Part shown: piece by piece, positions 1 to 64,000 of the stretch | Layout of the letters: every line of letters begins with the position of its first letter | Numbering within the stretch: the stretch's first letter is position 1 | Source of the DNA: Candidatus Magasanikiibacteriota bacterium | Lineage (GTDB): Bacteria > Patescibacteriota > Patescibacteriia > Magasanikbacterales > UBA922 | Reading direction: 5' to 3' | Length of the DNA stretch: 64,000 bases | NCBI GenBank assembly: GCA_003518365.1 | Contig: DOYU01000010.1 | Location: forward strand, 1,938 to 65,937 | Notes under the pieces: generated by a model | Database searches by the model: none | What the model was told of the DNA's origin: nothing | What the model saw: only the letters and a program-made list of their open reading frames with translations | Position numbers and translations under genes: made by a program

Positions 1-38
1 ACGATTATTCCAGTGGTGTTCTTCGAACCGGTCTTTCC

Positions 39-788
39 ATGTTGATTATCACATTGCCTGTATTTCTTGGTACGAGAATATTTCTTGGAAAGATGTATAC
101 CAAGGAGCCAGAGAGAAAGGCGTTCAAAATGCGAAAGTGGCTCATGTATCTTACCTTGTTTATAGCAGCAATTATTGTGATTGTGACGCTCATCACTGTT
201 GTGAATGCATTTCTCTCCGGTGAAATCACGAGTAGATTTATTTTGAAAGCATTGGCAACGGTTGCCGTGGCAGCGCTGGTATTTTCGTATTACTTGCTTG
301 ATGTAAAGGATTCCCTCACAGTACAGAAACGACGTATATATTTGTGGTCGACGAGCATTGTGAGTATTGCATTCGTCGTCCTTACGTTTTTCGTTGTCGG
401 TTCTCCTACACAAGCGCGCTTGCAGCGGTTAGATAATGAGCGCGTGTCAGCACTCCAATCGATTCAATATCAAATAGAGTCATATTATGCAACAAACAAA
501 GAGCTCCCCGAATCGCTTGATGCCTTGAGTGCATTACCTGTTTACGATCGTGTCGAAAATAATTTTATTGACCCGACTACAGAAGAACAATATGGGTATC
601 GTGTAGGTGAGGGTGACAATTATATGCTCTGTGCGACTTTTGATACAAATACAGAAGATACCTCACGAACCGATGCAAACGACTTTTCAAGCCAAGACTG
701 GCAACACCCAGCAGGCGAGTACTGCTTTGCAAAAAGCGCGCCCTCGTTAGGAAATGACTTTCCTCCTGAAAAAACCATGGTTCAGTAA
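39..788 (+). CDS. hypothetical membrane protein (N-terminal TM helices, C-terminal soluble domain)
   Basis: Long ORF with hydrophobic N-terminal segments; no recognizable catalytic motif; followed by a hairpin terminator. Confidence 0.5.
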   Translation: MLIITLPVFLGTRIFLGKMYTKEPERKAFKMRKWLMYLTLFIAAIIVIVTLITVVNAFLSGEITSRFILKALATVAVAALVFSYYLLDVKDSLTVQKRRIYLWSTSIVSIAFVVLTFFVVGSPTQARLQRLDNERVSALQSIQYQIESYYATNKELPESLDALSALPVYDRVENNFIDPTTEEQYGYRVGEGDNYMLCATFDTNTEDTSRTDANDFSSQDWQHPAGEYCFAKSAPSLGNDFPPEKTMVQ

Positions 789-807
789 AAAACCTCTATA
801 AAAACGA

Positions 808-842
808 AGACCCGACCGCATGATGCGCTGTCGGGTCTTTTC
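808..842 (+). terminator. rho-independent terminator (9-bp stem agacccgac/gtcgggtct followed by T-run)
   Basis: Perfect 9-bp inverted repeat followed by tctttt immediately after the stop of ORF 39..788. Confidence 0.6.
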
Positions 843-1052
843 GACTCGGGGGCGCTGCGGACGGGCTTTGAGCAGGTCTCGGGACCGGCTAAGTCTCCTT
901 GATTGGTTGGGGCATTCCTTTTTCCTCCGTGGGATCGAAATGTAGTGGCAGTTTACTTTATAAAACAGTTTTTAGTCAATACTAGGCATTTGACCCATAC
1001 ATCAAGTTGAAATGTGTCGCCTGGAGTGATAAGCTGTACACCATACGCATCT

Positions 1053-4016
1053 ATGAAAAAAACACTGCATACTGCACAGCAAGACGCGGTAGACTATATC
1101 GATGGTCCGCTTTTGATTGTGGCAGGAGCAGGGACTGGAAAGACCACGGTGGTGACAGAAAAGATTGCAAGGCTGATCGATGATGGGAAAGCGACTCCGG
1201 AAGAAATTCTCGCTCTTACGTTTACAGAAAAGGCAGCCGCAGAAATGCAAGATCGTGTTGATGATCTGGTGTCACTCGGCTACACAGAAATGCAGATCAG
1301 CACATTTCATAGTTTTTGTCAGAAAATTCTCGAACAATACGGACTTGAAATTGGACTCCCAGATCGGTTCAAACTTTTGACTGAAACAGATGCGTGGCTG
1401 CTCATGAAAAAACATTTGTACGATTTCAAGCTTGATTATTATAGACCACTTGGCAATCCTTCCCGCCATATCCATGCACTCCTCACACACTTCAGCAAAT
1501 GCAAAGATGAATTAATCGCACCAGAAGATTATTTAGCATATGCAGAGAATGTCACACTTGACGGCGATACTACAGAGCAAGATGAAAAATCTCGATTGAC
1601 CGAACTAGCAAACACATATCACGCCTACAATCAGCTTTTGCTCGACAATCAAGCTATGGATTTTGGGGATTTAATTTTTTATACAGTAACACTCTTACGA
1701 GAACGACCTCAGATAAAGAAAAAATTGCAGCAGCAATTCAAGTACGTCCTCATCGATGAATTTCAAGATGTGAATTATGCACAATATGAGCTTGTGCAGC
1801 TTTTGACAGATAGTCCGGATGTCCAACTCACTGTGGTGGGGGATGACGATCAGAGTATCTATGCATTTCGTGGTGCAAGTGTGAGCAATATCCTGCGTTT
1901 TAAAGATGATTATCATGATGCAAAAGAAGTCGTGCTCACAGAGAATTATCGTTCTGGTCAGGCAATTTTAGATAGCGCCTACACGCTTATTCAACACAAC
2001 AACCCGGATAGACTTGAAGAAAAACTTGGTATTGAAAAAAAATTGCACGCAGCAAATGAGATTGACGCTGCAGTGACACATCTTCATGCCGCAACGCTTG
2101 ATGACGAAGTTGCTTCTGTTGTTCAACAGATACAGCAAATACAACAAACAGATAAAGATGTCACCTGGGACGATATCGCTATTTTGGTACGTGCGAATAA
2201 CCACGCAACTGTATTTATGGAGGCGCTCACCCTGGCTGGAATTCCCTATGAATTTTTGAGTTCTAGTGGATTGTATCGACAGAATATTGTGATCGATGCG
2301 GTCAATGTGTTTAAAGTCATGGATTCGTATAAGGATTCTGCTGCCATCTATCGCGTGCTCCAGATGCCATGCTTTGCATTTTCAGAGCGAGATATGCATG
2401 AGTTTTTGAGCTTTGCGAAGAAAAATTCACTGCCATATTACGAAGCGCTAAAACGGACTGATGAAATTATTCTTTCAAAAGAAGCAAAAGATACATGTAA
2501 AAAGATTGTCAAATTAATGACGTCCAGCATAAAGAAAGCAAGATTTGAAAAACCGACAACAGTATTGCATCATTTTTTTGAAGAAAGTGGCTATTTTACG
2601 TATCTCACAAAGGAAGAAGAAAAAGGAAATAGAGATGTAATACGTTCTATCGCGCATCTCAAACAATTTTTTGATTATATTCACGCGTACGAACTGACGG
2701 GTGGACATATTGATGTGAGAAGTTTTTTGGAATATTTTAACGACGTGCTCGAGAGTGGTGACAATGGAAAAGTGTATCAACCCAGTGATACGCCAGACTC
2801 CGTCAATATCATGACCGTACACGCATCAAAAGGACTCGAATTCCAATACGTTTTTGTTGTAAACTGTGTCGAAGAGAGGTTTCCAACACGACGCAAGGGC
2901 GGTGATATAGAATTGCCAGATGAACTCGTAAAAGAAGTGTTGCCAGAAGGGGATTATCATTATCAGGAAGAACGCCGTCTTTTCTACGTTGCCATGACAC
3001 GCGCAAAGAAGCAGCTCTTTCTCACCAGTGCCGACGATTATGGCGGATCAAGAAAAAAGAAAGTATCAAGGTTTGTCGCAGAAACAGGTGACACACTCGC
3101 AGCAGGACAATTTCCAATTTCTCCGACCGAGGCTGATCCCGCTTTGCGGGACAATTTCCAATCATTCATGGCAGGAAAGGCAAACAAGAATGATGAACAA
3201 CCTATTTTTGAAGGTCTATACAAACTCCCCAAAACATTCTCCTTTTCCCAAATCCGCGCATTCCAAGTCTGCCCGTATCAATACAAAATTTCGTATATTC
3301 TTAAAATCCCAATGAAAGGGTCGCATTATTTTAGTTTTGGAAATTCCATCCATCTGACCATGCAACGATTCTACGAGCGTGTGCAACAGCTCAATAGTGT
3401 CACGCAAGGATCATTATTTGATCTTGCGCCAGTTCCTGAGAAAAAAGAGGAAGGCATTGTTGTTCCTGCGCTCGATGAATTACTTACCATCTACGAAGGC
3501 GCGTGGATAGGGGATTGGTATCAGGATGAACGCCAGCGAACATGCTATCATGAAAAAGGGAAAGAACTTTTGAAAACGTTTTACAAAAAAAATGAAAATA
3601 ATTGGACCATTCCCGTGGCGCTGGAAGGTGGGTTTCGAATCAAAGTTGGAAAGCATGTTATTACTGGAAAGATAGACCGTGTTGATCAGCTTCCTGACGG
3701 AACGCTTGCAATCATAGATTATAAAACAGGCGCACCAAAAGAAAAACTCGATACAGATGATAAACAACAACTCTTGCTCTACCAAAAAGCTGCAACAGAG
3801 CTGCCACAATATCGAAATATCGGTCCTACAAGTAATCTTGTCTATTACTATATTGCCGACGATATAGAGACATCGTTTCTGGGTACAGAAAAAGAACTTG
3901 CTTCATTTGAGGATAAGATCCTGAAAACGCTCGATGAAATGCATGACACTGATTTCCGAAAGATTTCACGAGAAGATGGATGTGGACGCTGTGATGTATG
4001 TACGTCACTTATATGA
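1053..4016 (+). CDS. UvrD/PcrA-like SF1 helicase fused to C-terminal RecB/AddB/Cas4-like PD-(D/E)XK nuclease with Cys cluster
   Basis: Walker A GAGTGKT near N-terminus; UvrD-like motifs (DEFQD, VGDDDQSIY, TVHASKGLEF); C-terminal IIDYKTG nuclease motif and terminal CGRCDVC cysteines. Start moved to ATG 1053 (MKKTLH). Confidence 0.85.
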   Translation: MKKTLHTAQQDAVDYIDGPLLIVAGAGTGKTTVVTEKIARLIDDGKATPEEILALTFTEKAAAEMQDRVDDLVSLGYTEMQISTFHSFCQKILEQYGLEIGLPDRFKLLTETDAWLLMKKHLYDFKLDYYRPLGNPSRHIHALLTHFSKCKDELIAPEDYLAYAENVTLDGDTTEQDEKSRLTELANTYHAYNQLLLDNQAMDFGDLIFYTVTLLRERPQIKKKLQQQFKYVLIDEFQDVNYAQYELVQLLTDSPDVQLTVVGDDDQSIYAFRGASVSNILRFKDDYHDAKEVVLTENYRSGQAILDSAYTLIQHNNPDRLEEKLGIEKKLHAANEIDAAVTHLHAATLDDEVASVVQQIQQIQQTDKDVTWDDIAILVRANNHATVFMEALTLAGIPYEFLSSSGLYRQNIVIDAVNVFKVMDSYKDSAAIYRVLQMPCFAFSERDMHEFLSFAKKNSLPYYEALKRTDEIILSKEAKDTCKKIVKLMTSSIKKARFEKPTTVLHHFFEESGYFTYLTKEEEKGNRDVIRSIAHLKQFFDYIHAYELTGGHIDVRSFLEYFNDVLESGDNGKVYQPSDTPDSVNIMTVHASKGLEFQYVFVVNCVEERFPTRRKGGDIELPDELVKEVLPEGDYHYQEERRLFYVAMTRAKKQLFLTSADDYGGSRKKKVSRFVAETGDTLAAGQFPISPTEADPALRDNFQSFMAGKANKNDEQPIFEGLYKLPKTFSFSQIRAFQVCPYQYKISYILKIPMKGSHYFSFGNSIHLTMQRFYERVQQLNSVTQGSLFDLAPVPEKKEEGIVVPALDELLTIYEGAWIGDWYQDERQRTCYHEKGKELLKTFYKKNENNWTIPVALEGGFRIKVGKHVITGKIDRVDQLPDGTLAIIDYKTGAPKEKLDTDDKQQLLLYQKAATELPQYRNIGPTSNLVYYYIADDIETSFLGTEKELASFEDKILKTLDEMHDTDFRKISREDGCGRCDVCTSLI

Positions 4017-4528
4017 TCTATTGGATTGTCGTCATTCCAGCGTTTGGTGTCATTTTATTTATTGGGATATTTTCTTTTTGGAATCTGTATGCCATTGTAC
4101 GCGGGGCTCCATTTGTTCCCTCGGCAGCAAAACGAGTTGCGGCAATGATATCAGTTGCGCAGCTCCAAAAAACAGATGTACTCCTAGATCTAGGTTCTGG
4201 AGATGGCAGGATTGTGAGACGAGTCGCGCCGCTCGTACTCGAAGCGCGTGGTATAGAAATCAATCCCTCGCTTGTGCTCTGGTCCAGATTCATGAATGTG
4301 CTACTCCGAAAGAAAAAGATATACATTCACTGTGCAGATTTTTGGAACTACAATATTGCGGATGTGGATGTCCTATTTGTCTATTGCATTGATAGCAAAA
4401 TGAATCGACTCGAAGCAAAAATACAAAAAGAAATGAAGCCCGGATCTCGCGTGGTCTCAAACGGGTTCATATTCCCAGCTTGGACGCCTGCGAAGGAAGT
4501 GGATGGGGTGCGGTTATACCTGCTGTGA
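3998..4528 (+). CDS. small class I SAM-dependent methyltransferase with N-terminal TM segment
   Basis: Motif I LDLGSGDGR; N-terminal hydrophobic stretch; overlaps helicase stop by a few codons, start uncertain. Confidence 0.6.
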   Translation: MYVTYMIYWIVVIPAFGVILFIGIFSFWNLYAIVRGAPFVPSAAKRVAAMISVAQLQKTDVLLDLGSGDGRIVRRVAPLVLEARGIEINPSLVLWSRFMNVLLRKKKIYIHCADFWNYNIADVDVLFVYCIDSKMNRLEAKIQKEMKPGSRVVSNGFIFPAWTPAKEVDGVRLYLL

Positions 4529-4618
4529 CTTCTGATTTGAGTGTGCTATAGTATACGTAAAGAATTCAAAATAACCAAGAATTGGACAAAGTATTAGAAA
4601 TTAGGTGAATTAGTAATT

Positions 4619-4933
4619 TTGAATTTGGTATCTATGTCGTTTACACCACTTGGAGATGCCCTCCATGATAAAATCAAGAATGACCCCGCACTTCAGAGTC
4701 AGATCGATTCTACGGAGGCTATTGAGATCGCAAATGAGGTTTTTATGGAATTATTTGGGGAAGAGCTCGCTCCGCATGCAAAACCACTTTTTTTGAAAAA
4801 TCGTACTTTGACTGTGTCTTGTACCAGCTCTGCCATGGCAAATGAAATTCGGCTCAATCAGGCAAAAATTGTAGATACAGTAAATAAGAAAATGGGGAAG
4901 AATGAAGTCGATAGGATTCGGTATTTGGCCTGA
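4619..4933 (+). CDS. DUF721 (DciA-like) family protein
   Basis: C-terminal pattern LTVSCTSSAMANEIRLNQAKIVDTVNKKMG..VDRIRY resembles the DUF721 signature (LxVxxxSxWxxEL...K...IRF). Confidence 0.55.
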   Translation: MNLVSMSFTPLGDALHDKIKNDPALQSQIDSTEAIEIANEVFMELFGEELAPHAKPLFLKNRTLTVSCTSSAMANEIRLNQAKIVDTVNKKMGKNEVDRIRYLA

Positions 4934-4957
4934 TTGACAGTCACAACCTTCTCAATG

Positions 4958-4986
4958 CAAGCCCTTGCCGAAAAGGGTTTTTTTCG
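4958..4986 (+). terminator. putative rho-independent terminator
   Basis: ccctt-gccgaa-aaggg hairpin followed by tttttttcg. Confidence 0.5.
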
Positions 4987-5001
4987 TTAGAATGGGTACA
5001 T

Positions 5002-5418
5002 ATGACTATTCGTCAATTTATCACAATCATGGTTTTTGGTACCCTCATGTGTTGGTCTGGGTGGGGCGTTGTGTTATGGAATATTGATCCTTACGAAGCT
5101 GGAGTACTCAGTTTTTTGTTTTTCTATATTACACTGTTTTTGGCATTAACCGGGACTATCTCAACAGCTCTCTATACAGTGTATCACTTTTTTGGCGACG
5201 TGCAGGTTCCTGTATTCCGCTATGTCCAAAAAAGTATGGGCTATGGACTCATTGTATCTTCTCTTGTTGTATTTATTATCCTGGCTCAGATGTTTCGATT
5301 ACTTAATGTATGGAGCATCTCATTGCTTGTCCTTATCGCTGCATTCTTTATCTCACTCAAGCTCTCGAGACGACGACCGTATATTCCAACATATGAACCA
5401 GAGACAAACAGATTCTAA
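5002..5418 (+). CDS. hypothetical polytopic membrane protein
   Basis: 138-aa ORF, mostly hydrophobic helices. Confidence 0.45.
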   Translation: MTIRQFITIMVFGTLMCWSGWGVVLWNIDPYEAGVLSFLFFYITLFLALTGTISTALYTVYHFFGDVQVPVFRYVQKSMGYGLIVSSLVVFIILAQMFRLLNVWSISLLVLIAAFFISLKLSRRRPYIPTYEPETNRF

Positions 5419-5436
5419 TAGCTGAACATAATTTTT

Positions 5437-6684
5437 ATGAGACAATCATCCCTGTTCACCAAAACAAAGAAAGAAGTACCAAAAGATGAAGCCGCAAAAA
5501 ATGCGCAGTTGCTTATAAAGGCTGGCTTTATTTATAAAGAAATGGCAGGCGTCTATGCATATCTGCCACTTGGGCTTCGTGTCCTCGAAAAGATAAAACA
5601 AATTGTGAGGGAGGAAATGAATGCCATTGGGGGGCAGGAATTCATCATGTCTGCGATTCAACGAAAAGAACTGTGGGAAAAAACTGACCGATGGAGCGAT
5701 GACAATGTCGATGTGTGGTTTAAGTCTGCGTTAAAAAATGGTACTGAAATCGGATTTGGATGGTCACATGAAGAACCTATTACAGAGTTGATGAAACAAT
5801 ATCTGACCAGTTATCGTGATTTGCCTACGTATGTATATCAATTTCAGACAAAACTTCGTAATGAATTGAGAGCAAAAAGTGGTATCATGCGGGGAAGAGA
5901 ATTTATCATGAAGGATATGTATTCATATTCCTTGAATCCTGAACAACATCAAAAATTTTATGATGCTGTTATAGAAGCATATCTGAAAGTATTTTCCCGA
6001 GTTGGCCTTGGTGAAGATACATATGTAACATTTGCAACAGGTGGAGCATTCACACAATTTAGCCATGAATTTCAGACAATTACTGACGCGGGTGAGGATG
6101 TCATTTATGTGAATAGGGAAAAGCATATTGCCGTGAATGAAGAAGTCATGAGCGACAAAGTTCTCGAAGAACTTGGAGTTACAAAAGAAGAACTTGAAAA
6201 AGTAAAAACGGCGGAAGTAGGGAATATCTTTAATTTTGGTACAGTAAAATGTGAGCAACTTGGATTGTCTATTGTCGATGCACAGGGGCAATCAGTCCCA
6301 GTCCATCTTGGCTCCTACGGAATTGGTATTACTCGACTTATGGGAGTCATCGTAGAACATTTTTCTGATGAAAAGGGTATCGTATGGCCAAAAGAAGTGG
6401 CACCATTTCAAGTCCATCTCGTATCACTCTGTAAGGAAGAAGCTGATGTCGCGAAAGCTGACGCACTATACAAGGAGTTGCAAGGCGCTGGTGTAGAAGT
6501 TCTCTACGATGATCGAGATGTTCGACCAGGTGAAAAATTTGCTGACAGCGATCTCATGGGAATGCCACTGCGTATTGTGATCAGTCCGCGCTCACTCGAG
6601 AGTGGACAAGTGGAATTCAAATATCGTGCATCTGGAGAAGAAACAATGGTTGCTTTCGAACAAGTTGTATCAGAATTGAACTAA
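5437..6684 (+). CDS. proS: prolyl-tRNA synthetase (short form lacking editing domain)
   Basis: Class II aaRS motifs (RGREFIMKDMYSYS); ProRS-like N-terminus LLIKAGFI..GVYAYLPLG. Confidence 0.9.
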   Translation: MRQSSLFTKTKKEVPKDEAAKNAQLLIKAGFIYKEMAGVYAYLPLGLRVLEKIKQIVREEMNAIGGQEFIMSAIQRKELWEKTDRWSDDNVDVWFKSALKNGTEIGFGWSHEEPITELMKQYLTSYRDLPTYVYQFQTKLRNELRAKSGIMRGREFIMKDMYSYSLNPEQHQKFYDAVIEAYLKVFSRVGLGEDTYVTFATGGAFTQFSHEFQTITDAGEDVIYVNREKHIAVNEEVMSDKVLEELGVTKEELEKVKTAEVGNIFNFGTVKCEQLGLSIVDAQGQSVPVHLGSYGIGITRLMGVIVEHFSDEKGIVWPKEVAPFQVHLVSLCKEEADVAKADALYKELQGAGVEVLYDDRDVRPGEKFADSDLMGMPLRIVISPRSLESGQVEFKYRASGEETMVAFEQVVSELN

Positions 6685-6687
6685 GCT

Positions 6688-7731
6688 ATGTTCAAAAATT
6701 TTACACAAAGATTTAGTCGCGATATTGGTATTGATCTTGGCACGGCCAACACCCTTGTCTACATCCCAGAGAAAGGTATTGTTGTTGATGAACCCTCGGT
6801 TGTCGCGATTCATAATAAAACAGGGCAGATTCTTGCGGTGGGGAATGAAGCAAAGTACATGATCGGAAAGACGCCACCCCATATTACGGTCACAAAACCG
6901 CTCAGTCATGGGGTCATCTCAGACTATGAAGTGACCGAAAAGATGTTGAAATATTTTATTGATAAAGTGCACGAAGACAGTCGTTCGTTTATGACACGCC
7001 CTAGGGTCGTCGTCTGTGTGCCCCTCGAAGTCACAGAGGTAGAGGTAAAAGCTGTAGAAGATGCAGCAGTGGCAGCAGGGGCAAAAGAAGTTCATGTGGT
7101 CCAAGAGCCAATGGCCGCGGCGATTGGTGTACGCATGCCCATTCAAGATCCTGTGGGGAATATGATTATTGATATTGGTGGGGGAAACACGGACGTTGCG
7201 GTGATTTCTTTGAGTGGCATTGTGACATGGAAATCCACAGAAATAGCAGGAGATGAAATGAATAAAAATATTGTTCAGTACGCACGAGAAGTATTCAATC
7301 TTCTGATTGGAGAGACCTATGCTGAGCAAATGAAGATAAAAATTGGATCAGCAATACTTTCTCCTGAACGTATGGAATTTCCTATGCGTGGTCGGGATGT
7401 TGTCAGTGGATTGCCAAGAGAGATCATGGTGACAAATGAACATATTCATGAGGCATTGGAACGTTCTGTAAATACCATTATTAGCCTTATAAAAACCACT
7501 TTGGAGCAAACACCGCCAGAATTGACGGCAGATATTCATGAGCGAGGCGTACTACTTACAGGTGGTGGGGCGATGCTTCGGGCGCTTGACACGATCATTG
7601 CTCGTGCTATCGAGATCCCTGTCCGAGTATCGAGTGATCCACTGACGGATGTAGTACGAGGTACCGGTATTCTTCTCGAAGATAGAGAGTTACTAAAGGA
7701 AATAGAATTGCCATCTGCTCGCGTGGCATAA
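6688..7731 (+). CDS. mreB: rod shape-determining protein MreB
   Basis: Actin-like ATPase motifs GIDLGTANTLVY, DIGGGNTDVAV. Confidence 0.9.
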   Translation: MFKNFTQRFSRDIGIDLGTANTLVYIPEKGIVVDEPSVVAIHNKTGQILAVGNEAKYMIGKTPPHITVTKPLSHGVISDYEVTEKMLKYFIDKVHEDSRSFMTRPRVVVCVPLEVTEVEVKAVEDAAVAAGAKEVHVVQEPMAAAIGVRMPIQDPVGNMIIDIGGGNTDVAVISLSGIVTWKSTEIAGDEMNKNIVQYAREVFNLLIGETYAEQMKIKIGSAILSPERMEFPMRGRDVVSGLPREIMVTNEHIHEALERSVNTIISLIKTTLEQTPPELTADIHERGVLLTGGGAMLRALDTIIARAIEIPVRVSSDPLTDVVRGTGILLEDRELLKEIELPSARVA

Positions 7732-7756
7732 TATCTATCCTTTTACGTATGTTATT

Positions 7757-8575
7757 ATGAATAGTCCTCGTTTTTTTAGGTCATTTCTTTGGTTGACAGT
7801 GCTTCTCTTAGTCGTTGTCATTTTGCATATTTCAGGCGTACTCCATTTTATCGAAACGCCTCTTACCAGAATGTTGTACAAGGGAAGTCAAGCCCTCTAC
7901 ACGCTGACAATTACAGGAGAAGACGATGTGTATCTGAAGACACTCACTGGAGAGGAATTGCGTCAGGCATATATGGGACTGCAAGAACGATATAATAATA
8001 TCGTCGTCGATGTTGCGCAGATAAAGGAATTGCAAAAAGAAAATGAAAATTTAAAGGAACAACTACAATTTTTTTCAGAAAAGGATTGGACATATTACAC
8101 TGGACGAGTCACAGGAAAGCAAATAAATCCGTTTGAAAGTACTATTTTAATGTATATCGACCATGCATCAGAGACAATTCCTGTCGGCGCGCCTGCGATT
8201 ACAAAGAGTGGCATATTTGTAGGAACAGTGGTGGCGGTTGATGGAAACATTATAAATATTCAGCTTCTGAACGATGGGCGAACGAAAGTTGGTGCATCAT
8301 TTTTGAATGATGAGCGAACCATCGGTGTAGCGGAAGGTGGGTATGGAAAAAGCATTCGAGTGAATTTTATTCCACAAAATGAGAAGATTGCAGCAGGGGA
8401 CATCGTGGTCACATCTGGACTCACACAGCTCATCCCGTATGGATTACCAATAGGCACAATAGAAACAGTAGAAAAAGAGCCGTATGAACCATTTCAAAGT
8501 GCAGTTTTGACACCACTTGCTGCACCAAATAGCTTAGAAGTCATTTCTATAATAGTAGAACAGATAGCAACATGA
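7757..8575 (+). CDS. mreC: rod shape-determining protein MreC
   Basis: N-terminal TM, coiled coil, beta-rich C-terminal domain; position between mreB and mreD. Confidence 0.75.
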   Translation: MNSPRFFRSFLWLTVLLLVVVILHISGVLHFIETPLTRMLYKGSQALYTLTITGEDDVYLKTLTGEELRQAYMGLQERYNNIVVDVAQIKELQKENENLKEQLQFFSEKDWTYYTGRVTGKQINPFESTILMYIDHASETIPVGAPAITKSGIFVGTVVAVDGNIINIQLLNDGRTKVGASFLNDERTIGVAEGGYGKSIRVNFIPQNEKIAAGDIVVTSGLTQLIPYGLPIGTIETVEKEPYEPFQSAVLTPLAAPNSLEVISIIVEQIAT

Positions 8576-9084
8576 AAACATTTTTTCATATACTCCAACT
8601 TTGTATTTTTGTCTTGCTATTGCTCATGATACAATTTGGTGCTAGTTATGTTCTCCCTTTTCCCTGGAATGCGTTGCATGTGCCAACAAGCATCACTGTT
8701 ATATATTTGATCATGAAAGAAAAAAGACGCATTATTTGGTATATGTTTGGATTCCTATTCCTTCTCGAGTTACTTGTTCCTTCTGAAATATTTGGGAGTC
8801 TGCTCATTCCGGGTGTGCTCAGTGCATTTATTGCATACTGGTGCCACAGATTTTTCTTTACCAATAGGTCACTATATACAGGTATACTATTGACGATTAT
8901 TGCATTATTGAGTTTTCATGTTGGGCAAATTGTATATCAGTTTTTTTCACATTTACTTATGTTGAGGATTGGGTATGTACCAAATGTTCATGTACGACTT
9001 CTTCTTGTTGAAGGAGGAATGACTCTGGGAATCAATATTGTTATACTATTTTTCCTTTTAAAAAGACATGTTCTGTTTGCCTAA
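8572..9084 (+). CDS. mreD: rod shape-determining protein MreD (membrane)
   Basis: 170-aa polytopic membrane ORF overlapping mreC stop by 4 nt, in canonical mreBCD order. Confidence 0.6.
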   Translation: MKTFFHILQLCIFVLLLLMIQFGASYVLPFPWNALHVPTSITVIYLIMKEKRRIIWYMFGFLFLLELLVPSEIFGSLLIPGVLSAFIAYWCHRFFFTNRSLYTGILLTIIALLSFHVGQIVYQFFSHLLMLRIGYVPNVHVRLLLVEGGMTLGINIVILFFLLKRHVLFA

Positions 9085-9090
9085 TCCTAT

Positions 9091-11082
9091 ATGTCAGACG
9101 AACAAGATTCACAATTTTTTCGACTGCCAATAGATGAACATCTTTCTGTTCCTGTTAGGGAAGAAACGATCTGGATAGAAGGTGTACATCCTACAGCAGG
9201 AGACAAATCTATTGGCACAAGAAAATTTGTGACAGAAAGTATTACCACAAAGAGACTGTACATATTTATTATTTTGGTAGCTGTTACTTTTTTGTTACTG
9301 GTGATGCGTGTAGGATTTTTGCAAATTGTGCAAGGGGCATCGTATAGAGATGCTGCAGAAGGGAATCGTCAACGGGCTCTTCCAATTCCAGCTGAACGTG
9401 GTCTTATTTTTGATAAAAATAATATTCAGATGACAAAGAATGTCCCAAATTTTGCATTGGCGCTCGTACCACAAGACTTGCCAAGAGATAAAGAAGAAAG
9501 AAAAAATATTATTGGACGCGTCGCATCCTTAACACATACACCTGTAGAGGAAATTGCAGAAACCATAGAAAAGTACGGTTCATATAGCTACGAATCGATT
9601 ATCATTCAGGAAGATTTAGATTATGATACAGCGATGAATGTGTATATCGCTTCCGCCGACATACCAGGCATTCACATTCAAAGAGGGAGTAAACGACTGT
9701 ATGTTGAAGAAAAAGATGAAAGTGAGATGCCATTGCCTATATCACTTTCGCATGTACTTGGGTATCTCGGCAAATTAAGTCCAGAAGAATTGGATTCACT
9801 CTACCAGGTAGGATACCTCCCTTCAGACACGATAGGAAAAACAGGCGTAGAAAAAACCTATGAGCCATTTCTGCGTGGTACGTATGGTACAAAACAAATT
9901 GAAGTGGATTCGTTTGGTAAAGAACAAAAAGTGTTAAGTGAAGATCCTCCTGCACCAGGAAGTCATGTTGTTTTGAGTGTAGACATCCACATGCAAAAAG
10001 CACTTGAATACTATATCCAGAAAGCACTCGATGTCGGTGGATTTTCCCGTGCATCAGCTATTGCCATGGATCCACGTGATGGATCCATTCGGGCACTCGT
10101 CAGTTTGCCAAGCTTTGATAGCAATGATTTTTCTGGAGGCATTGATATTGATACGTATCAAACGTATATTGATGATGCCAATCAGCCACTGTTTAACAGA
10201 GCTATTTCGGGTGCATTTCCATCTGGATCTAGTATCAAGCCAGCATTTGCAGCAGCTGCCCTTCAGGAAGGCCTTGTCACACAAAATACAACCTTTTTGA
10301 GTACTGGTGGCCTCGCCGTAGGGCAGTGGTTTTTTCCGGATTGGCAATCAGGTGGGCATGGTATTACCAATATCAGACGTTCCATTGCTTGGTCAGTGAA
10401 TACATTTTATTACTACATTGGGGGAGGTTTTGGGGATTTTGTTGGTATGGGCGTAGAGAAAATGATGGAATATTTGAAATATTTCGGATTTGATGCGACG
10501 CTTGGTATTGATTTGCCTGGAGAAGTCGCTGGCTTTTTACCTTCCAAAGAATGGAAGGAACAAACAAAAGGTGAACGGTGGTATGTCGGAGATACATATA
10601 ATATTTCAATTGGTCAAGGGGATATTTTGGTAACACCACTACAAATAACATCCTATATTGCAACTATTGCGAATGGAGGTACTATATTCAAGCCACATGT
10701 AGTCGAAAAGACGATTGATATTGCAACAGGGGTAGAGCATGCGATTTCATCTGAGGTGTTAAAAATTGTTCCTATTTCCGACACAAATCTCAATATCGTT
10801 CGTCTCGGCATGAAAGATTGTGTTGACTATGGGGCATGTCGTAGGCTATCATCTCTTCCTTTTGAAATAGCAGGGAAAACAGGGACAGCACAATGGAGTA
10901 GTGTCAAGGAGCCTCACGCATGGTTTACTTCATTCGCGCCATACGAGAATCCTGAGATTGTCCTCACCATTTTAATAGAAGAAGGAATAGGAGGCAGTGA
11001 ATCAGCTACACCCGTTGCCTATGATTTTTACCGGTGGTGGTGGACCTACAAGACAACTGGGGATATATCACTTGACGAGTAG
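9091..11082 (+). CDS. mrdA: penicillin-binding protein 2 (peptidoglycan D,D-transpeptidase)
   Basis: N-terminal TM, PBP dimerisation domain, transpeptidase SxxK (SGSSIKP), KTGT motif (AGKTGTAQ); adjacent to mreBCD. Confidence 0.85.
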   Translation: MSDEQDSQFFRLPIDEHLSVPVREETIWIEGVHPTAGDKSIGTRKFVTESITTKRLYIFIILVAVTFLLLVMRVGFLQIVQGASYRDAAEGNRQRALPIPAERGLIFDKNNIQMTKNVPNFALALVPQDLPRDKEERKNIIGRVASLTHTPVEEIAETIEKYGSYSYESIIIQEDLDYDTAMNVYIASADIPGIHIQRGSKRLYVEEKDESEMPLPISLSHVLGYLGKLSPEELDSLYQVGYLPSDTIGKTGVEKTYEPFLRGTYGTKQIEVDSFGKEQKVLSEDPPAPGSHVVLSVDIHMQKALEYYIQKALDVGGFSRASAIAMDPRDGSIRALVSLPSFDSNDFSGGIDIDTYQTYIDDANQPLFNRAISGAFPSGSSIKPAFAAAALQEGLVTQNTTFLSTGGLAVGQWFFPDWQSGGHGITNIRRSIAWSVNTFYYYIGGGFGDFVGMGVEKMMEYLKYFGFDATLGIDLPGEVAGFLPSKEWKEQTKGERWYVGDTYNISIGQGDILVTPLQITSYIATIANGGTIFKPHVVEKTIDIATGVEHAISSEVLKIVPISDTNLNIVRLGMKDCVDYGACRRLSSLPFEIAGKTGTAQWSSVKEPHAWFTSFAPYENPEIVLTILIEEGIGGSESATPVAYDFYRWWWTYKTTGDISLDE

Positions 11083-11163
11083 AAGAACGTTTGGGTATAC
11101 TCAATGAAACCGCTCTAGAAGCGGATATTTTTATCAATTTGAAGGAGAGATTAAGGAACATGT

Positions 11164-11628
11164 ATGACAACAACACAATATCTTTCACAAGAAAAAAAGG
11201 GTGAGCTTGAACAGGAATTGATTGATCTGAAATTAACAAAAATTCCAGAAATTGCACAACGTATTGACGAGGCAAAGCAGATGGGCGATCTTTCTGAAAA
11301 TGCAGAGTATCATGATGCAAGAGATCAGATGGCATGGGCCCAGAGCCGCGTTCTTGAACTCGAAGCAATTTTGCACAATGCCGAAGTCATTACCACAACA
11401 GGCTCTGGCGATGGTGTTGTTGATCTTGGAAGGACCGTAGTGGTGAAGGTCAATGGCAAAGAGAAAGAATATACGATAGTCGGGGCGCAAGAAGCAGATC
11501 CTTTGTCCGGAAAAATATCCAATGAATCGCCGCTCGGAGAAGCGTTTATGGGAAAGAAGAAAGGGGATGCAGTTGTGGTTGAAGTTCCGGCAGGAGTGCA
11601 GGAATATAAGATTATTGCAGTCAAGTGA
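11164..11628 (+). CDS. greA: transcription elongation factor GreA
   Basis: Coiled-coil tip MGDLSENAEYHDARD; C-terminal FKBP-like domain; RBS aggagag upstream. Confidence 0.85.
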   Translation: MTTTQYLSQEKKGELEQELIDLKLTKIPEIAQRIDEAKQMGDLSENAEYHDARDQMAWAQSRVLELEAILHNAEVITTTGSGDGVVDLGRTVVVKVNGKEKEYTIVGAQEADPLSGKISNESPLGEAFMGKKKGDAVVVEVPAGVQEYKIIAVK

Positions 11629-11633
11629 TCTTT

Positions 11634-11682
11634 GTAACTCAGGTCTTTATACCTGTGACTCAAATCTAAAGATTTGAGTTAC
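11634..11682 (+). repeat. REP-like palindromic element (variant of the hairpins flanking the RAYT gene)
   Basis: gtaactcaggtct..acctgtgactcaaatctaaagatttgagttac; shares the GTAACTCAGGTCT arm with copies at 16026 and 16569. Confidence 0.5.
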
Positions 11683-11780
11683 AATTTTTATCTCAACAAA
11701 GCAAAAAAAGACGACTTTCCCCAAAAGTTGTCTTTTTTATATATATTTGTTACTATAAAGAGCGTAAATAAGCGAAAAAT

Positions 11781-13253
11781 ATGCCAAAACCAGAAATAGA
11801 TATTAATGACGAAAGAACAGTGAGATTAGCGAAACTTGCCTCGTTGACAGAAGCAGGGAATTCTTCATTTCCTGCACATTCAGAAAAGCAACATACGGTA
11901 GCAGAAGCAATTTTGAGTACCGAAGGAAGTACGGTGATCACGGCAGGAAGAATCATGTCAAAACGAGAAATAGGCAAACTTACGTTTTGTCGCTTGCAAG
12001 ATGTGAGCGGTGTTATTCAGCTCATTGTCAAACAAGATGAACTTGAAAAAGAAGTGTATAAGCAATTTGTAAAACTAGTTGATGCGGGTGATGTCGTCGA
12101 TGTGACAGGGGAGCGATTCCAATCAAAAACAGGAGAGGATTCTATTCTGGTAAAAAAATACTCAGTTTTGACAAAGGCACTCTTGCCACTGCCAGACAAA
12201 TTTCATGGATTGCAAAATGAGGAGCTTCGCATGCGCAAGCGCTATCTTGATTTACTCACCAATCCAGAACTTCGTGATATCTTTGTAAAGCGTGCACACT
12301 TTTGGGATGTAACCAGAACTTTTTTGAAAGACAATGGATTTTTTGAAGTAGAAACACCCTATCTCGAGACAACTACCGGCGGCGCAGAAGCAACACCGTT
12401 TCAAGCACATCACAATGATTTTGATATTGATGTGTATCTTCGCATTTCTGTCGGTGAACTGTGGCAAAAGCGTCTCATGGCAGCAGGATTTGAAAAAACA
12501 TTTGAAATCGGTCGTGTGTTCCGCAATGAAGGATCGAGCCCAGATCATTTGCAGGAATTTACCAACATGGAATTTTACTGGGCATACGCTGATTATAGAA
12601 AAGGCATGAAACTCGTCCAAGAACTCTATCAAAAAATTGCGATCGATGTATTTGGCAAAACTGAGTTCACAACAAAAGGCATGAACTACGATCTTGCAGG
12701 AGAATGGCCAGAAATTGATTATGTGAGTGAAGTAAAGAAGCAAACCGGCATTGATGTATTGAAAGCAAGTGAAGATGATATGCGAAAGAAGCTCGATGAG
12801 CTTGGTGTCGTCTACGAAGGAACAAACCGAGAGCGACTTACCGATACACTCTGGAAATTTTGTCGCAAGAATATTGCTGGTCCAGCATTCCTCGTCAATC
12901 ATCCAAAACTGGTTTCGCCACTCGCAAAAACACATCGTGACAATTCAGAACTGACCGAACGATTTCAGATCATCATTGCCGGCAGTGAGATCGGCAATGG
13001 CTATTCAGAATTGAATGATCCTATTGAACAGCGCGCACGATTTGAAAAACAACAAGAACTTATCGCATCAGGTGATACCGAGGCTATGATGCCAGATTGG
13101 GAATTTGTCGAAATGCTCGAGCACGGGATGCCACCTACGTGTGGCTTTGGCTTTGGTGAACGATTTTTTGCATTTCTCGTCGATAGGCCACTTCGTGAAG
13201 TGACACTTTTTCCACTGGTGAAACCTATTATCGAAGAAAATAGCGCAGAGTAA
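11781..13253 (+). CDS. lysS: lysyl-tRNA synthetase, class II
   Basis: OB anticodon-binding N-domain; class II motifs (FRNEGSSPDHLQEF, GGAEATPF). Confidence 0.9.
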   Translation: MPKPEIDINDERTVRLAKLASLTEAGNSSFPAHSEKQHTVAEAILSTEGSTVITAGRIMSKREIGKLTFCRLQDVSGVIQLIVKQDELEKEVYKQFVKLVDAGDVVDVTGERFQSKTGEDSILVKKYSVLTKALLPLPDKFHGLQNEELRMRKRYLDLLTNPELRDIFVKRAHFWDVTRTFLKDNGFFEVETPYLETTTGGAEATPFQAHHNDFDIDVYLRISVGELWQKRLMAAGFEKTFEIGRVFRNEGSSPDHLQEFTNMEFYWAYADYRKGMKLVQELYQKIAIDVFGKTEFTTKGMNYDLAGEWPEIDYVSEVKKQTGIDVLKASEDDMRKKLDELGVVYEGTNRERLTDTLWKFCRKNIAGPAFLVNHPKLVSPLAKTHRDNSELTERFQIIIAGSEIGNGYSELNDPIEQRARFEKQQELIASGDTEAMMPDWEFVEMLEHGMPPTCGFGFGERFFAFLVDRPLREVTLFPLVKPIIEENSAE

Positions 13254-13255
13254 AT

Positions 13256-13672
13256 ATGAAAACGGTCCTCCTCTTTGGAACCTTTGATTTTCTCCACAGC
13301 GGGCATATGCATACGTTTGAGGAAGCAAAGAAGCTTGGCGACACATTGATCGTGTCAGTTGCGAGAGACAAGGCGGTGGAAACAATAAAAGCAAAGTTTC
13401 CACTGCATTCAGAAGAAGAGCGTCTCAACTTGGTGAGACATATAGATATTGTGGACGACGCAATTCTTGGTGATGAAGAACAAAGCGTGTATTCGTTTTT
13501 TGACAAATTCATTCCAGATATCATCGCACTCGGCTATGATCAAGATGCATTGAAGGAAGATATTGAAACATTCATAGCAACCCACGACTACGCAACGACG
13601 TGTGTGACACTCCCTGTCTATAAAAACGGAGATATGAAATCGAGTAGAATAAAAGAAACACTAGCAATATGA
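13256..13672 (+). CDS. cytidylyltransferase-like nucleotidyltransferase (TagD/RibL/RfaE-II family)
   Basis: N-terminal FGTFDFLHSGH (HxGH nucleotidyltransferase signature); ~138 aa. Confidence 0.6.
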   Translation: MKTVLLFGTFDFLHSGHMHTFEEAKKLGDTLIVSVARDKAVETIKAKFPLHSEEERLNLVRHIDIVDDAILGDEEQSVYSFFDKFIPDIIALGYDQDALKEDIETFIATHDYATTCVTLPVYKNGDMKSSRIKETLAI

Positions 13673-14718
13673 AACGACGAAAATTATTGATAGCAACAAC
13701 AAACGAAGGCAAGATAGGCGAAATTACGCATTTTTTGAAATCGCTTCCGTTTCATCTCGTAACATTGAAGGATTTGAATCAAGAAATTGAAGAACCTGAA
13801 GAAACGGGTGCAACGTTGCAGGATAATGCAATTCTTAAGGCAACATACTACGGAGAAAAAGCAAATATGCTCACACTTGCTGATGACGGTGGACTTTTTA
13901 TTGATGCTCTTGATGGCTGGCCAGGCGTAAAAAGTGCTCGTGCATTCAATGGTACAAGTGTTCTTGAAGATGATGACATGCTCAAAGCACTTGAAGAAGT
14001 CCCGGAAGAAAATAGAAAAGCAGAGTTCAAACTTGTGACAGCAATATACGATCCACAAGACAAAACAGTGTTCACTGCAGAAGGAGCTGACTCAGGATCG
14101 GTACTCAAAGCACCCGTGAAAAATGAAGTTGTCAAATGGGGATACAACAATGTGTTTTATTCCGATGCTCTTGGAAAAACGTATGGAGAAATGACAATTG
14201 CAGAAAAGAATGGTTCAAGTCATCGAGGAAAGTCTCTGAGTCAAATCAAATATTTTCTTCAGAATCAATACGGTGGCAAACATTTTGTCGTTCCTGTAGC
14301 AATTATTATTAGGGATGGAAAAATTTTGATGAACAAACGTAATGATCCACACAATCCACAATTTCACGGCGTATGGGAATTTCCCGGTGGCACAGTAGAA
14401 ATGGGAGAAACTATTTTTGAAAATGTTGTCAGAGAATGTAAGGAAGAAACAGGGTTCGATGTAAAAGTTCTCGAACAGTTGCCTACCATTCGCGTCAAAA
14501 CGCGTCATATTGAAAAGTTTAGTTATCAAATTTATTTAGTCCCTGTCATAGCAAAAATTGTTGGTGGAGACGGAGTATTCAGTGATGATGAAGTATTAGA
14601 AATGCGATGGTACACACCAGAAGAGATTCCATCCTTACACCTGTTCCCAGACGACGGCAACATGGTGACAGAATATTTGCCAATGATAAATGATGCAATA
14701 TCCCGAAACTCCCTATAA
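13669..14718 (+). CDS. fusion protein: RdgB/Ham1-family non-canonical NTP pyrophosphatase (N) + NUDIX hydrolase (C)
   Basis: N-terminus KLLIATTNEGKIGEI (Ham1/ITPase); C-terminus Nudix box GVWEFPGGTVEMGETIFENVVRECKEETG. Confidence 0.75.
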   Translation: MKRRKLLIATTNEGKIGEITHFLKSLPFHLVTLKDLNQEIEEPEETGATLQDNAILKATYYGEKANMLTLADDGGLFIDALDGWPGVKSARAFNGTSVLEDDDMLKALEEVPEENRKAEFKLVTAIYDPQDKTVFTAEGADSGSVLKAPVKNEVVKWGYNNVFYSDALGKTYGEMTIAEKNGSSHRGKSLSQIKYFLQNQYGGKHFVVPVAIIIRDGKILMNKRNDPHNPQFHGVWEFPGGTVEMGETIFENVVRECKEETGFDVKVLEQLPTIRVKTRHIEKFSYQIYLVPVIAKIVGGDGVFSDDEVLEMRWYTPEEIPSLHLFPDDGNMVTEYLPMINDAISRNSL

Positions 14719-14754
14719 ATTGTTTATTGTTATTTGCTTATTGTGTATTGACAT

Positions 14755-16005
14755 ATGATTGATATCAAATTCATCCGCGAAAACGTGGAACTTGTAAAGG
14801 AGAATTGTACAAACAGAAATGTTACGGTGGACATTGATCGTCTTTTGGCTCTTGATGAGACTCGTCGTGGTCTGCAACAAGAGATAGATGACTTGAAATC
14901 AGTGAGGAATGCAACATCAAAAGGAAAGCCGAGTGAGGAAGATATCGCAGCGATGAAAGAACTCGGTGAAAAGATAAAACGTATTGAAGGAGATTTCAAA
15001 AGTGTCGAGCCAGAATATCTCGATCATCTCCTTTTGGTCCCAAATCTCACACATCCCGATTCACCAATTGGCGGGGAGTCGGATTTTGTCGTTGTTGAAG
15101 AACGAGGAACTGTCCCCACATTTTCATTTGATCCAAAAGATCACGAAGCCATCATGACAGATCTGGACCTGCTCGATTTTGAACGCGGTGCAAAAGTCGC
15201 TGGATCAAAATTTTATTATGTCAAAAATGATGCAGTGCGGCTCAACCAAGCATTGCTAAATTACGGCATGGATGTACTCGAAAAACATGGCTATACCCTT
15301 CTGGAAACACCAGACCTTGCAAAAGACCAGATCCTTGAAGCATCAGGATTCAATCCTCGCGGCGCAGAATCACAGACGTATAAGATTGAAGAAACTGATC
15401 TGAACTTGATTGGTACGGCTGAAATTACCGTCCTTGGCTATCACGCAGACGAAGTGCTTGATTTGTCAGCAGGACCAAAGAAGTATGCCGCACTTTCACA
15501 CTGCTACCGTCGTGAAGCAGGATCATATGGACGAGAAAGTAAAGGACTGTATCGTGTTCACCAGTTTACAAAGCTCGAAATGTTCATCTTCTGTAAACCT
15601 GAAGAAAGTGAAGCCCTCCATACAGAACTTCTGAACATTGAGAAGGAAATTTGTGACGGACTCGGGCTTGCATACCGTGTCATCGATATCCCAACAGGAG
15701 ATCTCGGTGGTCCAGCATACAGAAAATATGATCTCGAAGCCTGGATGACTATGAAAGAGGGAGAAGATAAATACGGTGAAATTACCAGTACAAGTAACTG
15801 TACAGATTACCAAGCTCGTAGATTGAACATCAAGCACAAAGAAGGGGAGAGCAAGCCTGAATTTGTCCATACGCTCAATGGCACAGCGATTGTTCTTTCA
15901 CGTTTTCCAATCGCGATTGTAGAACAATATCAAAATGAAGATGGCACAGTGACTGTGCCGGAAGTGTTGAGAAAATATATGGGGAAAGATATTATTGGAG
16001 TATAA
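14755..16005 (+). CDS. serS: seryl-tRNA synthetase
   Basis: N-terminal coiled-coil arm; class II core with HQFTKLEMF. Confidence 0.9.
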   Translation: MIDIKFIRENVELVKENCTNRNVTVDIDRLLALDETRRGLQQEIDDLKSVRNATSKGKPSEEDIAAMKELGEKIKRIEGDFKSVEPEYLDHLLLVPNLTHPDSPIGGESDFVVVEERGTVPTFSFDPKDHEAIMTDLDLLDFERGAKVAGSKFYYVKNDAVRLNQALLNYGMDVLEKHGYTLLETPDLAKDQILEASGFNPRGAESQTYKIEETDLNLIGTAEITVLGYHADEVLDLSAGPKKYAALSHCYRREAGSYGRESKGLYRVHQFTKLEMFIFCKPEESEALHTELLNIEKEICDGLGLAYRVIDIPTGDLGGPAYRKYDLEAWMTMKEGEDKYGEITSTSNCTDYQARRLNIKHKEGESKPEFVHTLNGTAIVLSRFPIAIVEQYQNEDGTVTVPEVLRKYMGKDIIGV

Positions 16006-16025
16006 CCGATATTGTGTAACTCAGG

Positions 16026-16055
16026 TCTGAAGACCTGAGAGTCACGCAGATTTAC
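16026..16055 (+). repeat. REP hairpin (GTAACTCAGGTCT-GAAG-ACCTGAG) upstream of RAYT
   Basis: Near-perfect palindrome; same core as 16571..16590. Confidence 0.7.
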
Positions 16056-16056
16056 T

Positions 16057-16581
16057 ATGCCTCTTGATCAGACAAAACAATACCCAAAACGACCAAGACT
16101 CCAGGATAACACAAACTATATGGGTACACGTGGCTACTTTGTGACGATAAATGCATACAACCGAATGAAGTATTTTACACATAAAAAAATTATTGAGTCA
16201 CTCATAGGATATCTACAAGAGACATCCAAGGTGAGTTTTTTTGATATCGTGGTGTACTGCTTTATGCCTGACCACCTACATTTGGTCGTGGAAGGAAAAA
16301 AAGAAGAAAGTAATCTCCTTTCATTTATCCATTCGTTCAAACAAAAGAGCGGTTTTGCCTTCAAAAAAGTACATAAACAAAAGCTCTGGGCGACAAGTTT
16401 TCATGATCGAACATTGCGAAAAAGTGAAGATATAAGAGGCGTCGGCAGATATACACTTGCCAATCCAGTAAAAGCAAATTTAGTAAAACATGCGCTCGAA
16501 TATCCGTACTCAGGCTCTTTTGTCTATGATCTGAAAGAATTGGTCCAAAGTGATATCCCAGCGTATTACGCTCAGGTCTGA
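16057..16581 (+). CDS. REP-associated tyrosine transposase (RAYT; IS200-like Y1 HUH transposase)
   Basis: HUH motif MPDHLHLVVEG; conserved RAYT C-terminal motif RYTLANPVKANLV (Y-x3-NPV[KR]AxLV); flanked by REP hairpins; stop codon TGA lies inside the downstream hairpin. Confidence 0.8.
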   Translation: MPLDQTKQYPKRPRLQDNTNYMGTRGYFVTINAYNRMKYFTHKKIIESLIGYLQETSKVSFFDIVVYCFMPDHLHLVVEGKKEESNLLSFIHSFKQKSGFAFKKVHKQKLWATSFHDRTLRKSEDIRGVGRYTLANPVKANLVKHALEYPYSGSFVYDLKELVQSDIPAYYAQV

Positions 16582-16594
16582 AGACCTGAGTTAC
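16569..16594 (+). repeat. REP hairpin (CTCAGGTCT-GAAG-ACCTGAG-TTAC) overlapping RAYT stop
   Basis: Identical 20-nt palindromic core to the upstream copy, same orientation. Confidence 0.7.
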
Positions 16595-16596
16595 AT

Positions 16597-17340
16597 TTGT
16601 TTATGCAAAAAACGGCATCACAATCTAAAATCTTAGTTGTTCTCCCCGGCTGGAACGGCTCGCATGAAACATGGACAGACTTTGTAGCACTTGCAAAACC
16701 GCATTTTCAAGATGTCGTGGTGATAGATTTGCCGTGCTTTGGTGATGAACCGTGCCCGAAAGCAGTGTGGGGCGTAGAGGAGTATGCTGAGTTTGCGAAA
16801 GAAAAAATAAGCAAATATGCAAATAGGCAAATTGTATTGCTGGGGCATAGCTTCGGAGGATCCGTAGCAACCCAGCTTGTTGCGAATAATCCAGACATTG
16901 CTTCTAAACTCATTCTGAGTGGAGCTGCTGTCATCCGTCCGAAAAATTATCTGAAACGATTCATCTTTGGGACAATGGCAAAGATTGGAAAAGGTTGTAT
17001 TGCCATTCTGCCATCACAAAAGCTAAAAATTCTTGCAAAAAAGGTACTCTATCGAGTAGCCGATTCACCAGATTTTTCAAATACAAGTGGCATCAAACGA
17101 GACATTTTTAAAAAGATTATTCGACAAGATCTCCGGCATCTTCTTTCGTCCATTGCTATTCCAACCTGCGTGATGCAAGGGACAGAAGACACCTATGTGC
17201 CATTCCGACATGGAAAAATTATTGCTGATGGGATTCCATCTGCATCGTTTGTTGTGATAGAGCAGGGGACACATGGATTGCATCAGAAAAAGACCGCAGA
17301 AGTCTTTTTATCTGATATACTAGAGTTTTGTAACAAGTAA
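16597..17340 (+). CDS. alpha/beta-fold hydrolase
   Basis: Nucleophile elbow GHSFGG; ~247 aa. Confidence 0.6.
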   Translation: MFMQKTASQSKILVVLPGWNGSHETWTDFVALAKPHFQDVVVIDLPCFGDEPCPKAVWGVEEYAEFAKEKISKYANRQIVLLGHSFGGSVATQLVANNPDIASKLILSGAAVIRPKNYLKRFIFGTMAKIGKGCIAILPSQKLKILAKKVLYRVADSPDFSNTSGIKRDIFKKIIRQDLRHLLSSIAIPTCVMQGTEDTYVPFRHGKIIADGIPSASFVVIEQGTHGLHQKKTAEVFLSDILEFCNK

Positions 17341-17348
17341 TATTTTGT

Positions 17349-18944
17349 ATGAGCGTTCCATATTTTGCATATATCATAGGAGGTCTCTGGATTGTAACGG
17401 CAATATTTGATTATGCCTATTTTACCTACTTTGCACAACTAAAAGAATATCGTTTTGATCGATTCAGGGATTTTTTGACAACACAAGCAGGCAAGGAAGA
17501 ATTGTTTGGGTATCGTATCCTTTGGCGGGCATTGCTAGTTATTGTATTATATACACTTTTGCATGGGACACTGTCCAATATGTTGCTTGTTTCGTGTATT
17601 ATCGGGATTGATATCATCGCAAAAATATACTGTATTTGGAGAAAATCAATTCGTCGTCCAGTGCCAACACCAAAAGCACTTCTCATCGTTGGCATGCTTG
17701 TAGGTATGGAAGGAATGATGCTGTTGTTCCTACCATATATCAATATTTTGTTATTGGTGCTTGTATTTAGATGGTTTTTGACAGCCGGAGTAGTTCTTAT
17801 CCTCTCTATTCCATCCTTTCTCGCTAAAAAAATGTATATAATGATAGCAACAAAGAAAATTGCCAGATATAAAAAATTACGCGTTATTGGCATTACAGGG
17901 AGCTATGGCAAAAGTAGCACAAAGGAATTTTTATCACAGATACTCGAAACAAGATATGCAATCAAAAAAACACCAAAAAATACCAATACGGAAATAGGAA
18001 TTGCAAAGCATATTTTGAAAACAGACTTTGCCGGGGTAGATGTCTATGTGGTGGAAATGGGTGCATATCGCATGAAGGAAATAAAAAAAATATGTGATAT
18101 CGTACATCCGCAGATAGGGATTTTGACAGCAATCGCCCCGCAACATCTTTCCCTCTTCGGTTCTATGGAAAACATTGCCGCAACAAAAAAAGAACTACTC
18201 ACATCACTCCCAAAAAATGGATGGGCTATTACCAATATTGATAATGCATATTGTAGAGAGATTATTTCTAATCTTTCTTGTCATATTCGAACATTTGGCT
18301 CAGATGAAGAATACAAACCAGATATTCTTATTCGTGATATAGAAAATATTGAAAACGGCATTACCTATCGTGTGTCTGACGATACGATGGATCATATCGT
18401 ACGTCTCAATATTTTAGGAAAGCATAATGTTTTTAATATTGTTCCTGCAGCTATAGCCGCTCATCGGATTGGCATGTCAGATGAGGATATAGATATGGCA
18501 ATCGAAAAACTTACACCTGGACATGGTTCGATAACAATATCACCCTATGGAACGGCGACGATCATTAATGATAGTTACAATTCCAATCCAGAAGGTTTTA
18601 AAGCAGCGTTAGATATATTAAATTCATTTTCTTCTTCGAGAAAAAGAATTGTTATCACGCGTGGGATGAGAGAATTGGGTGATCTCAGTGATGAGCTGCA
18701 TGAACAAATAGGCGGAGAGATTTCGTTTGTTGCAGATGAACTTATTATTACCGAAAAGGATGTCGCAGCATCTCTCGCAAAAGGTGTCGTGTCAAAATAC
18801 AACACACACATACAGCACATTTACGATCCGCACGAACTCCTAAAGTATGTACAAGGGTTGAAACATACAGATGCCGTGGTATTAATTGAAAATAGACTCC
18901 ATATCATGATTGCAAAAGAGTTAGATATCGCATTGACCGCATGA
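17349..18944 (+). CDS. Mur ligase family protein (MurF-like) with N-terminal polytopic membrane domain
   Basis: Residues ~1-170 hydrophobic helices; then Mur ligase P-loop VIGITGSYGKSSTKE and C-terminal Mur ligase domain; canonical MurF N-terminal substrate domain not recognizable. Confidence 0.7.
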   Translation: MSVPYFAYIIGGLWIVTAIFDYAYFTYFAQLKEYRFDRFRDFLTTQAGKEELFGYRILWRALLVIVLYTLLHGTLSNMLLVSCIIGIDIIAKIYCIWRKSIRRPVPTPKALLIVGMLVGMEGMMLLFLPYINILLLVLVFRWFLTAGVVLILSIPSFLAKKMYIMIATKKIARYKKLRVIGITGSYGKSSTKEFLSQILETRYAIKKTPKNTNTEIGIAKHILKTDFAGVDVYVVEMGAYRMKEIKKICDIVHPQIGILTAIAPQHLSLFGSMENIAATKKELLTSLPKNGWAITNIDNAYCREIISNLSCHIRTFGSDEEYKPDILIRDIENIENGITYRVSDDTMDHIVRLNILGKHNVFNIVPAAIAAHRIGMSDEDIDMAIEKLTPGHGSITISPYGTATIINDSYNSNPEGFKAALDILNSFSSSRKRIVITRGMRELGDLSDELHEQIGGEISFVADELIITEKDVAASLAKGVVSKYNTHIQHIYDPHELLKYVQGLKHTDAVVLIENRLHIMIAKELDIALTA

Positions 18945-20176
18945 AAAAAACTATTTTTACAGGATTTAGCCCAAACACGCGAGCAAAGGATATGAGCATT
19001 GCCGCCTCTTTTTTATTTCTCCCCTGGAAATGGTTCCAATGGAAAAAAGGTACACACGAAAAAAGAGCAATGGAGTTGCTAGAAGGATATTTTGGGGAAA
19101 ATATTCAGGCCATAACCTATGATAGCGGTCGTTCTGCCTTGTATCATGCGTTGCTTGCCTTGGATGTAGGAGAAGGCGACGAAGTCCTGGTGCAAGCGTT
19201 TACCTGCATGGTCGTCATAAACGCTATTTGCTGGACAGGGGCCAGGCCCGTGTATGTGGATATAGAAAAAGACACACTGAACATGGATCCGGTAAAAGCA
19301 GACCATGCATGCTCAGATAAAACAAAAGTAATCATTTTGCAACACACCTTTGGACTTCCCGCAAATATTGATGCGCTGCTTGATGTGGCCAAAAAGCACA
19401 ATCTGAAAACCATAGAAGACTGCGCGCACTCGCTTGGTGCGCGGTATAAAGGAAAACTCACAGGCACATATGCAGACATCGGTATGCTTAGTTTTGGTGG
19501 TGAAAAAATAGTTTCGTGCGTACGGGGAGGTGCCCTTATAACAAAACTTCCTCAACTTGCAGTGCGATTGAGAAAGACACACGCAACACTTTCTCCTTCA
19601 ACACGCAGAGTGATTCGCCAGCATCTCCTTCATGTAGTTCTTTTCCCAATGGGCAAATCACTCTATCATCTTGGCATAGGAAAAGTATTTTTAAAAGTGT
19701 TGAAAGAATTACATATTACAAATAAAATTATTTATACAGAAGAAAAATACGGTAAACAAGTCGCATGGTATCCAAGCAAACTTCCAAATGCGCTTTCAGC
19801 TCTCTTGGTAAGCCAATTGCCAGAAATAGAATCAATGAACTCGCATCGACGACATATCGCGTCATTGTACAAAAAGAAGCTGCCACACATAATCGAGACA
19901 CAGCAAGATACCGACATGCATATCTACTTGCGGTTTTCTTTGTTTGTTCAAAATCCAAATGCAGTAAGAGATCTGGCAAAAAAACAAGGTATTCTCCTCG
20001 GCGATTGGTATTCGCTTGTCATTGGTCCAGGAGATGTAGATCTCAGTGTTGCGCAATATGTGAAGGGCACCTGTCCTATCGCAGAAGAGCGAGCTGCAAA
20101 GGCACTGAATTTACCTACAGACATCCATATTCAAGATAGCGATGTGCTCAGAATTTTGTCTGTACTTACTGAGTAA
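18941..20176 (+). CDS. DegT/DnrJ/EryC1/StrS-family PLP-dependent aminotransferase
   Basis: Family-typical length and motifs (LVQAFTC, SFGGEKIVS with putative PLP lysine). Confidence 0.65.
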   Translation: MKKTIFTGFSPNTRAKDMSIAASFLFLPWKWFQWKKGTHEKRAMELLEGYFGENIQAITYDSGRSALYHALLALDVGEGDEVLVQAFTCMVVINAICWTGARPVYVDIEKDTLNMDPVKADHACSDKTKVIILQHTFGLPANIDALLDVAKKHNLKTIEDCAHSLGARYKGKLTGTYADIGMLSFGGEKIVSCVRGGALITKLPQLAVRLRKTHATLSPSTRRVIRQHLLHVVLFPMGKSLYHLGIGKVFLKVLKELHITNKIIYTEEKYGKQVAWYPSKLPNALSALLVSQLPEIESMNSHRRHIASLYKKKLPHIIETQQDTDMHIYLRFSLFVQNPNAVRDLAKKQGILLGDWYSLVIGPGDVDLSVAQYVKGTCPIAEERAAKALNLPTDIHIQDSDVLRILSVLTE

Positions 20177-20179
20177 TAT

Positions 20180-21202
20180 ATGTATTCAATAAAAAAAACT
20201 ACAGATATACAAGCGTGGGATGCCTTTGTAAAGACGCATCAATATAGTCCATTTGTTCAATCATACAAGTATGGTGAATTTTATCGTGAACTCGGAGAAC
20301 ACTACTGGATCCTAGGCGTGTATGCAGGGGAGACGCTGGTTGGAGGAAGCCTGGTTCTCACCGTACATGCAAAACGAGGCAATTTCTTTTATCTGCCCTA
20401 TGGTCCGATGCTCGACTATACAGATAGTGCCATGGTGCAACAATTTTTTGCCAAACTCAAGCGTGGAGCAAAAAAAGAACACATGGATTTTATTCGGATT
20501 AGTCCCTTTCTTTCTGATACCCAAGAGGGGAGGGCGGTTATTCATGCAGAAGGATATCGAGCTGCTCCTATGCATGTCCTGGCTGAAAATAGTTGGCTTT
20601 TGGATCTATCACAAAGCGAAGAGCAGCTCCTCGCACAGATGAAAAAAAATCATAGAAATCTTATACGCAGATGTGAACGAGAGGGAGTGACGGTGACATC
20701 ACACACAGATCAAAAAACACTGGACATACTGCATGATATGCTTGATGAGACAGAAAAACGACAGCATTTTACACGATTTTCAAGACACTATATCAATACT
20801 GAATTTGCCAAATTTGCAGAAGATGGAGAAACATTGGTGTATATGGGAACATTGCCAACAGGCGAGGCTGATGCCGCTGCGATTATTATGTTTTATGGCA
20901 ATATGGCGGTCTATAGACACAGCGCCTCGCGTAATCTTGATAAAAAACTTCCAACATCCTATCTCATACAGTGGCACGTAATCAAAGAAGCAAAAAGAAG
21001 GGGAATGAGATGGTATAACTTTTGGGGTGTAGAGCCAAAAGATGCGAGTGCATCACATCCGTTTTCAGGGATTGGGCATTTTAAGCGTGGATTTGGGGGA
21101 TTTCAAGAAGATTTGCTACATTGCCAAGATCTTCCAATAACAAAAAAATATTGGGTAAACTGGATTGTTGAAACCATTCGAAAACGGAAGCGTGGCTTCT
21201 AG
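20180..21202 (+). CDS. FemAB-family peptidyltransferase-like protein (GNAT fold)
   Basis: N-terminal pattern W.AFV..H..SPFVQS..YGEF resembling FemA/FemB/MurM family; in cell-wall gene cluster. Confidence 0.55.
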   Translation: MYSIKKTTDIQAWDAFVKTHQYSPFVQSYKYGEFYRELGEHYWILGVYAGETLVGGSLVLTVHAKRGNFFYLPYGPMLDYTDSAMVQQFFAKLKRGAKKEHMDFIRISPFLSDTQEGRAVIHAEGYRAAPMHVLAENSWLLDLSQSEEQLLAQMKKNHRNLIRRCEREGVTVTSHTDQKTLDILHDMLDETEKRQHFTRFSRHYINTEFAKFAEDGETLVYMGTLPTGEADAAAIIMFYGNMAVYRHSASRNLDKKLPTSYLIQWHVIKEAKRRGMRWYNFWGVEPKDASASHPFSGIGHFKRGFGGFQEDLLHCQDLPITKKYWVNWIVETIRKRKRGF

Positions 21203-21228
21203 TTATTCTTTCATTTGTCTGTCATTCA

Positions 21229-22239
21229 ATGAACTATACAAAAAATAAAAAACAATCGTGTACGAGGGTCTATGTAAAAAGTAGGAATGCTTTATATAGC
21301 CGAAGTAAAGCAAAGGATTTTGCGTGGAGAGGAAGAAAACGTAATCCCATGCAAAAACAATTGCCACAGAAGAGTAGGTTAAGGTTTAAACTATATTTGA
21401 TGTTGTTTTTAGCATCTATATTTGGCATGATCGGCATGTTTGTGTACCATCCATTTTTTCGAATATCAAAAATTCAAGTCAACGGCGTAGAAACAATTAC
21501 GCCACAAGAAATTGAACAGACAATCTATGGTGCAATGGATTATCACAAGTGGTTTTTATTTCCTGCGAGTAGTTTTTTCTTTGTTGATGCATCAGAAGTT
21601 GAATCAATATTGAATCAACGGTTTCCGCTTAACACCGTAGCTATTACAAAACAGTTTCCTCACACACTTACTGTTTTACTTCAGGAACGTCTGTCAACAA
21701 TACTCTATGACAATGGCGATGCGTATCATTTTATTGGACTCACAGGAAAAGTTGTAGAACCTGTAAGAAAGGTCACCGATGCAGAGTGGTGGATCGACAC
21801 TGAAATCGTAACAAGTACAAATGAACGTGGCGAAGAAGTCTCAGAAAAAAAAGAAATTGCAAGACACCATAGACCTGATATGAATGGTTTGCAAAAGGAT
21901 GTTGGAGAGTTTCCACTCATTGTTGATACCAATGCAATCGAAAGAGGTACTGTTGCATTGAATACTGACGTCATAAAAGAGGACTATATTTCCCAAGTGC
22001 TTGAATGGTATGAAGTCCTATTACAACAATTTGATCTTACCATATCATACGTCGATGTAAGTTCGCCATACCGTACGGTTATTTTTACAAATGCTGGATT
22101 ACAGATTCTTATTGCATTGCCAGCAGGGGAGAGTATTGCCCAGATTGATAGATTTCGAGCTGCGTACAAAGAGATTTCAGATATCTCAGTAATTGGGTAC
22201 ATAGATGTTCGATATCCTGGTAAGATATATTGGCAATAG
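21229..22239 (+). CDS. ftsQ: FtsQ/DivIB-like cell division protein (TM + POTRA)
   Basis: Single TM LYLMLFLASIFGMIGMFVY followed by POTRA-like ISKIQVNGVETITPQEI. Confidence 0.55.
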   Translation: MNYTKNKKQSCTRVYVKSRNALYSRSKAKDFAWRGRKRNPMQKQLPQKSRLRFKLYLMLFLASIFGMIGMFVYHPFFRISKIQVNGVETITPQEIEQTIYGAMDYHKWFLFPASSFFFVDASEVESILNQRFPLNTVAITKQFPHTLTVLLQERLSTILYDNGDAYHFIGLTGKVVEPVRKVTDAEWWIDTEIVTSTNERGEEVSEKKEIARHHRPDMNGLQKDVGEFPLIVDTNAIERGTVALNTDVIKEDYISQVLEWYEVLLQQFDLTISYVDVSSPYRTVIFTNAGLQILIALPAGESIAQIDRFRAAYKEISDISVIGYIDVRYPGKIYWQ

Positions 22240-22708
22240 AAACTAGCACGTCACTGAAAAGGGTGAAGGGGGGATATTCTTCTTCATAGCAGGCCTTTTT
22301 GGAGACATCCAAAGATAGTATATCGTGTCGCACAATGTATATTATGCGACATTGCCTAGGACACTAAAAGAGGGATTTCAGGACTAATTATCTACTTACA
22401 TAAAACACAATCAATTTTCTTTTTGCATCAATTACAAATGTAATTTTGTTCCCATTTTGTTTTTTTTATTTCTTTCTGGGATTGCAAATCTTTATATACT
22501 GCCAGACCATCAAATCTCTCAATCTGCCCAAATCGTACATGTACTACCCCATCCTCTCTTAAATCTATACGTGGCAATATTGTGCGACGCAATACATTGT
22601 ACGCATAAATTGCAGAGGTAAAGTGATACGTCCAACATATTAAACTTTTTGGAGAAAAACATAAAAGGACCTTTGCCAAGATCCTTTTTATATATACAAA
22701 AGTCATCA

Positions 22709-23971
22709 CTAATAATCCTTTACCAAATAGGCCAAAGGATTCACAGGTATACCATCTTTTCGAACCTCAAAGTGTAAGTGAGGTCCTGTCACAAATGGAC
22801 CTGCACCGACAGTACCAGGAGTGCCACCAGAATATCCAATGATATCTCCTCTTGTCACAAATTGATCTGCACTCACGGTTATTTTGCTCATGTGTCCATA
22901 GACCGTTGAGAGCCCTCCCGAGTGGACAATCATCACATATGCATAACAGCTTGCTGTTTGGCAAGTACGCGCTCTTGCTATGTAGCCACTCGCAGCTGCC
23001 CGGAGCGGCGTGCTATGTGCTGCGCGGATATCGATTGCGTTATGTTCAAAGACATATCTATATGGATATGATGGATCATGGAAGTATGCGGTTACATAAC
23101 GACTTGGTGTTGGCCAGGAGAGCTGCCCATCAAATTGGACATCTGAAGATCCTGTTACCTTATCCTCTGCCTCTAATTTAGCTCGTACTTGCTGCTCGAT
23201 AGATGTAATGTCACTTTCAATCGACTGATACTGTGATTTTAAGTTGCCGACCAATGTCTTATATGTGAGCTCTGATGATTGGGTTTGCGCAAGCAATGTT
23301 TGCTTTGCAAAGGATTGTCCTTCGAGGTCTTTTTTCTTATTATCAAGTTCTTCTTTCATTGCATCATACGCTTTTCGTCTTTCTTCTGTTGCTATTTTTT
23401 TTTTTTCCAACTCTTCTTTTGATATTCTGAGCGCTCTAGCACTTTTTCCAAGATCTTCTTCAATGGATTTTGCGTATTCCATCTTATTATAAAAATCAGA
23501 AAAATTGTCATAGGATGCAAGTACCTGAAGAATTCCCTTGTTCCCTTGTTCATGGAGAGTGCGAATAAACTCTGACATGATCATCCTCTGTCGATCAATG
23601 GTATTTTCTTTATCAGTAATACCGAGATTAAGCGCTTCAATTTCGAGAGTAAGCGTTTCCAGTTTTTGTTCTGTTGCTTCTATATCGAGTTCAACTTGGA
23701 CAATATGATTGTCCAAGATAGCCATTTGATTGGCCAGTGATGTGGATTCAAGACGTGTCTGGTCAATTTTTTTCTTATACGCATCAATACTTGCTTCAAG
23801 TTGCTTTACTTTTTCCTTTTTTGCAGCAATTTCTTGATTGAGCTGGTCGATTTCCTCTTTATTTCCACCAGTTCCACTAGTAGTCTGTGTATACACAAAT
23901 ACCGGCAAGCTAACAATTGCCAGTAGTGTTATTATTGTGATGTTTAGAAACGTTTTTTTTCTCCGATGCAT
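22709..23971 (-). CDS. M23/LytM-family peptidoglycan endopeptidase with N-terminal coiled coil (EnvC-like)
   Basis: C-terminal GPHLHFEVRKDG (HxH M23 motif); long coiled-coil N-region; start taken at MHRRKK. Confidence 0.8.
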   Translation of the reverse strand: MHRRKKTFLNITIITLLAIVSLPVFVYTQTTSGTGGNKEEIDQLNQEIAAKKEKVKQLEASIDAYKKKIDQTRLESTSLANQMAILDNHIVQVELDIEATEQKLETLTLEIEALNLGITDKENTIDRQRMIMSEFIRTLHEQGNKGILQVLASYDNFSDFYNKMEYAKSIEEDLGKSARALRISKEELEKKKIATEERRKAYDAMKEELDNKKKDLEGQSFAKQTLLAQTQSSELTYKTLVGNLKSQYQSIESDITSIEQQVRAKLEAEDKVTGSSDVQFDGQLSWPTPSRYVTAYFHDPSYPYRYVFEHNAIDIRAAHSTPLRAAASGYIARARTCQTASCYAYVMIVHSGGLSTVYGHMSKITVSADQFVTRGDIIGYSGGTPGTVGAGPFVTGPHLHFEVRKDGIPVNPLAYLVKDY

Positions 23972-24021
23972 ACAATATTCTAATCGGAGTCTAGTATAGC
24001 ACAGGAGAAAAAATCGTGCTA

Positions 24022-25509
24022 TCAAGAAATCTTTGCAAGCCCCTCCCCTATTCGTTGCAGACTTTTTTCTTTACCAAGGACGGTCATAATTTCAAATGGT
24101 CCAGGAGAATATTGCTGTCCAGAGAGCGCAACGCGAGTTGGCCAGAGCACGTCTCCTACACCATACGTACGCTCTTTGATCCAGCCCATGACGGCCTGCT
24201 CTATCCCCTCTTCTGTCCAGGCTTCCTTAGCAAAAGTTGATAAAAATTCGCTTAGTTGAGCCAATTTTTCTTTTGCATCAGGCAAATCACTCTTTTTCCA
24301 CTTCAGAAGTTCAGTTTCATAACTCAACGAATCTGCAAAGAGGAAGGTTGTATTCGTGACAATGTCTGCAAGGGTATTTGCACGTTCACGACCAAGGCGG
24401 ACGACGCCCTCAAAAAATGAGAGGTCGTTGATCATTTCTTCATCTGAACCGGCTGCGGCAAAAAAGGGCTTGGCACGTGTGGCAAGTTCTTCAATAGACA
24501 ATTTTTTCATCCATTCTTTGTTATACCAATCAAGTTTTTCGTAATTGAACACGGCCGCTGACTTATTTACTTTTTCAAAACTAAATGCCTGCACCAACTC
24601 TTCGAGTGTAAATATTTCTTGCTCCGTACCAGGGTTCCATCCAAGAAATGCAACAAAATTAACCATTGCTTCTGGCAAATATCCTTTGTTTTTAAAATCA
24701 AAAACAGAGACATCACCATGTCGCTTACTGAGTTTTTGTCTTTTTTCATTTACAAGTAATGGCAAATGACCATAGACGGGCTTTTCCCAACCAAACATGT
24801 CATACAAGACAATATGTTTTGGAGTAGAACTCAGCCATTCTTCGCCACGAAACACGTGCGAGATTTCCATAAGATGATCGTCCACAACAACAGCGAGATG
24901 GTATGTAGGAAACCCATCAGTTTTCATGAGTACCTGATCATCAATCAGTTTATTTTCGAAAGAAACATTGTCACGCACAAGATCTGTCCACGTGGTAGTT
25001 CCTTCGTCCGGCATGTTAAGACGAACAACATGTGGCGAGTTCGCGTCAAGTTTTTTCTGAACGTTTTCTGTTGAAAGTGTTTTACAGTGCCCATCGTAGC
25101 CAGTTGGTTGTTTATTCATTTCTTGCATTTTTCTGAGATCATCGAGACGTTCTTTGGTACAAAAACAATAATACGCATCTTTTTGCTCAAGCAGTTGATG
25201 AACATACTTTTTGTAAATATCCAAGCGTTCTGACTGAATATACGGTCCTTTTTCCCCTACTTGTGTCAGATGCTGATGTGTGTCAAACGTAACACCTTCA
25301 TCCGGTGGGATATGGGCCCAATGTAACGATTCAACAATATTTTCAGTCGATCCTTCTACGAGACGTTCTCTATCCGTATCCTCAATACGAAGCAAAAAAT
25401 CACCACCGTTCTTTTTGGCATAAAGATAATCAAACAGTGCGCTGAGAAGTGATCCAACGTGGAACATGCCCGTAGGGCTTGGTGGAATGCGTGTTCTTAT
25501 CTTCTTCAT
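24022..25509 (-). CDS. gltX: glutamyl-tRNA synthetase
   Basis: HIGH motif PSPTGMFHVGS and KMSKS-like KLSKRHG; start taken at MKKIRTRIP. Confidence 0.85.
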   Translation of the reverse strand: MKKIRTRIPPSPTGMFHVGSLLSALFDYLYAKKNGGDFLLRIEDTDRERLVEGSTENIVESLHWAHIPPDEGVTFDTHQHLTQVGEKGPYIQSERLDIYKKYVHQLLEQKDAYYCFCTKERLDDLRKMQEMNKQPTGYDGHCKTLSTENVQKKLDANSPHVVRLNMPDEGTTTWTDLVRDNVSFENKLIDDQVLMKTDGFPTYHLAVVVDDHLMEISHVFRGEEWLSSTPKHIVLYDMFGWEKPVYGHLPLLVNEKRQKLSKRHGDVSVFDFKNKGYLPEAMVNFVAFLGWNPGTEQEIFTLEELVQAFSFEKVNKSAAVFNYEKLDWYNKEWMKKLSIEELATRAKPFFAAAGSDEEMINDLSFFEGVVRLGRERANTLADIVTNTTFLFADSLSYETELLKWKKSDLPDAKEKLAQLSEFLSTFAKEAWTEEGIEQAVMGWIKERTYGVGDVLWPTRVALSGQQYSPGPFEIMTVLGKEKSLQRIGEGLAKIS

Positions 25510-25510
25510 A

Positions 25511-26245
25511 TTATGAATTGAGTTGATAGAGTGTGATGCCGACAGACATGGCAAGATTCAGTGATTCAGCGTTCCCGGTGCCTGCGATGGTATAGGATGC
25601 ATCAGTGATCTCTCTGAGATTGTCAGCAAGACCATGTGACTCTGAACCAAACAGAAGTGCCTGTTTTCTTCCTTTCCTCAGCTGAGAGATGTCCTTCCCG
25701 GACAGATCCAAGGTGGCGATACTATACCCATTTTTCCTGAGAAATTCAACTGTGTCAACCATATATTCAGATTGGTATATCTTTGTACGAAAGATAGATC
25801 CCATAGTGCTGCGCACGACTTTCTCATTATACGGATCAACAGATCCTTCAGAGACTATCACGGCATGAACGCCAAACCAGTCTGCCGTTCGAATGATGGT
25901 TCCAAGATTGCCCGGATCATTTACCCTGTCGAGGAGAATAATATGTTCTTCATGAATCATGTTATCGAGCGACGCATCCGGCATAGCAACAACGGCCATT
26001 ACACCAGGAAATGTCTCCGTTTGCTTGATAGCATCGACATCACGTTTATTCGCTCGTTCAACAGGGATTCCTGTCTTTTCAGCATAACTGATAATAACAC
26101 CCATGTCTGCATCAATGGCACTTTCTTCGACGATAAGCAGTTCAACCTCAGCATGTTCCAATGCTTCTTCAACCCCCTTTTTTCCTTCTACAGTAAACAC
26201 ACCAAACTCTTTGCGGTATTTTTTTTGTGTAAGTTTTTTGAGCAT
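25511..26245 (-). CDS. SpoU/TrmH-family RNA 2'-O-methyltransferase
   Basis: SPOUT motifs (LLDRVNDPGNLGTIIRTA, LLFGSESHGL, NLAMSVGITLYQL). Confidence 0.8.
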   Translation of the reverse strand: MLKKLTQKKYRKEFGVFTVEGKKGVEEALEHAEVELLIVEESAIDADMGVIISYAEKTGIPVERANKRDVDAIKQTETFPGVMAVVAMPDASLDNMIHEEHIILLDRVNDPGNLGTIIRTADWFGVHAVIVSEGSVDPYNEKVVRSTMGSIFRTKIYQSEYMVDTVEFLRKNGYSIATLDLSGKDISQLRKGRKQALLFGSESHGLADNLREITDASYTIAGTGNAESLNLAMSVGITLYQLNS

Positions 26246-26255
26246 GGTGCTCGTG

Positions 26256-27017
26256 CTATTTGACAACATAGGATTTCAATACTAAGTAAGGAAATACGAT
26301 AACAGCGGTGAAAATGCGCTTGATTCTGCTTGGCTGGTGTATCAGTCGCCACAGCCACTCAATACCAATCCGTCTGAACAATTTTGGTGCTCGAGGGATG
26401 ACACCCGCAAGAAAATCAAACGTTCCCCCAACTCCCATGAGTATCTTTACGCCAGGAAGTTCTGATTTGAATGTATCAATCCACCACTCCTGCTTCCCAT
26501 GCCCAAAGGCTACGAAGAGGATATCGGGTTTGGCGAGAACAATGTCAGAAAGTATTTCATCATGCTGACCTTTATCAACTATAGTATACATTGCTCTATT
26601 GTCACATTGTTTTATTGTGATATTGTCACTTTTTTGAACAAAATGTATACTCAAACCAGCAAACCTCTCTTTCAACTTTTCTGCAGCTTGCTTTGCCGCT
26701 CCTGATTTACCTCCAATAAAATATACAGATTTTCCTTCCCTTTCAGCCAATTCGCAAAGTGAGAGCACAAGATCAGCTCCGGGAAAACGGGTATACACTC
26801 CCCCACTCATAAGCTGAATGCCAAATCCATCACAGACATTCATATCTCCACTATTAAGGATATCCCGAAAACCCAGATTCCTGTGCGCCGCCACAAGCAT
26901 CTCTGGATTTGGTGTGTAGAGAGTATGCGTTTCTGAACCAGAGAGCCATGTTTTTGCTTTCTCCAGTATCTCTTGCTTTGTGAGTGGGTCAATCCTGACA
27001 CCGAGCATTTTGTGCAT
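26256..27017 (-). CDS. WecB/TagA/CpsF-family glycosyltransferase
   Basis: Family-typical C-terminal motifs (GVGGTFDFLAG, PRAPKLFRRIGIEWLWRL); start uncertain (MHKML). Confidence 0.7.
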   Translation of the reverse strand: MHKMLGVRIDPLTKQEILEKAKTWLSGSETHTLYTPNPEMLVAAHRNLGFRDILNSGDMNVCDGFGIQLMSGGVYTRFPGADLVLSLCELAEREGKSVYFIGGKSGAAKQAAEKLKERFAGLSIHFVQKSDNITIKQCDNRAMYTIVDKGQHDEILSDIVLAKPDILFVAFGHGKQEWWIDTFKSELPGVKILMGVGGTFDFLAGVIPRAPKLFRRIGIEWLWRLIHQPSRIKRIFTAVIVFPYLVLKSYVVK

Positions 27018-27051
27018 AGCTTGGCAAAAATATGTTACAATACTATCACTC

Positions 27052-27079
27052 TTGACAACAAAAATCAATTTGCTATAGT
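27052..27079 (+). promoter_or_regulatory. sigma70-like promoter TTGACA-N16-tgcTATAGT upstream of clpB
   Basis: Consensus -35 and -10 hexamers with TG upstream of -10. Confidence 0.6.
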
Positions 27080-27080
27080 A

Positions 27081-27107
27081 TTATCACTCATGGAGGTGGA
27101 GTGCTAG
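27081..27107 (+). promoter_or_regulatory. CIRCE element (HrcA operator) TTATCACTC-N9-GAGTGCTAG
   Basis: Matches CIRCE consensus TTAGCACTC-N9-GAGTGCTAA at 15/18 positions with exact 9-nt spacer; located at the predicted transcription start of clpB; an extra half-site ATCACTC lies just upstream of the -35. Confidence 0.7.
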
Positions 27108-27186
27108 CACAGTTTCTTGATAGCGTTCGTTGCACATTGAACGTAACCACAGCAGACTGAAAGTTGAATGGTTTATTAGATTATCA

Positions 27187-27226
27187 GTTAATTAGTTTCT
27201 AATTTTGATGAACGAAACTAATTAAC
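27187..27226 (+). promoter_or_regulatory. 13-bp perfect inverted repeat gttaattagtttc-N14-gaaactaattaac in clpB 5' leader
   Basis: Perfect IR between CIRCE and clpB ATG; operator or leader RNA hairpin. Confidence 0.4.
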
Positions 27227-27255
27227 TAATACTCCAATTACCCAATTTACTACAT

Positions 27256-29889
27256 ATGATTCCACAAAATTTTACCCAAAAATCCCAAGAGGCGCTGCAG
27301 CATGCAGCCCAGATTTCTCATGCAAACGGCCAACCTCAAGTTGAGCCGCCACATCTTTTTTTATCACTTCTCGAACAAGAAGAAGGTGTTGTGCTGTCTG
27401 TTCTCAAGAAATTAAACGTCAATATCGAGGAACTTCGTCATGACACGCAGCAAATGATTGATGGATTGCCAAAGCAATTTGGCGCAATGAGTGGTGGTAT
27501 GGGGCAAATTATGATGGGCCAAGCCATGATGTTTATTTTGCAAAATGCACAGAATGAATCGCAAAAAATGGGTGATGAATATATTAGTGTTGAGCATCTT
27601 CTTCTTTCATTCCTCACAAATAAAAATCCTATAAGCGACGCACTTGGCAAACAAGGCGTCCAGCATGCTGATGCTTTGAAAGTATTGGCAACGGTGCGAG
27701 GCTCACAACGAGTCGATTCCCCTACTCCGGAAAGTACCTACCAAGCGCTGGAAAAGTATGGCATGAATTATACTGACCGTGCGCGAAAGGAAAAACTAGA
27801 CCCTGTGATTGGGCGCGATGATGAGATACGACGTGTGATGCAAGTGCTCACAAGACGAACAAAAAATAATCCTGTGTTGATTGGTGAGCCAGGTGTCGGA
27901 AAAACAGCCATTGTAGAGGGACTTGCACAGCGCATTGTGAACGGTGATGTACCCGAAAGTCTAAAAGACAAAGAGGTCATTGGTCTTGATATAGGCTCTC
28001 TTGTCGCCGGGACAAAGTTCCGCGGTGAATTTGAAGAACGGCTGAAAGCGGTGTTGAAAGAAGTCACAGATGCTCGCGGGAAAATCATTCTCTTTATTGA
28101 TGAACTCCATACTATCATGGGCGCAGGAAGCTCTGAAGGGGCTGTCGATGCGTCAAATATGCTAAAGCCTGCACTTGCTCGAGGTGAACTTCGCACGATC
28201 GGTGCCACAACAATCAAAGAATATCAGCAACATATTGAAAAGGATGCAGCGTTTGAACGTCGCTTTCAGCCTGTCCTCGTTAAAGAGCCAAGTGAAGAGG
28301 ATGCTCTCGCCATTTTGCGTGGGATTAAAGAAAAGTATGAAGTGCATCATGGAGTCAGAATTACAGATCCTGCACTTGTGGCAGCAGTAAAACTGTCGAG
28401 CAGATATATCACTGATCGTTTTCTTCCGGACAAAGCTATCGACCTCATCGACGAAGCGACAAGTGCCATGCGTCTTGAGATAGAATCCATGCCAGACGAT
28501 CTTGATAAAATGAAGCGAAAAATGATGAAAATTGAGATTGAATTGTCAGCATTGAAAAAAGAGAAAGATGTTGAGTCTAAAGAACGTGAAGCAAAACTTA
28601 AAAAAGAACTTGCTAATTTGAAAGAAAGTATTGGTGAAATAGAATTGCATTGGAAGCACGAAAAAGAAATTATTTCAAAAATTCGTGGCTACAAAAAAGA
28701 AATTGATACCTTGAAACAACAGGCAGAAATTGAGGAACGTAAGGGAAATCTTCAGAAGGTTGCTGAAATTCGCTATGGGAATATCCCCAATACAGAAGAA
28801 GCGCTGAAAAAGGATCAGCGCAAGTTTGCTGACTTGCAGGAAAAGAGGGCTATCTTGAAAGAAGAAGTTACTGAAGAAGATATTGCCGCCGTTGTCGCAC
28901 GGTGGACAGGTATTCCTGTCGACAAGATGCTTCAGGATGATCTCAAAAAACTTGCCAACATGGAAGCCGTCCTCTCGACACGAGTCATCGGACAATCAGA
29001 TGCTATCAAGGCAGTATCCAATGCCATCCGTCGTTCACGAGCAGGCGTTGCAGAGGAAAACAAACCAATCGGCAGCTTTATTTTCATGGGGCCAACAGGT
29101 GTTGGAAAAACAGAACTCGCAAGGGGTCTTGCTGAATTTTTGTTTAATGACGAGGACGCACTCGTGCGAGTAGATATGAGTGAATATATGGAACGCCATG
29201 CAACAAGTAAATTGATTGGCTCCCCTCCTGGCTATGTTGGCTATGAAGAAGGTGGCCAGCTGACTGAAATCATCCGTCGCAGACCCTATGCAGTCCTTTT
29301 GTTTGACGAGATTGAAAAAGCGCATCCAGATGTCTTTAATATCATGCTCCAGATTCTCGATGATGGACATGTAAAAGATGCCAAAGGAAGAAAAATAAAT
29401 TTCAAAAATACGGTCATCATCATGACCAGCAATATCGCCAGTGATGTCATCATGGCTATGGGACAACGTGGTGAACTAGGTTTTCAAGAAACAGGGAAAA
29501 AATCAAAAGCACAAGAGGAGGATCGCATGAAAGAGAAAGTTATGGAAGGATTGAAAGAACACTTCAAGCCGGAATTTCTCAATCGTATCGATGAGATTAT
29601 CACCTTCCACCCACTTGATAAGCCAGAAATTCGAAGTATTGTTGACTTGCAGCTTGCACGCGTTGGGAAGAGACTCACTGAACAGCGCATCACACTCGAC
29701 GTATCTGCTAAGGCCAAGGATTGGCTTGCCAAGAAAGGATACGATCCACAAATGGGTGCTCGCCCACTCAAACGATTGATCCAAACAGAACTCTTGGACA
29801 AGCTTGCACTTGATATTTTGGAAGGAAAAATTGCAGAAGGAAGAACGGTGAAAGTGGATGTTGGAAAAAGTGGGTTAGTAGTCAAGTAA
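27256..29889 (+). CDS. clpB: ATP-dependent chaperone ClpB
   Basis: Two AAA+ modules ([16 protein letters not shown]), middle coiled-coil domain, 877 aa. Confidence 0.95.
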
Positions 29890-29909
29890 CAAGTTGAAAG
29901 GCACTCAAA

Positions 29910-29950
29910 TATAAAAACAAACGCCCGACCATCACGAAGATGATCGGGCT
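29910..29950. terminator. hairpin terminator between clpB and the convergent small gene (U-tract on minus strand)
   Basis: gcccgaccatca/tgatcgggc stem; on the minus strand it is followed by TTTGTTTTTAT. Confidence 0.5.
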
Positions 29951-29985
29951 ACAATGTAAACAGCGGCGCGGCAGCAGGATGCTGC

Positions 29986-30279
29986 CTAGGTCAGCTGATC
30001 GCTCGTGTAGGAGAGCTCATGAACCAGCTCGTTCTTCCACTCGTTGGACCCCAGATCTGCATCCCAGACGGACGCAATGAGGGATCTAATCCACATATTG
30101 ACGGACATGCGCTTGTTGGTGAGCATCTTCTCTTCACAGCGCCTGAGCGCGTGGAGAAGATGCATCAGCACTGCCTTGTGAATCGCAGCCTCAGCAGCTT
30201 CTTTAGGAAGAGGCGTCATCACCAAATCCTGGATAGTCATTGTAATAGCCTGGATGGCGGGGAAACGTCGCTCGCTCAT
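29986..30279 (-). CDS. hypothetical small protein, GC-rich relative to surroundings
   Basis: 97-aa ORF with strong RBS (GGAGGA 6 nt before ATG) and downstream hairpin; local GC clearly above genome background. Confidence 0.5.
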   Translation of the reverse strand: MSERRFPAIQAITMTIQDLVMTPLPKEAAEAAIHKAVLMHLLHALRRCEEKMLTNKRMSVNMWIRSLIASVWDADLGSNEWKNELVHELSYTSDQLT

Positions 30280-30488
30280 TGTGATCCTCCGATGTTGTGC
30301 GAGAGTGATATAGAATCATACTTAAGAAAATCTGTCAATAATAAAAAGATCGAGTATTGAACTTGATCTTTTTATTTCTAAATTGCCTACTTAAACGAAT
30401 TTTGCTTTGGCTTTCTCACTACCAGCAGGAATTTGTCACTCCATCAGAAAGGTTGCTAGATGTTACGTGCTACATGATTCGTGAAGAC

Positions 30489-31502
30489 CTACCAATTTCC
30501 ACACACCGTCTTCATCAACGCTGCTGTCACTTGATACGGATCACAGTTTGCAGCAGGACGGCGATCTTCTAAATAGCCATAGCCAACATTGCTGGTCGCC
30601 ATGGGAATACGAATCGAAGCACCACGATCACTTACACCGTAACGAAATTCATTGATACTGCACGTCTCATGTTGCCCTGTCAAACGCTCTTCATTATGTG
30701 CTCCATACACAGCAATATGGTCTGCATGGCGTCTTCCTAATTTTTCACATGCTGCGGTGATAACACTCATGCCGCCCGGCTCACGCATGGATTTTGTACT
30801 AAAGTTTGTATGCGCTCCAGCCCCATTCCAATCCCCTTTTACAGGCTTTGGATACAGCGTGGCACTGACATCATGGTCTTCTGCAATTCTATAGAGCATC
30901 CATCGCGCCATCCAAATCTGATCCGATACTTCAAGTGGGCCGACAGGTCCAATCTGAAATTCCCATTGACCTGGCATGACTTCTGCATTGATGCCACAAA
31001 AGTCTAAGCCTGCTTCCAGACATGCTTCCATGTGTTCTTCGACAATCGCACGACCAAATACTTCATCAGCCCCAACGCCACAATAGTAATTGCCTTGTGG
31101 ACCAGGGAATCCATGATCCGGCCATCCAAGCGGTTTTGCGCCATCAAAAAACGTATATTCTTGTTCGATGCCAAACCACGCTTCTTCATGTTCATACATC
31201 TTTGCGACTTCTCTGAGATGCGCGCGTGTATTCGACACATGGACAGTACCGTCTGCATTCAATACCTCACAGAGAACGAGCACATGATTCCCTCCACGAA
31301 TCGGATCTTTGACAAAGAAGACAGGTTTGAGCTGGCAGTCGCTTTTTGATCCATCAGCTTGCTGCGTACTTGAACCATCAAATCCCCAATCCGGCAAATC
31401 CTCAATGCGTGAGATTGGTCCGCGGACGACTTTTGTTTTGGATCGAAGTTTGGCAGTTGGCTTCTGCCCATCGATCCAAATGTATTCTGCCATGATGCTA
31501 TA
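30489..31502 (-). CDS. glnII: glutamine synthetase, type II (eukaryote-like GSII)
   Basis: EYIWIDG N-terminus, YYCGVGADEVFGR, NAEVMPGQWEFQIGP, NGAGAHTNFSTKSMRE match the GSII signature; ~340 aa. Confidence 0.8.
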   Translation of the reverse strand, partial: YSIMAEYIWIDGQKPTAKLRSKTKVVRGPISRIEDLPDWGFDGSSTQQADGSKSDCQLKPVFFVKDPIRGGNHVLVLCEVLNADGTVHVSNTRAHLREVAKMYEHEEAWFGIEQEYTFFDGAKPLGWPDHGFPGPQGNYYCGVGADEVFGRAIVEEHMEACLEAGLDFCGINAEVMPGQWEFQIGPVGPLEVSDQIWMARWMLYRIAEDHDVSATLYPKPVKGDWNGAGAHTNFSTKSMREPGGMSVITAACEKLGRRHADHIAVYGAHNEERLTGQHETCSINEFRYGVSDRGASIRIPMATSNVGYGYLEDRRPAANCDPYQVTAALMKTVCGNW

Positions 31503-31594
31503 CATAGCGTAAAATATAAAATACAAAGACCCGGTGTGTGACAGGTCTTTGTGTTGATGCATGTATTGTAGAGGAGAAGAAAAAAATGGTCAAA

Positions 31595-31918
31595 TTATTC
31601 CTCAGGAAAGACTTTGTTTCCATCTTTGTCGTACAGATGAATTGCAAGAACGGGACATGACTGCGCGCCGAGAAGCAATGTTTCTTCATCTGTTGCATCA
31701 TGTCCTTCTGGTACATAGGCAATATCTTCTTCATCCATCTGAAATGCTAGTGGAGCCACAACAGTACAAGACATCGCGCCAATGCATGCTTGTTTGTCGA
31801 CTACAATGCGACGAATTCTCCCCTCTTTTCGAATGCCTTGATAGTATTCATCTGGCATGTCATCTGGCATTGCGATGTCTTCGTCTGAATCATTGTTTAT
31901 TGGTGGATCGTATTCCAT
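31595..31918 (-). CDS. single-cluster 4Fe-4S ferredoxin
   Basis: CIGAMSC ... SCP cysteine motifs typical of small single-cluster ferredoxins. Confidence 0.65.
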   Translation of the reverse strand: MEYDPPINNDSDEDIAMPDDMPDEYYQGIRKEGRIRRIVVDKQACIGAMSCTVVAPLAFQMDEEDIAYVPEGHDATDEETLLLGAQSCPVLAIHLYDKDGNKVFPEE

Positions 31919-31924
31919 AAAATA

Positions 31925-32788
31925 TTATATTTTTCTCCCTTCGTTTCGGTGTACGTTTCTTTCTAATCGAGCTTCTACATCGGGGACTAATTCTGTATAA
32001 AATTCATTTCTTAGAGGTTCAATATCTTTATTACATTTTTCTACCATTTTGGCTTCAATAGTCTCATCTTTCTGCATTATTCTAACAATAACATCTTGCA
32101 CGGTCAATCCAGCACGTTCAAGTTTTTCTAGCACACTATGAACTATTTCATTTTTATATGTATCTGCATATCCATCGAGGCATTGGCTAAGTTCTGCTCT
32201 TAGTTCCGCATCATCAGCAGGACTATTCCGAAGTTCAGCTACCTTATCCTGCAATTCTAGTAATGTCTCACTTGTACTGTGCGATTCTAGTAGACACTCA
32301 AATTCGTACCGTACAAGTTTCTCCATGTATGCATCTACAGTCCGTCGAACCTTACTCTCGATGTTCTTCTGAGTCTCTCGCAATTCCTCCGCTACTTTGG
32401 CTGTGAGCCATTTTCCAAAAACAAAGTATTTTTCAAGAAAGTAGGACTGTCTTTGTCTCTCCTTAAATTTGCTCCTGAATAAGGCTCCATCAATTTCTGG
32501 ATGTTCCTGTATGTACTCGTCTACCAGAAATGCAAGCCCTGGCTCTGGGGCCTCTAGAATACTTTCAGCAAAACCATAGGCTGACGATTCAAGGTTGTTT
32601 AAAAAATGTTCTGCTTTTTGCAAAAAAGGTTGTGTTATCTCTCCACCAATTTGTGCATCTAATGCATCCAGCCCTTCTTGAATTTTCCTTTCTTTTGCTT
32701 CTTTTTCGTTTCTGAGATGGGAGGCAAATGACGAATCTATAAATACATCAAGTTGTTGCTCTATTTGCGTCGTGTTTGTTTGACTCAT
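31925..32788 (-). CDS. hypothetical acidic, predicted helical protein
   Basis: 287-aa ORF tightly packed downstream of the suf operon; no recognizable motif. Confidence 0.45.
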   Translation of the reverse strand: MSQTNTTQIEQQLDVFIDSSFASHLRNEKEAKERKIQEGLDALDAQIGGEITQPFLQKAEHFLNNLESSAYGFAESILEAPEPGLAFLVDEYIQEHPEIDGALFRSKFKERQRQSYFLEKYFVFGKWLTAKVAEELRETQKNIESKVRRTVDAYMEKLVRYEFECLLESHSTSETLLELQDKVAELRNSPADDAELRAELSQCLDGYADTYKNEIVHSVLEKLERAGLTVQDVIVRIMQKDETIEAKMVEKCNKDIEPLRNEFYTELVPDVEARLERNVHRNEGRKI

Positions 32789-32798
32789 ATGAATGAAA

Positions 32799-33086
32799 TT
32801 AGAGACCCATCATGACCTTGAGTGCCTCAGGCATCTCCCACGGTGGGTCAAAACTGACTTCTATTGTGACATGTTCCACGCCAAGATTCAACATAGCTTC
32901 GCGAATGCCATCTTGTAATGCCGGTCCTGCTGGGCACATGGGTGTTGTATAGGTCATCACGATATGAATATGCTCATCATCTGGAATATCTATCTCACGA
33001 ATAAGACCCATGGTGTGGATATCCAGACCAACTTCTGGGTCAATAACCATTTTCAAATGTGCTTCGACGTCTTCTTTTGTAATCAT
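32799..33086 (-). CDS. DUF59 (MIP18/SufT-like) Fe-S assembly protein
   Basis: Small protein with conserved Cys (TTPMCPAG) typical of DUF59; in suf operon. Confidence 0.7.
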   Translation of the reverse strand: MITKEDVEAHLKMVIDPEVGLDIHTMGLIREIDIPDDEHIHIVMTYTTPMCPAGPALQDGIREAMLNLGVEHVTIEVSFDPPWEMPEALKVMMGL

Positions 33087-33811
33087 AGTGTACCTGTATA
33101 CCCACTCTTTTCAATTTCAACGGCCAATTCAGGTCCCCCACTCTTCACAATCTTTCCATCCATCATGATATGAATCTCGTCCGGCTTTACGTATTCGAGA
33201 ATACGATTGTAGTGCGTGATAAGCAAAACGCCTGTTTCTGAACTTCGGAAACGATTGATGCCTTCAGACACAATGCGTAAGGCATCAACATCAAGACCAG
33301 AATCAGTTTCATCAAGAATAGCATACATTGGCGTGAGTGCAGACATTTGCAAAATTTCAAGCCGTTTTTTTTCTCCACCAGACATGCCTACATTCACATA
33401 CCGCGTAAGAAAAGATTCCTCAATATTCAATTCTTTCATTTTTTCTACAAGCATCGCATGCACAGTAAGTGGGTTTTGTGTTTCACCGCGCTGTGCATTG
33501 ATAGCAAGACGCAAAAAGTTTGCAACCGTTACTCCCTCAATCCCAGGTGGGTATTGCATAGAAAGGAACATGCCTTTTTTTGCTCGTGCGTCTGGCGCCA
33601 TGTCTGTAATATTCTCATCATCAAGAAAAATAGAACCACTGGTTACTTCATACGTTGGATGCCCTGCCAAAGTATTTGCAAGCGTCGATTTTCCAGATCC
33701 ATTTGGCCCCATGATAACAACGACTTTCCCTTTTGGCACGTCAAGATTGACCCCTTTCAGGATTTCTTTGCCGTCAGCTTTTGCATGAAGATCTTGTATA
33801 TGTAAACTCAT
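33083..33811 (-). CDS. sufC: Fe-S cluster assembly ATPase SufC
   Basis: ABC ATPase motifs GPNGSGKST, LSGGEKKR; SufC-like length. Confidence 0.9.
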   Translation of the reverse strand: MSLHIQDLHAKADGKEILKGVNLDVPKGKVVVIMGPNGSGKSTLANTLAGHPTYEVTSGSIFLDDENITDMAPDARAKKGMFLSMQYPPGIEGVTVANFLRLAINAQRGETQNPLTVHAMLVEKMKELNIEESFLTRYVNVGMSGGEKKRLEILQMSALTPMYAILDETDSGLDVDALRIVSEGINRFRSSETGVLLITHYNRILEYVKPDEIHIMMDGKIVKSGGPELAVEIEKSGYTGTL

Positions 33812-34179
33812 AGTTCATTCATCATTGATTTAAGGGTATTCCATCCGAGCAAAGCACACTTCATTCGTGCATGGGATATGGGAATGCCGAGCATTGCCAG
33901 CATATTTTCCTCTGTAATAGCACATATTTCTTCTTTTGTCATCCCTTTTACTTTATCCGTAATGAGCGACAGGGATGCCTGTGAAATCGCACAGCCTTCA
34001 CCTTGATGGCCTATATCCACTACTCTCCCTTCAGTATCAAATAATACCTGCAATGTAACATTGTCTCCACACGAAGGATTCACGGCCTTCTTTTCAATAC
34101 TAAATGTATCCAACTGTTTATGATTCAGCGGATGCTTATACAAATCAAGGATCATTTCTTTGTAGAGTTGTTCGTCCAT
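33808..34179 (-). CDS. sufU: SufU/NifU-like Fe-S scaffold
   Basis: Conserved Cys in NPSCGD, GEGCAIS and a C-terminal Cys. Confidence 0.8.
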   Translation of the reverse strand: MDEQLYKEMILDLYKHPLNHKQLDTFSIEKKAVNPSCGDNVTLQVLFDTEGRVVDIGHQGEGCAISQASLSLITDKVKGMTKEEICAITEENMLAMLGIPISHARMKCALLGWNTLKSMMNEL

Positions 34180-34321
34180 ACGTGGATAATTGGATTATTT
34201 GTTGATTGGGCAATTTGTCATCCTGAACTTGATTCAGGATCTCTCTCACCAAAGACGTGCTCTGTTGGAAAGATGCCGGATCAAGTCCGGCATGACAATC
34301 CGAAACTTATTACGGGATCGC

Positions 34322-35527
34322 TTATCTAAACAGATCAAGGGTTTTCTTCAAAGCTCTCAGAACAGTATCTATATCCTTTTCATCATTATACATTCCTACA
34401 GAAAATCGCGCAGTACCGCCATTCAATCCCAGTTTTTTCATCAGCGGCAGAGTGCAGTGATGTCCAGCTCGGATTGCGACGTTGTGTTGATTGCAAATCT
34501 CGGCAATATCATGCGGATGAATACCTGGGATATGAATTGAAACGATGCCATTGTGTTTCGTTACATCTGATGATCCAATGATTTTTACTTCAGGCAATGT
34601 AGATAATTGTTTGATGAGGTAATTAGTTAATTCGTTTTCGTGAGCAATGATGTTCTCTAATCCAATCTCCTGTACAAATGCAATCGCAGCTCCGAGTCCA
34701 ATTGCACCGGCAATGTTGGGCGTGCCTGGTTCAAATCTATGTGGTACCTCATTCCATTCTGCATCTTCATAGCTGACATCATTGACCATATCGCCACCAA
34801 ACACCACCGGTGACAATGCTTCAAGTTTTTCTTTTTTTCCATACAACACACCAATCCCTGTGGGCCCATATAGTTTATGTCCAGAAAAAACAAGAAAGTC
34901 CACGTCCAGTGTCTTTACATCAGTATTCATGTGAACAATAGATTGTGCAGCATCAATAATAGTGATTGCTCCTACCTGCTTTGCCAGAGCAATCAGATCT
35001 TTTGCAGGAGCTTTACTTCCGAGTGTATTTGAGACGTGTGCAAATGAAACAATTTTTGTGTTGCTATCAATTTTTCTCTTTGCATCTTCGAGATCAAGCT
35101 GAAAATCTTCATCAATGTCAATAAAACGTAATTCCACGCCAGTCTTTTTTGCAACTTGTTGCCAAGGTATCAAATTTGCGTGATGTTCCCATGCAGTAAG
35201 TACAATATTGTCTCCTGATTTCAACGATTGTCCGAGGGATGTTGCGAGCATGTTCAACCCGTGCGTTGTTCCATAGGTAAATACGATTTCTTCTGGTGTA
35301 GCATTGATAAACTGCGCAACAATGTTTCTTGCGTTTTCATATTCAGTTGTTGCTCTATCACTCGCGGTATACAGACCTCGGTGAATGTTCACTCCATATT
35401 CTTCATAATATTCTCTCATTTTTTTAATCACCACTTGTGGCTTCAATGCAGAAGCAGCACTATCAAAATACGCCAGGTCAGGTGAATGATGGAAAATGGG
35501 AAAATGTTGTTTGATGTTTTTATCCAT
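34322..35527 (-). CDS. sufS: cysteine desulfurase SufS (class II)
   Basis: PLP-dependent class V aminotransferase fold, SufS-like N-terminus and HHCTLP active-site region; start at MDKNIKQ. Confidence 0.85.
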   Translation of the reverse strand: MDKNIKQHFPIFHHSPDLAYFDSAASALKPQVVIKKMREYYEEYGVNIHRGLYTASDRATTEYENARNIVAQFINATPEEIVFTYGTTHGLNMLATSLGQSLKSGDNIVLTAWEHHANLIPWQQVAKKTGVELRFIDIDEDFQLDLEDAKRKIDSNTKIVSFAHVSNTLGSKAPAKDLIALAKQVGAITIIDAAQSIVHMNTDVKTLDVDFLVFSGHKLYGPTGIGVLYGKKEKLEALSPVVFGGDMVNDVSYEDAEWNEVPHRFEPGTPNIAGAIGLGAAIAFVQEIGLENIIAHENELTNYLIKQLSTLPEVKIIGSSDVTKHNGIVSIHIPGIHPHDIAEICNQHNVAIRAGHHCTLPLMKKLGLNGGTARFSVGMYNDEKDIDTVLRALKKTLDLFR

Positions 35528-35550
35528 ATGGAGTGACGAACGCAAGTTCG

Positions 35551-36597
35551 TTATGTTTGCAATGGTGACGAACTCGCGTTCGTCATTCCTCTTGCTTCAG
35601 TAATACTTTGCATGATATCTGTTTTCAAAGCATTATCTTCAATCATATCGACAATGCTTCCGAGATGTCCATGCAGCATTGCTTGCTTTGCGGTCTGGGT
35701 ATCCATACCACGAGATTGGAAATAAAACAAGGATTCCTCGTCTACATTGGTGGTAGAAACGCCGTGTGAGCAAGACACCTCATTATTTGCAATTTCAAGA
35801 TCTGGAACAGAACTGATGTGTGCGTCTGAGGAAAGAAGCAGTGTTTCTTCTTTTTGATGCCCCACTGCATTGAACGCATGTTCGCGGATATCAATCAGAC
35901 TTCTGTAAATAGTTTTGGCTTTATCTTCTAGCGCGCCATGTGTTTTCAAATTACTTTGCGTGTGCTCTGCCACATGCATCGTCGTATGCGTAATGTCATG
36001 AAACTGTTCTCGTCGTCCATAAAAAATACCGTACGTCTCCCCCACTGATCGTGGCTGTTCAAGAATGGTGTATATACTTGAGTTTGCTACAGATCCTCCA
36101 ATAGCGACATCAATCCATGTTATCTTTGCTTCTTTGCCGACAAAGGCACGTCTGAGAGCAATGACAAACTGATCTTTCTCAACACGTTGATCGGCTATGT
36201 ACGTTACGTGTGAACCTTCTTCTAGTGTTATATCAATAATGACGCCAGTAAAATCTTTATTCATGATATGTTCATTCATTGTAGCTTTTACTCCGGTCTT
36301 CACGACAATGTGAATATACGCGCCTGCAGTTTTTTTCAATGCTTGCAGCGTCAATGCAAACAAATCAGTATCTTTTTCAATAACAATCTCAAATGCATCT
36401 AGTACATTCTCCGCAAGATGTTCAAACAAGACATTATCTTTAATCCCATATTCTACATTCGATATTCGACATTCTACTTTTTCTGCAGAGACTTGCATTG
36501 ATTCACTACCAAACTCTCGCATACCCAAACCAACCGGACTATAGTCTGCGACTATGCCAATTCCATATTTGAGATGTTCTGTTTGGATGTTAGACAT
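35551..36597 (-). CDS. sufD: Fe-S cluster assembly protein SufD
   Basis: SufB/SufD beta-helix family; position in operon. Confidence 0.7.
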   Translation of the reverse strand: MSNIQTEHLKYGIGIVADYSPVGLGMREFGSESMQVSAEKVECRISNVEYGIKDNVLFEHLAENVLDAFEIVIEKDTDLFALTLQALKKTAGAYIHIVVKTGVKATMNEHIMNKDFTGVIIDITLEEGSHVTYIADQRVEKDQFVIALRRAFVGKEAKITWIDVAIGGSVANSSIYTILEQPRSVGETYGIFYGRREQFHDITHTTMHVAEHTQSNLKTHGALEDKAKTIYRSLIDIREHAFNAVGHQKEETLLLSSDAHISSVPDLEIANNEVSCSHGVSTTNVDEESLFYFQSRGMDTQTAKQAMLHGHLGSIVDMIEDNALKTDIMQSITEARGMTNASSSPLQT

Positions 36598-37216
36598 GTT
36601 CTTGTATAAATAATGTTGCGCGTTTAACCGCCTCTGGATATATTTCTTTTACTCTATCATCATTTTCAAATTCAACCGCTTTCGCTTTCACTTTTTCAGA
36701 CGATTCTTCTGGAAGTCCTAAGCCTTTCCAAAAAGTAAGACCCTCTTCTATGCCAATATCTGACTTGTTTGTGTAGATTTCTTGAATAAGTTTGTTATAT
36801 TGTCTAACTTTTGATAAGTCTTCGTTGTTTTTTACTTCAACATAATCTAAATCATGCAAATAATCAGACATTGCAAAGTTCTCAAAATCATCTATATCCT
36901 GAAGAATTTTTAACCCAGTGGACACAATCCATTGAGGATCTCCATACGCTTTTGTAGGTGGCAAATGAAATAATGCATTTCTCACTTCTTCTGATAGCCT
37001 ATCGTTCAAGTGATGTACTGCCATTCCTTTCAAAAAATCATCATTACTTTCAAATTCAGTGAACAGCTCTTTGTAATGAGTTTTTGAACGATGAATGCCA
37101 GTTATATATCGACTATCTGGATATACTGTTCCCGACAAATACTTTTTTCTATCTTGAACCGAAAGCAACTCCTGAAATTCAAGCGCAAATCGAATATGTG
37201 TGGCTGATAATGACAT
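36590..37216 (-). CDS. hypothetical protein embedded in suf operon between sufB and sufD
   Basis: 208-aa ORF on the operon strand, overlaps sufD start by 8 nt; no recognizable motif (His-rich stretch AVHHLNDR). Confidence 0.5.
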   Translation of the reverse strand: MSLSATHIRFALEFQELLSVQDRKKYLSGTVYPDSRYITGIHRSKTHYKELFTEFESNDDFLKGMAVHHLNDRLSEEVRNALFHLPPTKAYGDPQWIVSTGLKILQDIDDFENFAMSDYLHDLDYVEVKNNEDLSKVRQYNKLIQEIYTNKSDIGIEEGLTFWKGLGLPEESSEKVKAKAVEFENDDRVKEIYPEAVKRATLFIQEHV

Positions 37217-37226
37217 AATATGTTTG

Positions 37227-38639
37227 TTATCCTACACTCCCTTCCATCTCAAGCTCAATCAATCGATTCAACTCAAGTGCATATTCAAGTGGTAATGCTT
37301 TTACAATTGGTTCTATAAATCCTGCAACAACAAGTTGCATGGCTTCCTGTTCAGAAAGTCCTCGACTCATGAGATAAAAAATCTCTTCGTCCCCAATTTT
37401 TCCTACGCGTGCTTCATGTGCAATATCAACCTTATCATTGTCGATCTTCATGTATGGATGCGTTTTGGTCACGGATTCTTTATCAATCAAAAGTGCGTCA
37501 CATTCTACAGAAATTTTACTTCTGTCAGCCTGCTTTGTGACTTTCACATAGCCACGATAGGTCGTAATGCCATTGCCTGTGGAAATAGATTTTGCGCGAA
37601 TTGTGGACTTTGTATCAGGAGCAACATGAATCACTTTTGATCCTGTATCTTGATTCTGTCCATCACCAGCAAAGGCAATGCCAAGACTATCCGAACGTGC
37701 ACCTCTGCCACGAAGAATGGATGCAGGATAAAGCATCGTCACACCACTGCCCATATTTCCATTGATCCATTCTATCACGCCATTCTCGTCAACCAACGCA
37801 CGCTTTGTATTCAGGTTGTACGTATTTTTTGACCAATTTTCTATAGAATAATATCTGACTCGCGCATTGGCATGGACAAATATTTCTACACCTCCTGCAT
37901 GGAGTGAATTTTTTGTGTATCGTGGAGCACTACATCCTTCTATATACTGAATTTCGCTTCCTTCGTCTGCAATGATGAGCGTGTGTTCAAATTGTCCGCC
38001 ACTTTCTGCATTCATGCGAAAATAGGCTTGCAGGGGAAGTGTCACTTTGACATTTTTTGGAACATAAATAAATGTTCCACCACTCCATACCGCAGCATGA
38101 AGCATGATAAACTTGTGATCATTGATAGGAATGCATTGCGTCATGAAATATTTCTGAACTAATTCAGGATATTTTTGCACAGCTACATCCATGTTTTCAA
38201 AAATAACACCTTGTTTTTTCAAATCTTCCTGAATGTTATGATAAATAACATCACTATCGTACTGAGCGCCTACTCCAGCGAGTGCTTTCTTTTCTGCTTC
38301 TGGAATACCGAGGCGATCAAATGTTTTTTTGATATCATCGGGAACATCATCCCAACTTGTTGCTTCCTGCGTATCGGGACGAACAAAATACGTGATCTCA
38401 TCAAGATTAAGTTTTGATAAATCCGGTCCCCATGTGGGAATAGCAGTTTCTTTAAAATATGCAAATGCCTGCAAACGCTTTTCAAGCATCCATGCAGGCT
38501 CATTTTTTTGTTTTGAAATTTCACGAACAACCTCCTCTGTCACACCAGGAGTTGCTCGATATTTTGATCGCTCTTCATTTGCAGTGTCGTAGAGTGATCG
38601 ATCGATTGTAATATTTTTGATTGACATGTTTTTACGCAT
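37227..38639 (-). CDS. sufB: Fe-S cluster assembly protein SufB
   Basis: 470-aa SufB-like with conserved N-terminal region and beta-helix core. Confidence 0.9.
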   Translation of the reverse strand: MRKNMSIKNITIDRSLYDTANEERSKYRATPGVTEEVVREISKQKNEPAWMLEKRLQAFAYFKETAIPTWGPDLSKLNLDEITYFVRPDTQEATSWDDVPDDIKKTFDRLGIPEAEKKALAGVGAQYDSDVIYHNIQEDLKKQGVIFENMDVAVQKYPELVQKYFMTQCIPINDHKFIMLHAAVWSGGTFIYVPKNVKVTLPLQAYFRMNAESGGQFEHTLIIADEGSEIQYIEGCSAPRYTKNSLHAGGVEIFVHANARVRYYSIENWSKNTYNLNTKRALVDENGVIEWINGNMGSGVTMLYPASILRGRGARSDSLGIAFAGDGQNQDTGSKVIHVAPDTKSTIRAKSISTGNGITTYRGYVKVTKQADRSKISVECDALLIDKESVTKTHPYMKIDNDKVDIAHEARVGKIGDEEIFYLMSRGLSEQEAMQLVVAGFIEPIVKALPLEYALELNRLIELEMEGSVG

Positions 38640-38654
38640 TCAGATATTCCTGAT

Positions 38655-39842
38655 TTATATATTCATTTTTCTCACTTTCACGATAACTCCAGGCAATACG
38701 TTCAAAACCTTTTTAATTTCTTTTTCTGTCGTATCTTTTCCAAGTGTAAAACGAATACTACTTTTCATCCTTGCTTCATCATAGCCACACGCAGTGAGAA
38801 CATGTGAGAGTTCATCACTGTCTGTAGTACATGCTGAGCCAGAGCTTACTGCAATGCCTGCCGCATCAAGATATAAAATAATTGCTTCAGATTCTGCTCC
38901 GAGGAATGAGACGTTCAAGTTATTCACCAAACGTTGGTTTTCAAGTGAAGGCCCGTTCAATGCGACATTCTCAATCTTATCCTGAATACCAGCCCATAAA
39001 TAATTTCGTAACTTTAAAATTTGTTTGTTAGTAGTTAATTGTTTATCGTTAATTTGTAAGACCGCTTCCCCCAATCCAACTATTCCCGCAACATCTTCCG
39101 TCCCAGGCGAATAGCCAAACTCCTGTCCACCACCAAACATGATTGGTTCGATATCAACTTCTCTTCTTTTGAACAACACGCCGGCACTTTTTGGTCCATA
39201 TATTTTTGATCCATTGAAGCTCAGAAGATCAACATGCAACCGCTCAACTGACATATCGAGATATCCCGCAGCCTGACATGCATCGGTATGAAAAAGTGGA
39301 TATATACTCTTGTGTTCTTTTCTATATCGCAATATCATTTTTCCAATTTCAGCAATTGGTTCGATAGTGCCAATTTCATTATTGGCATACATGATAGAAA
39401 CAAGAATCGTATCTGGACGAATTGCCATTTTTACCGCATCGACTGAAACAAATCCATGTTCATCAACAGGAAGGTACGTGATATCAAATCCTTCCTTTTC
39501 TAGCTGTCTCAATGTATTGAGCACAGCATGATGTTCCACTTGTGAAGTAACAATGTGTTTTCCTGTTTCACGATGCGCAAGGGCAGCACCGAGAAGAGCA
39601 ACATTAATAGAATGTGTACCTCCATGTGTGAAGACAATAGTATCAGGCGTTGTATGTACAAACGTTGCAACAGTTTTTCGAGCATGTTCTATCGCACTTT
39701 TTGCAAAGACAGAGCTATCATACAATGCGGAGGGATTTGCAAAGTGCTCTGTCAAAAAAGGTTTCATCGCAGCAAAAACAGCAGCGTCGAGTGGCGTAGC
39801 TGCTGCATGGTCTAGATAGATTGTCCCTTTCTTCATTGTCAT
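38655..39842 (-). CDS. iscS: class I cysteine desulfurase (IscS/NifS-like)
   Basis: YLDHAAATP N-terminus; PLP-Lys region SFNGSKIYGPK; active-site loop SSGSAC; start taken at MTMKKG. Confidence 0.8.
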   Translation of the reverse strand: MTMKKGTIYLDHAAATPLDAAVFAAMKPFLTEHFANPSALYDSSVFAKSAIEHARKTVATFVHTTPDTIVFTHGGTHSINVALLGAALAHRETGKHIVTSQVEHHAVLNTLRQLEKEGFDITYLPVDEHGFVSVDAVKMAIRPDTILVSIMYANNEIGTIEPIAEIGKMILRYRKEHKSIYPLFHTDACQAAGYLDMSVERLHVDLLSFNGSKIYGPKSAGVLFKRREVDIEPIMFGGGQEFGYSPGTEDVAGIVGLGEAVLQINDKQLTTNKQILKLRNYLWAGIQDKIENVALNGPSLENQRLVNNLNVSFLGAESEAIILYLDAAGIAVSSGSACTTDSDELSHVLTACGYDEARMKSSIRFTLGKDTTEKEIKKVLNVLPGVIVKVRKMNI

Positions 39843-40237
39843 GCGGTTAGTCCTGCAATGGGTGTTGCTTTTAGGACAGACACCAACTTTTTTTGTACCC
39901 GTTCCATACCATGTTTGATGGTACACGTATGAATAAGTTTGCATGTTTTTTCATCGATCACACATGGCGCGAAAGTTGGCTTATCGATGGCCTCGATCAC
40001 ATCAAGCAGTGAAATGCGACTATATGGAATTGTCAAAAAATATCCACCCTGAACTCCCTGCTTTGAATCAATCATCTTTGCTTGTTTGAGCTCTCTGGCG
40101 ATGCGTTGCAAGAACAGAAAAGATATGTTACTCTCATCAGAGAATGTCCGAAGGCTGAGCGCCTGATTTTTTTCGAGTGAAGAGAGTCTGTGGAGCAGCT
40201 GAATGGCATAATCAGCTTGTTTTGAAAGTCTTAGCAT
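39839..40237 (-). CDS. Rrf2-family transcriptional regulator (IscR-like, with Cys ligands)
   Basis: Rrf2 N-terminal wHTH (LSKQADYAIQLL); Cys cluster CVIDEKTCKLIHTC. Confidence 0.8.
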   Translation of the reverse strand: MLRLSKQADYAIQLLHRLSSLEKNQALSLRTFSDESNISFLFLQRIARELKQAKMIDSKQGVQGGYFLTIPYSRISLLDVIEAIDKPTFAPCVIDEKTCKLIHTCTIKHGMERVQKKLVSVLKATPIAGLTA

Positions 40238-40289
40238 AGTGAAAATATTGATCTAAAGTAGATCTCTATATTATACCAAATGAGTACAT

Positions 40290-40991
40290 ATGTCAACGTC
40301 AATACAGAGTCACATTGTCACACTTTTGTCTAAAAAAGAAGTTGCTCAACATGTCTTTGAACTACGGTTTTCAAAGCCGGATGGTTTTAGCTATACAGCA
40401 GGACAATTTGTCCAATTTTTAATACCAAACGGTGAAAAGACAACACCTCGCTCCTATTCCATTTCTTCGATTCCAACGGAGGCGTATCTTGAATTTTGTA
40501 TCAAATTGCATGAAGGTGGTCTTGCCTCAGAATACATCCGAGCAATGAACGTAGGTTCTTCTCTTTCTTGCAAAGGACCTCTGGGAAGATTTGTAGTAGA
40601 TGTAAATTCACATGACCACTACTTTGTCGCAACAGGTGTAGGGCTTGCCCCTATCATGGGAATGATTCGTTCTCTTATTGAAGAAAAAAACGCCGATCAT
40701 CCCGTACGGTTACTCTTTGGGGTTCGCGAGGAAGAAGATGTATTCTGGATAGACCGACTTGAAGAGCTCAAACAAAAACATAGTCTTTTTGACTATACCA
40801 TCACACTCTCGCAGCCAAAGCCTACTGGCGGATGGCAAGGATTGAGTGGGCGCGTCACAGACCACATTCTCCACCACCTTGGAAAGCATAAATTCTATCT
40901 CTGTGGCAGCGCGGCTATGGTAAAAGATATCAGAACACTCTTGCTTGAAAATGGCATCGACACAAAGGACATACATTTTGAGATCTTTTAG
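40290..40991 (+). CDS. ferredoxin-NADP reductase-like FAD/NAD(P)-binding oxidoreductase
   Basis: FNR-family RxYS motif (PRSYSISS), GxGxxP (GVGLAPIMG), C-terminal NAD-binding fold. Confidence 0.65.
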   Translation: MSTSIQSHIVTLLSKKEVAQHVFELRFSKPDGFSYTAGQFVQFLIPNGEKTTPRSYSISSIPTEAYLEFCIKLHEGGLASEYIRAMNVGSSLSCKGPLGRFVVDVNSHDHYFVATGVGLAPIMGMIRSLIEEKNADHPVRLLFGVREEEDVFWIDRLEELKQKHSLFDYTITLSQPKPTGGWQGLSGRVTDHILHHLGKHKFYLCGSAAMVKDIRTLLLENGIDTKDIHFEIF

Positions 40992-41018
40992 CAATGATCA
41001 GTGATCAATGACTAGTGA

Positions 41019-41402
41019 TCAGGTTCGCTTTGATTTCATAGTATCAATCGACTTCCAGAGCATTCTGCCAACTTCATCCATTAGATTCCAGCATCGTTGA
41101 TATTCTAATGCCGAAATATACCCTCGCTTGCAAGAAAAAAAAAGTTGATATTTCAATTCCATGAGCGACCCATATGAGACTTCTAGATGGTACACAAAAG
41201 TGCCACTTTTTGTCCTGGCATATCCTTCTATGATATTTGAGGGAATTGAAATGACCGCTCTACGTATTTGCGATACAATTCCAAATTTTTCCTCAGCAGG
41301 GAAGGATGGCAAAATATCATACACAGCATGTGCCAATTGGTCAGCGCGCTGCATAAGTGGTTTTTGCAATATATCCATACATCCTTTAGCATGATTGATC
41401 AC
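41019..41402 (-). CDS. four-helix-bundle protein (23S rRNA intervening-sequence protein family, PF05635-like)
   Basis: Signature SIPSNIIEGYAR...SLMELKYQL characteristic of this family; ~127 aa. Confidence 0.7.
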   Translation of the reverse strand: MINHAKGCMDILQKPLMQRADQLAHAVYDILPSFPAEEKFGIVSQIRRAVISIPSNIIEGYARTKSGTFVYHLEVSYGSLMELKYQLFFSCKRGYISALEYQRCWNLMDEVGRMLWKSIDTMKSKRT

Positions 41403-41422
41403 TAATCATTAATCAATGTTCA

Positions 41423-42013
41423 CTAAATTGGCAACGTCATATTGATCCCTCGCGCGGCCTGTCCTGCACCCTCTCCTCTTGGCTCAGGATCAAAGTTCAC
41501 GGCAATCGGCATAAGCTCTCCAGTCAGAGTTGCCGTGTACAGCATTTTATTTTTTTTGCCAAACTCGTAAATTTCTTTTGTCACCTTTACATCCTGTTCA
41601 CAATATTTTTTTATTTCATCAATTTTTCCTTCTTCATACCATTTAATAGCAGCAAGCCCGTTTGCACTTTTACTGATCTCAAGTGTTGCTTTGGCAATAT
41701 CATCGAGCTTATATCTGTGACCACATGATTCCTTTATCTTTTCTAAAAGATCTAAATGTGGAATCACATTGATATCACCAGGATAATATTTATCCAAAAT
41801 TGGAGCATCAAATCCTTTACTATTATATCCAATAATCCGTTCTGCACGTTCTAAAATAGGCCACAATTCAGAAAGTTGATGTTCATCAAAAGACCGATAG
41901 CTATCGGTTTCATATTCATACACAGACACGACTGTTACTTTTATATTTGCACGATCCTTGATGTCGCCGTATGTTTCGATGTCGAAGACTACTTCCCTAC
42001 TCATAGATTTCAC
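41423..42013 (-). CDS. DEDD-family 3'-5' exonuclease (RNase H-like fold)
   Basis: Exo motifs VFDIETYG, IGYNSKGFDAPIL, YCEQDVKVT. Confidence 0.6.
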   Translation of the reverse strand: MKSMSREVVFDIETYGDIKDRANIKVTVVSVYEYETDSYRSFDEHQLSELWPILERAERIIGYNSKGFDAPILDKYYPGDINVIPHLDLLEKIKESCGHRYKLDDIAKATLEISKSANGLAAIKWYEEGKIDEIKKYCEQDVKVTKEIYEFGKKNKMLYTATLTGELMPIAVNFDPEPRGEGAGQAARGINMTLPI

Positions 42014-42062
42014 AGATTATTAAATGATTACACTGAAATATTCTTCAAAAATTCAACGAAAT

Positions 42063-42416
42063 CTATGATACTTTTTTAAATTTGACAGTAAACAACGGCT
42101 CGTATTCATTTTCATACTTATCATTCACACTCACGGTCTCCCCTTTCATGACCATCGTCATGGCGATGTCATTGATCATTTCTTGATCACTGGCAATATC
42201 AATTTTGATATCATCCATCTGTATAAATTCATTTGAAAATTGTGATTTCAATTCTGTTTCTATACTTTTCTTTTTTTCCCGAAGGGTCTTCAAAGATTCT
42301 TCAGCTTCAATGTAGGCTTCGCTTCCTTTGAGTGCTTCCTTGTACGCGTCGCGCAAATCTTTGAGTTTTTTCTTGTTCTCCTGGACACGATTAAAAATTT
42401 CTTGGAGGTCTTGCAT
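42063..42416 (-). CDS. hypothetical coiled-coil protein
   Basis: 117-aa ORF, Lys/Glu-rich. Confidence 0.4.
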   Translation of the reverse strand: MQDLQEIFNRVQENKKKLKDLRDAYKEALKGSEAYIEAEESLKTLREKKKSIETELKSQFSNEFIQMDDIKIDIASDQEMINDIAMTMVMKGETVSVNDKYENEYEPLFTVKFKKVS

Positions 42417-42485
42417 AGATGTATACTATATGAAAAACAGCTGGACTATTGTATCATAGCGTGGTAATCAGGACAAATATACGTT

Positions 42486-42980
42486 ATGCAACTTCCAAAA
42501 CGAAAACCAGGCAAATATACCAATCTCCCGAATGATCCCCTCATGACAGGGCATAAGTTTGCTGCGCTGCAAAAAGATCTTGAAAAACTTTTGGCAAAAA
42601 GGCCAAAGGCGGCTTCAGAAGTAGCTCGGCTGGCAGAACTCGGCGACTTTTCAGAAAATGTTGAATATCAGTTGGCAAAAGGAAAATTGCGAGGCATGAA
42701 TAATGCCATATTGAAAATCGAGCGCCAACTTGCTGACGCAGATATCATAGCTCCGCTTGATAACGATGAGGTGCATGTGGGAAGTACCGTCACCGTTCAT
42801 GCAAATGGTACAGAAAAAACCTATACCATTTTAGGATCAACAGAAACAGATCCATCAAAAGGAATTATTTCATACACCTCTCCTATTGGGGAGGCGCTGC
42901 TCGGGAAAAAGAAAGGAGACATTGTGTCCCTCATGATTCAAGGCCACGATGTTTCTTACCGTATTCTCAAGATACACTAA
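42486..42980 (+). CDS. GreA/GreB-family transcript cleavage factor paralog
   Basis: LGDFSENVEYQLAKG coiled-coil tip; C-terminal GreA FKBP-like domain (PIGEALLGKKKGD); second paralog besides greA at 11164. Confidence 0.75.
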   Translation: MQLPKRKPGKYTNLPNDPLMTGHKFAALQKDLEKLLAKRPKAASEVARLAELGDFSENVEYQLAKGKLRGMNNAILKIERQLADADIIAPLDNDEVHVGSTVTVHANGTEKTYTILGSTETDPSKGIISYTSPIGEALLGKKKGDIVSLMIQGHDVSYRILKIH

Positions 42981-43972
42981 TCTTCCTTGTAGACTTTTCG
43001 TTTGTACAGAAATCCACTGATGAAGTGTGGAAGATGTCTTGCTGTATACGCAAGCGTGGACGCATGGACAATGACAAGGATCACCCCCACAAATACAATA
43101 ATCCCTAAGGTGACGTTCTCAGCAACACGAAGAAAAAAGTGAATAATGTAAGGATTTGGATCTTCAACAAGTTCTTTTTGAAACATCCAGCGAAGAAACT
43201 GAGCTGGACCAATATATGCTGCGACGAGAAATGCCATGCCCAGGAGGAGCCCGGCGAGGCTTTGCAATGCCCACAAAGCTTTCTTTCTCTTTTTTTTGAG
43301 TACAGAAGGCATGTCTACAACATGCAGACGAAATTGCGCAGTCATAATTTCGTAAAACATCTTCAGTCGTGCAACAAATCCATTCCAAAAACCATATTTT
43401 TTTTCTTTGATAACTTGATTCATCCCTTTGTGCACGGAAAAAGTAAAACCCTTGCCATAGTGAACTGCATAAAAATTGAGGCCGGCTTCAATGCGAAATC
43501 GATGTTTATAAAAATCAGGAACTTTTTTCCACAGATTTCTCGTAAGTGCTCGCTCCCCGCCGAATAATGGAACAAACCACAATATCTGATGCATGTAATA
43601 GATCTTTCTATTTCGCATGCCGATAGACATCTCAGTACTGCCATTCAAGACTGGAAGCAAAATATGATTCAATATGACATGTGACAGCCCTTTTACATCT
43701 GCATCAACAAAAAATATTGTGTCAGCATCCGTTGCCAACACTCCCCTATTCATTGAAAATCCTTTTCCTTTGTTGGTATCATTTTTGATATACGTTACTG
43801 GAAATGTTTGCACAATACTCTCTGTGTCGTCTGTGGAGCCGTCATCAACAACAATAATTTCGGCAAACAAGCCTGACAAGACGAGCGTACTTAAAACAGC
43901 ACCAATGCGCGATGATTCATTGTATGCTGGAACAATGGCTGCTATTTTTTCAGGACTCGTTTGCTGATCCAT
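42977..43972 (-). CDS. family 2 glycosyltransferase with C-terminal TM helices
   Basis: AIVPAYNES...VVDDGSTDDT, DADV motifs. Confidence 0.75.
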   Translation of the reverse strand: MDQQTSPEKIAAIVPAYNESSRIGAVLSTLVLSGLFAEIIVVDDGSTDDTESIVQTFPVTYIKNDTNKGKGFSMNRGVLATDADTIFFVDADVKGLSHVILNHILLPVLNGSTEMSIGMRNRKIYYMHQILWFVPLFGGERALTRNLWKKVPDFYKHRFRIEAGLNFYAVHYGKGFTFSVHKGMNQVIKEKKYGFWNGFVARLKMFYEIMTAQFRLHVVDMPSVLKKKRKKALWALQSLAGLLLGMAFLVAAYIGPAQFLRWMFQKELVEDPNPYIIHFFLRVAENVTLGIIVFVGVILVIVHASTLAYTARHLPHFISGFLYKRKVYKED

Positions 43973-44520
43973 GTTATCACTATATGAGCAAGAATGAGAG
44001 TAATGGCAAGAACACCAAGTGCATATCCTGTCCGTTCAAAAAGTGGTGACCAATTGTGTGTACCCCGCGCCGCTGCCCACCCAATGGCGAGCATAACGCA
44101 CAGCCAAAGCACGGTGCCAATAGCGTCGTAGAGTAAAAACAACCAAAAATTCATTTTCCGAGAAGCAATATAGATGATCGTGAGAATGCGCGTGCCGTAC
44201 AAAAATTTTATGAAGAGCAATACAAAAAAAGGTGTATGCGATTGCAGAGGCACTTCTTCTTGTTTGAGCTCTTCTACTTTCTTTCGGCTTCTTTTCCACT
44301 TCATAAACAGTTTCAAGAGTGCTGTGCCAAAAAGAAACCAGATCAAATCAGAAATAATTGTCCCCAAAAATGCAAGGGAAAAGACTATTCCTAATGACCA
44401 CAATCCCTGACCGGCAAGAAATGCAGCACTCACAATAACCGTTTCACCAAAAAAGAATGCACCTAAAAAAATTGCAGGAAGCTGGTACGTTGTAAGGAGA
44501 CCGAGAATGTCTACGTCCAT
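43942..44520 (-). CDS. DedA/VTT-family membrane protein
   Basis: Conserved FFGETVIVSAAFLAGQG region and polytopic topology. Confidence 0.7.
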   Translation of the reverse strand: MDVDILGLLTTYQLPAIFLGAFFFGETVIVSAAFLAGQGLWSLGIVFSLAFLGTIISDLIWFLFGTALLKLFMKWKRSRKKVEELKQEEVPLQSHTPFFVLLFIKFLYGTRILTIIYIASRKMNFWLFLLYDAIGTVLWLCVMLAIGWAAARGTHNWSPLFERTGYALGVLAITLILAHIVITWISKRVLKK

Positions 44521-44568
44521 ACTTGCAGGAAATCAAGATTATAAGCATGTTCCAGTACAGCCGCCGTG

Positions 44569-44886
44569 CTACACTTGTTGTGTTGGTGTTGGATTCGTTG
44601 CGGCAGGTTTTTCACCAGAAACCGTATTATGTTTTTCCTTCAAGATTCCTTTTGGCTCTGAAAACACAAAGAGATACAATAATTCTACAATACCAATAGT
44701 ATTCAGCAGGAGAATCGCAACAAACCAGATACTATCCCCGCGTCGCGCTGCCTTCCATAGCGCGAACGCCTTCCATATGAGTGACCATATCGCAACAAGA
44801 ACAAAAAATCCCCAAAGTCCTTGCCCTATTCCTGCAAATCCAAAGGGTCCCATCATTGATGAATTAGACGAAAATGAATTCCACAT
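44569..44886 (-). CDS. hypothetical small membrane protein
   Basis: 105 aa, three hydrophobic helices. Confidence 0.4.
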   Translation of the reverse strand: MWNSFSSNSSMMGPFGFAGIGQGLWGFFVLVAIWSLIWKAFALWKAARRGDSIWFVAILLLNTIGIVELLYLFVFSEPKGILKEKHNTVSGEKPAATNPTPTQQV

Positions 44887-44964
44887 AAAAAATTATTATT
44901 GAATGATGTATCTAGTATATGCCTGTACATGCATGAACACAAGGAACGCGGTGGATAAATATAT

Positions 44965-44997
44965 GTAAAAAACAGCTCAATATAGCTGTTTTTTACA
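44965..44997. terminator. bidirectional hairpin terminator (aaaaaacagct-caatat-agctgtttttt)
   Basis: 11-bp perfect stem flanked by A-run and T-run between convergent genes. Confidence 0.6.
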
Positions 44998-45016
44998 TAT
45001 TCACACGCAGGGATAC

Positions 45017-45682
45017 TCAGGAGATACTTTCTACTATATTTTCAAAAATTATATCCGCATTAAACAGATCTTGTTCTGTGATACATGTAGATTGCTGAGG
45101 TTCATCATAATTTGTACATTGCACTTCTCTGACAGAAAACTTCAATTCAAGTGGACCACCACCGTACTCAAATTCATACGTATATCGTGTATAGACACTT
45201 CCAGCGGCACCTTCTTCTTCACGAGTAATACAATATGTTTTTCCATTGACAGTTCGAAGCTCCGTAGGATCACTTCTTTCAAGACAAGGAACAAGGGCTT
45301 GCCCGATAGTCAACGTAGGTGGCCAATCAACAGGAGTGATATAAAGACTTCCAAAATCTGCCGGATACATGAAGGAAAGCCCTGTGTCAGTATCAAACTT
45401 GAACAAGAGAAGCGTTTCCTTTTCTGGAGAGTCCTTCACACTGTCAGGACATACGGCAAATGCACACTCTGGACCACTCCGACCAACGTATGTTGTGCCA
45501 TCAGGACAAAGCTTTGCCTCAAGCGTACACGCAACTTGATGATCTGTAGGATCTGTTTGTTCCCCCACTGCCGCTCCGTCATAATATGTTACCCACGCGA
45601 AATACAGTGCTGATGAAAGGACGAGAATGATAATAAGGATAAGCCAAAGGGCGGTATGTTTTGATTGCGATGGGATTTTCAT
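45017..45682 (-). CDS. hypothetical secreted/anchored protein (Cys-rich)
   Basis: N-terminal signal/anchor (ALWLILIIILVLSSALYFAW); several Cys pairs. Confidence 0.45.
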   Translation of the reverse strand: MKIPSQSKHTALWLILIIILVLSSALYFAWVTYYDGAAVGEQTDPTDHQVACTLEAKLCPDGTTYVGRSGPECAFAVCPDSVKDSPEKETLLLFKFDTDTGLSFMYPADFGSLYITPVDWPPTLTIGQALVPCLERSDPTELRTVNGKTYCITREEEGAAGSVYTRYTYEFEYGGGPLELKFSVREVQCTNYDEPQQSTCITEQDLFNADIIFENIVESIS

Positions 45683-45704
45683 AAGAATAAGTAAATAAAT
45701 AACA

Positions 45705-45893
45705 CTATGCCGAATATACTTTCATACCAATCCAAATCCCTACTAATCCTCCTAAAAACGCACCAATAACAGAAGCAAAAGAAAAGGAATCTGCACCAAA
45801 CCAGACAGGAACATATGTACCAAGTGTAGATCCTACAATCATGCCAAGCATGACAATTTTTTTATCCATATATATCACTATAACACAAAACAC
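45705..45893 (-). CDS. hypothetical small membrane protein
   Basis: 62 aa, two hydrophobic helices. Confidence 0.35.
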   Translation of the reverse strand: MFCVIVIYMDKKIVMLGMIVGSTLGTYVPVWFGADSFSFASVIGAFLGGLVGIWIGMKVYSA

Positions 45894-46205
45894 AGCATAT
45901 TGCTGTGTTTTGTAGTGCTCGCCCTGCTCAACGATTTCCGAACTTTTGACTGGGCAAGCGAATACAAATATCCGACGGTAGTTTTAGACCAAATGAAAGA
46001 AATGCTGGCCAAGTACGCGAATGTATAACCCGTTCTTGCCCCATGTTTGCCCGTGTGGCGAGCGGTTCGAGCGAAGTAAGAGATTTGTACCAATCTGGAA
46101 ACCAAAAACGATTGTGAACGAATTTTGAGACTTTAAAACGATTTGCTTAACTTCGGAAAAGTTAAGCAAATATGACTCCGCTAGACTTGTTCCGACGGCA
46201 AGCGT

Positions 46206-46526
46206 ATGTTCTTGCTTGCTATGGATGACAATGACATTGAAGCGATCCTTCGGGACGCTAAAAACGTAAGAATGCCACATCGACGCGGATCATTTAATCC
46301 GTTATCTTCTCTTCCAGAACCAAAAGCCAAAATCAAACAAGCAATCAAGGAAAGAATCAGACTCTTGGCCGGTGCTTATATCTCACTGGCTGGATTTGTA
46401 GACGATGACGATATCCGGTTTGCCGAGGATAATCCAAAGTCAAAGAAAACTCGAGCAATGTATCACAAAGTGCTCGAGGATATGGAAATAGCAAAAAAAG
46501 AAATAAGGGAATTTAAAATATTATAG
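46206..46526 (+). CDS. hypothetical protein
   Basis: 106-aa ORF at the left edge of the accessory segment; no motif recognized. Confidence 0.35.
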   Translation: MFLLAMDDNDIEAILRDAKNVRMPHRRGSFNPLSSLPEPKAKIKQAIKERIRLLAGAYISLAGFVDDDDIRFAEDNPKSKKTRAMYHKVLEDMEIAKKEIREFKIL

Positions 46527-46699
46527 TAACTCTTCAAGCTCAACGGCATCGTCCTCGTCCACACCCAAATCTTCCATGATCTCCTGCACACGCTCGGCCG
46601 TGTCCTTATCAAGATCGTGACTTTCCATAAGCTCGACGACTTCTTTGTTTGGAGCTTCTTCGGCTGGTTCATCTTTAATTGGATCGTTATCGTCTACCA
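46520..46699 (-). CDS. small highly acidic protein (59 aa), last gene of the dcm/GHKL operon (frame absent from ORF track because <60 aa)
   Basis: Own six-frame read of 46520..46699: MVDDNDPIKDEPAEEAPNKEVVELMESHDLDKDTAERVQEIMEDLGVDEDDAVELEELL; about 40% Asp/Glu. The overlapping track ORF 46463..46672 is low complexity. Confidence 0.3.
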
Positions 46700-46714
46700 T
46701 AGCCCATATTTACT

Positions 46715-48388
46715 TTAGGCTTTCCCTGATAATAATGTGATAAGTCTGCCTTTAATATTTTCATAAACCGATGTTAGCTTCTTTTTCGCCGCATCAGTTA
46801 AAAGTGCTGTGTGAGCAAGAGAGTCTCGAATTGGCTTATACTCGTTTGCGTCTCTCGCAAGACAAGCCTCCTTAGTTGGATCTTTTGCTTTATCTACGAG
46901 GTATGCGAGATCATTCATGGATAAATAACTCAAATCACTATTATTTTTACGAATACCAATACTAACGTTGCCTTTATTTTTAGACTCTGTTTCTACTTTT
47001 TTCCATTTCGCAATTTCTGTTTTTGCTTCCTTTGACAGGGTTATTTTCTTTTCACCAATATAATTTCTGATTAAATTTTCTGACACAAAACATTCCGCAT
47101 AAGAACCAAAATTATATTGGGCATCATCAGCAAGATCATTAACCCACGTGTCAATTTTCTTTTTATGTTTTGATTTTCCTGCAACTGTGTATTCTTTGGA
47201 AACAGTGTTAAATAACTCCATTGATTTCCTATCTCGAGGGGTCATTCTCTCGTTTTCTGAATCGCCATCCTTCCTGTGGGCTATTCTCCATTTGTCCCAA
47301 TCTTCAACGATTTTTAATATCACACTTTTTCGCAGAGTATCTAGAAACTTTTTATATTTTGGATCATCGGCAACCACACCCTCTCGACTACTAGTAAATA
47401 TATCATCACCACTATCAAGTTCATTGAAGTGAATCTGCCCATACAAATAATTCTCAGCTACTCGAGATGTCGGTATGTGTTTTAGGATATCTCTTTCTCG
47501 CAATCTTCCGTTTACAAAAAGGTCAATTCCGATTCTTTCCTCAGTCGTCATTATTTTAAGATCTCTTGGTCGTTCAACTGACGCAATAAATCCTTTCATT
47601 TTATTTCCTTTAAGAACGATGTCTCTTTGCTCGTTTTTTTCTGTAGTAAATCTCTTCTCAAGACTTTGAATGTAAGGATCTTTATGTTCATTTATTTTCC
47701 ATAAAAACTCTGTTTTTTCAGCAAGATCATTGAGAGATTCGTGTGTGACTTTGTCGCCATCAATAAAAATATTAAATGTTTTATCTAAAAGTGAAAAACG
47801 AAAATATAAAGCAACAATCTTTTTCAAAAATTCTAAGCTATTTTGTATGCCGTCCTTGATGCCCTCAAAATAAATTATTGTGCCGTGTTTGTGATCTTTT
47901 GTATGGGTAGCAAAAGTGCTTTCTGTCCACGATCCAAGAGAATACTCCTTGGGAGTAAGATCTTCTGTTATTGCCTTGTCCAAACCCGAGTTATCAATGA
48001 CACCACCAATATAATTGCTGGATTTAGTTTTTGAGATAACAGTTATTTTTTCCGCACAAGATAACAAGGCTAATTTACCAATACCTTTTCTGCCTATAAA
48101 AGGTCTGCCCTTAGGGGAGGCGGAACCGCCATTTTTTCTCTTTGAGTATCCAATTTTCAAAAACTTATTTTGAAAATCATCCTTTGTCATACCCAAACCA
48201 TCATCCTTAATAAAAAAGCTATTACCTTTTTTATTGATATAGATTGAGACATTTTTTGCGTCAGCATCCCATGCGTTAGAGATTGCTTCTCCGAGAACCG
48301 TTGCAAAACTTCTGTACAGATTTCTTCCTAAGTGATTTAAGACGCTCAGTGAAATCTCAAAAGAGAAATTATCATTATTGTTTTTCAT
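46715..48388 (-). CDS. GHKL-superfamily ATPase (HATPase_c_3; MORC/paraMORC-like) associated with R-M genes
   Basis: Bergerat-fold motifs: N box EAISNAWDADA, G1 IKDDGLGMT, G2 GRKGIGKLA; overlaps dcm by 14 nt. Confidence 0.7.
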   Translation of the reverse strand: MKNNNDNFSFEISLSVLNHLGRNLYRSFATVLGEAISNAWDADAKNVSIYINKKGNSFFIKDDGLGMTKDDFQNKFLKIGYSKRKNGGSASPKGRPFIGRKGIGKLALLSCAEKITVISKTKSSNYIGGVIDNSGLDKAITEDLTPKEYSLGSWTESTFATHTKDHKHGTIIYFEGIKDGIQNSLEFLKKIVALYFRFSLLDKTFNIFIDGDKVTHESLNDLAEKTEFLWKINEHKDPYIQSLEKRFTTEKNEQRDIVLKGNKMKGFIASVERPRDLKIMTTEERIGIDLFVNGRLRERDILKHIPTSRVAENYLYGQIHFNELDSGDDIFTSSREGVVADDPKYKKFLDTLRKSVILKIVEDWDKWRIAHRKDGDSENERMTPRDRKSMELFNTVSKEYTVAGKSKHKKKIDTWVNDLADDAQYNFGSYAECFVSENLIRNYIGEKKITLSKEAKTEIAKWKKVETESKNKGNVSIGIRKNNSDLSYLSMNDLAYLVDKAKDPTKEACLARDANEYKPIRDSLAHTALLTDAAKKKLTSVYENIKGRLITLLSGKA

Positions 48389-49445
48389 AATATTTTAGGT
48401 GGTTCTTGATACTCTTGCCAATGACTGATCCCAGCCTTACTGGTACTGCATTTCCAATAAACTTCGCTACTTTAGTAACTACCATAGCGTCTTCAGACTC
48501 GGTAAATTTATAATTTTCAGGGAATGTTTGAAATATTGCGGCCTCCCTTAAACTTATAGCACGATTTTGTGTTGGGTGACCAAAACGACCATTCCCTAGA
48601 CCTATACATTGTGTGGTCATAGTCGGTGCTGGTTCATCCCATCTCATCCGACCGTATACGGTGCTTCGATAGGTCTTTCCGGAAGCCTTTTTGTGACAAG
48701 TAAGCATTAGATCTTCACTCCAGCTTTCTGAATTTCCACCATTGTGGGGAGTTGCCTTGATTCTCTCAAGATTTATTGGATCAAGTTTTCTTGCCTTATG
48801 GAGAGGGTCTTTTTTGCTCGTTTGACCATCTTTGATTGGTTCAAGGTGCCTGATGACATCACGAACAGTAACTCTTTTATCCTTGTGAGTTCTTTTTATC
48901 AATTCAATTTCACCAAACCTTGAAGCCAACAAAACTAATCGTTTTCGTTTTTGCGGTACGCCAAATTCTGAAACATCTACTACTTCATATTTATATTTAT
49001 ATCCATTATCCACCAGCGTCTTAATAAACTTAGCAAAAACGGGATATTTATTTGTGTCAGCTAAACCACTAACATTTTCCATTGAGACAATGTCTGGCTG
49101 AATAGCCGCGATAAGTTGAGCAAATTTGCCCAATGGCTCAAGTTGCTTTTCAGTAACTTTTTTTAAGTTTAATCTTGAAAATGGCTGACAAGGTGCGCAA
49201 CCAGCAAGAACACGAATCGTACCCTTTTTTGTTCCAAATAATTTATTAATTTGATCAGGCGTTACCTTGAGAATATCACTATCAATAAATTGAGTTTTGT
49301 TGTTGTACTCATAACCAAATTTACAGCTTGAATCGTTATCAATTCCTGCTACCACATCTAAACCCTCCTTGATAAGACCATGTGTAAGTCCACCAATGCC
49401 ACAAAATAGATCAACGACTTTAATTTTTGAGGATTGTGATTTCAT
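48375..49445 (-). CDS. dcm: DNA (cytosine-5)-methyltransferase
   Basis: Motif I DLFCGIGG, motif IV GCAPCQPFS (PCQ), motif VI ENV (SMENVSG). Confidence 0.85.
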   Translation of the reverse strand: MKSQSSKIKVVDLFCGIGGLTHGLIKEGLDVVAGIDNDSSCKFGYEYNNKTQFIDSDILKVTPDQINKLFGTKKGTIRVLAGCAPCQPFSRLNLKKVTEKQLEPLGKFAQLIAAIQPDIVSMENVSGLADTNKYPVFAKFIKTLVDNGYKYKYEVVDVSEFGVPQKRKRLVLLASRFGEIELIKRTHKDKRVTVRDVIRHLEPIKDGQTSKKDPLHKARKLDPINLERIKATPHNGGNSESWSEDLMLTCHKKASGKTYRSTVYGRMRWDEPAPTMTTQCIGLGNGRFGHPTQNRAISLREAAIFQTFPENYKFTESEDAMVVTKVAKFIGNAVPVRLGSVIGKSIKNHLKYYEKQ

Positions 49446-49467
49446 ACTAACAATAATTATATCAGTT

Positions 49468-49486
49468 TATCGAAAATTTTTCGATA
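49468..49486. promoter_or_regulatory. perfect 9-bp palindrome TATCGAAAA-t-TTTTCGATA upstream of dcm
   Basis: Located 23 nt upstream of the dcm start in the 105-nt gap between operons; candidate operator. Confidence 0.35.
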
Positions 49487-49550
49487 GCAAATCTTGCTTA
49501 TTTTTACTGAGTAAGTCCAGTACTTTCACTTTTAGGGTAATCTTGAGCTA

Positions 49551-51086
49551 TTATACCGTACTGTATAAAACGGAATTATTTTCAACGTGGGTTAAAAATT
49601 CCTCGATTGTTTTTGGCAAGATCGAAAGATTCTCTTTCTCCTTAACATAATTAATCTGCATTACAGAATCTTTGAATATGCTAGGGGCCACAAAGTAACA
49701 CATAGAATCCTTTGTACCTTTTTGGAATTGGCTCAAATGTCTTGAGATCGGCCACACTTCCATCATAGTTTGCATGCGTCCCTCCGACATTGTAACTTCG
49801 ACTAATATACCCTTAACATCCTCGAAACATTCAATGTCACCCTTATCTCCAACGCCTCCAGCTGTTGATGTTGGGAGACCTTCATCGTCGTAAGGATAGT
49901 TTGATACCACTCTAACATTTGGAAACTTGGATTTAATAGCCAAAGACACAAGAAACTCTAATCTGACAGGATTTGATAAGTATTTCAAAACATCATCTTT
50001 TGTTAATCTCTTCTTGGCCAAATTTAACATTTCATCTTTAATCCTGTTCCAAGGATAAATACCAACCCACTTAGCCAAAAAGGCGTCTCTCTCGCCGACA
50101 CTTACCGGCTTGGCAACAAACGAGATAAGATTTTCATCCACAGCCGACATATACTCAAAATATGATTCCTCTGTGGTGTATTTTTTATAATCAGAATAAG
50201 TTGCTAAAGCATAATCAACCTTAGTTTGTTCATTTCTGTTTATATCAATAAAACGACCAGCACCTCTTAATGAGATCAATCCTGTTAATCTCATTTTTCT
50301 AATAAACTCATCCGGATAGTCAACCATTATCGACTTCGGATTAAATTTCTTAAAATCACCGTCCATGATCTGGTTAACACAAATATCCACAATAACTTCC
50401 CAGCTCGGGGTATAGCCGTGTTCTTTTCTGATTTTCTTTATAAGTTTGTAAAGCTTCTCGGCGTCGTTATCTTTCCAGAAAATAACCAAGGGCAATTCTA
50501 ATTTTGAAATTCCGGTCCCGTTTAAATCCTTGTCAGCATTTATTTTATTAATCACACTCAGTAGTAAAATCAGCGGTGCATTTTCATTGAGTACTCGCCT
50601 GAATGGACTATTGCTTTGATATTTTACAAATGCATTCAGAAAAGCCTGTTGTTCAAATTCTGGGTGTTCGTTATCAACCAATTTTAATCCAATATCAGAA
50701 AATCTTATCTTTTCACCGTTTTTGTAATAAACAAAACCAAGCTCTTTGGCAATCTTAAACCAAGTATCAAACCGAGAAGCCCAGCCCTTACTAAAACCGG
50801 CTTCTTTATGATTTTGCGGATTATCCTCAAGAACCTTTTTCACTTCAGAATCAGACAACGGCTCTTTTGTTTCAATTTTATTCTTTACAACAGCACTTAT
50901 GTTAGTCGGCTTATATAGTCCGACCCGAATAACTTCACCGGAGATTTCTTCAGCCAACTGATCGTCAAGCACTTTTCCGTTGTAATCTTTAAGTACTCCC
51001 AAAAACCACTTAAGCCTTTCTGGGTTTCTAAGTGTAGTAGTAAATAATAATGGTTTATATTCTGATTCTCTTGTTTTTGTTTTCAT
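49551..51086 (-). CDS. hypothetical 511-aa protein; candidate restriction endonuclease partner of the two adjacent adenine methyltransferases
   Basis: No methyltransferase motifs; possible PD-(D/E)XK-like stretch GDKGDIECFEDVK near C-terminus; operon context with two alpha-class N6A methyltransferases. Confidence 0.4.
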   Translation of the reverse strand: MKTKTRESEYKPLLFTTTLRNPERLKWFLGVLKDYNGKVLDDQLAEEISGEVIRVGLYKPTNISAVVKNKIETKEPLSDSEVKKVLEDNPQNHKEAGFSKGWASRFDTWFKIAKELGFVYYKNGEKIRFSDIGLKLVDNEHPEFEQQAFLNAFVKYQSNSPFRRVLNENAPLILLLSVINKINADKDLNGTGISKLELPLVIFWKDNDAEKLYKLIKKIRKEHGYTPSWEVIVDICVNQIMDGDFKKFNPKSIMVDYPDEFIRKMRLTGLISLRGAGRFIDINRNEQTKVDYALATYSDYKKYTTEESYFEYMSAVDENLISFVAKPVSVGERDAFLAKWVGIYPWNRIKDEMLNLAKKRLTKDDVLKYLSNPVRLEFLVSLAIKSKFPNVRVVSNYPYDDEGLPTSTAGGVGDKGDIECFEDVKGILVEVTMSEGRMQTMMEVWPISRHLSQFQKGTKDSMCYFVAPSIFKDSVMQINYVKEKENLSILPKTIEEFLTHVENNSVLYSTV

Positions 51087-51090
51087 ATAT

Positions 51091-51996
51091 TTAATAATTG
51101 GTAATTAACACTTCCTTGATCTGTTTCTTACCGTTATTGTGATAGCTGATATAATTGCTTTCAATTTTGTGCGTCTTATATTTTTTCATCCAATCAATCA
51201 GTAAATCATTTTTACTTCCGTTATAATGGGTTACATTTGATAGGGCAAACTTTATACCCTTCTTATCCAAATCATCAATCATCCCCAGCAAGTCGGCTTC
51301 AGCTTTTTGATCCCACCGCTTGTTGTATTCGCTTGCTGTTATCAGATAGGGTGGATCTAAATAAACGAAATCATTCTTAGAATATTTCCGGTTTGCAAAA
51401 TAAGCTCTGAAGTCCTTTGAACTTAAAGTCATCTTCTTATCTTGCACAAAATCAAAATAACCATTCAGAGCGTTAACAACATTTTTATTAAAATCGACAT
51501 TGCCAACCGGTAAATTAAATTTACCACCACCATTAAACCTCAACATTCTATTAAAACCATAGATAAGTAGAATATACAGAATTAAAGGATCATTCTTTAT
51601 GTGTTTATTTACGCAAACTCTTAATTTTTCGTAGCCCTCTTTATTAAATTTGGCAAAATAGGTCTTTTTCCATTCTTTTTTTAACGAGACCGGAATTATA
51701 TCTTCTTTATAAGATCGTGATAGGTGATATTTCTTGATTATCTTTTCTACATTCTTAAAAAATAAAGTTGGGTTATTTGCACTATTAATTAAGAAACGAT
51801 GTATGTTGATTAAATTTTTATCGTTATCATTTAAGTAGTATTTATTTGCGTTAATATTTAAAAAGACAGTACCACCGCCGACAAATGGTTCGTAAAAATT
51901 GTCTACTTCCTGTGGAAATAAACCAGCCAGTTGCTTCATTAATTTGTATTTATCCCCGACATAAAATAGCGGGGATCTCTTAATTTTATTTTGCAT
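51091..51996 (-). CDS. Dam-family (D12-class, alpha) N6-adenine DNA methyltransferase
   Basis: Motif X YVGDKYKL, motif I EPFVGGGTVFLN, motif IV DPPY (VYLDPPYLIT). Confidence 0.8.
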   Translation of the reverse strand: MQNKIKRSPLFYVGDKYKLMKQLAGLFPQEVDNFYEPFVGGGTVFLNINANKYYLNDNDKNLINIHRFLINSANNPTLFFKNVEKIIKKYHLSRSYKEDIIPVSLKKEWKKTYFAKFNKEGYEKLRVCVNKHIKNDPLILYILLIYGFNRMLRFNGGGKFNLPVGNVDFNKNVVNALNGYFDFVQDKKMTLSSKDFRAYFANRKYSKNDFVYLDPPYLITASEYNKRWDQKAEADLLGMIDDLDKKGIKFALSNVTHYNGSKNDLLIDWMKKYKTHKIESNYISYHNNGKKQIKEVLITNY

Positions 51997-53803
51997 GGTT
52001 TACGGTGGTTACAAATAAATACTCTTTATGGTTTTTGAAATCGGTATTGCCAGCGTTGAAATGCCTGTAGTCTTTTTCAAAGACTTTAGTTTTTCCCTTT
52101 GCCGATAAAATATCCTTGATCTCTTGTAGAGTAATTTTATTTTTTGATGAATTGCTTTTTGAATCGTAAGTATTATTGTAAGACACGACTAAATACTTGG
52201 CATTCAAATCTTTTACTAATTCGGCAAGCCTGTCTTTTGCTTGAACACGGCAATAATCGCTCATATTTTCCTCCTGAGGCTTCAGGGCGGTCCCAAACAA
52301 CTCTGGCTTATCCCATTTCGTTAAAGTTTCTAGGACATGGTAGAAACGACTATACTGCCTCGAGTTATAGGGTGGATCAATATAAACAATGTCAGCTTTA
52401 ATTTTTTTAGCTAAGAGGTTCGTATCTTCTTTATAAATTGTGACATTTTTTACTTCAATCGGATCAATAGGTCTCATAAAAAATCCGTCTTCGACATGTT
52501 CTTTTTTGAAATATGCATCATAGTGACCAACTGTATTGGCAACCTTATCGATTGAATACAATAACGAAGCAATAAGAATATAATATTCTTTATCCGACAG
52601 GTTCTTTCTGTTTTCCTCTATAGTTTCTCTAATGAACCCTATTATTTTGGCTGAGTTGTGGCTAAAATACTTACCGCCAAAATTAGTAGAAAAATAATTA
52701 TTCTCTAAATCACCACCGTCAATGTTGTTGTAGTCTTTGATAATATTTTCAATCTTGTTTTTATCCCATTCTCCATTGCCAAAAAAGGCTTGATAAATTG
52801 CATAGTTAGAATGTAAAAAATCGTTAAGAATGATTTCATCATAGTGTCTGGCCGCAACAGCCGAAACCACTCCGGTCCCAGCAAAAATATCAGCGAAAGA
52901 GTTGCCTTTTTCGCACTCCTTATTAATTACGGAAAATATCCATTCAATAAGTTTGTGCTTACTGCCAATATATCGGCGGTTTTGTAATTGTAAATAATTC
53001 TTTTTTACCTGTGGAATATAAAAATAATTCTCCTGTACTTTTTCGGCACTTATTTCGTAAGCTGGTTTTTCAAGCTCTAAAAGAGCAAACAAAGTTCCTT
53101 GTACACCGTCAGCTACATAGTCATAACTCTTTTTATCTTTGCTTAATTTTTCAAAAAAGCTACAGCTTCCGTTCTCCGCTGTGATAATAAAATCAATAAC
53201 AGCAATGCCCATTATCTCTCCAGCTTGGGATATTTTTTGTACCACCTCAATATCTCTTGTACTGGGAGATGAATCTCCGGAGGGGTGATTATGAACTAAT
53301 ATGATACTAGCGGAGTTAAGTTCTACTGCTGGATGAAAAATTTCTCTGGGATGTATTAAGCTTTTATCTAGCAAACCTACACTAATAATTTCTTTCTTTA
53401 TCAAAACATTTCTGGCGTTAAGATAAAGACACACTAAATATTCCTTTTTCTTGTCTCGTAGATCGTATGTTAAAGATAAAACATCCTGTTGGTTTTTTAT
53501 GATAGTGTCGCCACCTTTTTCTTCATCATAAAATCTTTTTACTAATGAAATGGCAGAAATAATTTGTAAGGCCTTGGCTTGCCCAATACCAGAAACCTCT
53601 AATAGGTCTTCAACTTTAATATTTAAAAAATTCTTGCCAAATTTCTTAATAATCTGTTCTGATAGCTGTTTAACATTTTTGCCTTTAATCCCACTACCCA
53701 GAAGAATCGCCAAAAGATCACTCTTTGAAAGTGCTTCTGATCCTTTTTTAAGGAACCTCTCTCGAGGACGATCTATTTTGGGGATGTCTTTTATTTTTGG
53801 CAT
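51986..53803 (-). CDS. fusion: RadC-like JAB/MPN domain (N) + alpha-class N6-adenine DNA methyltransferase (C)
   Basis: RadC signature HNHPSGDSSPSTRD preceded by an HhH-like region; then YIGSKHKL (motif X), DIFAGTGVVS (motif I), VYIDPPYNS (motif IV). Confidence 0.75.
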   Translation of the reverse strand: MPKIKDIPKIDRPRERFLKKGSEALSKSDLLAILLGSGIKGKNVKQLSEQIIKKFGKNFLNIKVEDLLEVSGIGQAKALQIISAISLVKRFYDEEKGGDTIIKNQQDVLSLTYDLRDKKKEYLVCLYLNARNVLIKKEIISVGLLDKSLIHPREIFHPAVELNSASIILVHNHPSGDSSPSTRDIEVVQKISQAGEIMGIAVIDFIITAENGSCSFFEKLSKDKKSYDYVADGVQGTLFALLELEKPAYEISAEKVQENYFYIPQVKKNYLQLQNRRYIGSKHKLIEWIFSVINKECEKGNSFADIFAGTGVVSAVAARHYDEIILNDFLHSNYAIYQAFFGNGEWDKNKIENIIKDYNNIDGGDLENNYFSTNFGGKYFSHNSAKIIGFIRETIEENRKNLSDKEYYILIASLLYSIDKVANTVGHYDAYFKKEHVEDGFFMRPIDPIEVKNVTIYKEDTNLLAKKIKADIVYIDPPYNSRQYSRFYHVLETLTKWDKPELFGTALKPQEENMSDYCRVQAKDRLAELVKDLNAKYLVVSYNNTYDSKSNSSKNKITLQEIKDILSAKGKTKVFEKDYRHFNAGNTDFKNHKEYLFVTTVNHAK

Positions 53804-53806
53804 ATT

Positions 53807-54055
53807 TTAATTCTTCTTTTTGGTTTTAATATTACTTGTCTCATCCAAAAAAGCATTGAGATCAGATTGCTTGATACGCCAAACACCAAGCTTGGATGCC
53901 TTTAACCTGCCCGACTCGATATATCGGGTGACAGTGCGTGTATGAACTCTTAAAATTTTGGCGATTTCTTCTATTGTGAAAAGTTTTTCAATTTCGTTCA
54001 TAAGAATTATATTAGTCGTTGATATCATTTTACCTCTTCTGCTTTTCATTGTCAA
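53807..54055 (-). CDS. excisionase-family HTH DNA-binding protein (Xis/AlpA/MerR-like)
   Basis: LFTIEEIAKILRVHTRTVTRYIESGRLKASKLGVWRIKQSDLNAFL matches the excisionase-family HTH pattern. Confidence 0.6.
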   Translation of the reverse strand: MTMKSRRGKMISTTNIILMNEIEKLFTIEEIAKILRVHTRTVTRYIESGRLKASKLGVWRIKQSDLNAFLDETSNIKTKKKN

Positions 54056-54174
54056 AATCGCCGTATTTTGTCATAATACACTTGTGGGGTTGAGTAATCA
54101 GATATTACCGACTCAATCCCTATATCCAAAAATTAGTGAATGGCTGGCATAAAATGGGTCCCATTCACTAAAAA

Positions 54175-54909
54175 ATGAACTGGGAAGTAAGGATTAGGCT
54201 TGCATCCAGTAAAAACATGACTATGAAAATGAAAAAGGCCTCAAAGACCACAAAATACAAATTCAACATAAAGAAAATTGTCTCTAAGTCAATGACTTAC
54301 CGTTTTTCTCTCGGAATAGTTAAAGATGTTGTAAAAAATGCTCTGGAAAATTCCGGTATCAAAAATTCGGATGATATTATAAAGAGGCACGAGGACGAGA
54401 TCGTAGAGCTAAAAGATAGGCTAAACAAAACAGACACTAAATTTGAAAGCTATAAAAAAGAGACTAACAAAACAATTGCCGAATTAAAAGATGAACTGGG
54501 AAAAGTTAGTAAACAGAACCTGACTCAGATCGGCCGAGAAATGGCTATCGGTTTTTATGAACAGAGCCAAAAGATACGGTCCAAACAGAAAGAAAAGAAA
54601 ACTAAAGAAACTTTGCTCTGCCTCTCCTCAGACGGCGATCTATACCTAGCGTCCAATCAACAAAAATGTTATCCGATGAGTAAAGAGAAAATGCGTGAGA
54701 AATTGATAAAAGTTTTATGCTCGGCCAAAGGTTATATCAAGACGGCCGAGTTGGCTGAAATGGTCGGCACGACCAATCAAGCGATTAGAAATTCCAAGCT
54801 GGAGATAAATAATAAATCTAAAAATCGGATTGGCATTGATAAACTGATTATCGGCCGTGACGGCAATGGCTATCGCTTAAATCCAGAATATAAAATCAAA
54901 ATACTATAG
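54175..54909 (+). CDS. hypothetical coiled-coil protein with possible C-terminal winged-helix
   Basis: 244-aa ORF divergent from the Xis-like gene; followed by terminator. Confidence 0.4.
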   Translation: MNWEVRIRLASSKNMTMKMKKASKTTKYKFNIKKIVSKSMTYRFSLGIVKDVVKNALENSGIKNSDDIIKRHEDEIVELKDRLNKTDTKFESYKKETNKTIAELKDELGKVSKQNLTQIGREMAIGFYEQSQKIRSKQKEKKTKETLLCLSSDGDLYLASNQQKCYPMSKEKMREKLIKVLCSAKGYIKTAELAEMVGTTNQAIRNSKLEINNKSKNRIGIDKLIIGRDGNGYRLNPEYKIKIL

Positions 54910-54942
54910 CGTAATAGTCGGTGTAGTTAATAACTTCAATGA

Positions 54943-54970
54943 GAGAGCCTGAAATAGGGCTCTTTTTTGT
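54943..54970 (+). terminator. rho-independent terminator (agagcc-tgaaata-gggctct + T-run)
   Basis: Hairpin followed by tttttt. Confidence 0.55.
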
Positions 54971-55055
54971 TGCCCAACTACACCTGGGCATTATTCCAAG
55001 AGATGGGCAACGATTGGCAAACTATAAATGTGTGAGAGTAAAAAAATGAAATGAT

Positions 55056-55307
55056 ATGCCAATCAAACAAAGTGAGAGTTTCAAGACCGCCGATCTGGCA
55101 TTGATCGCGGTGCTTTTATTATTAATGCCCGAATCTCTTGAGGTCGTGGATCGGACAAATCCGCATAAGGTCCTCTTTGGATTTAAAACTGACCGCAAGC
55201 TCGAAAAGCTTATGGACAGTTTTTGGAAACGAGAGCTTGTGGTCGAACCTCAAGCGTTCTTTAACCAAATCAAAATCGCCAAAGCCAGGATCTATGTCCA
55301 CGAATAA
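55056..55307 (+). CDS. hypothetical protein (island cargo)
   Basis: 83-aa ORF in GC-richer segment. Confidence 0.35.
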   Translation: MPIKQSESFKTADLALIAVLLLLMPESLEVVDRTNPHKVLFGFKTDRKLEKLMDSFWKRELVVEPQAFFNQIKIAKARIYVHE

Positions 55308-55309
55308 AT

Positions 55310-55519
55310 ATGAAGTTAAAACCGGAAACGCTGGAAAAACTCCGAGCGATTCTCAAAAAAGACTTTGGCCAAGAAGTGAATGATCAAGACCTCCACGATA
55401 TCGCATTCAATCTCGTGAGTTATTACGACGCTCTGTCGCGATTCTACTGGGAGGATATCACGAGCGGTCGAAAGCTTATAGAACCATATGACACAGTACC
55501 CGAGCGACAAACCACATAA
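55310..55519 (+). CDS. hypothetical protein (island cargo)
   Basis: 69-aa ORF directly following the previous one. Confidence 0.3.
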   Translation: MKLKPETLEKLRAILKKDFGQEVNDQDLHDIAFNLVSYYDALSRFYWEDITSGRKLIEPYDTVPERQTT

Positions 55520-56060
55520 GATCAGAGATTATCGCGAATTGCCGTTTGCTTACCAAGATAAGCCAGCTTTGCGGTACATGCGACAACAATGGCTCGATAA
55601 GCACATTAGCATTGATGCCTACCGGAATCTCCGGAACATGTATCTGGCTTTGACTGAGATTGCCTCCAACAAAGCCAGTCAAACCATAGAGGCGTCCAAC
55701 AAAACGCTTTTGATTTATTCCGGACTCAAAGACTGGCGAACGATTAAGAATTGTTTGTCCAAGCTCGAGGAGTGGGCTTTTATCGCGATCACAAAAACTC
55801 GGGGCGAGGATGCAAAGTTCAAGCCCCGAGGTATCACTTTGCTGTCCGTCCTACATCTGACGCAGGGTGGAAACCAATCAGCATCAAAAGCCGGACGGCA
55901 TAGCACGCAGACTGCCTCCGGTGCAGAAGATATAGAAGGTAATGGATTAAAAGAAATTAAAGAAAATAATAAAGAAATTAACGGCCGGTCCAAGAATTTA
56001 AAACTCTTGGCCGAGGCGAGAGCCAAACTCGTAGCTAAGATGACCCTACAAAACAAATGA
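55488..56060 (+). CDS. hypothetical protein, possible DNA-binding/replication-related (island cargo)
   Basis: 190-aa ORF; basic N-terminal half; no firm motif. Confidence 0.35.
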   Translation: MTQYPSDKPHKIRDYRELPFAYQDKPALRYMRQQWLDKHISIDAYRNLRNMYLALTEIASNKASQTIEASNKTLLIYSGLKDWRTIKNCLSKLEEWAFIAITKTRGEDAKFKPRGITLLSVLHLTQGGNQSASKAGRHSTQTASGAEDIEGNGLKEIKENNKEINGRSKNLKLLAEARAKLVAKMTLQNK

Positions 56061-56148
56061 TTTTCGGTTATAAACGGCAACATTTGGCAACGAAATGAGC
56101 AAAAAACCGATAATAAATAATCATTAAACGATACTAAATGATACCTAA

Positions 56149-56622
56149 ATGGCTAAATCTGTAGACATAAAAAATGAAAAATATCAGAATGCGATCCGCT
56201 TAAAATATGGCGATTTTACTTATTTAGAGATTGCCCGGATGCTTAAAGTTTCTCATGTCAGTGTAAAGAGATGGTTTCGGTCAGACGGCTTACTGAAAGA
56301 CGAATACGACCGATATGAAAAAGAAAGAAACCGTGTACGCGACAAAGAGACTGATACTGTGCTGGCGAGACATTCTGTAATTGCGGCCAATATTCTGGTC
56401 TCGCTTATGGGTGCCAAAAGCGATGTCATGAAATTCAGAGCTGTTAAAGCCATTTTGGATTATGTACTGGGTCCAGTAAGAACCATGGGCAGTGACGATC
56501 CTTACGATAACGCCGATTATCGGCGAGATAGCGACAGTATTGCGAGAATACTGGAAAGTGCTAGGAAAAGACAACAAAAATCCACTGTGGGCAACTCGAG
56601 CTTAGCTTGTCCGAAAAAATAG
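56149..56622 (+). CDS. HTH-domain protein (possible phage terminase small subunit-like or regulator)
   Basis: N-terminal HTH-like YLEIARMLKVSHVSVKRW. Confidence 0.35.
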   Translation: MAKSVDIKNEKYQNAIRLKYGDFTYLEIARMLKVSHVSVKRWFRSDGLLKDEYDRYEKERNRVRDKETDTVLARHSVIAANILVSLMGAKSDVMKFRAVKAILDYVLGPVRTMGSDDPYDNADYRRDSDSIARILESARKRQQKSTVGNSSLACPKK

Positions 56623-56681
56623 CGTATGTTGTGTCTTGAGACCAAAAGTCGAATTCGAACCTTAGTAAAATTAACAAAATT

Positions 56682-58469
56682 ATGACTATGACAATGCAAA
56701 ACGAAAATGAATCGATGCGAGCCGTAGGATATGCCCGTGTCTCCTCCAAGGATCAAGAGGACACTGGATACTCACTACCGGCTCAAGAAAAACTTCTACA
56801 CGATTATGCCGACAGAAACGGTTTTGATCTGGTAAAAGTTTTTGCTATTCAAGAATCGGCGGCCGGAAAAATCCAACGAAAGATATTCCACGAGATGTTG
56901 GACTATGTGACCAAAGCCAAGATCAATACGATCTTCGTGGAAACCACCGACCGTTTAACCCGTAACTTCGCTGATGTGCCGATAATTGACGAATGGATAC
57001 TGGCGGATGAAAAGCACACCATTCATCTGGTAAAAGAAGGCTGTACCTTACACAAAGACTCCAAGTCCCACGAATGGTTTATGTGGCGAGTCAAAGTGGC
57101 TACGGCCGAATATTATATCCGACTCCTTTCCGAGAATGTGAAAAAGGGGCAGAAAGAAAAATTGGCTCAAGGCTGGCTACCAAGCAAACCGCCACTGGGA
57201 TACCAGACCACTGGCGAGAAAGGACACAAAATCCATATCATTGATCCGGACAAATCGCCACTGGTCAAAAAGATGTTTGACCTTTACGCCTCCAATCGCT
57301 ACTCAACCAAAAAGCTGGCCGATGAAATGCATAAGCTTGGCATGCGGTCTCGAGGAGGAAATAAAGTCAGTCATTCAAGAGTCCACCAACTACTGGGCGA
57401 TCCGTTTTATTATGGAATGAATCGCTGGAACGGCAAAGTCGCTCAAGGCGGACACGAACCGCTGATAACCAAAGAATTATTCATGCGATGCCAAGACATA
57501 ATGCATAGCAACGGTACGCCGAAATACAACAAGCACAATCCGTTATTTAAAAATGTCTTCCACTGTGAGGAATGCAAAGGCCGGATAACTTGGGAGATAC
57601 AAAAAGGCCACTGGTATGGCCACTGCAACCATTATAAAAACTGCCAGCAAAAGGAATGGGTCAAACAAGAGAACATTGACCTGCAAGTAATGGAAAATAT
57701 CGAGCATTTAAGCTCAAAGCACAACGAGGCCATAGAGAATATGCTCACTTGGGTCCAAGAGGCACTCAAAGAAAGCCACGGCGAGGAGATAGAATTCCGA
57801 CAAAAGGCCACTGGCGAACTTGAGCGACGCTACCAAGTCGCCACGCAAAGACTGGATAAGATATACGATGACAAGATAGACGGCAAGATCAGCGAGGACT
57901 TCTACCAGAAAAAGTACCAGCAGTACAAAATTGAACAAGAGGAAGTGTTGGACGGACTGAATAAGCACAAAAATGCCAACCTCAAGTATTACGATATGGG
58001 GTCAACCTTTTTACAAATGGCCAAAGAGGCAAGGAGAATTTATTTGAACCGAAGCACGATTGAAATGGTCGACGACAAGAAACAACTTTTGTCCCTTTTA
58101 TTTTCGAACCCTATAATAAATGGCAAGAAAGTTGAGATTTCATACCAGAAAGCCTTCAAAATGGTATTTGAACGAGTATCACAGATGTTGGGAGAAAATA
58201 CAGACGAAAATACAACATTCGAACCGCTGAAAAAGCCCGTAGATAAAGAGAAAAGCAGAGCTTTTGGCTCTGCTCATCCCATATGGCTCGACGGGTGGGA
58301 CTCGAACCCACGACCAATTGGTTACACGTCATCCACAATTTTCATTGCGGCGTGGACTATATCATCACCCTCGCCTATTTCCGATCATGTCGGAATCGTT
58401 AGGGTGCGAAGCGCTTCCCCTGCATCAAATATGTTCGAACAAGGTACTCCCCGAAGGGATAGTCTCTGA
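56682..58469 (+). CDS. large serine recombinase (resolvase/invertase N-domain + recombinase domain + zinc ribbon)
   Basis: Catalytic Ser region GYARVSSKDQ; zinc ribbon CEECKGR...HCNHYKNC; the last ~60 codons are antisense to the tRNA-Asn 3' exon and intron. Confidence 0.8.
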   Translation: MTMTMQNENESMRAVGYARVSSKDQEDTGYSLPAQEKLLHDYADRNGFDLVKVFAIQESAAGKIQRKIFHEMLDYVTKAKINTIFVETTDRLTRNFADVPIIDEWILADEKHTIHLVKEGCTLHKDSKSHEWFMWRVKVATAEYYIRLLSENVKKGQKEKLAQGWLPSKPPLGYQTTGEKGHKIHIIDPDKSPLVKKMFDLYASNRYSTKKLADEMHKLGMRSRGGNKVSHSRVHQLLGDPFYYGMNRWNGKVAQGGHEPLITKELFMRCQDIMHSNGTPKYNKHNPLFKNVFHCEECKGRITWEIQKGHWYGHCNHYKNCQQKEWVKQENIDLQVMENIEHLSSKHNEAIENMLTWVQEALKESHGEEIEFRQKATGELERRYQVATQRLDKIYDDKIDGKISEDFYQKKYQQYKIEQEEVLDGLNKHKNANLKYYDMGSTFLQMAKEARRIYLNRSTIEMVDDKKQLLSLLFSNPIINGKKVEISYQKAFKMVFERVSQMLGENTDENTTFEPLKKPVDKEKSRAFGSAHPIWLDGWDSNPRPIGYTSSTIFIAAWTISSPSPISDHVGIVRVRSASPASNMFEQGTPRRDSL

Positions 58470-58713
58470 ACCTTTTTCCATGTATGGACGCACATACGTT
58501 TCTCTCTCAAGGAGAGTGCTCTTATGCACACCTATATAATCATACCTGAAAACTTGGCTGCGAATTGCCATACAGATCCACAAGGGATCTGCGAAGGGTT
58601 CTCGCAATTCACTTCGTTGGCATCCTTCTGTTTCTAGAAGGAGCTGCTAGTGCGCCTAGATTGCTCTATACGTCTATTTACAGCCAACTGCTCTACCGCT
58701 GAGCTACCGTCGA
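58284..58713 (-). tRNA. tRNA-Asn(GTT) interrupted by a group I intron in the anticodon loop (exons 58680..58713 and 58284..58324)
   Basis: 5' exon TCGACGGTAGCTCAGCGGTAGAGCAGTTGGCTGT; 3' exon TAACCAATTGGTCGTGGGTTCGAGTCCCACCCGTCGAGCCA; acceptor, D, anticodon and T stems pair; spliced anticodon loop CUGUUAA. Confidence 0.7.
58325..58679 (-). ncRNA. group I self-splicing intron (355 nt) within tRNA-Asn
   Basis: Conserved group I core R element GTTCAGAGACTA (plus 58460..58471) and S element GATATAGTCC (plus 58354..58363) forming P7; 5' exon ends in U, intron ends in G; internal guide GCAGCU can pair with exon end GGCUGU. Confidence 0.7.
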
Positions 58714-58769
58714 ATATGTTGTAATCGAGCATAGTGTACTCGACTTGTGTGAGCCTGTAAAGACTCTTG

Positions 58770-58840
58770 TTCGGGGACAGGGATTCGAACCCCGATAGTC
58801 AGGATCAAAACCTGAAGTCCTACCTTTAGACGATCCCCGA
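58770..58840 (-). tRNA. tRNA-Gln(TTG)
   Basis: Cloverleaf: acceptor TCGGGGA/TCCCCGA, anticodon loop TTTTGAT, T-loop TTCGAAT; 71 nt, no encoded CCA. Confidence 0.75.
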
Positions 58841-59000
58841 ATGTTTGATTATATTGGCTTTTTCTTCTCTCCCAAAGCCAGTCTTTACATACAATTCACT
58901 TCTTCAAAAGAAACGAATTTTTCACTGTGAATTATTCGTAAAGGCCGAAATACCTTTGTAGATTTTGTTTTTCCAGATTGATGATCCTTGAAACGCTGCG

Positions 59001-59909
59001 TCAAGTCTTCAAATAACGACGCATTGCAATCATACTGGATATCAAGGTGAGAAAAAAGACAATTCCAAACTGGATACCAGCGAGTGAGAGTATATGCGAA
59101 AAATAGTAATTTGTCAAGAATTTTGGATCTCCTAAAATTACCCCCAAATATGGGTCAAGTATCCCCGTTGCACCGTATACCAAAAGAACGGCTATCCCTA
59201 CGCTTAGGATACTAAAGAGAATAGACTCAACAATATAGGGTCCTTGGACAAACCAGTTGGTTGCTCCCACGAGTTTTTTGATACTGATTTCAATACGCTG
59301 TGTATAAATTGCGACGCGAATCGTATTAAAAATGATGAGAAATGCAATAATGGCAAAAAAAGCAGTAAGAGCAAACGAAAAATGCTCTACATTTTTTGTA
59401 ATGACATCAATTTTTTGAATTGCGCCCTGAGTATCCGTAAATGTCTTTGATTCAACAATAGTTTCATATTCCGGCACACTCAGATCATCAATAACCGTCA
59501 CATAATCTGCAGGGTCCTTTGTTTTTACAACAATAGTTGCACCAAGTGGATTCTCCGCGAGCTCTTCAAGAGAGGCTAAAATATTTTCATTATCCTTGTA
59601 CAGATTTTTAAAATTTTGTAACACTTCATCCTGAGATAAAAAGGTAGCGTGAGTGACTTGTGGAAGTGATGCAATGTATGTGTACACTTCATCTATTTCA
59701 TCAGCAGTTGCCTCAGGTGAAAGATAAATACTTACATCTATCTGCTCACGAATAGACGTTGTTGCCTCATTGGTCACGAGCCTGATAAAGAGGAGCGTAT
59801 TGACCGACAACAACATCAAAACAAGTACAAAAATTGTCATAAAAGACAATCCTATATTTCGTACAATATCTTGCAATGCAAAGCTAACAATGCGTAAAAA
59901 AGAATACAT
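59001..59909 (-). CDS. ftsX: cell division permease FtsX
   Basis: Four-TM topology with large periplasmic loop; adjacent to ftsE. Confidence 0.8.
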   Translation of the reverse strand: MYSFLRIVSFALQDIVRNIGLSFMTIFVLVLMLLSVNTLLFIRLVTNEATTSIREQIDVSIYLSPEATADEIDEVYTYIASLPQVTHATFLSQDEVLQNFKNLYKDNENILASLEELAENPLGATIVVKTKDPADYVTVIDDLSVPEYETIVESKTFTDTQGAIQKIDVITKNVEHFSFALTAFFAIIAFLIIFNTIRVAIYTQRIEISIKKLVGATNWFVQGPYIVESILFSILSVGIAVLLVYGATGILDPYLGVILGDPKFLTNYYFSHILSLAGIQFGIVFFLTLISSMIAMRRYLKT

Positions 59910-59911
59910 AG

Positions 59912-60607
59912 CTATTGGGCAGTAGCGCTAAGATGATATTTTCCATGTTTTTCATCTGAGATGATTTTTCCATCTTGCAATACCACGACACGTTTTCTAA
60001 GTTGATTTACAATATCTCGATTGTGCGTGACAAGTACAATCGTAGTCCCAAATTCATTAATTTTTTTCAAAATTTCCATGATCTCTTGAGTATTGATACT
60101 GTCAAGATTACCGGTAGGTTCATCTGCCACAATAATCTTTGGTCGATGTACCAGTGAACGAGCAATAACGACGCGCTGTTGTTCTCCACCGGAGAGCTGG
60201 TGTGGATATCTGTCCATTTTGTGTTTCAAACCCACAATCTCAACCACACGAGGAACGATATCCCGAATACGTTTGTATGGCTCCCCTGCCACTTGCAAGG
60301 CAAACGCAACATTTTCTTGTACTGTTTTTTTTGAAAGTAACTTAAAATCTTGAAAAATAACTCCTATCTGACGACGAAGTAACGGAATATCTGCCTGACG
60401 AATACGAGAAATATCCCATCCACCTATTTCAATCGTTCCGCTAGTCGGTTTTTCTTCTGCAATAAGCAATTTGATGAGTGTTGTCTTGCCAGTACCACTT
60501 TGTCCTACGATTGAGACAAATTCCCCTGCATCAATAGTCAAGTCAACATCAGCAAGACCGATACTATCAGCGGTATATTGTTTTGACACTGATTTCAGAT
60601 GAATCAT
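59912..60607 (-). CDS. ftsE: cell division ATP-binding protein FtsE
   Basis: ABC motifs [27 protein letters not shown]; start at MIHLKSV. Confidence 0.85.
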
Positions 60608-60672
60608 ACGAAGATCAGTATACCATACTTTATTTTTAAGCAGTAGATTTGCTGTGGGTGGATGAAGAAATA

Positions 60673-60700
60673 TTGACAAAAAAAAATGTTCATGTACAAT
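60673..60700 (+). promoter_or_regulatory. sigma70-like promoter TTGACA-N16-TACAAT
   Basis: Consensus hexamers upstream of the small GC-rich ORF; divergent from ftsE. Confidence 0.55.
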
Positions 60701-60726
60701 TTTTAAGCTCATGTCAAGGAGGAGCG

Positions 60727-61014
60727 ATGTCATTTCAAGGGTGGATCGAACGAAAATACGGCAGTGCAAAACGAGGGCGCACCCAGAAGCTCGAAGTGCC
60801 AAGAAGTGTTCAAACGACGTGTCCTCATTGCCACAAGCTGATGACGCTCGTGGGTATCAAGAGGGAACGAGGGAAGAATGCCTTGCCAGTGGTCGTCCAC
60901 ATAGGCATCAACGATGATTGCTCTGCCATCGTAGCCACCAAACGACCCGATCACGGGATGTGGGGATACTTCATCGTCATCGATGAGCTGCGCGATTCTG
61001 CGCCTACGACCTGA
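60727..61014 (+). CDS. hypothetical small protein (95 aa) with CxxC pair, GC-rich
   Basis: RBS AGGAGG 6 nt upstream of ATG 60727; CPHCHK motif; followed by a strong terminator; GC content above background. Confidence 0.5.
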   Translation: MSFQGWIERKYGSAKRGRTQKLEVPRSVQTTCPHCHKLMTLVGIKRERGKNALPVVVHIGINDDCSAIVATKRPDHGMWGYFIVIDELRDSAPTT

Positions 61015-61032
61015 CCGATCGCCAGAGCAACA

Positions 61033-61080
61033 AAGCCCCCGGTTTGCGAAATGCGCGAACCGGGGGCTTCTTCAATTTTT
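61033..61080 (+). terminator. rho-independent terminator (aagcccccggtt...aaccgggggctt + T-run)
   Basis: 12-bp perfect stem followed by cttcaattttt. Confidence 0.7.
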
Positions 61081-61091
61081 ATTGTTTTCTG

Positions 61092-61164
61092 AGCCACCTC
61101 GGGGAGTCGAACCCCGGACCTATTCGTTACGAGTGAATTGCTCTACCAACTGAGCTAAGGCGGC
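61092..61164 (-). tRNA. tRNA-Thr(CGT)
   Basis: Cloverleaf: GCCGCCT acceptor (one G-U), D-arm TAGCTCAGTTGGTAGAGC, anticodon loop CTCGTAA, T-loop TTCGACT. Confidence 0.7.
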
Positions 61165-61222
61165 ATGTGAATTGCCGCAGTATTCTAACTCAAAACGAGG
61201 GAGCATGTCAATCTATAGATCC

Positions 61223-61642
61223 TCAGGCAGATGCTTGATGTGATGTACCATACACCACATCCTCAGCCACCCATTCATCCATTTTTTGCTCTACAAATTT
61301 TACAGCATTAGTGATATCCCTCTGAACCATCAACGCGTCATAGATGTATGATAACTCCCCGCCACTTGGAATAAACTGCTGTCGGAATCGATTACTAAAC
61401 TCTCCAAAGAAAAAATCTTCTGGTTTTTTGTAACGTGTCATGAGATATTCAATGGCAATCATTTGAATCAACATGATCACTTGATCATCTCTATGTGGGT
61501 CCTCACTCCGAACCACTGTCTTCAATTTTGCGATTGCCTCACTTCTATAATCTTTTTCTTCACTGTGATGTGCATCGAATTCTCCAAAAGAATGTTCTTC
61601 TGTGTGGTGGCGTCCTCCACTTATAGTGTCACCAGTAACCAT
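61223..61642 (-). CDS. hypothetical protein
   Basis: 139-aa ORF; His-rich N-terminus. Confidence 0.4.
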   Translation of the reverse strand: MVTGDTISGGRHHTEEHSFGEFDAHHSEEKDYRSEAIAKLKTVVRSEDPHRDDQVIMLIQMIAIEYLMTRYKKPEDFFFGEFSNRFRQQFIPSGGELSYIYDALMVQRDITNAVKFVEQKMDEWVAEDVVYGTSHQASA

Positions 61643-61669
61643 AGGAGTATGGTTAAAAATAAAAATCGA

Positions 61670-62731
61670 TTATGTTGTTTGTTCTGGCGTACTGTCGATG
61701 TTTGTCGTTACATTATCTGTAGCGCTATCGGCTACAGCAAAAGGATTTGCTATGTCACTATAAATTTTCACGTCAGCTGCTTTGAGCTGGTCTTGAAAAA
61801 ATGCTGCAAAATCGTTGATAGTTTTGACATCATCTACTTGTACAATATGAATACCAAATTGGGTTTCAACAACTCCGTCATACAATTCTCCAGCAGACAT
61901 AGCAAAAATGACATCTTCAAATTCAGGAATGGTAGTTCCACGATCAATCCACCCTAGATCTCCACCTGTTTCAGATGTTCCATCACTACCAAATTCTGCA
62001 GCAAGTGAGGCAAAATCTTCTCCATCTTTAATACGCTGCAACACTTTTCCTGCCTGTGCCTTTACTTCATCTATAGGATGTTCATCATCTACGGTAAAAA
62101 GAATGTGGCGTGCCTTTACCTGTGTTGCCTTATAGGTATCACCAACAGTAGTATCTTGTTCAAATGCCTCTCCAACCTTTTGTTCTACCACAATTGGATT
62201 GATCACACGTTCAGTAAATGTCTGCAACGACCATCCAAAAGTCTTTTGTACTTCTTGTGCTGCGGTTTCTTCATCTGGAAATTGTGAAAGAAGTTCGGAC
62301 TTTGCAACATCAACATCGCTCTGATCCACAGTGACATTGTATTTCTTTGCGTATTCGTTTATCAATGCATTGATCAACAATCTACTAATAACCTGCTGCG
62401 ATATATCTGTATCTGTGACAGCAGTTGCTCCTTGATCTTGTTGAGAATAAAAATTTTTGAGAGATGAAAAATCTGTCATGAAATCATGATACGACACACG
62501 ATGTCCATTAATTTTTGCAATAGGAATATTGAACACCTGTGCACTCGCCAACACAAAGGATGAATCAGACAATGCTGCCACACGCGTTTTTGTGTACATA
62601 AACACACCTGCACCTGCGACGAGGACAACAACAAGCAACCCAGCAAAAAATAATCCTATCATATTCTTCTTTTGGGGCTGCGTGGTCAGAATTTGTTCTT
62701 GTTCTTCTTTTTGTGGCTCCATAGATTCCAT
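61670..62731 (-). CDS. parvulin-type peptidyl-prolyl isomerase (PrsA/SurA-like) with N-terminal TM anchor
   Basis: PpiC domain KARHILF...GDLGWIDRG...FGIHIV; N-terminal TM. Confidence 0.7.
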   Translation of the reverse strand: MESMEPQKEEQEQILTTQPQKKNMIGLFFAGLLVVVLVAGAGVFMYTKTRVAALSDSSFVLASAQVFNIPIAKINGHRVSYHDFMTDFSSLKNFYSQQDQGATAVTDTDISQQVISRLLINALINEYAKKYNVTVDQSDVDVAKSELLSQFPDEETAAQEVQKTFGWSLQTFTERVINPIVVEQKVGEAFEQDTTVGDTYKATQVKARHILFTVDDEHPIDEVKAQAGKVLQRIKDGEDFASLAAEFGSDGTSETGGDLGWIDRGTTIPEFEDVIFAMSAGELYDGVVETQFGIHIVQVDDVKTINDFAAFFQDQLKAADVKIYSDIANPFAVADSATDNVTTNIDSTPEQTT

Positions 62732-62750
62732 ACAATATTGTATTAGTAAG

Positions 62751-63140
62751 TTATATGTGTGATATGTGCATAATATAGTACCACCATTTTGCTGGATTCT
62801 TCAAGGGGGCAAGATCTTCTATACTAGTAGCATCGTTTACTCCATCGTCTTTGTGAAAAGCGCTATCTTCGGGAAGAGCAATGACATGCTCACCTGGTTT
62901 CTTTAGGTTAAACTCAACACGCGCTTTCTCTTCTACATAATCTGGGCTCGATACATATTTTAACAACTCAAATGATTCAAGTTTTTTTGTTTGCAACTGT
63001 TGCACCTCTTGCTCAAGTTCCTTGATCTCTTGGCGAATAGCATAATCCTGATAATACGCACGAGCATAACTTATTGCAACAAGCACAGCAGTGACAAAAA
63101 GCAGTATCAAAAACAACCGTGACGAAAAAAATCGTCGCAT
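62751..63140 (-). CDS. FtsB/DivIC-family septum formation initiator
   Basis: N-terminal TM followed by coiled coil (IRQEIKELEQEVQQLQTK); start taken at MRRFF. Confidence 0.6.
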   Translation of the reverse strand: MRRFFSSRLFLILLFVTAVLVAISYARAYYQDYAIRQEIKELEQEVQQLQTKKLESFELLKYVSSPDYVEEKARVEFNLKKPGEHVIALPEDSAFHKDDGVNDATSIEDLAPLKNPAKWWYYIMHISHI

Positions 63141-63203
63141 GGAACTATGCTCTTGTTTGTTGTGTTGTGTCATACTGTATTGACAACAGTATAGCACGAA
63201 ATA

Positions 63204-64000
63204 TTACGCGGTGCGACCCTTGAGCGCGTCGCGAGCAATAGTGCGATCATCCCAGGGAATCATATTCCCCCCTGCGACACACATTGCCTGTTCACTCCCC
63301 TTTCCAGTGATCAACACAAGATCCCCTGGCTTGGCTCGACGCACGGCAAGCGTAATTGCTTTTCTTCGATCAATTTCTATAAAAAGATTGCGGCCTTTTC
63401 TTTTGCCAGTCTTTTTTACCGCAGAAGCAACATCCTCAATAATTTCAATAGGATCGTCTTCGTATGGATCCTCATCAGTGACGAAACACATGTCTGCGTG
63501 GTGTCCAATAAATTCTCCGAGCGTAAAGCGCCTCGCTTTATCTCTTCCTCCTCCTGTTGATCCAAATACATGAAGGATCCGTTTTGGCTGTAACAACGCA
63601 ACGACCTCGTACAACTTTTTCATGGCCACAGGCTCGAAGGCATAATCAACAAGTATTTGAAACCCGTGTCCTTCTGCTTCACGAATAAACTCAATTCTTC
63701 CCGGGACATTATGAAAACTGGCGACAGCTTTTTCAATAGTTCCCCAAGAAATATCCATAGCTCGAGCAACCGCCATACACGCAACAATATTTTTGGCATT
63801 GTGTTCACCATACATGGGTGCAAAAAATTCACGCTCATGAACCTTGAAGTGAATCCCTGCTTTGTCAGAAGTAATATCTTCTGCATGCAACCTTTCTTTG
63901 CCATCAAAATATGTCATGGTCTCAAACTGCTTTGATGCAAACTTGGTATATCCCATCACTGATCTATTGATAAACGCAATTTTTGGAATATGTTTTCCTT
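63204..64000 (-). CDS. murE: UDP-N-acetylmuramoyl-tripeptide synthetase MurE, C-terminal part (partial; N-terminus beyond window end)
   Basis: Mur ligase C-terminal motifs VDYAFEP, GSTGGGRDKARR, DEDPYEDDP, GKGSE resembling MurE. Confidence 0.7.
   Translation of the reverse strand, partial: GKHIPKIAFINRSVMGYTKFASKQFETMTYFDGKERLHAEDITSDKAGIHFKVHEREFFAPMYGEHNAKNIVACMAVARAMDISWGTIEKAVASFHNVPGRIEFIREAEGHGFQILVDYAFEPVAMKKLYEVVALLQPKRILHVFGSTGGGRDKARRFTLGEFIGHHADMCFVTDEDPYEDDPIEIIEDVASAVKKTGKRKGRNLFIEIDRRKAITLAVRRAKPGDLVLITGKGSEQAMCVAGGNMIPWDDRTIARDALKGRTA

Follow-up and report, generated by a model that had tools for sequence, protein, structure and literature searches.

Canonical phage integrases of the large serine recombinase (LSR) type, such as those of phiC31, Bxb1, A118 and TP901-1, are known to target protein-coding or intergenic sites, with attP outside the int ORF. 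Ultra-small symbiotic bacteria have few recognised mobile elements. For Mx8 (IntP/IntX; Tojo et al. 1996, J Bacteriol 178:4004), the account in PMC4383910 places attP inside the integrase ORF, in its 3' portion, and describes how integration into a tRNA gene swaps the C-terminus of the integrase for host-encoded residues. The 'suicidal' integrases of the SSV type also have the att site in the ORF, and their integration into a tRNA gene splits the integrase gene around the element (PMC7253208, PMC8371274). For serine integrases, tRNA targeting has been described as 'not known' (PMC4383910) and as 'not reported previously', with 14 of 297 candidates (PMC7192596). Tycheposons were found with tyrosine recombinases in 910 of 937 cases and with an LSR in 27 (bioRxiv 10.1101/2020.12.28.424599). 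[quoted passage not shown] 2026); homologous introns self-splice in vitro, the intron-bearing genes are missed by ARAGORN, and the paper makes no mention of recombinases or integrated elements at such tRNA genes (PMC13011429).

Here we analyzed a stretch of 64,000 nt (the window) from a groundwater Patescibacteria genome (Candidatus Magasanikiibacteriota bacterium, GCA_003518365.1, contig DOYU01000010.1), in which an initial annotation made from the letters alone had proposed an integrated element with a defence island next to tRNA-Asn and tRNA-Gln. We conclude, with a probability of about 0.88, that positions 45917-58285 form a single integrative element inserted by an LSR at the acceptor-stem/discriminator end of tRNA-Asn, and that its attP lies inside the LSR gene.

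Boundaries of the inserted block and the empty site

The inserted block has a length of 12,369 bp (12.4 kb). It is absent from the related Magasanikbacteria genome L006, where tRNA-Gln, tRNA-Asn and the left-flank genes abut, and this locus represents the empty site. The blastn alignments of L006 with the window end at 58286 and start at 45921 with an overlap of 5 nt, the flanks are colinear on both sides with 74-86% identity, and FtsX is 87% identical. The two genomes thus differ by presence or absence of the block with precise boundaries, L006 being a different species-level relative from another population than the window. The insertion at tRNA-Asn that had been proposed is confirmed by this comparison. 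The left boundary, for which a 310-bp stretch (45894..46205) had been named as candidate, does fall inside that stretch, at 45917-45921 and not at 46206; the stretch itself is not non-coding, as had been assumed, and holds the severed 3' end of the LSR gene at 45918-46028.

A copy of the core GCTCG was observed at each end. The left copy (45917..45921, +; attL crossover region) was located by the ends of the L006 alignments and by reading of the sequence, while the right copy (58286..58290, +; attR crossover region) equals tRNA positions 70-74 in antisense orientation. These 5 bp are all that the breakpoints have in common: the direct repeats of the tRNA-Asn 3' end that the initial annotation proposed to search for do not exist as a long repeat. 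The part common to this core and to the core TGGCTC of the relative L020 is GCTC, and the central dinucleotide of a 2-bp crossover is predicted to lie in it. The reconstructed attP contains …CATATGGCTCGCCCTGCTCAACG… and attB contains …GTTTTGTAGTGCTCGACGGGTGGG…; by eye, no obvious dyad symmetry was seen in either. To the left of the core lies a terminator-like hairpin of the host (45887..45911, -), which forms the B' arm of attB and whose sequence, AAAACACAGCA-N-TGCTGTGTTTT, can be aligned to the hairpin that immediately follows tRNA-Asn in L006. This hairpin was originally located 3' of tRNA-Asn and is now 12.4 kb away from it. The neighbouring tRNA-Gln(TTG) (58769..58840, -; ARAGORN and Rfam) belongs to the host and lies outside the element.

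The tRNA-Asn target and its group I intron

The integration target tRNA-Asn(GTT) spans 58284..58713 (-) and is interrupted by a group I intron. ARAGORN made no call for the unspliced gene in the window. The intron was matched by Rfam RF00028 at 58333-58725(-) with 77.9 bits and full coverage of the model, and after splicing of the exons (58713-58680 and 58324-58284) the product was accepted by ARAGORN as tRNA-Asn(GTT). The intron itself (58325-58679, 355 nt) sits between anticodon positions 35 and 36, and the exon junction, GGCTGT joined to TAACC, restores the anticodon GTT. Gene, insertion position and phylum are the same as for the published introns (PMC13011429), from which the intron itself does not differ. 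Intron-bearing tRNA-Asn genes also occur in L006, L007, L011 and L017. As relatives of the element use intron-less tRNA-Asn genes equally, the intron is incidental to integration.

A terminator scan detected a second terminator-like hairpin with a T-run at 58253..58275 (-), which consists of 9 pairs followed by TTCTCTTTAT, starts 9 nt past the tRNA-Asn 3' end and lies antisense within recombinase codons ~524-532. L019, L020 and L013 keep such a hairpin with differing stem sequences. From these sequences we predict that the recombinase codons just before the junction serve as an antisense terminator for the tRNA.

The recombinase gene spans its own attachment site

In its integrated form the LSR is an ORF of 595 aa (56682-58469, +). 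Pfam identified an N-terminal Resolvase domain (PF00239, E 3e-23, residues 14-164), the catalytic domain with the nucleophilic serine, and a Recombinase domain (PF07508, E 3e-18, residues 189-276). The motif YARVSSKDQ is present; in the family alignment R19, V20, S21 and S22 are nearly invariant, and C295, C298, C315 and C321 are invariant or nearly so. These cysteines would belong to a putative zinc ribbon with an inserted coiled coil; PF13408 is recorded in many homologues but did not pass for the window protein. The AF2 model of the family (unsplit member P0130) shows a helix at 130-162, which agrees with the long alpha-E helix ahead of the Recombinase domain, then a mixed domain, and long helices at 329-455. 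We saw no frameshifts or lost catalytic residues in this LSR. Up to the junction its ORF is uninterrupted, and copies with more than 96% identity to it occur in many different settings.

The element encodes residues 1-536, ending in ...HPIWL (56682..58289, +; Pfam; PHROG integrase E 7e-74). Residues 537-595 (58290..58469, +) are a host-encoded read-through tail in antisense to the 3' exon and intron of tRNA-Asn, and the overlap of the ORF with the tRNA up to 58469 had been recognised correctly. The antisense geometry had been taken as typical of elements attached at tRNA 3' ends; it does mark the attachment site, but it is typical of tyrosine and not of serine integrases. The 1818 LSR homologues are conserved as far as HPIWL and divergent beyond. 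About 40% of the best 120 homologues end in antisense T-arm peptides of the type xDSNxxP, and the read-through tail of the window matches only other antisense-tRNA tails. At intron-less tRNA-Asn genes of relatives the read-through comprises only 2-13 codons; its length of 59 codons in the window is due to the group I intron, which has no stop in that frame. The read-through peptide is probably a by-product.

The original 3' end of the gene was found at the opposite end of the block. There, 45918..46028 (+) constitutes the P' arm and encodes 36 codons, LALLNDFRTFDWASEYKYPTVVLDQMKEMLAKYANV, and a stop; joining 58286 to 45918 adds these codons in frame and gives an ORF of 571 aa. In at least 15 family members with an unsplit gene, the 36-aa tail finds its match at the colinear position of the C-terminus (best E 8e-7), and it fits the conserved motif W-D-x-F-R-T-x-x-W...P...Q-x-K-x-L-L. 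Contiguous P/P' junctions are naturally present in L088, L076 and L022: the orphan tail is 97% identical to the contiguous tail of L088 and 86% to that of L076, both of which have an identical P arm, and when the element of the window is joined into a circle, L022 runs colinear with it through the junction. The in-frame join, the tail homology and these natural junctions place the att site inside the integrase ORF, as in Mx8 and the SSV type. The P arm makes up the last ~30 codons of the element-encoded LSR part. In the AF2 model of the unsplit family member P0130, residues 506-535 have a pLDDT <50 and residues 537-569 form short helices (pLDDT 72-79), from which attP is predicted to lie within a stretch encoding a disordered linker near the 3' end of the gene. 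An LSR gene that spans its attachment site, and whose tail is cut off and replaced on integration, is hardly documented for serine integrases. Both the attP within the ORF and the displaced tail at the left end go beyond what the initial annotation had described.

Target specificity and activity across relatives

An independent instance of this arrangement was found in L020 (LSR 64% identical), in which tRNA-Asn lies at the LSR end and an orphan tail, 59% identical to that of the window (E 2e-12), is located 10 kb off. All six integrated loci examined (window, L017, L019, L020, L023 and L024) lie at tRNA-Asn(GTT), with LSR identities among them of 52% to 100%, and in all integrated relatives that we inspected the LSR reads into the tRNA. 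An exact copy of the 23-nt P arm was present in 65 metagenome contigs, in which 51 different sequences directly follow TGGCTC: 18 intron-less tRNA-Asn, 9 of the intron type, 3 tRNA-Gln, 10 unsplit tails and 11 others. This P arm is joined to ~31 different tRNA genes, about 28 of them tRNA-Asn alleles. Within the LSR cluster of at least 90% identity we counted at least seven different tails. L012, the nearest relative at 96% identity, speaks against the pattern, as a sequence other than a tRNA is joined on there. Judging from these junction sequences, the LSRs form a large active family, mostly of Patescibacteria, that targets one fixed nucleotide of tRNA-Asn or, less often, of tRNA-Gln.

Concerning a circular form, no full-length contig had terminal overlaps, IMG/VR held no relative of the element, and the exact unsplit 571-aa protein was absent from a collection of 15 billion proteins. 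Where their context was visible, the contiguous P/P' junctions were located in chromosomal tandem arrays (L088/L050, L046 and L077). The contigs prove the junction sequence but not excision, and an excised circle carrying attP was not among them; we expect that the element would be competent for excision.

Cargo, backbone and alternative origins of the island

Pfam and PADLOC recovered the gene content that had been listed from the letters alone, namely an excisionase HTH, a large serine recombinase, three methyltransferases, a GHKL protein and an endonuclease, and the description as a defence island also stands, with two predicted restriction-modification (R-M) systems. Always directly downstream of the LSR tail lies a 106-aa protein (46206..46526, +) with no Pfam, PHROG or PADLOC match, whose homologues in L022 (73%) and L088 (91.5%) come right behind the unsplit tail. 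It is followed by a 59-aa acidic protein (46521..46700, -), which is a called gene in public assemblies and has a weak homologue in L066. The GHKL (HATPase_c_3) protein (46715..48388, -; PF13589 E 9e-22; PADLOC REase_II PDLC03419 E 6e-44) matches the REase_II models over residues 6-395, with no nuclease domain identified in its C-terminal part. It is a probable type II restriction endonuclease and partner of the adjacent C5 cytosine DNA methyltransferase (48375..49445, -; PF00145 E 1e-57; PADLOC MTase_II E 7e-88). The second predicted system is an AlwI-type IIS system: a restriction endonuclease of the AlwI family (49551..51086, -; PF09491 E 2e-42; PADLOC REase_II PDLC03507 E 1e-127) stands next to two adjacent PF02086 methylases, the D12-class N6-adenine methyltransferase M2 (51091..51996, -; MTase_II E 2e-106) and M1, in which a RadC-like JAB is fused to a D12-class N6-adenine methyltransferase (51986..53803, -; PF20582, PF04002 and PF02086; MTase_II E 7e-133). 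The gene content thus predicts an m5C methylase with a GHKL-domain putative nuclease and a type IIS enzyme with two m6A methylases for an asymmetric site.

The cargo operon is headed by an HTH_17 excisionase/MerR-like DNA-binding protein (53807..54055, -; PF12728 E 1e-15; PHROG excisionase families), which is divergent from the backbone genes, occupies the same position in L012, L017, L019, L020 and L024 and is a candidate regulator or directionality factor. The backbone continues with a 244-aa protein (54175..54909, +; positional homologues of 24-37% in L012, L017, L019 and L075), a DUF5659 protein (55056..55307, +; PF18903; conserved in L012, L017, L019, L022, L023 and L024), a 69-aa protein (55310..55519, +; 51-98% identical in L012, L017, L019, L020 and L022), a 190-aa protein without family match (55488..56060, +; 73-89% identical in L012, L017, L019 and L022) and a 157-aa HTH protein (56149..56622, +) with Sigma70_r4_2 below threshold in Pfam and weak similarity to terminase small subunits and DNA-binding proteins (PHROG 2538, E 8e-7). 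HTH_17, the ~220-aa protein, DUF5659, the 69-aa protein, the ~190-aa protein, the HTH protein and the LSR make up the conserved backbone. The cargo differs between relatives, which makes the element a shuttle for defence genes.

The GC contrast that had been noted was reproduced, with 0.34-0.36 for the R-M cargo, 0.41 for the backbone, 0.44 for the LSR and 0.41 for the host. This gap of 6-10 points would also be expected if an AT-rich R-M island and a separate recombinase element had inserted side by side in two or more independent events. Such a composite gains some credit from the AlwI cassette and HTH_17, which are 96-98% identical to L017 (AlwI enzyme 98%) where LSR and backbone reach 77-79%, from true tandem arrays elsewhere at the site (L046, L077, L088/L050) and from a second tail scar at 890-961 in L020. 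We nevertheless consider it unlikely, as all 12,369 bp are enclosed by the two halves of one LSR gene, the window has a single recombinase and a single orphan tail, a tblastn search with the tails over its whole length gave no scar of a P arm or tail inside the block, and every relative has the same layout with the cargo between HTH_17 and the tail end. An exchange of modules in the element lineage before integration explains the differing histories better. The suggested mosaic of acquisitions therefore holds for the modules, but they form one integrated unit.

A prophage or phage satellite, in which the LSR would be a phage integrase and the small genes would have regulatory or packaging roles, is still less probable. 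The only matches in PHROG, to integrase, excisionase and, weakly, the small terminase (157-aa protein), and the phage-like context of the distant relative P0047 (Phage_rep_O and an M78 peptidase/repressor pair) point in this direction, but the 12.4 kb hold no capsid, portal, large terminase, tail or lysis gene, relatives are missing from IMG/VR, and R-M cargo takes up more than half of the element. The PHROG search found no conjugation or packaging genes in the element. Its putative movement between cells may include a satellite lifestyle, with low probability.

We consider it very improbable that the overlap merely reflects the absence of a stop codon in an island that is old and immobile, with a decaying recombinase. 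In favour of this reading, the only homologues of the 59 host-encoded codons are other antisense-tRNA read-throughs, the position of the first stop alone sets their number, and a circular form was not found in contigs, IMG/VR or the protein collection. Against it, the ORF is intact with nearly identical copies in many contexts, the identical P arm occurs at many different tRNA genes and L006 lacks the island.

Proposed mechanism

In the mechanism that we propose for the single integrative element, attP sits in the 3' end of the LSR gene and shares only GCTC(G) with attB, which in antisense corresponds to tRNA positions ~71-74. The comparisons above establish the insertion, its boundaries, the split gene, the tRNA-Asn specificity across the family and the variation of the cargo; the central dinucleotide, excision, the route between cells and any regulatory role of the tail swap are inferred. 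Integration would keep tRNA positions 1-~72, with the element supplying the last bases and here creating an encoded CCA. The element would bring a new terminator hairpin, antisense in LSR codons, and the original terminator of the host would be moved 12.4 kb off. The last 36 LSR codons, which encode a small tail of helices that unsplit relatives conserve, are severed and come to lie at the left extremity of the island, and the shortened gene continues into the sequence antisense of the tRNA, here for 59 codons. The element combines a conserved backbone with exchangeable defence cargo, here the two predicted type II R-M systems.

A more tentative and rather doubtful extension is that the LSR family recognises mainly the tRNA half-site and can insert once more where tRNA-Asn is already taken, in a reaction of the attP x attR type, with loss and regain of the tail as a possible switch. 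Canonical serine integrases avoid this reaction. It would explain the heterologous tandem arrays at the site, and the P' arm of a newcomer would re-tail the resident LSR in frame; this pattern agrees with the 10 different tails of the conserved type to which the identical P arm is fused, and with the arrays of L046, L077 and L088/L050. Directionality or activity could hinge on whether the 36-aa helical tail has been lost or regained: with the tail the LSR would be able to integrate, and without it, in the integrated form, the LSR would be silenced or dependent on a directionality factor. If so, the tail swap would have a regulatory role, and the element would limit itself through gene geometry with no separate regulator.

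Significance and comparison with known systems

The element is an exception to the rule that serine integrases avoid tRNA genes (PMC4383910, PMC7192596). A stretch of ~60 bp would have three roles at once: it would encode a linker of the protein, form a half-site of attP and carry the antisense terminator of the target tRNA. The self-editing of the LSR C-terminus is convergent with the tyrosine integrases of Mx8 and SSV and provides a natural test of tail function. The element acts as a compact shuttle by which defence modules (R-M, SIR2/HerA, Thoeris-like and type III-like) pass between ultra-small symbionts, and the antisense-tRNA peptide signature …PIWLxxxDSN… offers a simple marker for such islands. 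The many natural attP/attB pairs at a conserved, universally present target can serve the mining of integrase tools and give genetic access to CPR lineages that are not in culture.

Islander/TIGER islands and tycheposons likewise insert at tRNA 3' ends and restore the tRNA, have an integrase gene adjoining the tRNA, are modular with often defensive cargo and form tandem arrays at one tRNA. However, islands of tyrosine integrases displace a tRNA fragment of 15-50 nt as direct repeat, whereas the window has GCTC(G) only, and the displaced piece is the recombinase tail and not a tRNA fragment. With the LSRs of phiC31, Bxb1, A118 and TP901-1 the protein shares the order of Resolvase, Recombinase and, putatively, a zinc ribbon rich in Cys that has a long insertion of helices, as well as the very short attP/attB identity and the lack of long flanking direct repeats; it differs by an extra C-terminal region of ~130 aa with the embedded att site. 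SSV-type integrases are tyrosine recombinases of archaeal viruses and plasmids, and their mid-gene split destroys the enzyme, whereas the window LSR loses only the C-terminal module past the disordered linker and keeps its catalytic, recombinase and putative zinc-ribbon and coiled-coil regions intact. We also considered membership in the Mx8/SSV integrase class and rejected it: the window enzyme works alike but is a serine recombinase with no tyrosine catalytic fold. As far as the published account of Mx8 goes, the likeness consists in the att site in the integrase ORF, the tRNA target and the host-encoded replacement C-terminus, while Mx8 Int is a tyrosine recombinase targeting tRNA-Asp and the window encodes an LSR with a core of 4-6 bp and a displaced tail of 36 aa.

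Integration of the element at a tRNA-Asn gene

The element is a tRNA-Asn-specific shuttle for defence genes that is driven by its large serine recombinase. It is flanked on the left by a glycosyltransferase/VTT/small-membrane-protein cluster and on the right by tRNA-Asn, tRNA-Gln, FtsX and FtsE. ARAGORN called only tRNA-Gln and tRNA-Thr and missed the tRNA-Asn. Rfam places a full-length group I intron at 58333-58725 (minus strand), and by reading the sequence by eye, with a check by script, we observed on the same strand a tRNA-Asn(GTT) that is canonical after splicing (exons 58713-58680 and 58324-58284), with a 355-nt intron between anticodon positions 35 and 36. [quoted passage not shown]

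For the empty site we scanned a genome collection with the neighbouring FtsX protein and obtained Magasanikbacteria relatives. In one relative (contig L006), whose FtsX is 87% identical, FtsX is followed by tRNA-Gln, a tRNA-Asn with an intron, a hairpin, then a small membrane ORF and finally a homologue of the window gene 45017-45682. In a blastn comparison L006 positions 9045-9649 matched window 58843-58286, and 9645-9850 matched 45921-45729; because the two segments meet at 58286 and 45921, L006 is without the 12,369 bp from 45917 to 58285. The two junctions have only GCTCG in common, and direct repeats of the tRNA 3' end of at least 14 nt, as in tyrosine-type islands, were not found within 44-59.5 kb. 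Thus, of the tRNA-Asn 3'-end repeats that the initial annotation proposed to look for, the shared GCTCG was recovered and nothing longer. The left boundary, for which that annotation had put forward a 310-bp 'non-coding' stretch (45894..46205), lies inside this stretch. The recombinase ORF runs, as annotated, antisense through the tRNA-Asn 3' exon, and through 142 nt of the intron. The proposed island is therefore real, and its interpretation is supported by the insertion relative to the L006 empty site, by the defence genes and by the recombinase reading into the tRNA. After integration the tRNA-Asn 3' end reads GAGC|CA (CCA) in the window, compared to GAGC|AT (no encoded CCA) in L006, and the host's own tRNA-Asn terminator is now displaced to 45887-45911.

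The intron can be ruled out as part of the integration target, since relatives integrate at intron-less tRNA-Asn genes. It is incidental, determining only where the truncated ORF reaches a stop: after 59 codons in the window and after 2-13 at intron-less genes. The L006 tRNA-Asn intron (9176-9650) is homologous to that of the window (86% identity) yet falls below the Rfam gathering score, apparently owing to an extra insertion of ~50 nt in a peripheral helix; introns of this kind can escape Rfam as well as tRNA finders.

Two independent assemblies of the same population break near this locus: contig L004 ends 356 nt upstream of the recombinase and contig L005 ends inside the tRNA-Asn intron. 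These breaks at the recombinase and tRNA edges may reflect strain heterogeneity in the Rifle samples, some strains lacking the element or carrying different cargo. A small GIY-YIG gene has decayed in the window between FtsX and tRNA-Gln (58841-59006, minus strand): what is left contains frameshifts and stops and has 88% DNA identity to a relative's locus (L007, 9061-9466). L007 has the gene in intact form (82 aa), with an exact 37-nt copy of the 5' part of tRNA-Gln ahead of it, suggesting that another mobile insertion, unrelated to the element, took place at the adjacent tRNA.

Integration splits the recombinase gene

Just inside the left junction we observed, on the plus strand, an open frame without a start codon. 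When 58286 is joined to 45918, the recombinase ORF continues in frame for 36 codons (…HPIW-LALLNDFRTFDWASEYKYPTVVLDQMKEMLAKYANV*) to a total of 571 aa. The reconstructed attP junction sequence is CATCCCATATGGCTCGCCCTGCTCAACGATTTCC and the reconstructed attB junction sequence is GCTGTGTTTTGTAGTGCTCGACGGGTGGGACTCG. An alternative crossover at CTCA / TGAG gives an out-of-frame product of 537 aa without tail homology and is contradicted by natural junctions on two other contigs (L088 and L076).

A search with this unsplit form returned 1818 homologues at E<1e-20, from Patescibacteria wherever a source was named. All of them are conserved up to HPIWL and then diverge into several tail classes: translated antisense tRNA T-arms (RGWDSNPRP, RDLDSNQEP, PREDSNLEP etc.), a stop within 2-3 codons, or an 'unsplit' tail with the motif W-D-x-F-R-T-x-x-W…P…Q-x-K-x-L-L. 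The 36 orphan residues of the window (45918-46028) align colinearly with the C-termini of at least 15 proteins with unsplit tails (best E 8e-7 in a 120-sequence database), while the read-through tail of the window matches solely other antisense-tRNA tails. An independent replicate is provided by locus L020, where a recombinase 64% identical to that of the window runs into a tRNA-Asn without an intron. Beside a host-type hairpin on the same strand, at a distance of 10 kb, there is an orphan fragment with 59% identity to the window tail (E 2e-12), and both junctions have TGGCTC in common. About 600 nt outside the left end of this L020 element there is a second orphan tail fragment of a different type (890-961, plus strand; WLCVVEDVRTVIQEHQGCICIPSV, like the homologues P0015 and P0018), which looks like a trace left at this tRNA-Asn by an earlier element.

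In the cluster of recombinases with at least 90% identity (61 members), at least seven different sequences follow HPIWL. In one member (P0130) the tail is contiguous and of the window type; the contig (L022, 22.6 kb, ERZ27237538:k141_1880942) can be aligned colinearly with the circularised window element through this junction and runs on into a homologue of the window's 106-aa gene. We scanned metagenomes with the exact 23-nt P arm, the recombinase-side half of attP just before the crossover (GCTCTGCTCATCCCATATGGCTC), and found it in 65 contigs with 51 different sequences starting right after TGGCTC. Of these, 18 are distinct intron-less tRNA-Asn genes and 9 are tRNA 3' halves that run on into intron-like sequence; tRNA-Gln accounts for 3, a T-arm fragment for 1 and unsplit tails for 10, with 10 others. 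Tails like the window's orphan tail are joined to the P arm in L088 (97% identical) and L076 (86%), and in L088 the 106-aa gene comes next after the tail (91.5% identical). Divergence from a single nucleotide position onwards in such a range of contexts is the hallmark of site-specific recombination.

Target specificity and the embedded terminator

All six integrated loci that we examined lie at tRNA-Asn(GTT) (window, L017 with an intron, L019, L020, L023 and L024), and their recombinases range from 52% to 100% identity. Each of the four tRNA-Asn genes read at recombinase junctions (window, L017, L019, L020) has GAGCCA at its 3' end, and the antisense of this, TGG CTC, supplies the conserved W-L codons; the core part common to the window and L020, GCTC, equals tRNA positions 71-74. 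That the different xDSNxxP tails stand for different tRNA species was mostly ruled out: they represent different tRNA-Asn alleles and a few tRNA-Gln.

In three contigs (L040, L049, L061) an identical P arm is joined to tRNA-Gln (TTG or CTG), which makes tRNA-Gln an occasional secondary target. The tRNA-Gln of L040, the one of the three whose junction sequence was worked through, ends in ...GAGCCA, as the tRNA-Asn targets do. In the closest relative (L012 11600-11700, recombinase 96% identical) TGGCTCG is followed by non-tRNA sequence with the tail GVWDTIGTDL…, and beyond it by a 361-aa gene and then tRNA-Gln(CTG).

In the element attP, tRNA terminator and protein linker use the same DNA. Read on the tRNA strand, a 9-bp hairpin with TTCTCTTTAT after it (58275-58253) lies 9 nt beyond the end of the tRNA, within recombinase codons ~524-532. 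L019, L020 and the distant L013 each retain the hairpin, but with other stem sequences. In an AF2 model of the unsplit P0130, residues 506-535 have a pLDDT below 50 and the tail (537-569) forms short helices with a pLDDT of 72-79. This linker probably tolerates sequence change, which would let the same DNA be used both as P arm and as replacement tRNA terminator.

Modular gene content and defence cargo

Every item of the gene list in the initial annotation was borne out by Pfam and PADLOC. On the minus strand the element encodes a GHKL/HATPase_c_3 protein (46715-48388, Pfam), which also matches PADLOC type II endonuclease models, and, by Pfam and PADLOC, a C5 methylase (48375-49445), an AlwI-family type IIS endonuclease (49551-51086), a D12 adenine methylase (51091-51996) and a second D12 adenine methylase, M1 of the AlwI-type system, fused to a RadC-JAB domain (51986-53803). 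Pfam adds an HTH_17 excisionase-like gene (53807-54055, minus strand) and the recombinase with Resolvase and Recombinase domains (56682-58469, plus strand, 595 aa). The R-M systems are ordinary. Conjugation or virion genes were not found in the element, apart from a single weak small-terminase-like match. The M1 methylase (605 aa) carries its UPF0758/RadC-like JAB domain at the N-terminus, and the same fusion occurs in L017 (98% identical). The recombinase protein is found verbatim in Rifle aquifer groundwater metagenome contigs and in the MAG GCA_003488405.1 (annotated Candidatus Magasanikbacteria, Patescibacteria/CPR).

Relatives have a common layout with HTH_17 on one strand and, divergently, a ~220-aa protein, DUF5659, a 69-aa and a ~190-aa protein, an HTH protein and the recombinase; the variable part is the cargo between HTH_17 and the tail end. 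This cargo consists of the same AlwI R-M plus SIR2/DUF87 (L017), RhuM, N6_N4 methylase, ResIII and SMC (L012), N6_N4 methylase and ResIII (L019), the latter two with ThsB-TIR (L020), HinfI R-M (L024), or Dcm, HATPase, Vsr and HsdR with an IS256-family transposase (L022). The R-M genes have a GC content of 0.34-0.36, below the 0.41 of both backbone and host and the 0.44 of the recombinase. Between the window and L017 the AlwI cassette and HTH_17 are 96-98% identical, compared to 77-79% for recombinase and backbone, and from this difference we conclude that modules are exchanged within one element. The mosaic suspected earlier thus holds as module exchange and not as two insertions side by side, since the window shows no internal scars and contains one recombinase and one orphan tail.

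One 50%-identical family member with an unsplit tail (P0030, contig L013) has MTase/PLD genes on one side and a Gabija-like pair (OLD-family ATPase and UvrD helicase) on the other. A protein with a Por secretion tail is encoded on this contig too, so the family may extend beyond Patescibacteria.

Excision and tandem arrays

We did not find an excised circle: an IMG/VR scan with the unsplit protein gave no match, the exact 571-aa protein is absent from the protein collection searched, and no full-length contig has terminal overlaps marking circles. L022 and L088 were considered as free attP forms, but L088 proved chromosomal, and for this reason unsplit junctions are proof of the junction sequence and not of excision. 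Those with visible context are internal junctions of chromosomal tandem arrays beside tRNA-Asn. L088 is a 149-aa recombinase remnant on a 957-kb contig, 17.7 kb from a second, tRNA-joined copy, L050 (contig Ga0265297_10000005, ~655.2 kb and ~672.9 kb), and in L046 and L077 a tRNA-Asn follows 1.7-9 kb past the unsplit tail. In these arrays (L088/L050, L046, L077) the reading frame of the upstream recombinase, or of what remains of one, continues into the tail belonging to the next element, and this next element ends at the tRNA; the two recombinases of L046 are only 30% identical. Such arrays would require hybrid-site recombination or homologous recombination, and on this ground we consider integration at occupied sites, with the resident recombinase re-tailed, conceivable but rather unlikely.

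Comparison with known systems

Serine integrases were described as having no known tRNA targets (PMC4383910), and in 2020 tRNA targeting by them was 'not reported previously', with 14 of 297 computational candidates needing proof (PMC7192596). A minority of tycheposons carry large serine recombinases (bioRxiv 10.1101/2020.12.28.424599). In the open-access literature searched we found no earlier description of CPR serine recombinases at tRNA genes or of this Patescibacteria family, which is not proof of absence. An ORF that spans attP and is altered by integration at a tRNA gene, as in the window, is known from Mx8 IntP/IntX (PMC4383910) and from the 'suicidal' integrases of SSV type (PMC7253208). 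However, the Mx8 and SSV-type enzymes are tyrosine recombinases, whereas the window enzyme is a serine recombinase.

Follow-up and report, generated by a model that had tools for sequence, protein, structure and literature searches.

A widespread Dcm–GHKL ATPase gene pair with a predicted C-terminal HEPN-like nuclease domain in a Candidatus Magasanikiibacteriota genome

The closest known system to the locus described here is NmeAI of Neisseria, which consists of the methyltransferase M.NmeAI, the restriction protein R.NmeAIP, combining GHKL and Hypoth_Ymh/HEPN domains, and the Vsr protein V.NmeAI. M.NmeAI was reported to recognise CCGG (PMC7973814), and the restriction gene carries the REBASE suffix 'P' (putative) (PMC2441816). 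The HgiDII/BbrUII enzymes, specific for GTCGAC, are a proven restriction endonuclease family (PMC2441816). Fusions of paraMORC and HEPN domains were proposed by Anantharaman et al. in 2013 to be RNases analogous to PrrC and RloC (PMC3710099). Tightly linked Dcm/GHKL pairs were discussed by Iyer, Abhiman and Aravind in 2008 (PMC2292703), and the pair considered below is of this kind, as the original prediction for the locus had proposed.

The pair was found in the window, i.e., the whole stretch of 64,000 nt that was analysed. The ORF listing confirmed the coordinates and the shared strand given in the original prediction for a Dcm gene, a 557-aa ATPase gene and a 59-aa acidic ORF (Table 1). 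The Dcm and ATPase genes overlap by 14 nt (48375–48388), and the 59-aa ORF starts after a gap, also of 14 nt, behind the ATPase stop. No minus-strand terminator-like site was found in this gap or downstream of the small ORF, and the sole minus-strand match (47957–47943) lies within the ATPase gene. In the absence of such a terminator, co-transcription of these genes is possible. The proposed three-gene operon thus holds as a set of co-directed and possibly co-transcribed ORFs, but a functional tie between the pair and the third ORF is unsupported. A promoter-like sequence (TCGAAA-17-TATAAT with an extended TG, 10/12 matches) was located in the 105 nt that separate the Dcm gene from the neighbouring gene for a 511-aa AlwI-type protein. 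The count of promoter-like sites in the region was not above that of shuffles, and this one is only a pointer to the cassette having its own promoter.

Table 1. Features of the cassette and the adjoining small ORF, in window coordinates.
Feature	Position	Strand	Description or basis
Promoter-like site	49456–49484	minus	close to the Dcm start, on its upstream side; consensus match only
Dcm gene	48375–49445	minus	356 aa; C5 cytosine DNA methyltransferase, modification gene of the cassette
GHKL ATPase gene	46715–48388	minus	557 aa
GHKL (Bergerat) ATPase domain, residues 1–200	47789–48388	minus	PF13589 HATPase_c_3, invariant motifs, Foldseek
Middle S5/transducer-like domain and helical linker, residues 201–376	47261–47788	minus	NF050001, PADLOC REase_II, AlphaFold
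All-helical HEPN-like nuclease domain (predicted), residues 377–557	46718–47260	minus	fold, motif
Second invariant motif codons, E437-N438-L-I-R441	47066–47080	minus	divergent alignment A3
Rx4H motif codons, R521-D-S-L-A-H526	46811–46828	minus	invariance across homologs
Acidic mini-ORF	46521–46700	minus	59 aa

HMM searches confirmed the first protein as a DNA methylase, with a full-length alignment to PF00145 DNA_methylase (1.3e-57) and matches to TIGR00675 (2.5e-40) and the PADLOC MTase_II model PDLC03378 (7e-88). The FxGxGG, PCQ and ENV motifs named originally are read in the translation as DLFCGIGG, GCAPCQ and SMENV and, together with QxRxR and GNAVP, make the catalytic motif set complete. 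The target-recognition region aligned almost without gaps over 70 cassette partners, which suggests one fixed specificity, and the target motif is probably the same family-wide.

The second protein matched PF13589 HATPase_c_3 (8.9e-22), as had been expected, and also PADLOC REase_II models; matches to MutL models and to the sacsin-type model NF047352 (1e-5) were weak. Its ATPase motifs, likewise named originally, are GEAISNAWDADA (ExxxNAxDA), DDGLGM (DxGxG) and GRKGIGK (GxxGxG). Residues E34, N38, D41, D62-D63-G64-x-G66, G99-R-K-G-I-G-K105 and G169-T170 were invariant in 39 homologs, and a protein search yielded 4811 relatives among 8000 candidates scored; consequently, the ATPase is not a chance product. 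In Foldseek, the GHKL domain matched Hsp90/TRAP1/GRP94 at E about 1e-11, and the best structural matches were the N+M domains of Hsp90/TRAP1. Residues 201–376 have alpha/beta secondary structure in the AlphaFold model. The BbrUII/HgiDII model NF050001 aligned at positions 1–369 of 659 (2e-91) with 307 bits, below its curated cutoff of 550 bits, so that the 557-aa protein is not a full-length member of this family. As a control, the HgiDII-family protein of the P2-like phage PhiR44_1 scored 751 bits over positions 1–658. This bona fide enzyme, annotated as "ParaMORC3" and paired with a Dcm, is 36% identical to residues 7–384 of the window protein, and the homology ends there. Judging from these alignments, residues 1–376 group with the HgiDII/BbrUII-type (paraMORC3-annotated) GHKL+S5 module. 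The designation "MORC-like" is correct in that GHKL and S5 domains with intact ATP-binding motifs, which MORC proteins possess, are present, but it is loose, as the module is of the HgiDII/BbrUII type and MORC2 ranked only 40th among the structural matches. MORCs are told apart from paraMORCs by a MORC-specific sequence motif, and the annotated protein nearest to the window ATPase bears the paraMORC3 label. The protein is neither a histidine kinase nor a housekeeping Hsp90 or MutL homolog.

The original prediction saw no obvious endonuclease domain in the ATPase, which proved wrong in substance: a HEPN-like domain is predicted in the last 180 residues, within the C-terminal ~250 aa that it had named as one candidate effector. 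The model of this part is an all-alpha helical bundle (pLDDT 72). Neither R521 nor H526 varies among 39 close and 27 divergent homologs (24–50% identity), and R-x4-H-[T/S], mostly in the form RN/RD-x3-HT, is found within the last 70 residues of 57 of 59 cluster representatives. H526 stands 31 residues before the C-terminus and is followed by one last helix, a placement resembling that of the catalytic H107 in the 141-residue HEPN toxin 7ae2. The sole invariant residues in the divergent alignment (A3) were E, N and R of ENxxR, Y488, and R521/H526. The domain had no Pfam, PDB-sequence or PADLOC match and no significant Foldseek match, the top three Foldseek entries being Csm6. None of the Pfam HEPN models reached its threshold for the window protein or the 27 divergent members; below threshold, HEPN_Swt1 was the most frequent family (4 of the 27, best E 0.0015), and Ribonuc_2-5A, the KEN domain family, was matched by one member (0.042). 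[quoted passage not shown] The domain is confined to the GHKL architecture, with 241 representatives among 1.84 billion proteins. By its fold and motif, it is a HEPN-like domain swapped in for the HgiDII/BbrUII-type nuclease. In characterised HEPN enzymes, R-[D/N]-x3-H carries out metal-independent RNA cleavage via the 2′-OH, which is absent from DNA. By analogy, the nuclease domain looks like an RNase rather than a DNase, the RNA-cutting activity itself being predicted.

GHKL-HEPN relatives with 55–70% identity were found in the genomes of at least 584 species, which belong to many bacterial phyla and to the archaea. Linkage was counted in 80 sampled species loci (L010–L089); nine metagenome places (L001–L009) also carry the gene. 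The two genes are strictly linked: Dcm adjoins the ATPase gene in 78 of the 80 loci and is thus no orphan. In 66 loci it immediately precedes the ATPase gene on that gene's strand, in most cases with an overlap of 4–17 nt; in six it is downstream, two of these having it on the opposite strand. Of the 72 loci whose flank was long enough, 32 have a Vsr gene directly behind the ATPase gene; counted anywhere in the locus, Vsr is present in 45 of 80, with none in the window. Such frequent Vsr genes indicate that the Dcm really methylates the genome. The flanking genes differed in every context examined. The divergence of Dcm and that of the ATPase were correlated (Mantel r 0.43, p about 0.001). Median pairwise identity was 58% for the ATPase partner vs 50% for the methylase; restriction enzymes are not typically the better conserved member of such a pair. 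Locus L038 encodes a GHKL-HEPN protein with no Dcm within 13.6 kb, and in three loci the protein is paired with a PLD nuclease; therefore, it is able to work in other settings. Public records name the family members just "ATP-binding protein" or "DNA mismatch repair protein", and our literature searches found no biochemical data for any of them.

We propose that the Dcm and 557-aa genes form a self-contained, horizontally mobile, R-M-like cassette with an m5C-gated, ATP-controlled HEPN nuclease that acts most likely on RNA; the cassette and its mechanism, taken jointly, have about an even chance of being as described. Dcm would place 5-methylcytosine marks on the host DNA, all at a single specific motif. 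Its partner would be a dimerising GHKL+S5 ATPase with a HEPN domain carrying an intact R-[D/N]-x3-H active-site motif, whose GHKL+S5 module may bind or clamp DNA and read the methylation state of the cognate sites. On unmethylated DNA, either foreign or that of a host after cassette loss, ATP-driven dimerisation would bring two HEPN domains into a composite active site. The activated nuclease would most likely cut RNA, by analogy with characterised HEPN enzymes, leading to translation arrest, abortive infection or post-segregational killing instead of a DNA double-strand break. Where Vsr is encoded, in about half of the cassettes, it would repair the T:G mismatches arising from 5mC deamination. 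Protection by methylation, gating of the nuclease by ATP and RNA as the substrate are all points that we infer. The explicit form of the scheme, in which a restriction system reads DNA but cuts RNA, with GHKL sensing unmethylated sites and an ATP-dimerised HEPN RNase providing both defence and addiction, is put forward tentatively, its probability being short of even. Counted against an RNA output is its cost, as killing the host whenever unmethylated DNA enters would be expensive.

It is possible, though on balance unlikely, that the 557-aa protein is an ordinary DNA-cleaving Type II restriction endonuclease acting at the same site as Dcm, with the helical domain used for DNA recognition or dimerisation or representing an unprecedented DNA-cutting use of a HEPN-like fold. 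Over its N-terminal two thirds the protein shares homology with the proven HgiDII/BbrUII family, in which this module serves a DNA-cutting domain, and PADLOC would label the pair MTase_II and REase_II. The classic order of a methylase gene and an overlapping restriction gene, sometimes joined by a Vsr gene and, in a single genome (L001–L003), by an adjoining convergent HTH_3 gene, is also consistent with such an enzyme, as is the fixed specificity suggested by the Dcm target-recognition region. However, the HgiDII-type part beyond position 369, which holds the nuclease, is missing; no PD-(D/E)xK, HNH, GIY-YIG or PLD signature was found in the 557 aa; and the only invariant polar residues counted in the C-terminal domain form R-[D/N]-x3-H, a motif of 2′-OH-dependent RNA cleavage.

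In a toxin–antitoxin or abortive-infection arrangement, the Dcm protein would restrain a GHKL-HEPN toxin by contact or through its expression level, and a disturbance caused by a phage would free the RNase, methylation not being the signal. The gene overlap does suggest translational coupling, and PrrC is kept latent by its R-M partner (PMC3710099). We nevertheless consider this arrangement improbable, since frequent Vsr genes make sense only with a genome that is really methylated, conservation extends to every catalytic motif of Dcm and to its target-recognition region, and the gene order, with Dcm placed downstream in some loci, is not fixed. Less probable still is a role of the GHKL protein as a MutL-like accessory for very-short-patch repair, aiding Vsr at methylase-born T:G mismatches with no part in restriction. 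Half of the cassettes, that of the window included, lack Vsr yet always keep the GHKL protein, the invariant HEPN nuclease motif would have no role, and it is to restriction enzymes that the module is related; all this argues against such an accessory, in spite of the weak MutL matches, the Vsr genes that follow at once in about half of the loci, and the stimulation of Vsr by MutL (GHKL+S5) in E. coli, a parallel drawn by Iyer et al. in 2008 (PMC2292703).

The 511-aa neighbour was identified as RE_AlwI (PF09491 at 1.8e-42, 146 bits; PADLOC REase_II at 1e-127), and two D12 m6A methylase genes lie immediately upstream of it. According to these assignments, the AlwI-family endonuclease and the two methylases are a separate m6A R-M system. 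The AlwI-type protein was absent from all 80 species loci and nine metagenome places with a GHKL-HEPN gene; in the sister MAG (L010), a cassette with 98% identity stands beside a type I R-M system instead. The alternative given in the original prediction, in which the GHKL ATPase is a nuclease-free motor, the 511-aa protein is the effector and 46.5–51.1 kb is one system, retains almost no probability, since the adjacency of the genes, their shared strand and their location in one low-GC island are set against the AlwI identity of the protein, its own D12 methylases and its absence elsewhere. The 59-aa acidic ORF encodes a conserved small protein that belongs to a mobile element of the CPR (candidate phyla radiation) and elsewhere adjoins quite different cargo; as it was missing at all other GHKL-HEPN loci, it was rejected as a system part. 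The cassette is independent of its neighbours, and what looked operon-like by eye is resolved into two R-M systems, each independent of the other, plus an unrelated gene of a mobile element.

It should be noted that the family is large, unusually conserved and neglected in public annotation, and that defence-annotation tools would file the pair as an ordinary Type II R-M system because of the N-terminal module. If the HEPN-like domain is the effector, this would be an R-M-like system with a probable RNA-cleavage output, tying epigenetic self/non-self marking to a response of the abortive-infection type, and a tractable two-gene test case for the computational paraMORC-HEPN predictions of 2008 and 2013.

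Among the known systems, NmeAI shares with the cassette family the order of Dcm, GHKL+S5 protein with a C-terminal RNxxxH (in NmeAI) and Vsr (PMC3787668; PMC2441816; PMC3710099). The window Dcm is 33% identical, target-recognition region included, to the decayed Dcm of an NmeAI-type (GHKL-Ymh) locus in N. gonorrhoeae (L091), and the GHKL modules are 27% identical over residues 8–368. Unlike NmeAI, the window has no Vsr, and its C-terminal domain does not match PF09509. HgiDII/BbrUII (NF050001) has a homologous GHKL+S5 N-terminal module and an m5C methylase partner (PMC5867850), but its C-terminal part of ~290 residues is unrelated to the 180-residue helical HEPN-like domain of the window protein.

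The paraMORC families and GHKL-Shedu (VcSduA) likewise have GHKL+S5 proteins with variable C-terminal effectors, set among R-M or defence genes that include methylases and Vsr (PMC2292703; PMC12137116). Their effectors are RE-fold, TIR or HxH domains, or they have SFII helicase partners, whereas the effector here is HEPN-like and no SFII helicase was seen among the genes listed or named for the neighbourhoods that were examined. PrrC and RloC resemble the window protein in combining an NTPase with a C-terminal HEPN RNase (predicted here) and in being genetically tied to R-M (PMC3710099); however, they are ABC-type ATPases encoded within type I R-M operons, which supply a DNA endonuclease of their own, while the window protein is of the GHKL type and its cassette has no other nuclease. 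[quoted passage not shown] (2021) also have Dcm upstream of a paraMORC-like protein, often with Vsr (PMC8011034), but neither their histidine-kinase-like C-terminal domains nor their response-regulator-like partner was found at the window cassette.

The eukaryotic sacsin, with its Hsp90-like ATPase repeats and C-terminal HEPN, shows the same combination of Hsp90-like GHKL and HEPN. It is a giant chaperone unconnected with DNA methylation, its HEPN has no sequence similarity to the HEPN-like part here, and the resemblance may be convergent. If the reading of a DNA-reading, RNA-cutting system is true, the very widespread GHKL-HEPN proteins would be the closest prokaryotic counterpart of this combination. 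Systems of this kind have been computationally predicted before in sister form, as NmeAI and the paraMORC-HEPN fusions, and the HEPN-like variant described here is new.

Based on the translations, the three minus-strand ORFs of the original prediction lie where it had placed them, and the motifs quoted for the Dcm cytosine methylase and for the GHKL ATPase are all legible. HMM searches assigned the former to PF00145 and the latter to PF13589 (HATPase_c_3). The Dcm and ATPase ORFs overlap by 14 nt, and a further 14 nt separate the ATPase stop from the start of the acidic ORF. These genes lie in a low-GC stretch (0.31–0.38 vs. 0.405 in the whole window), which toward higher coordinates also includes an AlwI-family endonuclease gene, two D12 methylase genes and an HTH gene. 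Among public genomes, the nearest is a MAG of Candidatus Magasanikbacteria (candidate phyla radiation, CPR), in which Dcm and ATPase are 97–98% identical to those of the window. A 106-aa ORF (46206–46526, plus strand) is convergent with the acidic ORF, overlapping it by 6 nt at its end, and had no matches in Pfam, NCBIfam or PADLOC.

Features of the cassette, the adjacent R-M system and the putative mobile element (window positions)
Feature	Position	Strand	Description
Acidic ORF	46521-46700	-	59 aa
GHKL ATPase	46715-48388	-	557 aa; PF13589 HATPase_c_3 at 8.9e-22
Dcm	48375-49445	-	356 aa; PF00145 at 1.3e-57
AlwI-family endonuclease (RE_AlwI)	49551-51086	-	511 aa, 146 bits; PADLOC REase_II at 1e-127
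Dam-like D12 methylase	51091-51996	-	301 aa
RadC/JAB-D12 methylase fusion	51986-53803	-	605 aa; full RadC/JAB domain, UPF0758 N-terminal domain
Excisionase/MAD1-like HTH gene	53807-54055	-	82 aa; precedes AlwI-type system
69-aa relative of 96-aa gene	55310-55519	+	47% identity to N-terminal half of 96-aa protein
Large serine recombinase	56682-58469	+	595 aa; adjoins tRNA-Gln
tRNA-Gln	58769-58840	-	

Residues 1–376 of the ATPase, a GHKL+S5 module, align to positions 1–369 of 659 in NF050001 (NCBIfam, "BbrUII/HgiDII family restriction enzyme") with 307 bits; the curated cutoff is 550 bits, and the 557-aa protein does not pass this full-length test. The same residues also match two PADLOC REase_II models, in each case the N-terminal half. 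A 652-aa protein of the E. coli phage PhiR44_1, annotated as "ParaMORC3" and adjoining a Dcm gene, scores 751 bits on NF050001 over its full length; the 557-aa protein is 36% identical to it over residues 7–384, where the similarity stops. In this P2-like phage (L099, 2495–5543), the full HgiDII/BbrUII-family enzyme is convergent with the Dcm gene, and the pair sits between a portal gene and a replication gene. The AlphaFold model of the 557-aa protein (pLDDT 75.5) is alpha/beta in its N-terminal two thirds, and its best Foldseek matches were the N+M domains of Hsp90/TRAP1/GRP94 (E about 1e-11), with MORC2 among those listed. The Bergerat-fold residues E34, N38, D41, DDGxG (62–66), GRKGIGK (99–105) and GT (169–170) are invariant in 39 homologs. 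Judged from these residues and alignments, the predicted ATPase site is intact and the ATPase module descends from proven restriction enzymes.

The original prediction saw no endonuclease domain in the ATPase; this does not hold, as residues 377–557 carry a putative HEPN-like nuclease domain with an invariant Rx4H motif. Structure prediction of this part gave an all-helical domain, as far as the model goes, while Foldseek against the PDB yielded nothing significant (best E 0.2); the first three of these non-significant matches were Csm6. Nothing significant was found in Pfam, PADLOC or PDB sequences either. Only 241 relatives of the domain turned up when 1.84 billion representative proteins were searched with a profile. 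All full-length relatives are 550–590 aa long and carry it at the C-terminus, so it is confined to this architecture. E437, N438, R441, Y488, R521 and H526 are invariant among members sharing only 24–50% identity. R-x4-H-[T/S], mostly RN/RD-x3-HT, occurs in 57 of the 59 cluster representatives, about 30 residues from the C-terminus and followed by one final helix; this motif type is the canonical HEPN motif of Anantharaman et al. 2013 (PMC3710099). Scanning 27 divergent members singly against Pfam gave HEPN_Swt1 as the commonest match, in 4 members and below threshold (best E 0.0015). Because it is all-helical, has the invariant Rx4H motif and has HEPN_Swt1 as the commonest of its sub-threshold matches, we consider the domain probably a HEPN domain, with its predicted motif intact. 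This HEPN-like family is covered by no curated model.

Relatives of the 557-aa GHKL-HEPN protein are widespread: 4811 were recognized among the 8000 candidates scored, and members at 55–70% identity are found in at least 584 species genomes. The bacterial range covers Patescibacteria, Bacteroidota, Nitrospirota, Planctomycetota, Chloroflexota, Pseudomonadota, Actinomycetota and others, and the archaeal range Woesearchaeota, Thaumarchaeota and Thermoplasmata. The claimed coupling of Dcm and ATPase was upheld, the two genes being strictly linked across genomes. Dcm is present in 78 of the 80 sampled loci; it is directly upstream on the same strand in 66, usually with an overlap of 4–17 nt, and downstream in 6. 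In two loci (L050 and L079), it belongs to a different subfamily. A Vsr mismatch repair gene directly follows in 32 of the 72 loci whose flank is long enough (35/80 of all) and occurs anywhere in the locus in 45/80; its frequency argues for genuine genomic 5mC. The flanking genes (kdp genes, HicAB, a conjugative plasmid, type I R-M) are unrelated between genomes, so the pair is mobile as a unit, with or without Vsr.

The Dcm partners align nearly gap-free across the target-recognition region, which suggests one specificity common to the family. Divergence of Dcm correlates with that of the ATPase (Mantel r 0.43, p about 0.001), with a median pairwise identity over 70 cassette pairs of 58% for the ATPase and 50% for Dcm. 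A partner more conserved than its methylase is the opposite of the usual R-M pattern. The minimum identities in the same pairs were 49% for the GHKL-HEPN partner and 19% for the methylase. Three loci (L028, 950–3617; L038, 3309–5932; L079, 3311–5993) have two genes directly upstream of the GHKL-HEPN gene, encoding a Cys-rich protein of ~620 aa and a PLD-family (HxKx4D) nuclease of ~300 aa; in L038, Dcm was not found within 13.6 kb. This arrangement may be a second system type using the same GHKL-HEPN protein.

We suggest the following mode of action for the cassette. Methylation of the cognate motif by Dcm would protect the host DNA. The GHKL+S5 dimer would engage DNA, as proposed for paraMORCs by Iyer et al. 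2008, and ATP-dependent dimerization of the N-terminal modules could juxtapose two HEPN domains as a composite site, whereupon the nuclease would act. The outcome might be growth arrest, abortive infection or post-segregational killing. By analogy, RNA would be the likelier substrate, since the characterized HEPN enzymes are metal-independent RNases using the 2′-OH (PMC3710099). The main rival, an ordinary DNA-cutting Type II enzyme, would fit the HgiDII relationship of the GHKL module and the classic gene order, but domain searches found no DNase-type domain in the 557-aa protein, and we regard this reading as less likely. A protein-level toxin–antitoxin module and a MutL-like helper for Vsr are minor alternatives to the suggested mechanism. 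Least of all is the effector to be sought in the upstream 511-aa protein, as once suggested: it is an AlwI-type endonuclease with its own D12 (m6A) methylases, and genes of this system occur in no other GHKL-HEPN locus.

The genes at 49551–54055 (minus strand) make up a complete AlwI-type R-M system in its own right. Its combination of an endonuclease with a pair of D12 m6A methylases is typical of systems with asymmetric sites. The fusion of RadC to a methylase is unusual. In the sister MAG (L010), a type I R-M system occupies the position of the AlwI-type system.

The acidic ORF, proposed as the third operon member, proved to be something else. It encodes a real conserved small protein (144 clusters, 60–100% identity), and the clusters with a source name are mostly from CPR bacteria. 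Its GC of 0.467 is unlike that of the cassette, and in the sister MAG it is 83% identical (7693–7872) vs. 98% for the cassette; no other GHKL-HEPN locus has a homolog. In other genomes (L092–L098, 4001–4475), a conserved 96-aa gene starts 4 nt after it. The genes preceding it there are GmrSD, HTH, reverse transcriptase and PDDEXK_1 (L092–L095) or a D12 methylase, small ORFs and TspO (L096–L098), i.e., variable, unrelated, defence-like cargo. We therefore dropped the acidic ORF as a component of the system. It may instead lie at the border of a cargo hotspot, with variable gene content, in a mobile element of CPR bacteria. A plus-strand block of the window (54175–58840) encodes the 595-aa recombinase and five further proteins (244, 83, 69, 190 and 157 aa). 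The relative of the 96-aa gene and the serine recombinase beside tRNA-Gln support the mobile element reading and point to an element that integrated at a tRNA, with the R-M island as its cargo. The recombinase ORF has ...GWDSNPRP... in its tail, presumably resembling a translated tRNA T-arm. A search of the island borders for direct or inverted repeats gave short, weak matches only.

As an idea, the architecture dates back to papers of 2008–2013. Orlowski and Bujnicki 2008 described five REBASE subfamilies with N-terminal GHKL domains, among them R.HgiDII, with a C-terminus of unknown fold, and R.NmeAIP, whose C-terminus matches Hypoth_Ymh (PMC2441816). Anantharaman et al. 2013 recognized Ymh as a HEPN domain fused to paraMORCs in R-M neighbourhoods and likened these fusions to PrrC and RloC (PMC3710099). 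The NmeAI system comprises M, R and patch-repair genes (PMC3787668), and CCGG is the reported target of M.NmeAI (PMC7973814). We verified an NmeAI-type arrangement in a N. gonorrhoeae chromosome record of a plasmid collection (L091, 3086–6051), where the Ymh ORF matches PF09509 at 2.9e-25 and has the motif RNPVQH. In this decayed locus, Dcm is split in two ORFs and the 297-aa GHKL part stands apart from the 198-aa Ymh/HEPN part; Vsr is intact.

Between the window and Neisseria, identity is 33% for Dcm, recognition region included, and 27% for the GHKL module; 33% is not enough to assign the CCGG specificity to the window Dcm. The window C-terminal domain has no Ymh match; as hhalign of its profiles against the Neisseria Ymh domain aligned the RNxxxH motif alone (probability <1%), the Ymh label was not applied. 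From the HgiDII/BbrUII family the window protein differs by failing the full-length test, and from MORC operons by the absence of a helicase among the neighbourhoods examined. Two V. cholerae systems were set aside as relatives: WonAB, an ABC ATPase with PD-(D/E)xK, is unrelated, and VcSduA, a GHKL protein with a Shedu nuclease, has a different C-terminal domain. Literature searches found no experimental work on the GHKL-HEPN family, huge and conserved as it is, and the cassette offers a simple two-gene test of whether an R-M-like module can act via a HEPN RNase. The window system belongs to no curated family, and the cassette is an unreported variant of the computationally predicted GHKL/paraMORC-HEPN plus m5C methylase kind.

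Follow-up and report, generated by a model that had tools for sequence, protein, structure and literature searches.

A probable AlwI-family Type IIS restriction-modification operon with a RadC-methyltransferase fusion on an integrated element of Candidatus Magasanikiibacteriota

AlwI (GGATC 4/5), MlyI and PleI (GAGTC) are class I Type IIS restriction endonucleases of the Pfam RE_AlwI family. Each chain has a single catalytic site, recognises DNA with its N-terminal part and cuts with a C-terminal domain. AlwI and MlyI are homodimerising class I enzymes (PMC3017599), and enzymes of the AlwI family are accompanied by two methyltransferases, one for each strand (PMC9799307). The AlwI-family systems of Caldicellulosiruptor (CsaDORF2754P, GASTC; the SfaNI-like R.Cal02329) are described in the same terms, as an endonuclease with M1 and M2, one per strand, and no RadC fusion is mentioned for them (PMC9799307).

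The three-gene cassette and its methyltransferases

Positions 49551-53803 of the window (the whole 64,000-nucleotide stretch that was analysed) hold three co-oriented, close-packed genes on the minus strand, with coordinates in the open reading frame listing that match those of the sequence-only reading exactly:

51986-53803, minus strand: M1 (RadC-M1 fusion), 605 aa, a single uninterrupted ORF
51091-51996, minus strand: M2 (D12 methyltransferase), 301 aa
49551-51086, minus strand: R (predicted AlwI-family endonuclease), 511 aa

The M1 and M2 genes share 11 nt, and 4 nt lie between M2 and R. The description of two D12 methyltransferases, one fused to RadC, packed against a 511-aa ORF that lacks methyltransferase motifs was confirmed by both the ORFs and their domains. 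All three are real genes rather than chance ORFs, because the cassette proteins have at least hundreds of homologues at 74-98% identity and because the three-gene block alone is common to unrelated contigs at 76-80% DNA identity, with homology ending at the cassette ends and no sequence shared beyond them. The locus is very probably a three-gene AlwI-family Type IIS restriction-modification operon, judged from its sequence, and the cargo of a ∼12-kb integrated element with a serine integrase.

The cassette itself is an ordinary, mobile member of a known family, an AlwI-type cutter with two adenine methylases. The order M1-M2-R is found in 64 of the 68 assessable related genomes (species representatives from many phyla). 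The gene downstream of R differs in every locus examined. The same three genes are annotated as orthologous cassettes on plasmids of S. epidermidis (NZ_CP069955) and L. lactis (NZ_CP065734), both in the order M1-M2-R, and of Helicobacter (NZ_AP024822), in the order M2-R-M1. Identity between the S. epidermidis cassette and this one is 56% for the M1 domain, 48% for M2 and 40% for R. In these plasmid cassettes M1 has 348-412 aa and lacks RadC, and the S. epidermidis protein has a ∼80-aa N-terminal extension that looks HTH-like from its sequence. Likened by Pfam family, AlwI, MlyI and PleI share with the present locus the layout of the endonuclease and the adenine methylases for the two strands, but here M1 bears a RadC module; the Caldicellulosiruptor systems are likened by description. 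The RadC module on one methylase is the sole unusual feature of the cassette.

The methyltransferase part of M1 was assigned as follows:

51998-52996, minus strand: M1 methyltransferase domain (aa 270-602), D12/alpha class, PF02086 E=5.2e-36

Both methyltransferases show the alpha-class order, with motif I before motif IV: M1 carries FAGTG at 307-311 and DPPY at 476-479, and M2 (MethyltransfD12, PF02086 E=5.3e-27) carries FVGGG and DPPY. M2 falls in the Dam subfamily (TIGR00571, 140.5 bits against a cutoff of 114.85), and its best solved relative is T4 Dam (140 bits). The PADLOC profiles PDLC03373 and MTase_II PDLC03383 match M1 (E=6.8e-133) and M2 (E=1.6e-106), respectively. M1 and M2 are just 25% identical to each other, and two-domain methyltransferase profiles of 646 aa and 722 aa (PDLC03287 and PDLC03292) match M1 with their N-half and M2 with their C-half. 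Fused M1-M2 proteins occur naturally. M.FokI is a fused two-domain methylase in which each domain serves one strand, whereas M1 and M2 are separate genes here. By these profile matches, M1 and M2 appear to be the counterparts of the two halves of fused Type IIS methylases, a split equivalent of them, which fits one methylase per strand. An asymmetric site differs in sequence between its strands, so M1 and M2 would each methylate the adenine of one strand and thereby protect host DNA. The proposal of a Type IIS-like module, in which a single nuclease is paired with two adenine methyltransferases that each act on one strand, is thus borne out by the AlwI family of R, by the correspondence of M1 and M2 to N- and C-halves and by the published association (PMC9799307).

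The RadC module of M1

The N-terminal part of M1 comprises two domains:

53570-53794, minus strand: RadC N-terminal domain (UPF0758_N), aa 4-78, PF20582 E=2.3e-22
53150-53497, minus strand: RadC-type JAB domain, aa 103-218, PF04002 E=1.7e-35

UPF0758_N has been described as a helix-hairpin-helix (HhH) domain (PMC3239186). The JAB domain matches PDB 2qlc (86 bits) and has an intact E...HxH...S..D metal-binding motif. Compared with canonical stand-alone RadC (NF000642; PDB 2qlc), the N-terminal 220 aa of M1 pass the equivalog cutoff as a whole (211 bits against 180) and keep the JAMM-type motif, but the module is covalently joined to a DNA methyltransferase inside a restriction-modification operon. 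The literature searched yielded no description of a RadC-D12 methyltransferase fusion; the RadC fusions listed there are with HhH, ArdC, primase and DinG helicase, and a D12 methylase is not among them (PMC3239186). Proteins of matching architecture and length make up over 120 clusters, all at least 77% identical to the fusion.

Of 64 related cassettes, 45 have RadC and 19 lack it. The L009 cassette encodes an R that is 78% identical and an M1 of 386 aa without RadC, the M1 domain being 66% identical. Because such close RadC-less cassettes exist, the module is, from these comparisons, apparently dispensable for the basic system. As a full-length accessory of HhH and JAB domains, it would most likely give M1 additional non-sequence-specific DNA binding or DNA processing.

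A stronger reading, possible though on balance doubtful, is that RadC is no passive add-on but works in regulation or targeting, tying M1, or expression of the operon, to DNA that is single-stranded or damaged. The prevalence of the fusion speaks for this, as does the invariance of E154, H171, H173, S181 and D184 in 16 RadC-M1 fusions, one of them at only 41% identity. JAB-less variants (L050 and L043) keep the UPF0758_N domain alone and so retain the DNA-binding part. Furthermore, sister M1 proteins carry HTH_3 or a full LexA (DNA-binding domain and S24 peptidase) at the N-terminal position of RadC, and the LexA-bearing form also adjoins an AlwI-family nuclease, although positional equivalence is an argument and not a test. 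Weighing on the other side are the RadC-less cassettes with a 78% identical R, the loss of JAB in some lineages and the fact that no biochemical function has been established for RadC (PMC5512222, PMC3239186).

The 511-aa endonuclease

R matches PF09491 (RE_AlwI) with E=1.8e-42, at 146 bits against a cutoff of 23, and the REBASE-derived PADLOC profile REase_II PDLC03507 covers its full length (E=1.3e-127). A domain search of the 511-aa protein detected no methyltransferase domain. The suggestion that it might found a new endonuclease family falls with these scores, and public homologues already carry the name 'AlwI family type II restriction endonuclease'. An AF2 model of moderate confidence (pLDDT 73) finds its best PDB matches in N.BspD6I (E=3e-14, TM about 0.5) and FokI (E=2e-6). 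On sequence and model together, R is assigned as an AlwI-family (PF09491) Type IIS restriction endonuclease with a predicted FokI/N.BspD6I-like fold; it resembles FokI in overall predicted fold, yet belongs to the AlwI and not the FokI family. The homology of R is thus to nucleases, and the methyltransferases are companions of R and not orphan Dam homologues.

The catalytic residues lie in the C-terminal part of the protein:

49590-49976, minus strand: R C-terminal cleavage domain (aa ∼371-499), with E377, D417, E430-V-T432 and E443

This domain aligns with the catalytic domain of N.BspD6I and with the BspD6I small subunit (2p14, which the model matches with TM 0.65 normalised to target). Among solved structures, N.BspD6I/N.BstNBI (PDB 2ewf, 6qnz) and this small subunit are the best structural and sequence match to R. 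The catalytic D, E-V-T and E correspond one to one, D417, E430-V-T432 and E443 of R aligning with D456, E469-V-T471 and E482 of N.BspD6I, despite a phmmer score of just 36 bits and about 17-18% identity in the structure-based alignment. The canonical Lys of (D/E)XK is replaced by T432 in R, as it is in N.BspD6I, an active nickase. Across 25 R homologues, E377, D417, E430 and E443 never vary, and at least 90% keep T432. The PD-(D/E)XK core guessed earlier for the C-terminal stretch was therefore right in part: D417, in 'GDKGD', corresponds to N.BspD6I D456, but the alignment places the (D/E)XK element at E430-V-T432, and the candidate E422-D-V-K425 was rejected.

In the proposed mechanism, the N-terminal two-thirds of R would bind an asymmetric site of ∼5 bp, and cleavage by the C-terminal PD-(D/E)XK-type domain would fall a few bases to one side of it, with transient dimerisation probably needed, as for AlwI and MlyI, to cut both strands. 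R could instead be a strand-specific nicking enzyme like N.BstNBI/N.BspD6I, acting alone or with a separate small catalytic subunit; this is unlikely, even if the closest solved structure is a nickase, the small subunit aligns as well, and sequence can neither reveal dimerisation determinants nor separate double-strand cutting from nicking. R has 511 aa against 604 aa in N.BspD6I, to which its sequence similarity is low, and no small-subunit gene lies beside it; nor is one conserved after R in the loci examined, where the downstream gene varies. Nicking by itself would also restrict DNA poorly, and the cassette is nonetheless found very widely.

GGATC, GAGTC and GATC show no depletion in the 64-kb window or in the pooled related loci, so a restriction footprint is absent, as is to be expected if the island was acquired recently. 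This lack of site avoidance in host DNA is also compatible with a decaying or 'orphaned' cassette, whose methylases function as epigenetic or anti-restriction mobile-element cargo while R is inactive, and RadC-type domains are typical of mobile-element proteins acting at DNA entry (PMC5512222, PMC3239186). Such decay is nevertheless highly improbable: R is full length, with invariant catalytic residues and a mean column identity of 82% across the 25 homologues from different phyla, and it is kept beside M1 and M2 in all but four of the assessable loci.

The island and its neighbouring genes

The proposed Type IIS operon and a second restriction-modification module share a low-GC island of ∼12 kb, which also carries a serine integrase and is next to an intron-containing tRNA gene:

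56682-58469, plus strand: large serine integrase, Resolvase and Recombinase domains, PHROG phrog_95 E=6.7e-74 over residues 3-493 only
53807-54001, minus strand: small HTH_17 (excisionase/MerR-like) gene, PF12728 E=1e-15, matching PHROG excisionase families
48375-49445, minus strand: C5-cytosine DNA methyltransferase, 356 aa, PF00145 E=1.3e-57
46715-48388, minus strand: GHKL-ATPase protein, 557 aa, HATPase_c_3 E=8.9e-22
54027-54055, minus strand: best sigma-70-like promoter match upstream of HTH_17/M1, TTGACA-17-TAAAAT, 11 of 12 positions, a consensus match only

The last ∼70 codons of the integrase ORF extend into the tRNA gene.

The GHKL protein matches PADLOC REase_II PDLC03419 (E=5.6e-44) and, in its N-half only, NF050001 (307 bits, below the cutoff of 550), and by sequence it appears related to the N-terminal region of BbrUII/HgiDII-type restriction enzymes. 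It is the probable partner of the C5 methylase in a separate restriction-modification module. The idea that R is the partner or effector of the GHKL ATPase in one composite five-gene defence system draws on the adjacency and shared orientation of the genes, but is largely refuted and retains next to no credence: every other locus examined gene by gene (L001, L003, L009, L010, L014, L015, L016) has the cassette but neither the GHKL nor the C5-methylase gene, other contigs match the DNA no further than the ends of the cassette, the GHKL and C5-methylase genes overlap each other by 14 nt and occur as a pair of their own on a Paracoccus plasmid, the GHKL protein itself matches Type II REase profiles, and a gap of 105 nt, with a promoter-like site of its own for the C5 methylase (49484-49456), separates the two modules.

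The coding sequence of the HTH_17 gene is likely 64 aa from the ATG at 54001, and its stop codon precedes the start of M1 by 3 nt. The gene does not accompany the cassette at other loci, which makes it a probable part of the island. In total, promoter-like matches are no more numerous in the region than expected from shuffled sequence. The ORF tool extends the HTH_17 gene to a TTG at 54055.

The AlwI-family nuclease and its two methylases

The cassette at 49551-53803 consists of three minus-strand genes, as defined by the ORF list and Pfam:

51986-53803, minus strand: M1, RadC-D12 methylase fusion, 605 aa
51091-51996, minus strand: M2, D12 methylase, 301 aa
49551-51086, minus strand: R, AlwI-family endonuclease, 511 aa

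By ORF coordinates, M1 and M2 overlap by 11 nt and a gap of 4 nt separates M2 from R. The G+C content of the block is 34%, against 41% for the remainder of the window. Pfam assigns UPF0758_N, a RadC-type JAB and a D12-class methyltransferase domain to the 605-aa protein, and finds no methyltransferase domain in the 511-aa protein. This agrees with the sequence-only reading, which had described two D12 methylases, one of them fused to RadC, and a 511-aa ORF lacking methylase motifs, all co-oriented and tightly packed. Its interpretation of the genes as a Type IIS-like restriction-modification (R-M) module was also essentially correct, the 511-aa protein falling in the AlwI family with its cognate methylases adjoining. 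The cassette is an ordinary system of this kind, in which only the fusion of RadC to a methylase might reward experimental work.

R matched the RE_AlwI family (PF09491) at 146.3 bits (cutoff 23.1, E=1.8e-42) and, over its full length, the REBASE-derived PADLOC REase_II profile (E=1.3e-127). Its homologues number in the thousands; identity is 74-98% in the nearest 120 clusters, several of which already bear the NCBI name "AlwI family type II restriction endonuclease". [quoted passage not shown]

A search against solved structures aligned the C-terminal 100 residues of R with the nickase N.BspD6I and with the BspD6I small catalytic subunit. Counting positions along the alignment, D417, E430-V-T432 and E443 of R correspond to D456, E469-V-T471 and E482 of BspD6I; a Glu of the small subunit lies opposite the upstream E377. 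None of E377, D417, E430 and E443 varies across 25 R homologues, and at least 90% of these keep T432. N.BspD6I mutants D456A and E418A have PDB entries whose titles alone suggest that the two positions are functionally important. The stretch previously picked out as a candidate catalytic core, GDKGDIECFEDVK, does hold the catalytic Asp, but the (D/E)XK element is the EVT triplet 13 residues downstream.

Structure prediction, which had been proposed as a check on the protein, gave an AlphaFold model built on the 25 homologues with a pLDDT of only 73. A Foldseek comparison of this model with the PDB returned N.BspD6I as the best match (E=3e-14, TM about 0.5), followed by FokI (E=2e-6); the TM score against the BspD6I small subunit was 0.65 when normalised to the target. 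The predicted architecture is FokI/BspD6I-like, with an N-terminal recognition region and a C-terminal PD-(D/E)XK-type cleavage domain. Whereas the BspD6I/BstNBI heterodimer combines a nickase large subunit with the product of an adjoining small-subunit gene, the R locus has no such gene: no conserved small ORF was found 3' of R in the window or in the other-genome loci L001, L003, L009, L010, L014, L015 and L016, where the downstream genes vary.

Both methylases scored well above the PF02086 cutoff of 22 (M1, 125 bits; M2, 95.6 bits). M1 carries FAGTG (residues 307-311) and DPPY (476-479), both invariant in 16 aligned fusions, and M2 carries FVGGG and DPPY. In each protein motif I (FxGxG) lies N-terminal to motif IV (DPPY), which is the alpha-class order. 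The M1 methylase domain is the more divergent D12 member, being 25% identical to M2 and without PDB sequence matches at E<=0.001 beyond the RadC part of the protein. M2 scored above the cutoff of the Dam-subfamily model TIGR00571 (140.5 vs 114.85) and M1 below it (28.6), while M2 fell short of the E. coli-type Dam equivalog NF008152 (54.9 vs 441). The closest solved relative of M2 is T4 Dam. In PADLOC, M2 matched the C-terminal half of a two-domain Type II methyltransferase profile at 201 bits and the orphan-methylase profile PDLC03722 (259 aa), which we take to be T4-Dam-like, at 147 bits. Reading a GATC specificity from the likeness of M2 to T4 Dam was rejected because the two-domain profile outscores PDLC03722; taken with the TIGR00571 and NF008152 scores, the result gives no basis for assigning one.

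The two proteins correspond, respectively, to the N-terminal and C-terminal halves of two PADLOC Type II methylase profiles of 646 and 722 residues, in addition to matching single-domain families of their own. When 1.8 billion representatives were scanned with the M1 domain, many proteins of 630-750 aa showed two matched stretches, and both of the two that were checked contain two D12 domains. As far as sequence comparison goes, these profile halves and two-domain proteins identify M1 and M2 as separately encoded counterparts of the two-domain methylases that occur as fusions in asymmetric-site systems. M.FokI is the classic case of one domain per strand. AlwI-family systems likewise have two methylases, one for each strand (PMC9799307).

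The predicted target of R is an asymmetric site of about 5 bp, with cleavage expected at a constant, short distance from it. With one catalytic site per chain, R would probably cut both strands by transient dimerisation, as AlwI and MlyI do (PMC3017599). N6-adenine methylation would provide protection, with M1 and M2 each serving one strand; the low identity of the pair (25%) and their match to opposite halves of two-domain profiles lend this arrangement indirect support. Typical sites of D12 enzymes in Type IIS systems include GGATC, GGATG, GCATC and CCATC. In the window alone, no avoidance of GATC, GGATC, GAGTC or GGATG was detected (O/E 0.90-1.03), and GGATC (O/E 0.96) and GAGTC (0.92) were not avoided in a pool of eight cassette-bearing loci. 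In the same pool CCATC/GATGG ranked 6 of 512 among under-represented 5-mers (O/E 0.82, z=-2.95, non-significant after correction for all 5-mers); as a recognition-site candidate it is only a lead, and an HpyC1I/BccI family assignment sought on it yielded nothing usable. The rarest 5-mer relative to expectation was CCAGG/CCTGG (O/E 0.65, z=-4.8 in the pooled loci), which was also lowest in the window alone. Neither this 5-mer nor CCATC/GATGG is tied to a particular enzyme.

Conservation and mobility of the cassette

Gene neighbourhoods in other genomes show M1, M2 and R in identical order within wholly different flanks, with the RadC fusion in L001, L003, L010, L014, L015 and L016 and without RadC in L009. 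The only window DNA alignable to another contig was 49587-53868, at 80% identity. The limited alignment and the differing flanks therefore define the cassette as a discrete mobile unit, with ends close to those given in the sequence-only reading.

A scan of one genome per species recovered relatives of R (45-95% identity) at 80 loci in Patescibacteria, Omnitrophota, Gammaproteobacteria, Planctomycetia, Bacteroidota, Elusimicrobia and other groups. The order M1-M2-R was found in 64 of the 68 loci with sufficient upstream sequence. On S. epidermidis and L. lactis plasmids the three genes are annotated, in order, as "DNA adenine methylase", "Dam family methyltransferase" and "AlwI family type II restriction endonuclease". 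The S. epidermidis cassette differs from that of the window in sequence (56% identity for the M1 domain, 48% for M2, 40% for R), and a Helicobacter plasmid has the same genes as the window but in another order. AlwI-type cassettes thus travel between very distant phyla as discrete three-gene units. The R-M system itself matters little: it adds one further predicted AlwI-family Type IIS enzyme, from uncultured Patescibacteria-like organisms, with a potentially useful specificity.

In about 20 loci (L057, L059-L062, L064-L072, L074, L080, L081, L085), RadC-M1 and M2 are 75-84% identical to the window proteins and R only about 50%, although R remains collinear with its window counterpart and keeps the catalytic residues. 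Such a contrast points either to a much higher rate of divergence in R than in the methylases or to exchange of R genes.

Fifteen of the 80 GTDB loci (e.g., L014 1434-2282; L059 1425-2273) encode a 282-aa DUF4357 protein that the window lacks, with the gene either directly preceding RadC-M1 or following R. The N-terminus of this protein looks GIY-YIG-like by eye. Defence or mobile genes often lie beside the cassette, among them SIR2_2 with DUF87, a ResIII protein with an N6_N4 methylase near it (Type III-like), and a diversity-generating retroelement with bAvd and reverse transcriptase (L014 6570-9468; L016 7726-11527; L015 8901-10462).

The RadC module of M1

The N-terminal 220 residues of M1 scored above the cutoffs of the RadC models NF000642 (211.3 vs 180) and TIGR00608 (200.4 vs 133.85), and a PDB sequence search matched the N-terminus to a solved RadC JAB domain. 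Canonical RadC is a stand-alone protein of about 220 aa, whereas here it shares one ORF with a 340-aa methyltransferase domain. The JAB motif E...HxH...S..D is intact, with E154, H171, H173, S181 and D184 invariant in all 16 aligned fusions. At 77% identity or above, over 120 clusters share the architecture and length of the fusion, RadC directly precedes M1 in 45 of 64 related cassettes, and the same fusion recurs in a representative only 41% identical. Together with the invariant metal residues, this recurrence across homologous sequences indicates that the RadC-M1 fusion is no assembly accident.

The module is nonetheless dispensable for the basic R-M system, because the remaining 19 of the 64 cassettes lack it, as does L009, whose R is 78% identical to that of the window and whose 386-aa M1 begins at the linker. 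JAB-less intermediates retain roughly the first 90-110 aa, which make up the N-terminal domain of RadC (UPF0758_N), termed the HhH domain (PMC3239186); those of L050 (482 aa, 2634-4082) and L043 (445 aa, 144-1481) are confirmed ORFs. L052 has a JAB-less M1 variant seen as a tblastn match only.

Other members of the M1 family carry, at the same N-terminal position, HTH_3, a complete LexA (DNA-binding domain and S24 peptidase) or an AAA_21 ATPase, and the LexA-M1 gene adjoins an AlwI-family nuclease gene. At L012 (3121-8282) and L013, the genes after the LexA-D12 M1 fusion encode a 646-aa AlwI-family nuclease, an N6_N4 methylase and a DpnI-like methyl-dependent nuclease. The N-terminal modules of M1 are interchangeable (none, HTH_3, full LexA, HhH only, full RadC); in the sample of close relatives, the RadC version with its invariant metal site occurs most often. 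Most simply read, M1 can accommodate a DNA-binding module at its N-terminus and in many cases gains from having one.

A more specific role is conceivable, though we consider it improbable: RadC (HhH and JAB) would be a working part of the R-M system that loads M1 onto single-stranded, newly replicated or incoming DNA, or that serves as a DNA-binding plus peptidase or nuclease switch. The switch version draws on the positional likeness of RadC to the LexA and HTH_3 modules on sister methylases. RadC fusions on record involve HhH, ArdC, primase and DinG helicases, and a role in nucleic-acid processing has been proposed without biochemical proof (PMC3239186, PMC5512222). No description of a RadC-D12 methylase fusion was found in the literature searched, whose incomplete coverage makes this weak evidence. 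RadC is a widespread bacterial protein without an established biochemical function, and the output of a methylase can be read by sequencing, which offers a direct assay for any effect of the domain. If such a role is real, the cassette would be a simple, genetically tractable setting for learning what RadC-type JAB domains do.

The neighbouring C5/GHKL module and the island

A second R-M module (46715-49445, minus strand) lies beside the cassette:

48375-49445, minus strand: C5-cytosine methylase
46715-48388, minus strand: GHKL-ATPase protein, 557 aa

The two genes overlap by 14 nt, and a 105-nt gap with a promoter-like site separates the pair from R. The GHKL protein matched two PADLOC Type II endonuclease profiles. 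It is related to the BbrUII/HgiDII family through its N-terminal GHKL region only and falls short of the full-length family model NF050001 (307 bits against a cutoff of 550, over positions 1-369 of 659); its C-terminal ~190 aa gave no family match. Paracoccus plasmid NZ_CP025411 encodes a full-length homologue (49% identical) whose gene overlaps that of a cytosine methylase; the surroundings contain no AlwI gene. Given the 14-nt overlap, the 105-nt gap, the Type II profile matches and the Paracoccus pair, the GHKL/C5 genes are best interpreted as an independent R-M module, the second at this locus. The GHKL ATPase was accordingly rejected as a partner of R, its gene being paired with the C5 methylase and set apart from the cassette, and the earlier idea that the 511-aa protein might be the GHKL effector is abandoned with it.

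Both modules belong to a low-GC island:

~46600-58280: low-GC island (GC 0.375 vs 0.411) with both R-M modules, an HTH_17 gene, several genes without family match and a serine integrase
56682-58469: large serine integrase, ORF tail overlapping the tRNA 3' exon
58284-58713, minus strand: tRNA gene, anticodon loop split by a 355-nt group I intron (Rfam RF00028, 77.9 bits; ARAGORN)

The exact splice point decides whether the tRNA reads as Asn(GTT) or Tyr(GTA); ARAGORN overlooks this intron-split gene when run without intron mode. The island ends, drawn from GC content, integrase and tRNA, are approximate because no convincing att-type direct repeats were found in the 45-59 kb part of the window. 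Their absence would be expected of a serine integrase, since such enzymes, to our knowledge, leave no long direct repeats.

The excisionase-like HTH_17 gene stops 3 nt before M1. It was rejected as a conserved controller of the cassette, since tblastn gave one weak match among the 80 GTDB loci; in the gene tables, L003 and L014 are the only other loci with such a gene a short way upstream of the cassette. A related cassette in a Harrisonbacteria genome has HTH_17 and serine recombinase genes as neighbours. At 54169-54502 the plus strand also has an 18-nt repeat, TAAAAAATGAACTGGGAA, in three copies (83-100% identity, spacing 153-163 nt), which lie at the start of and within a 244-aa ORF without family match (54175-54909).
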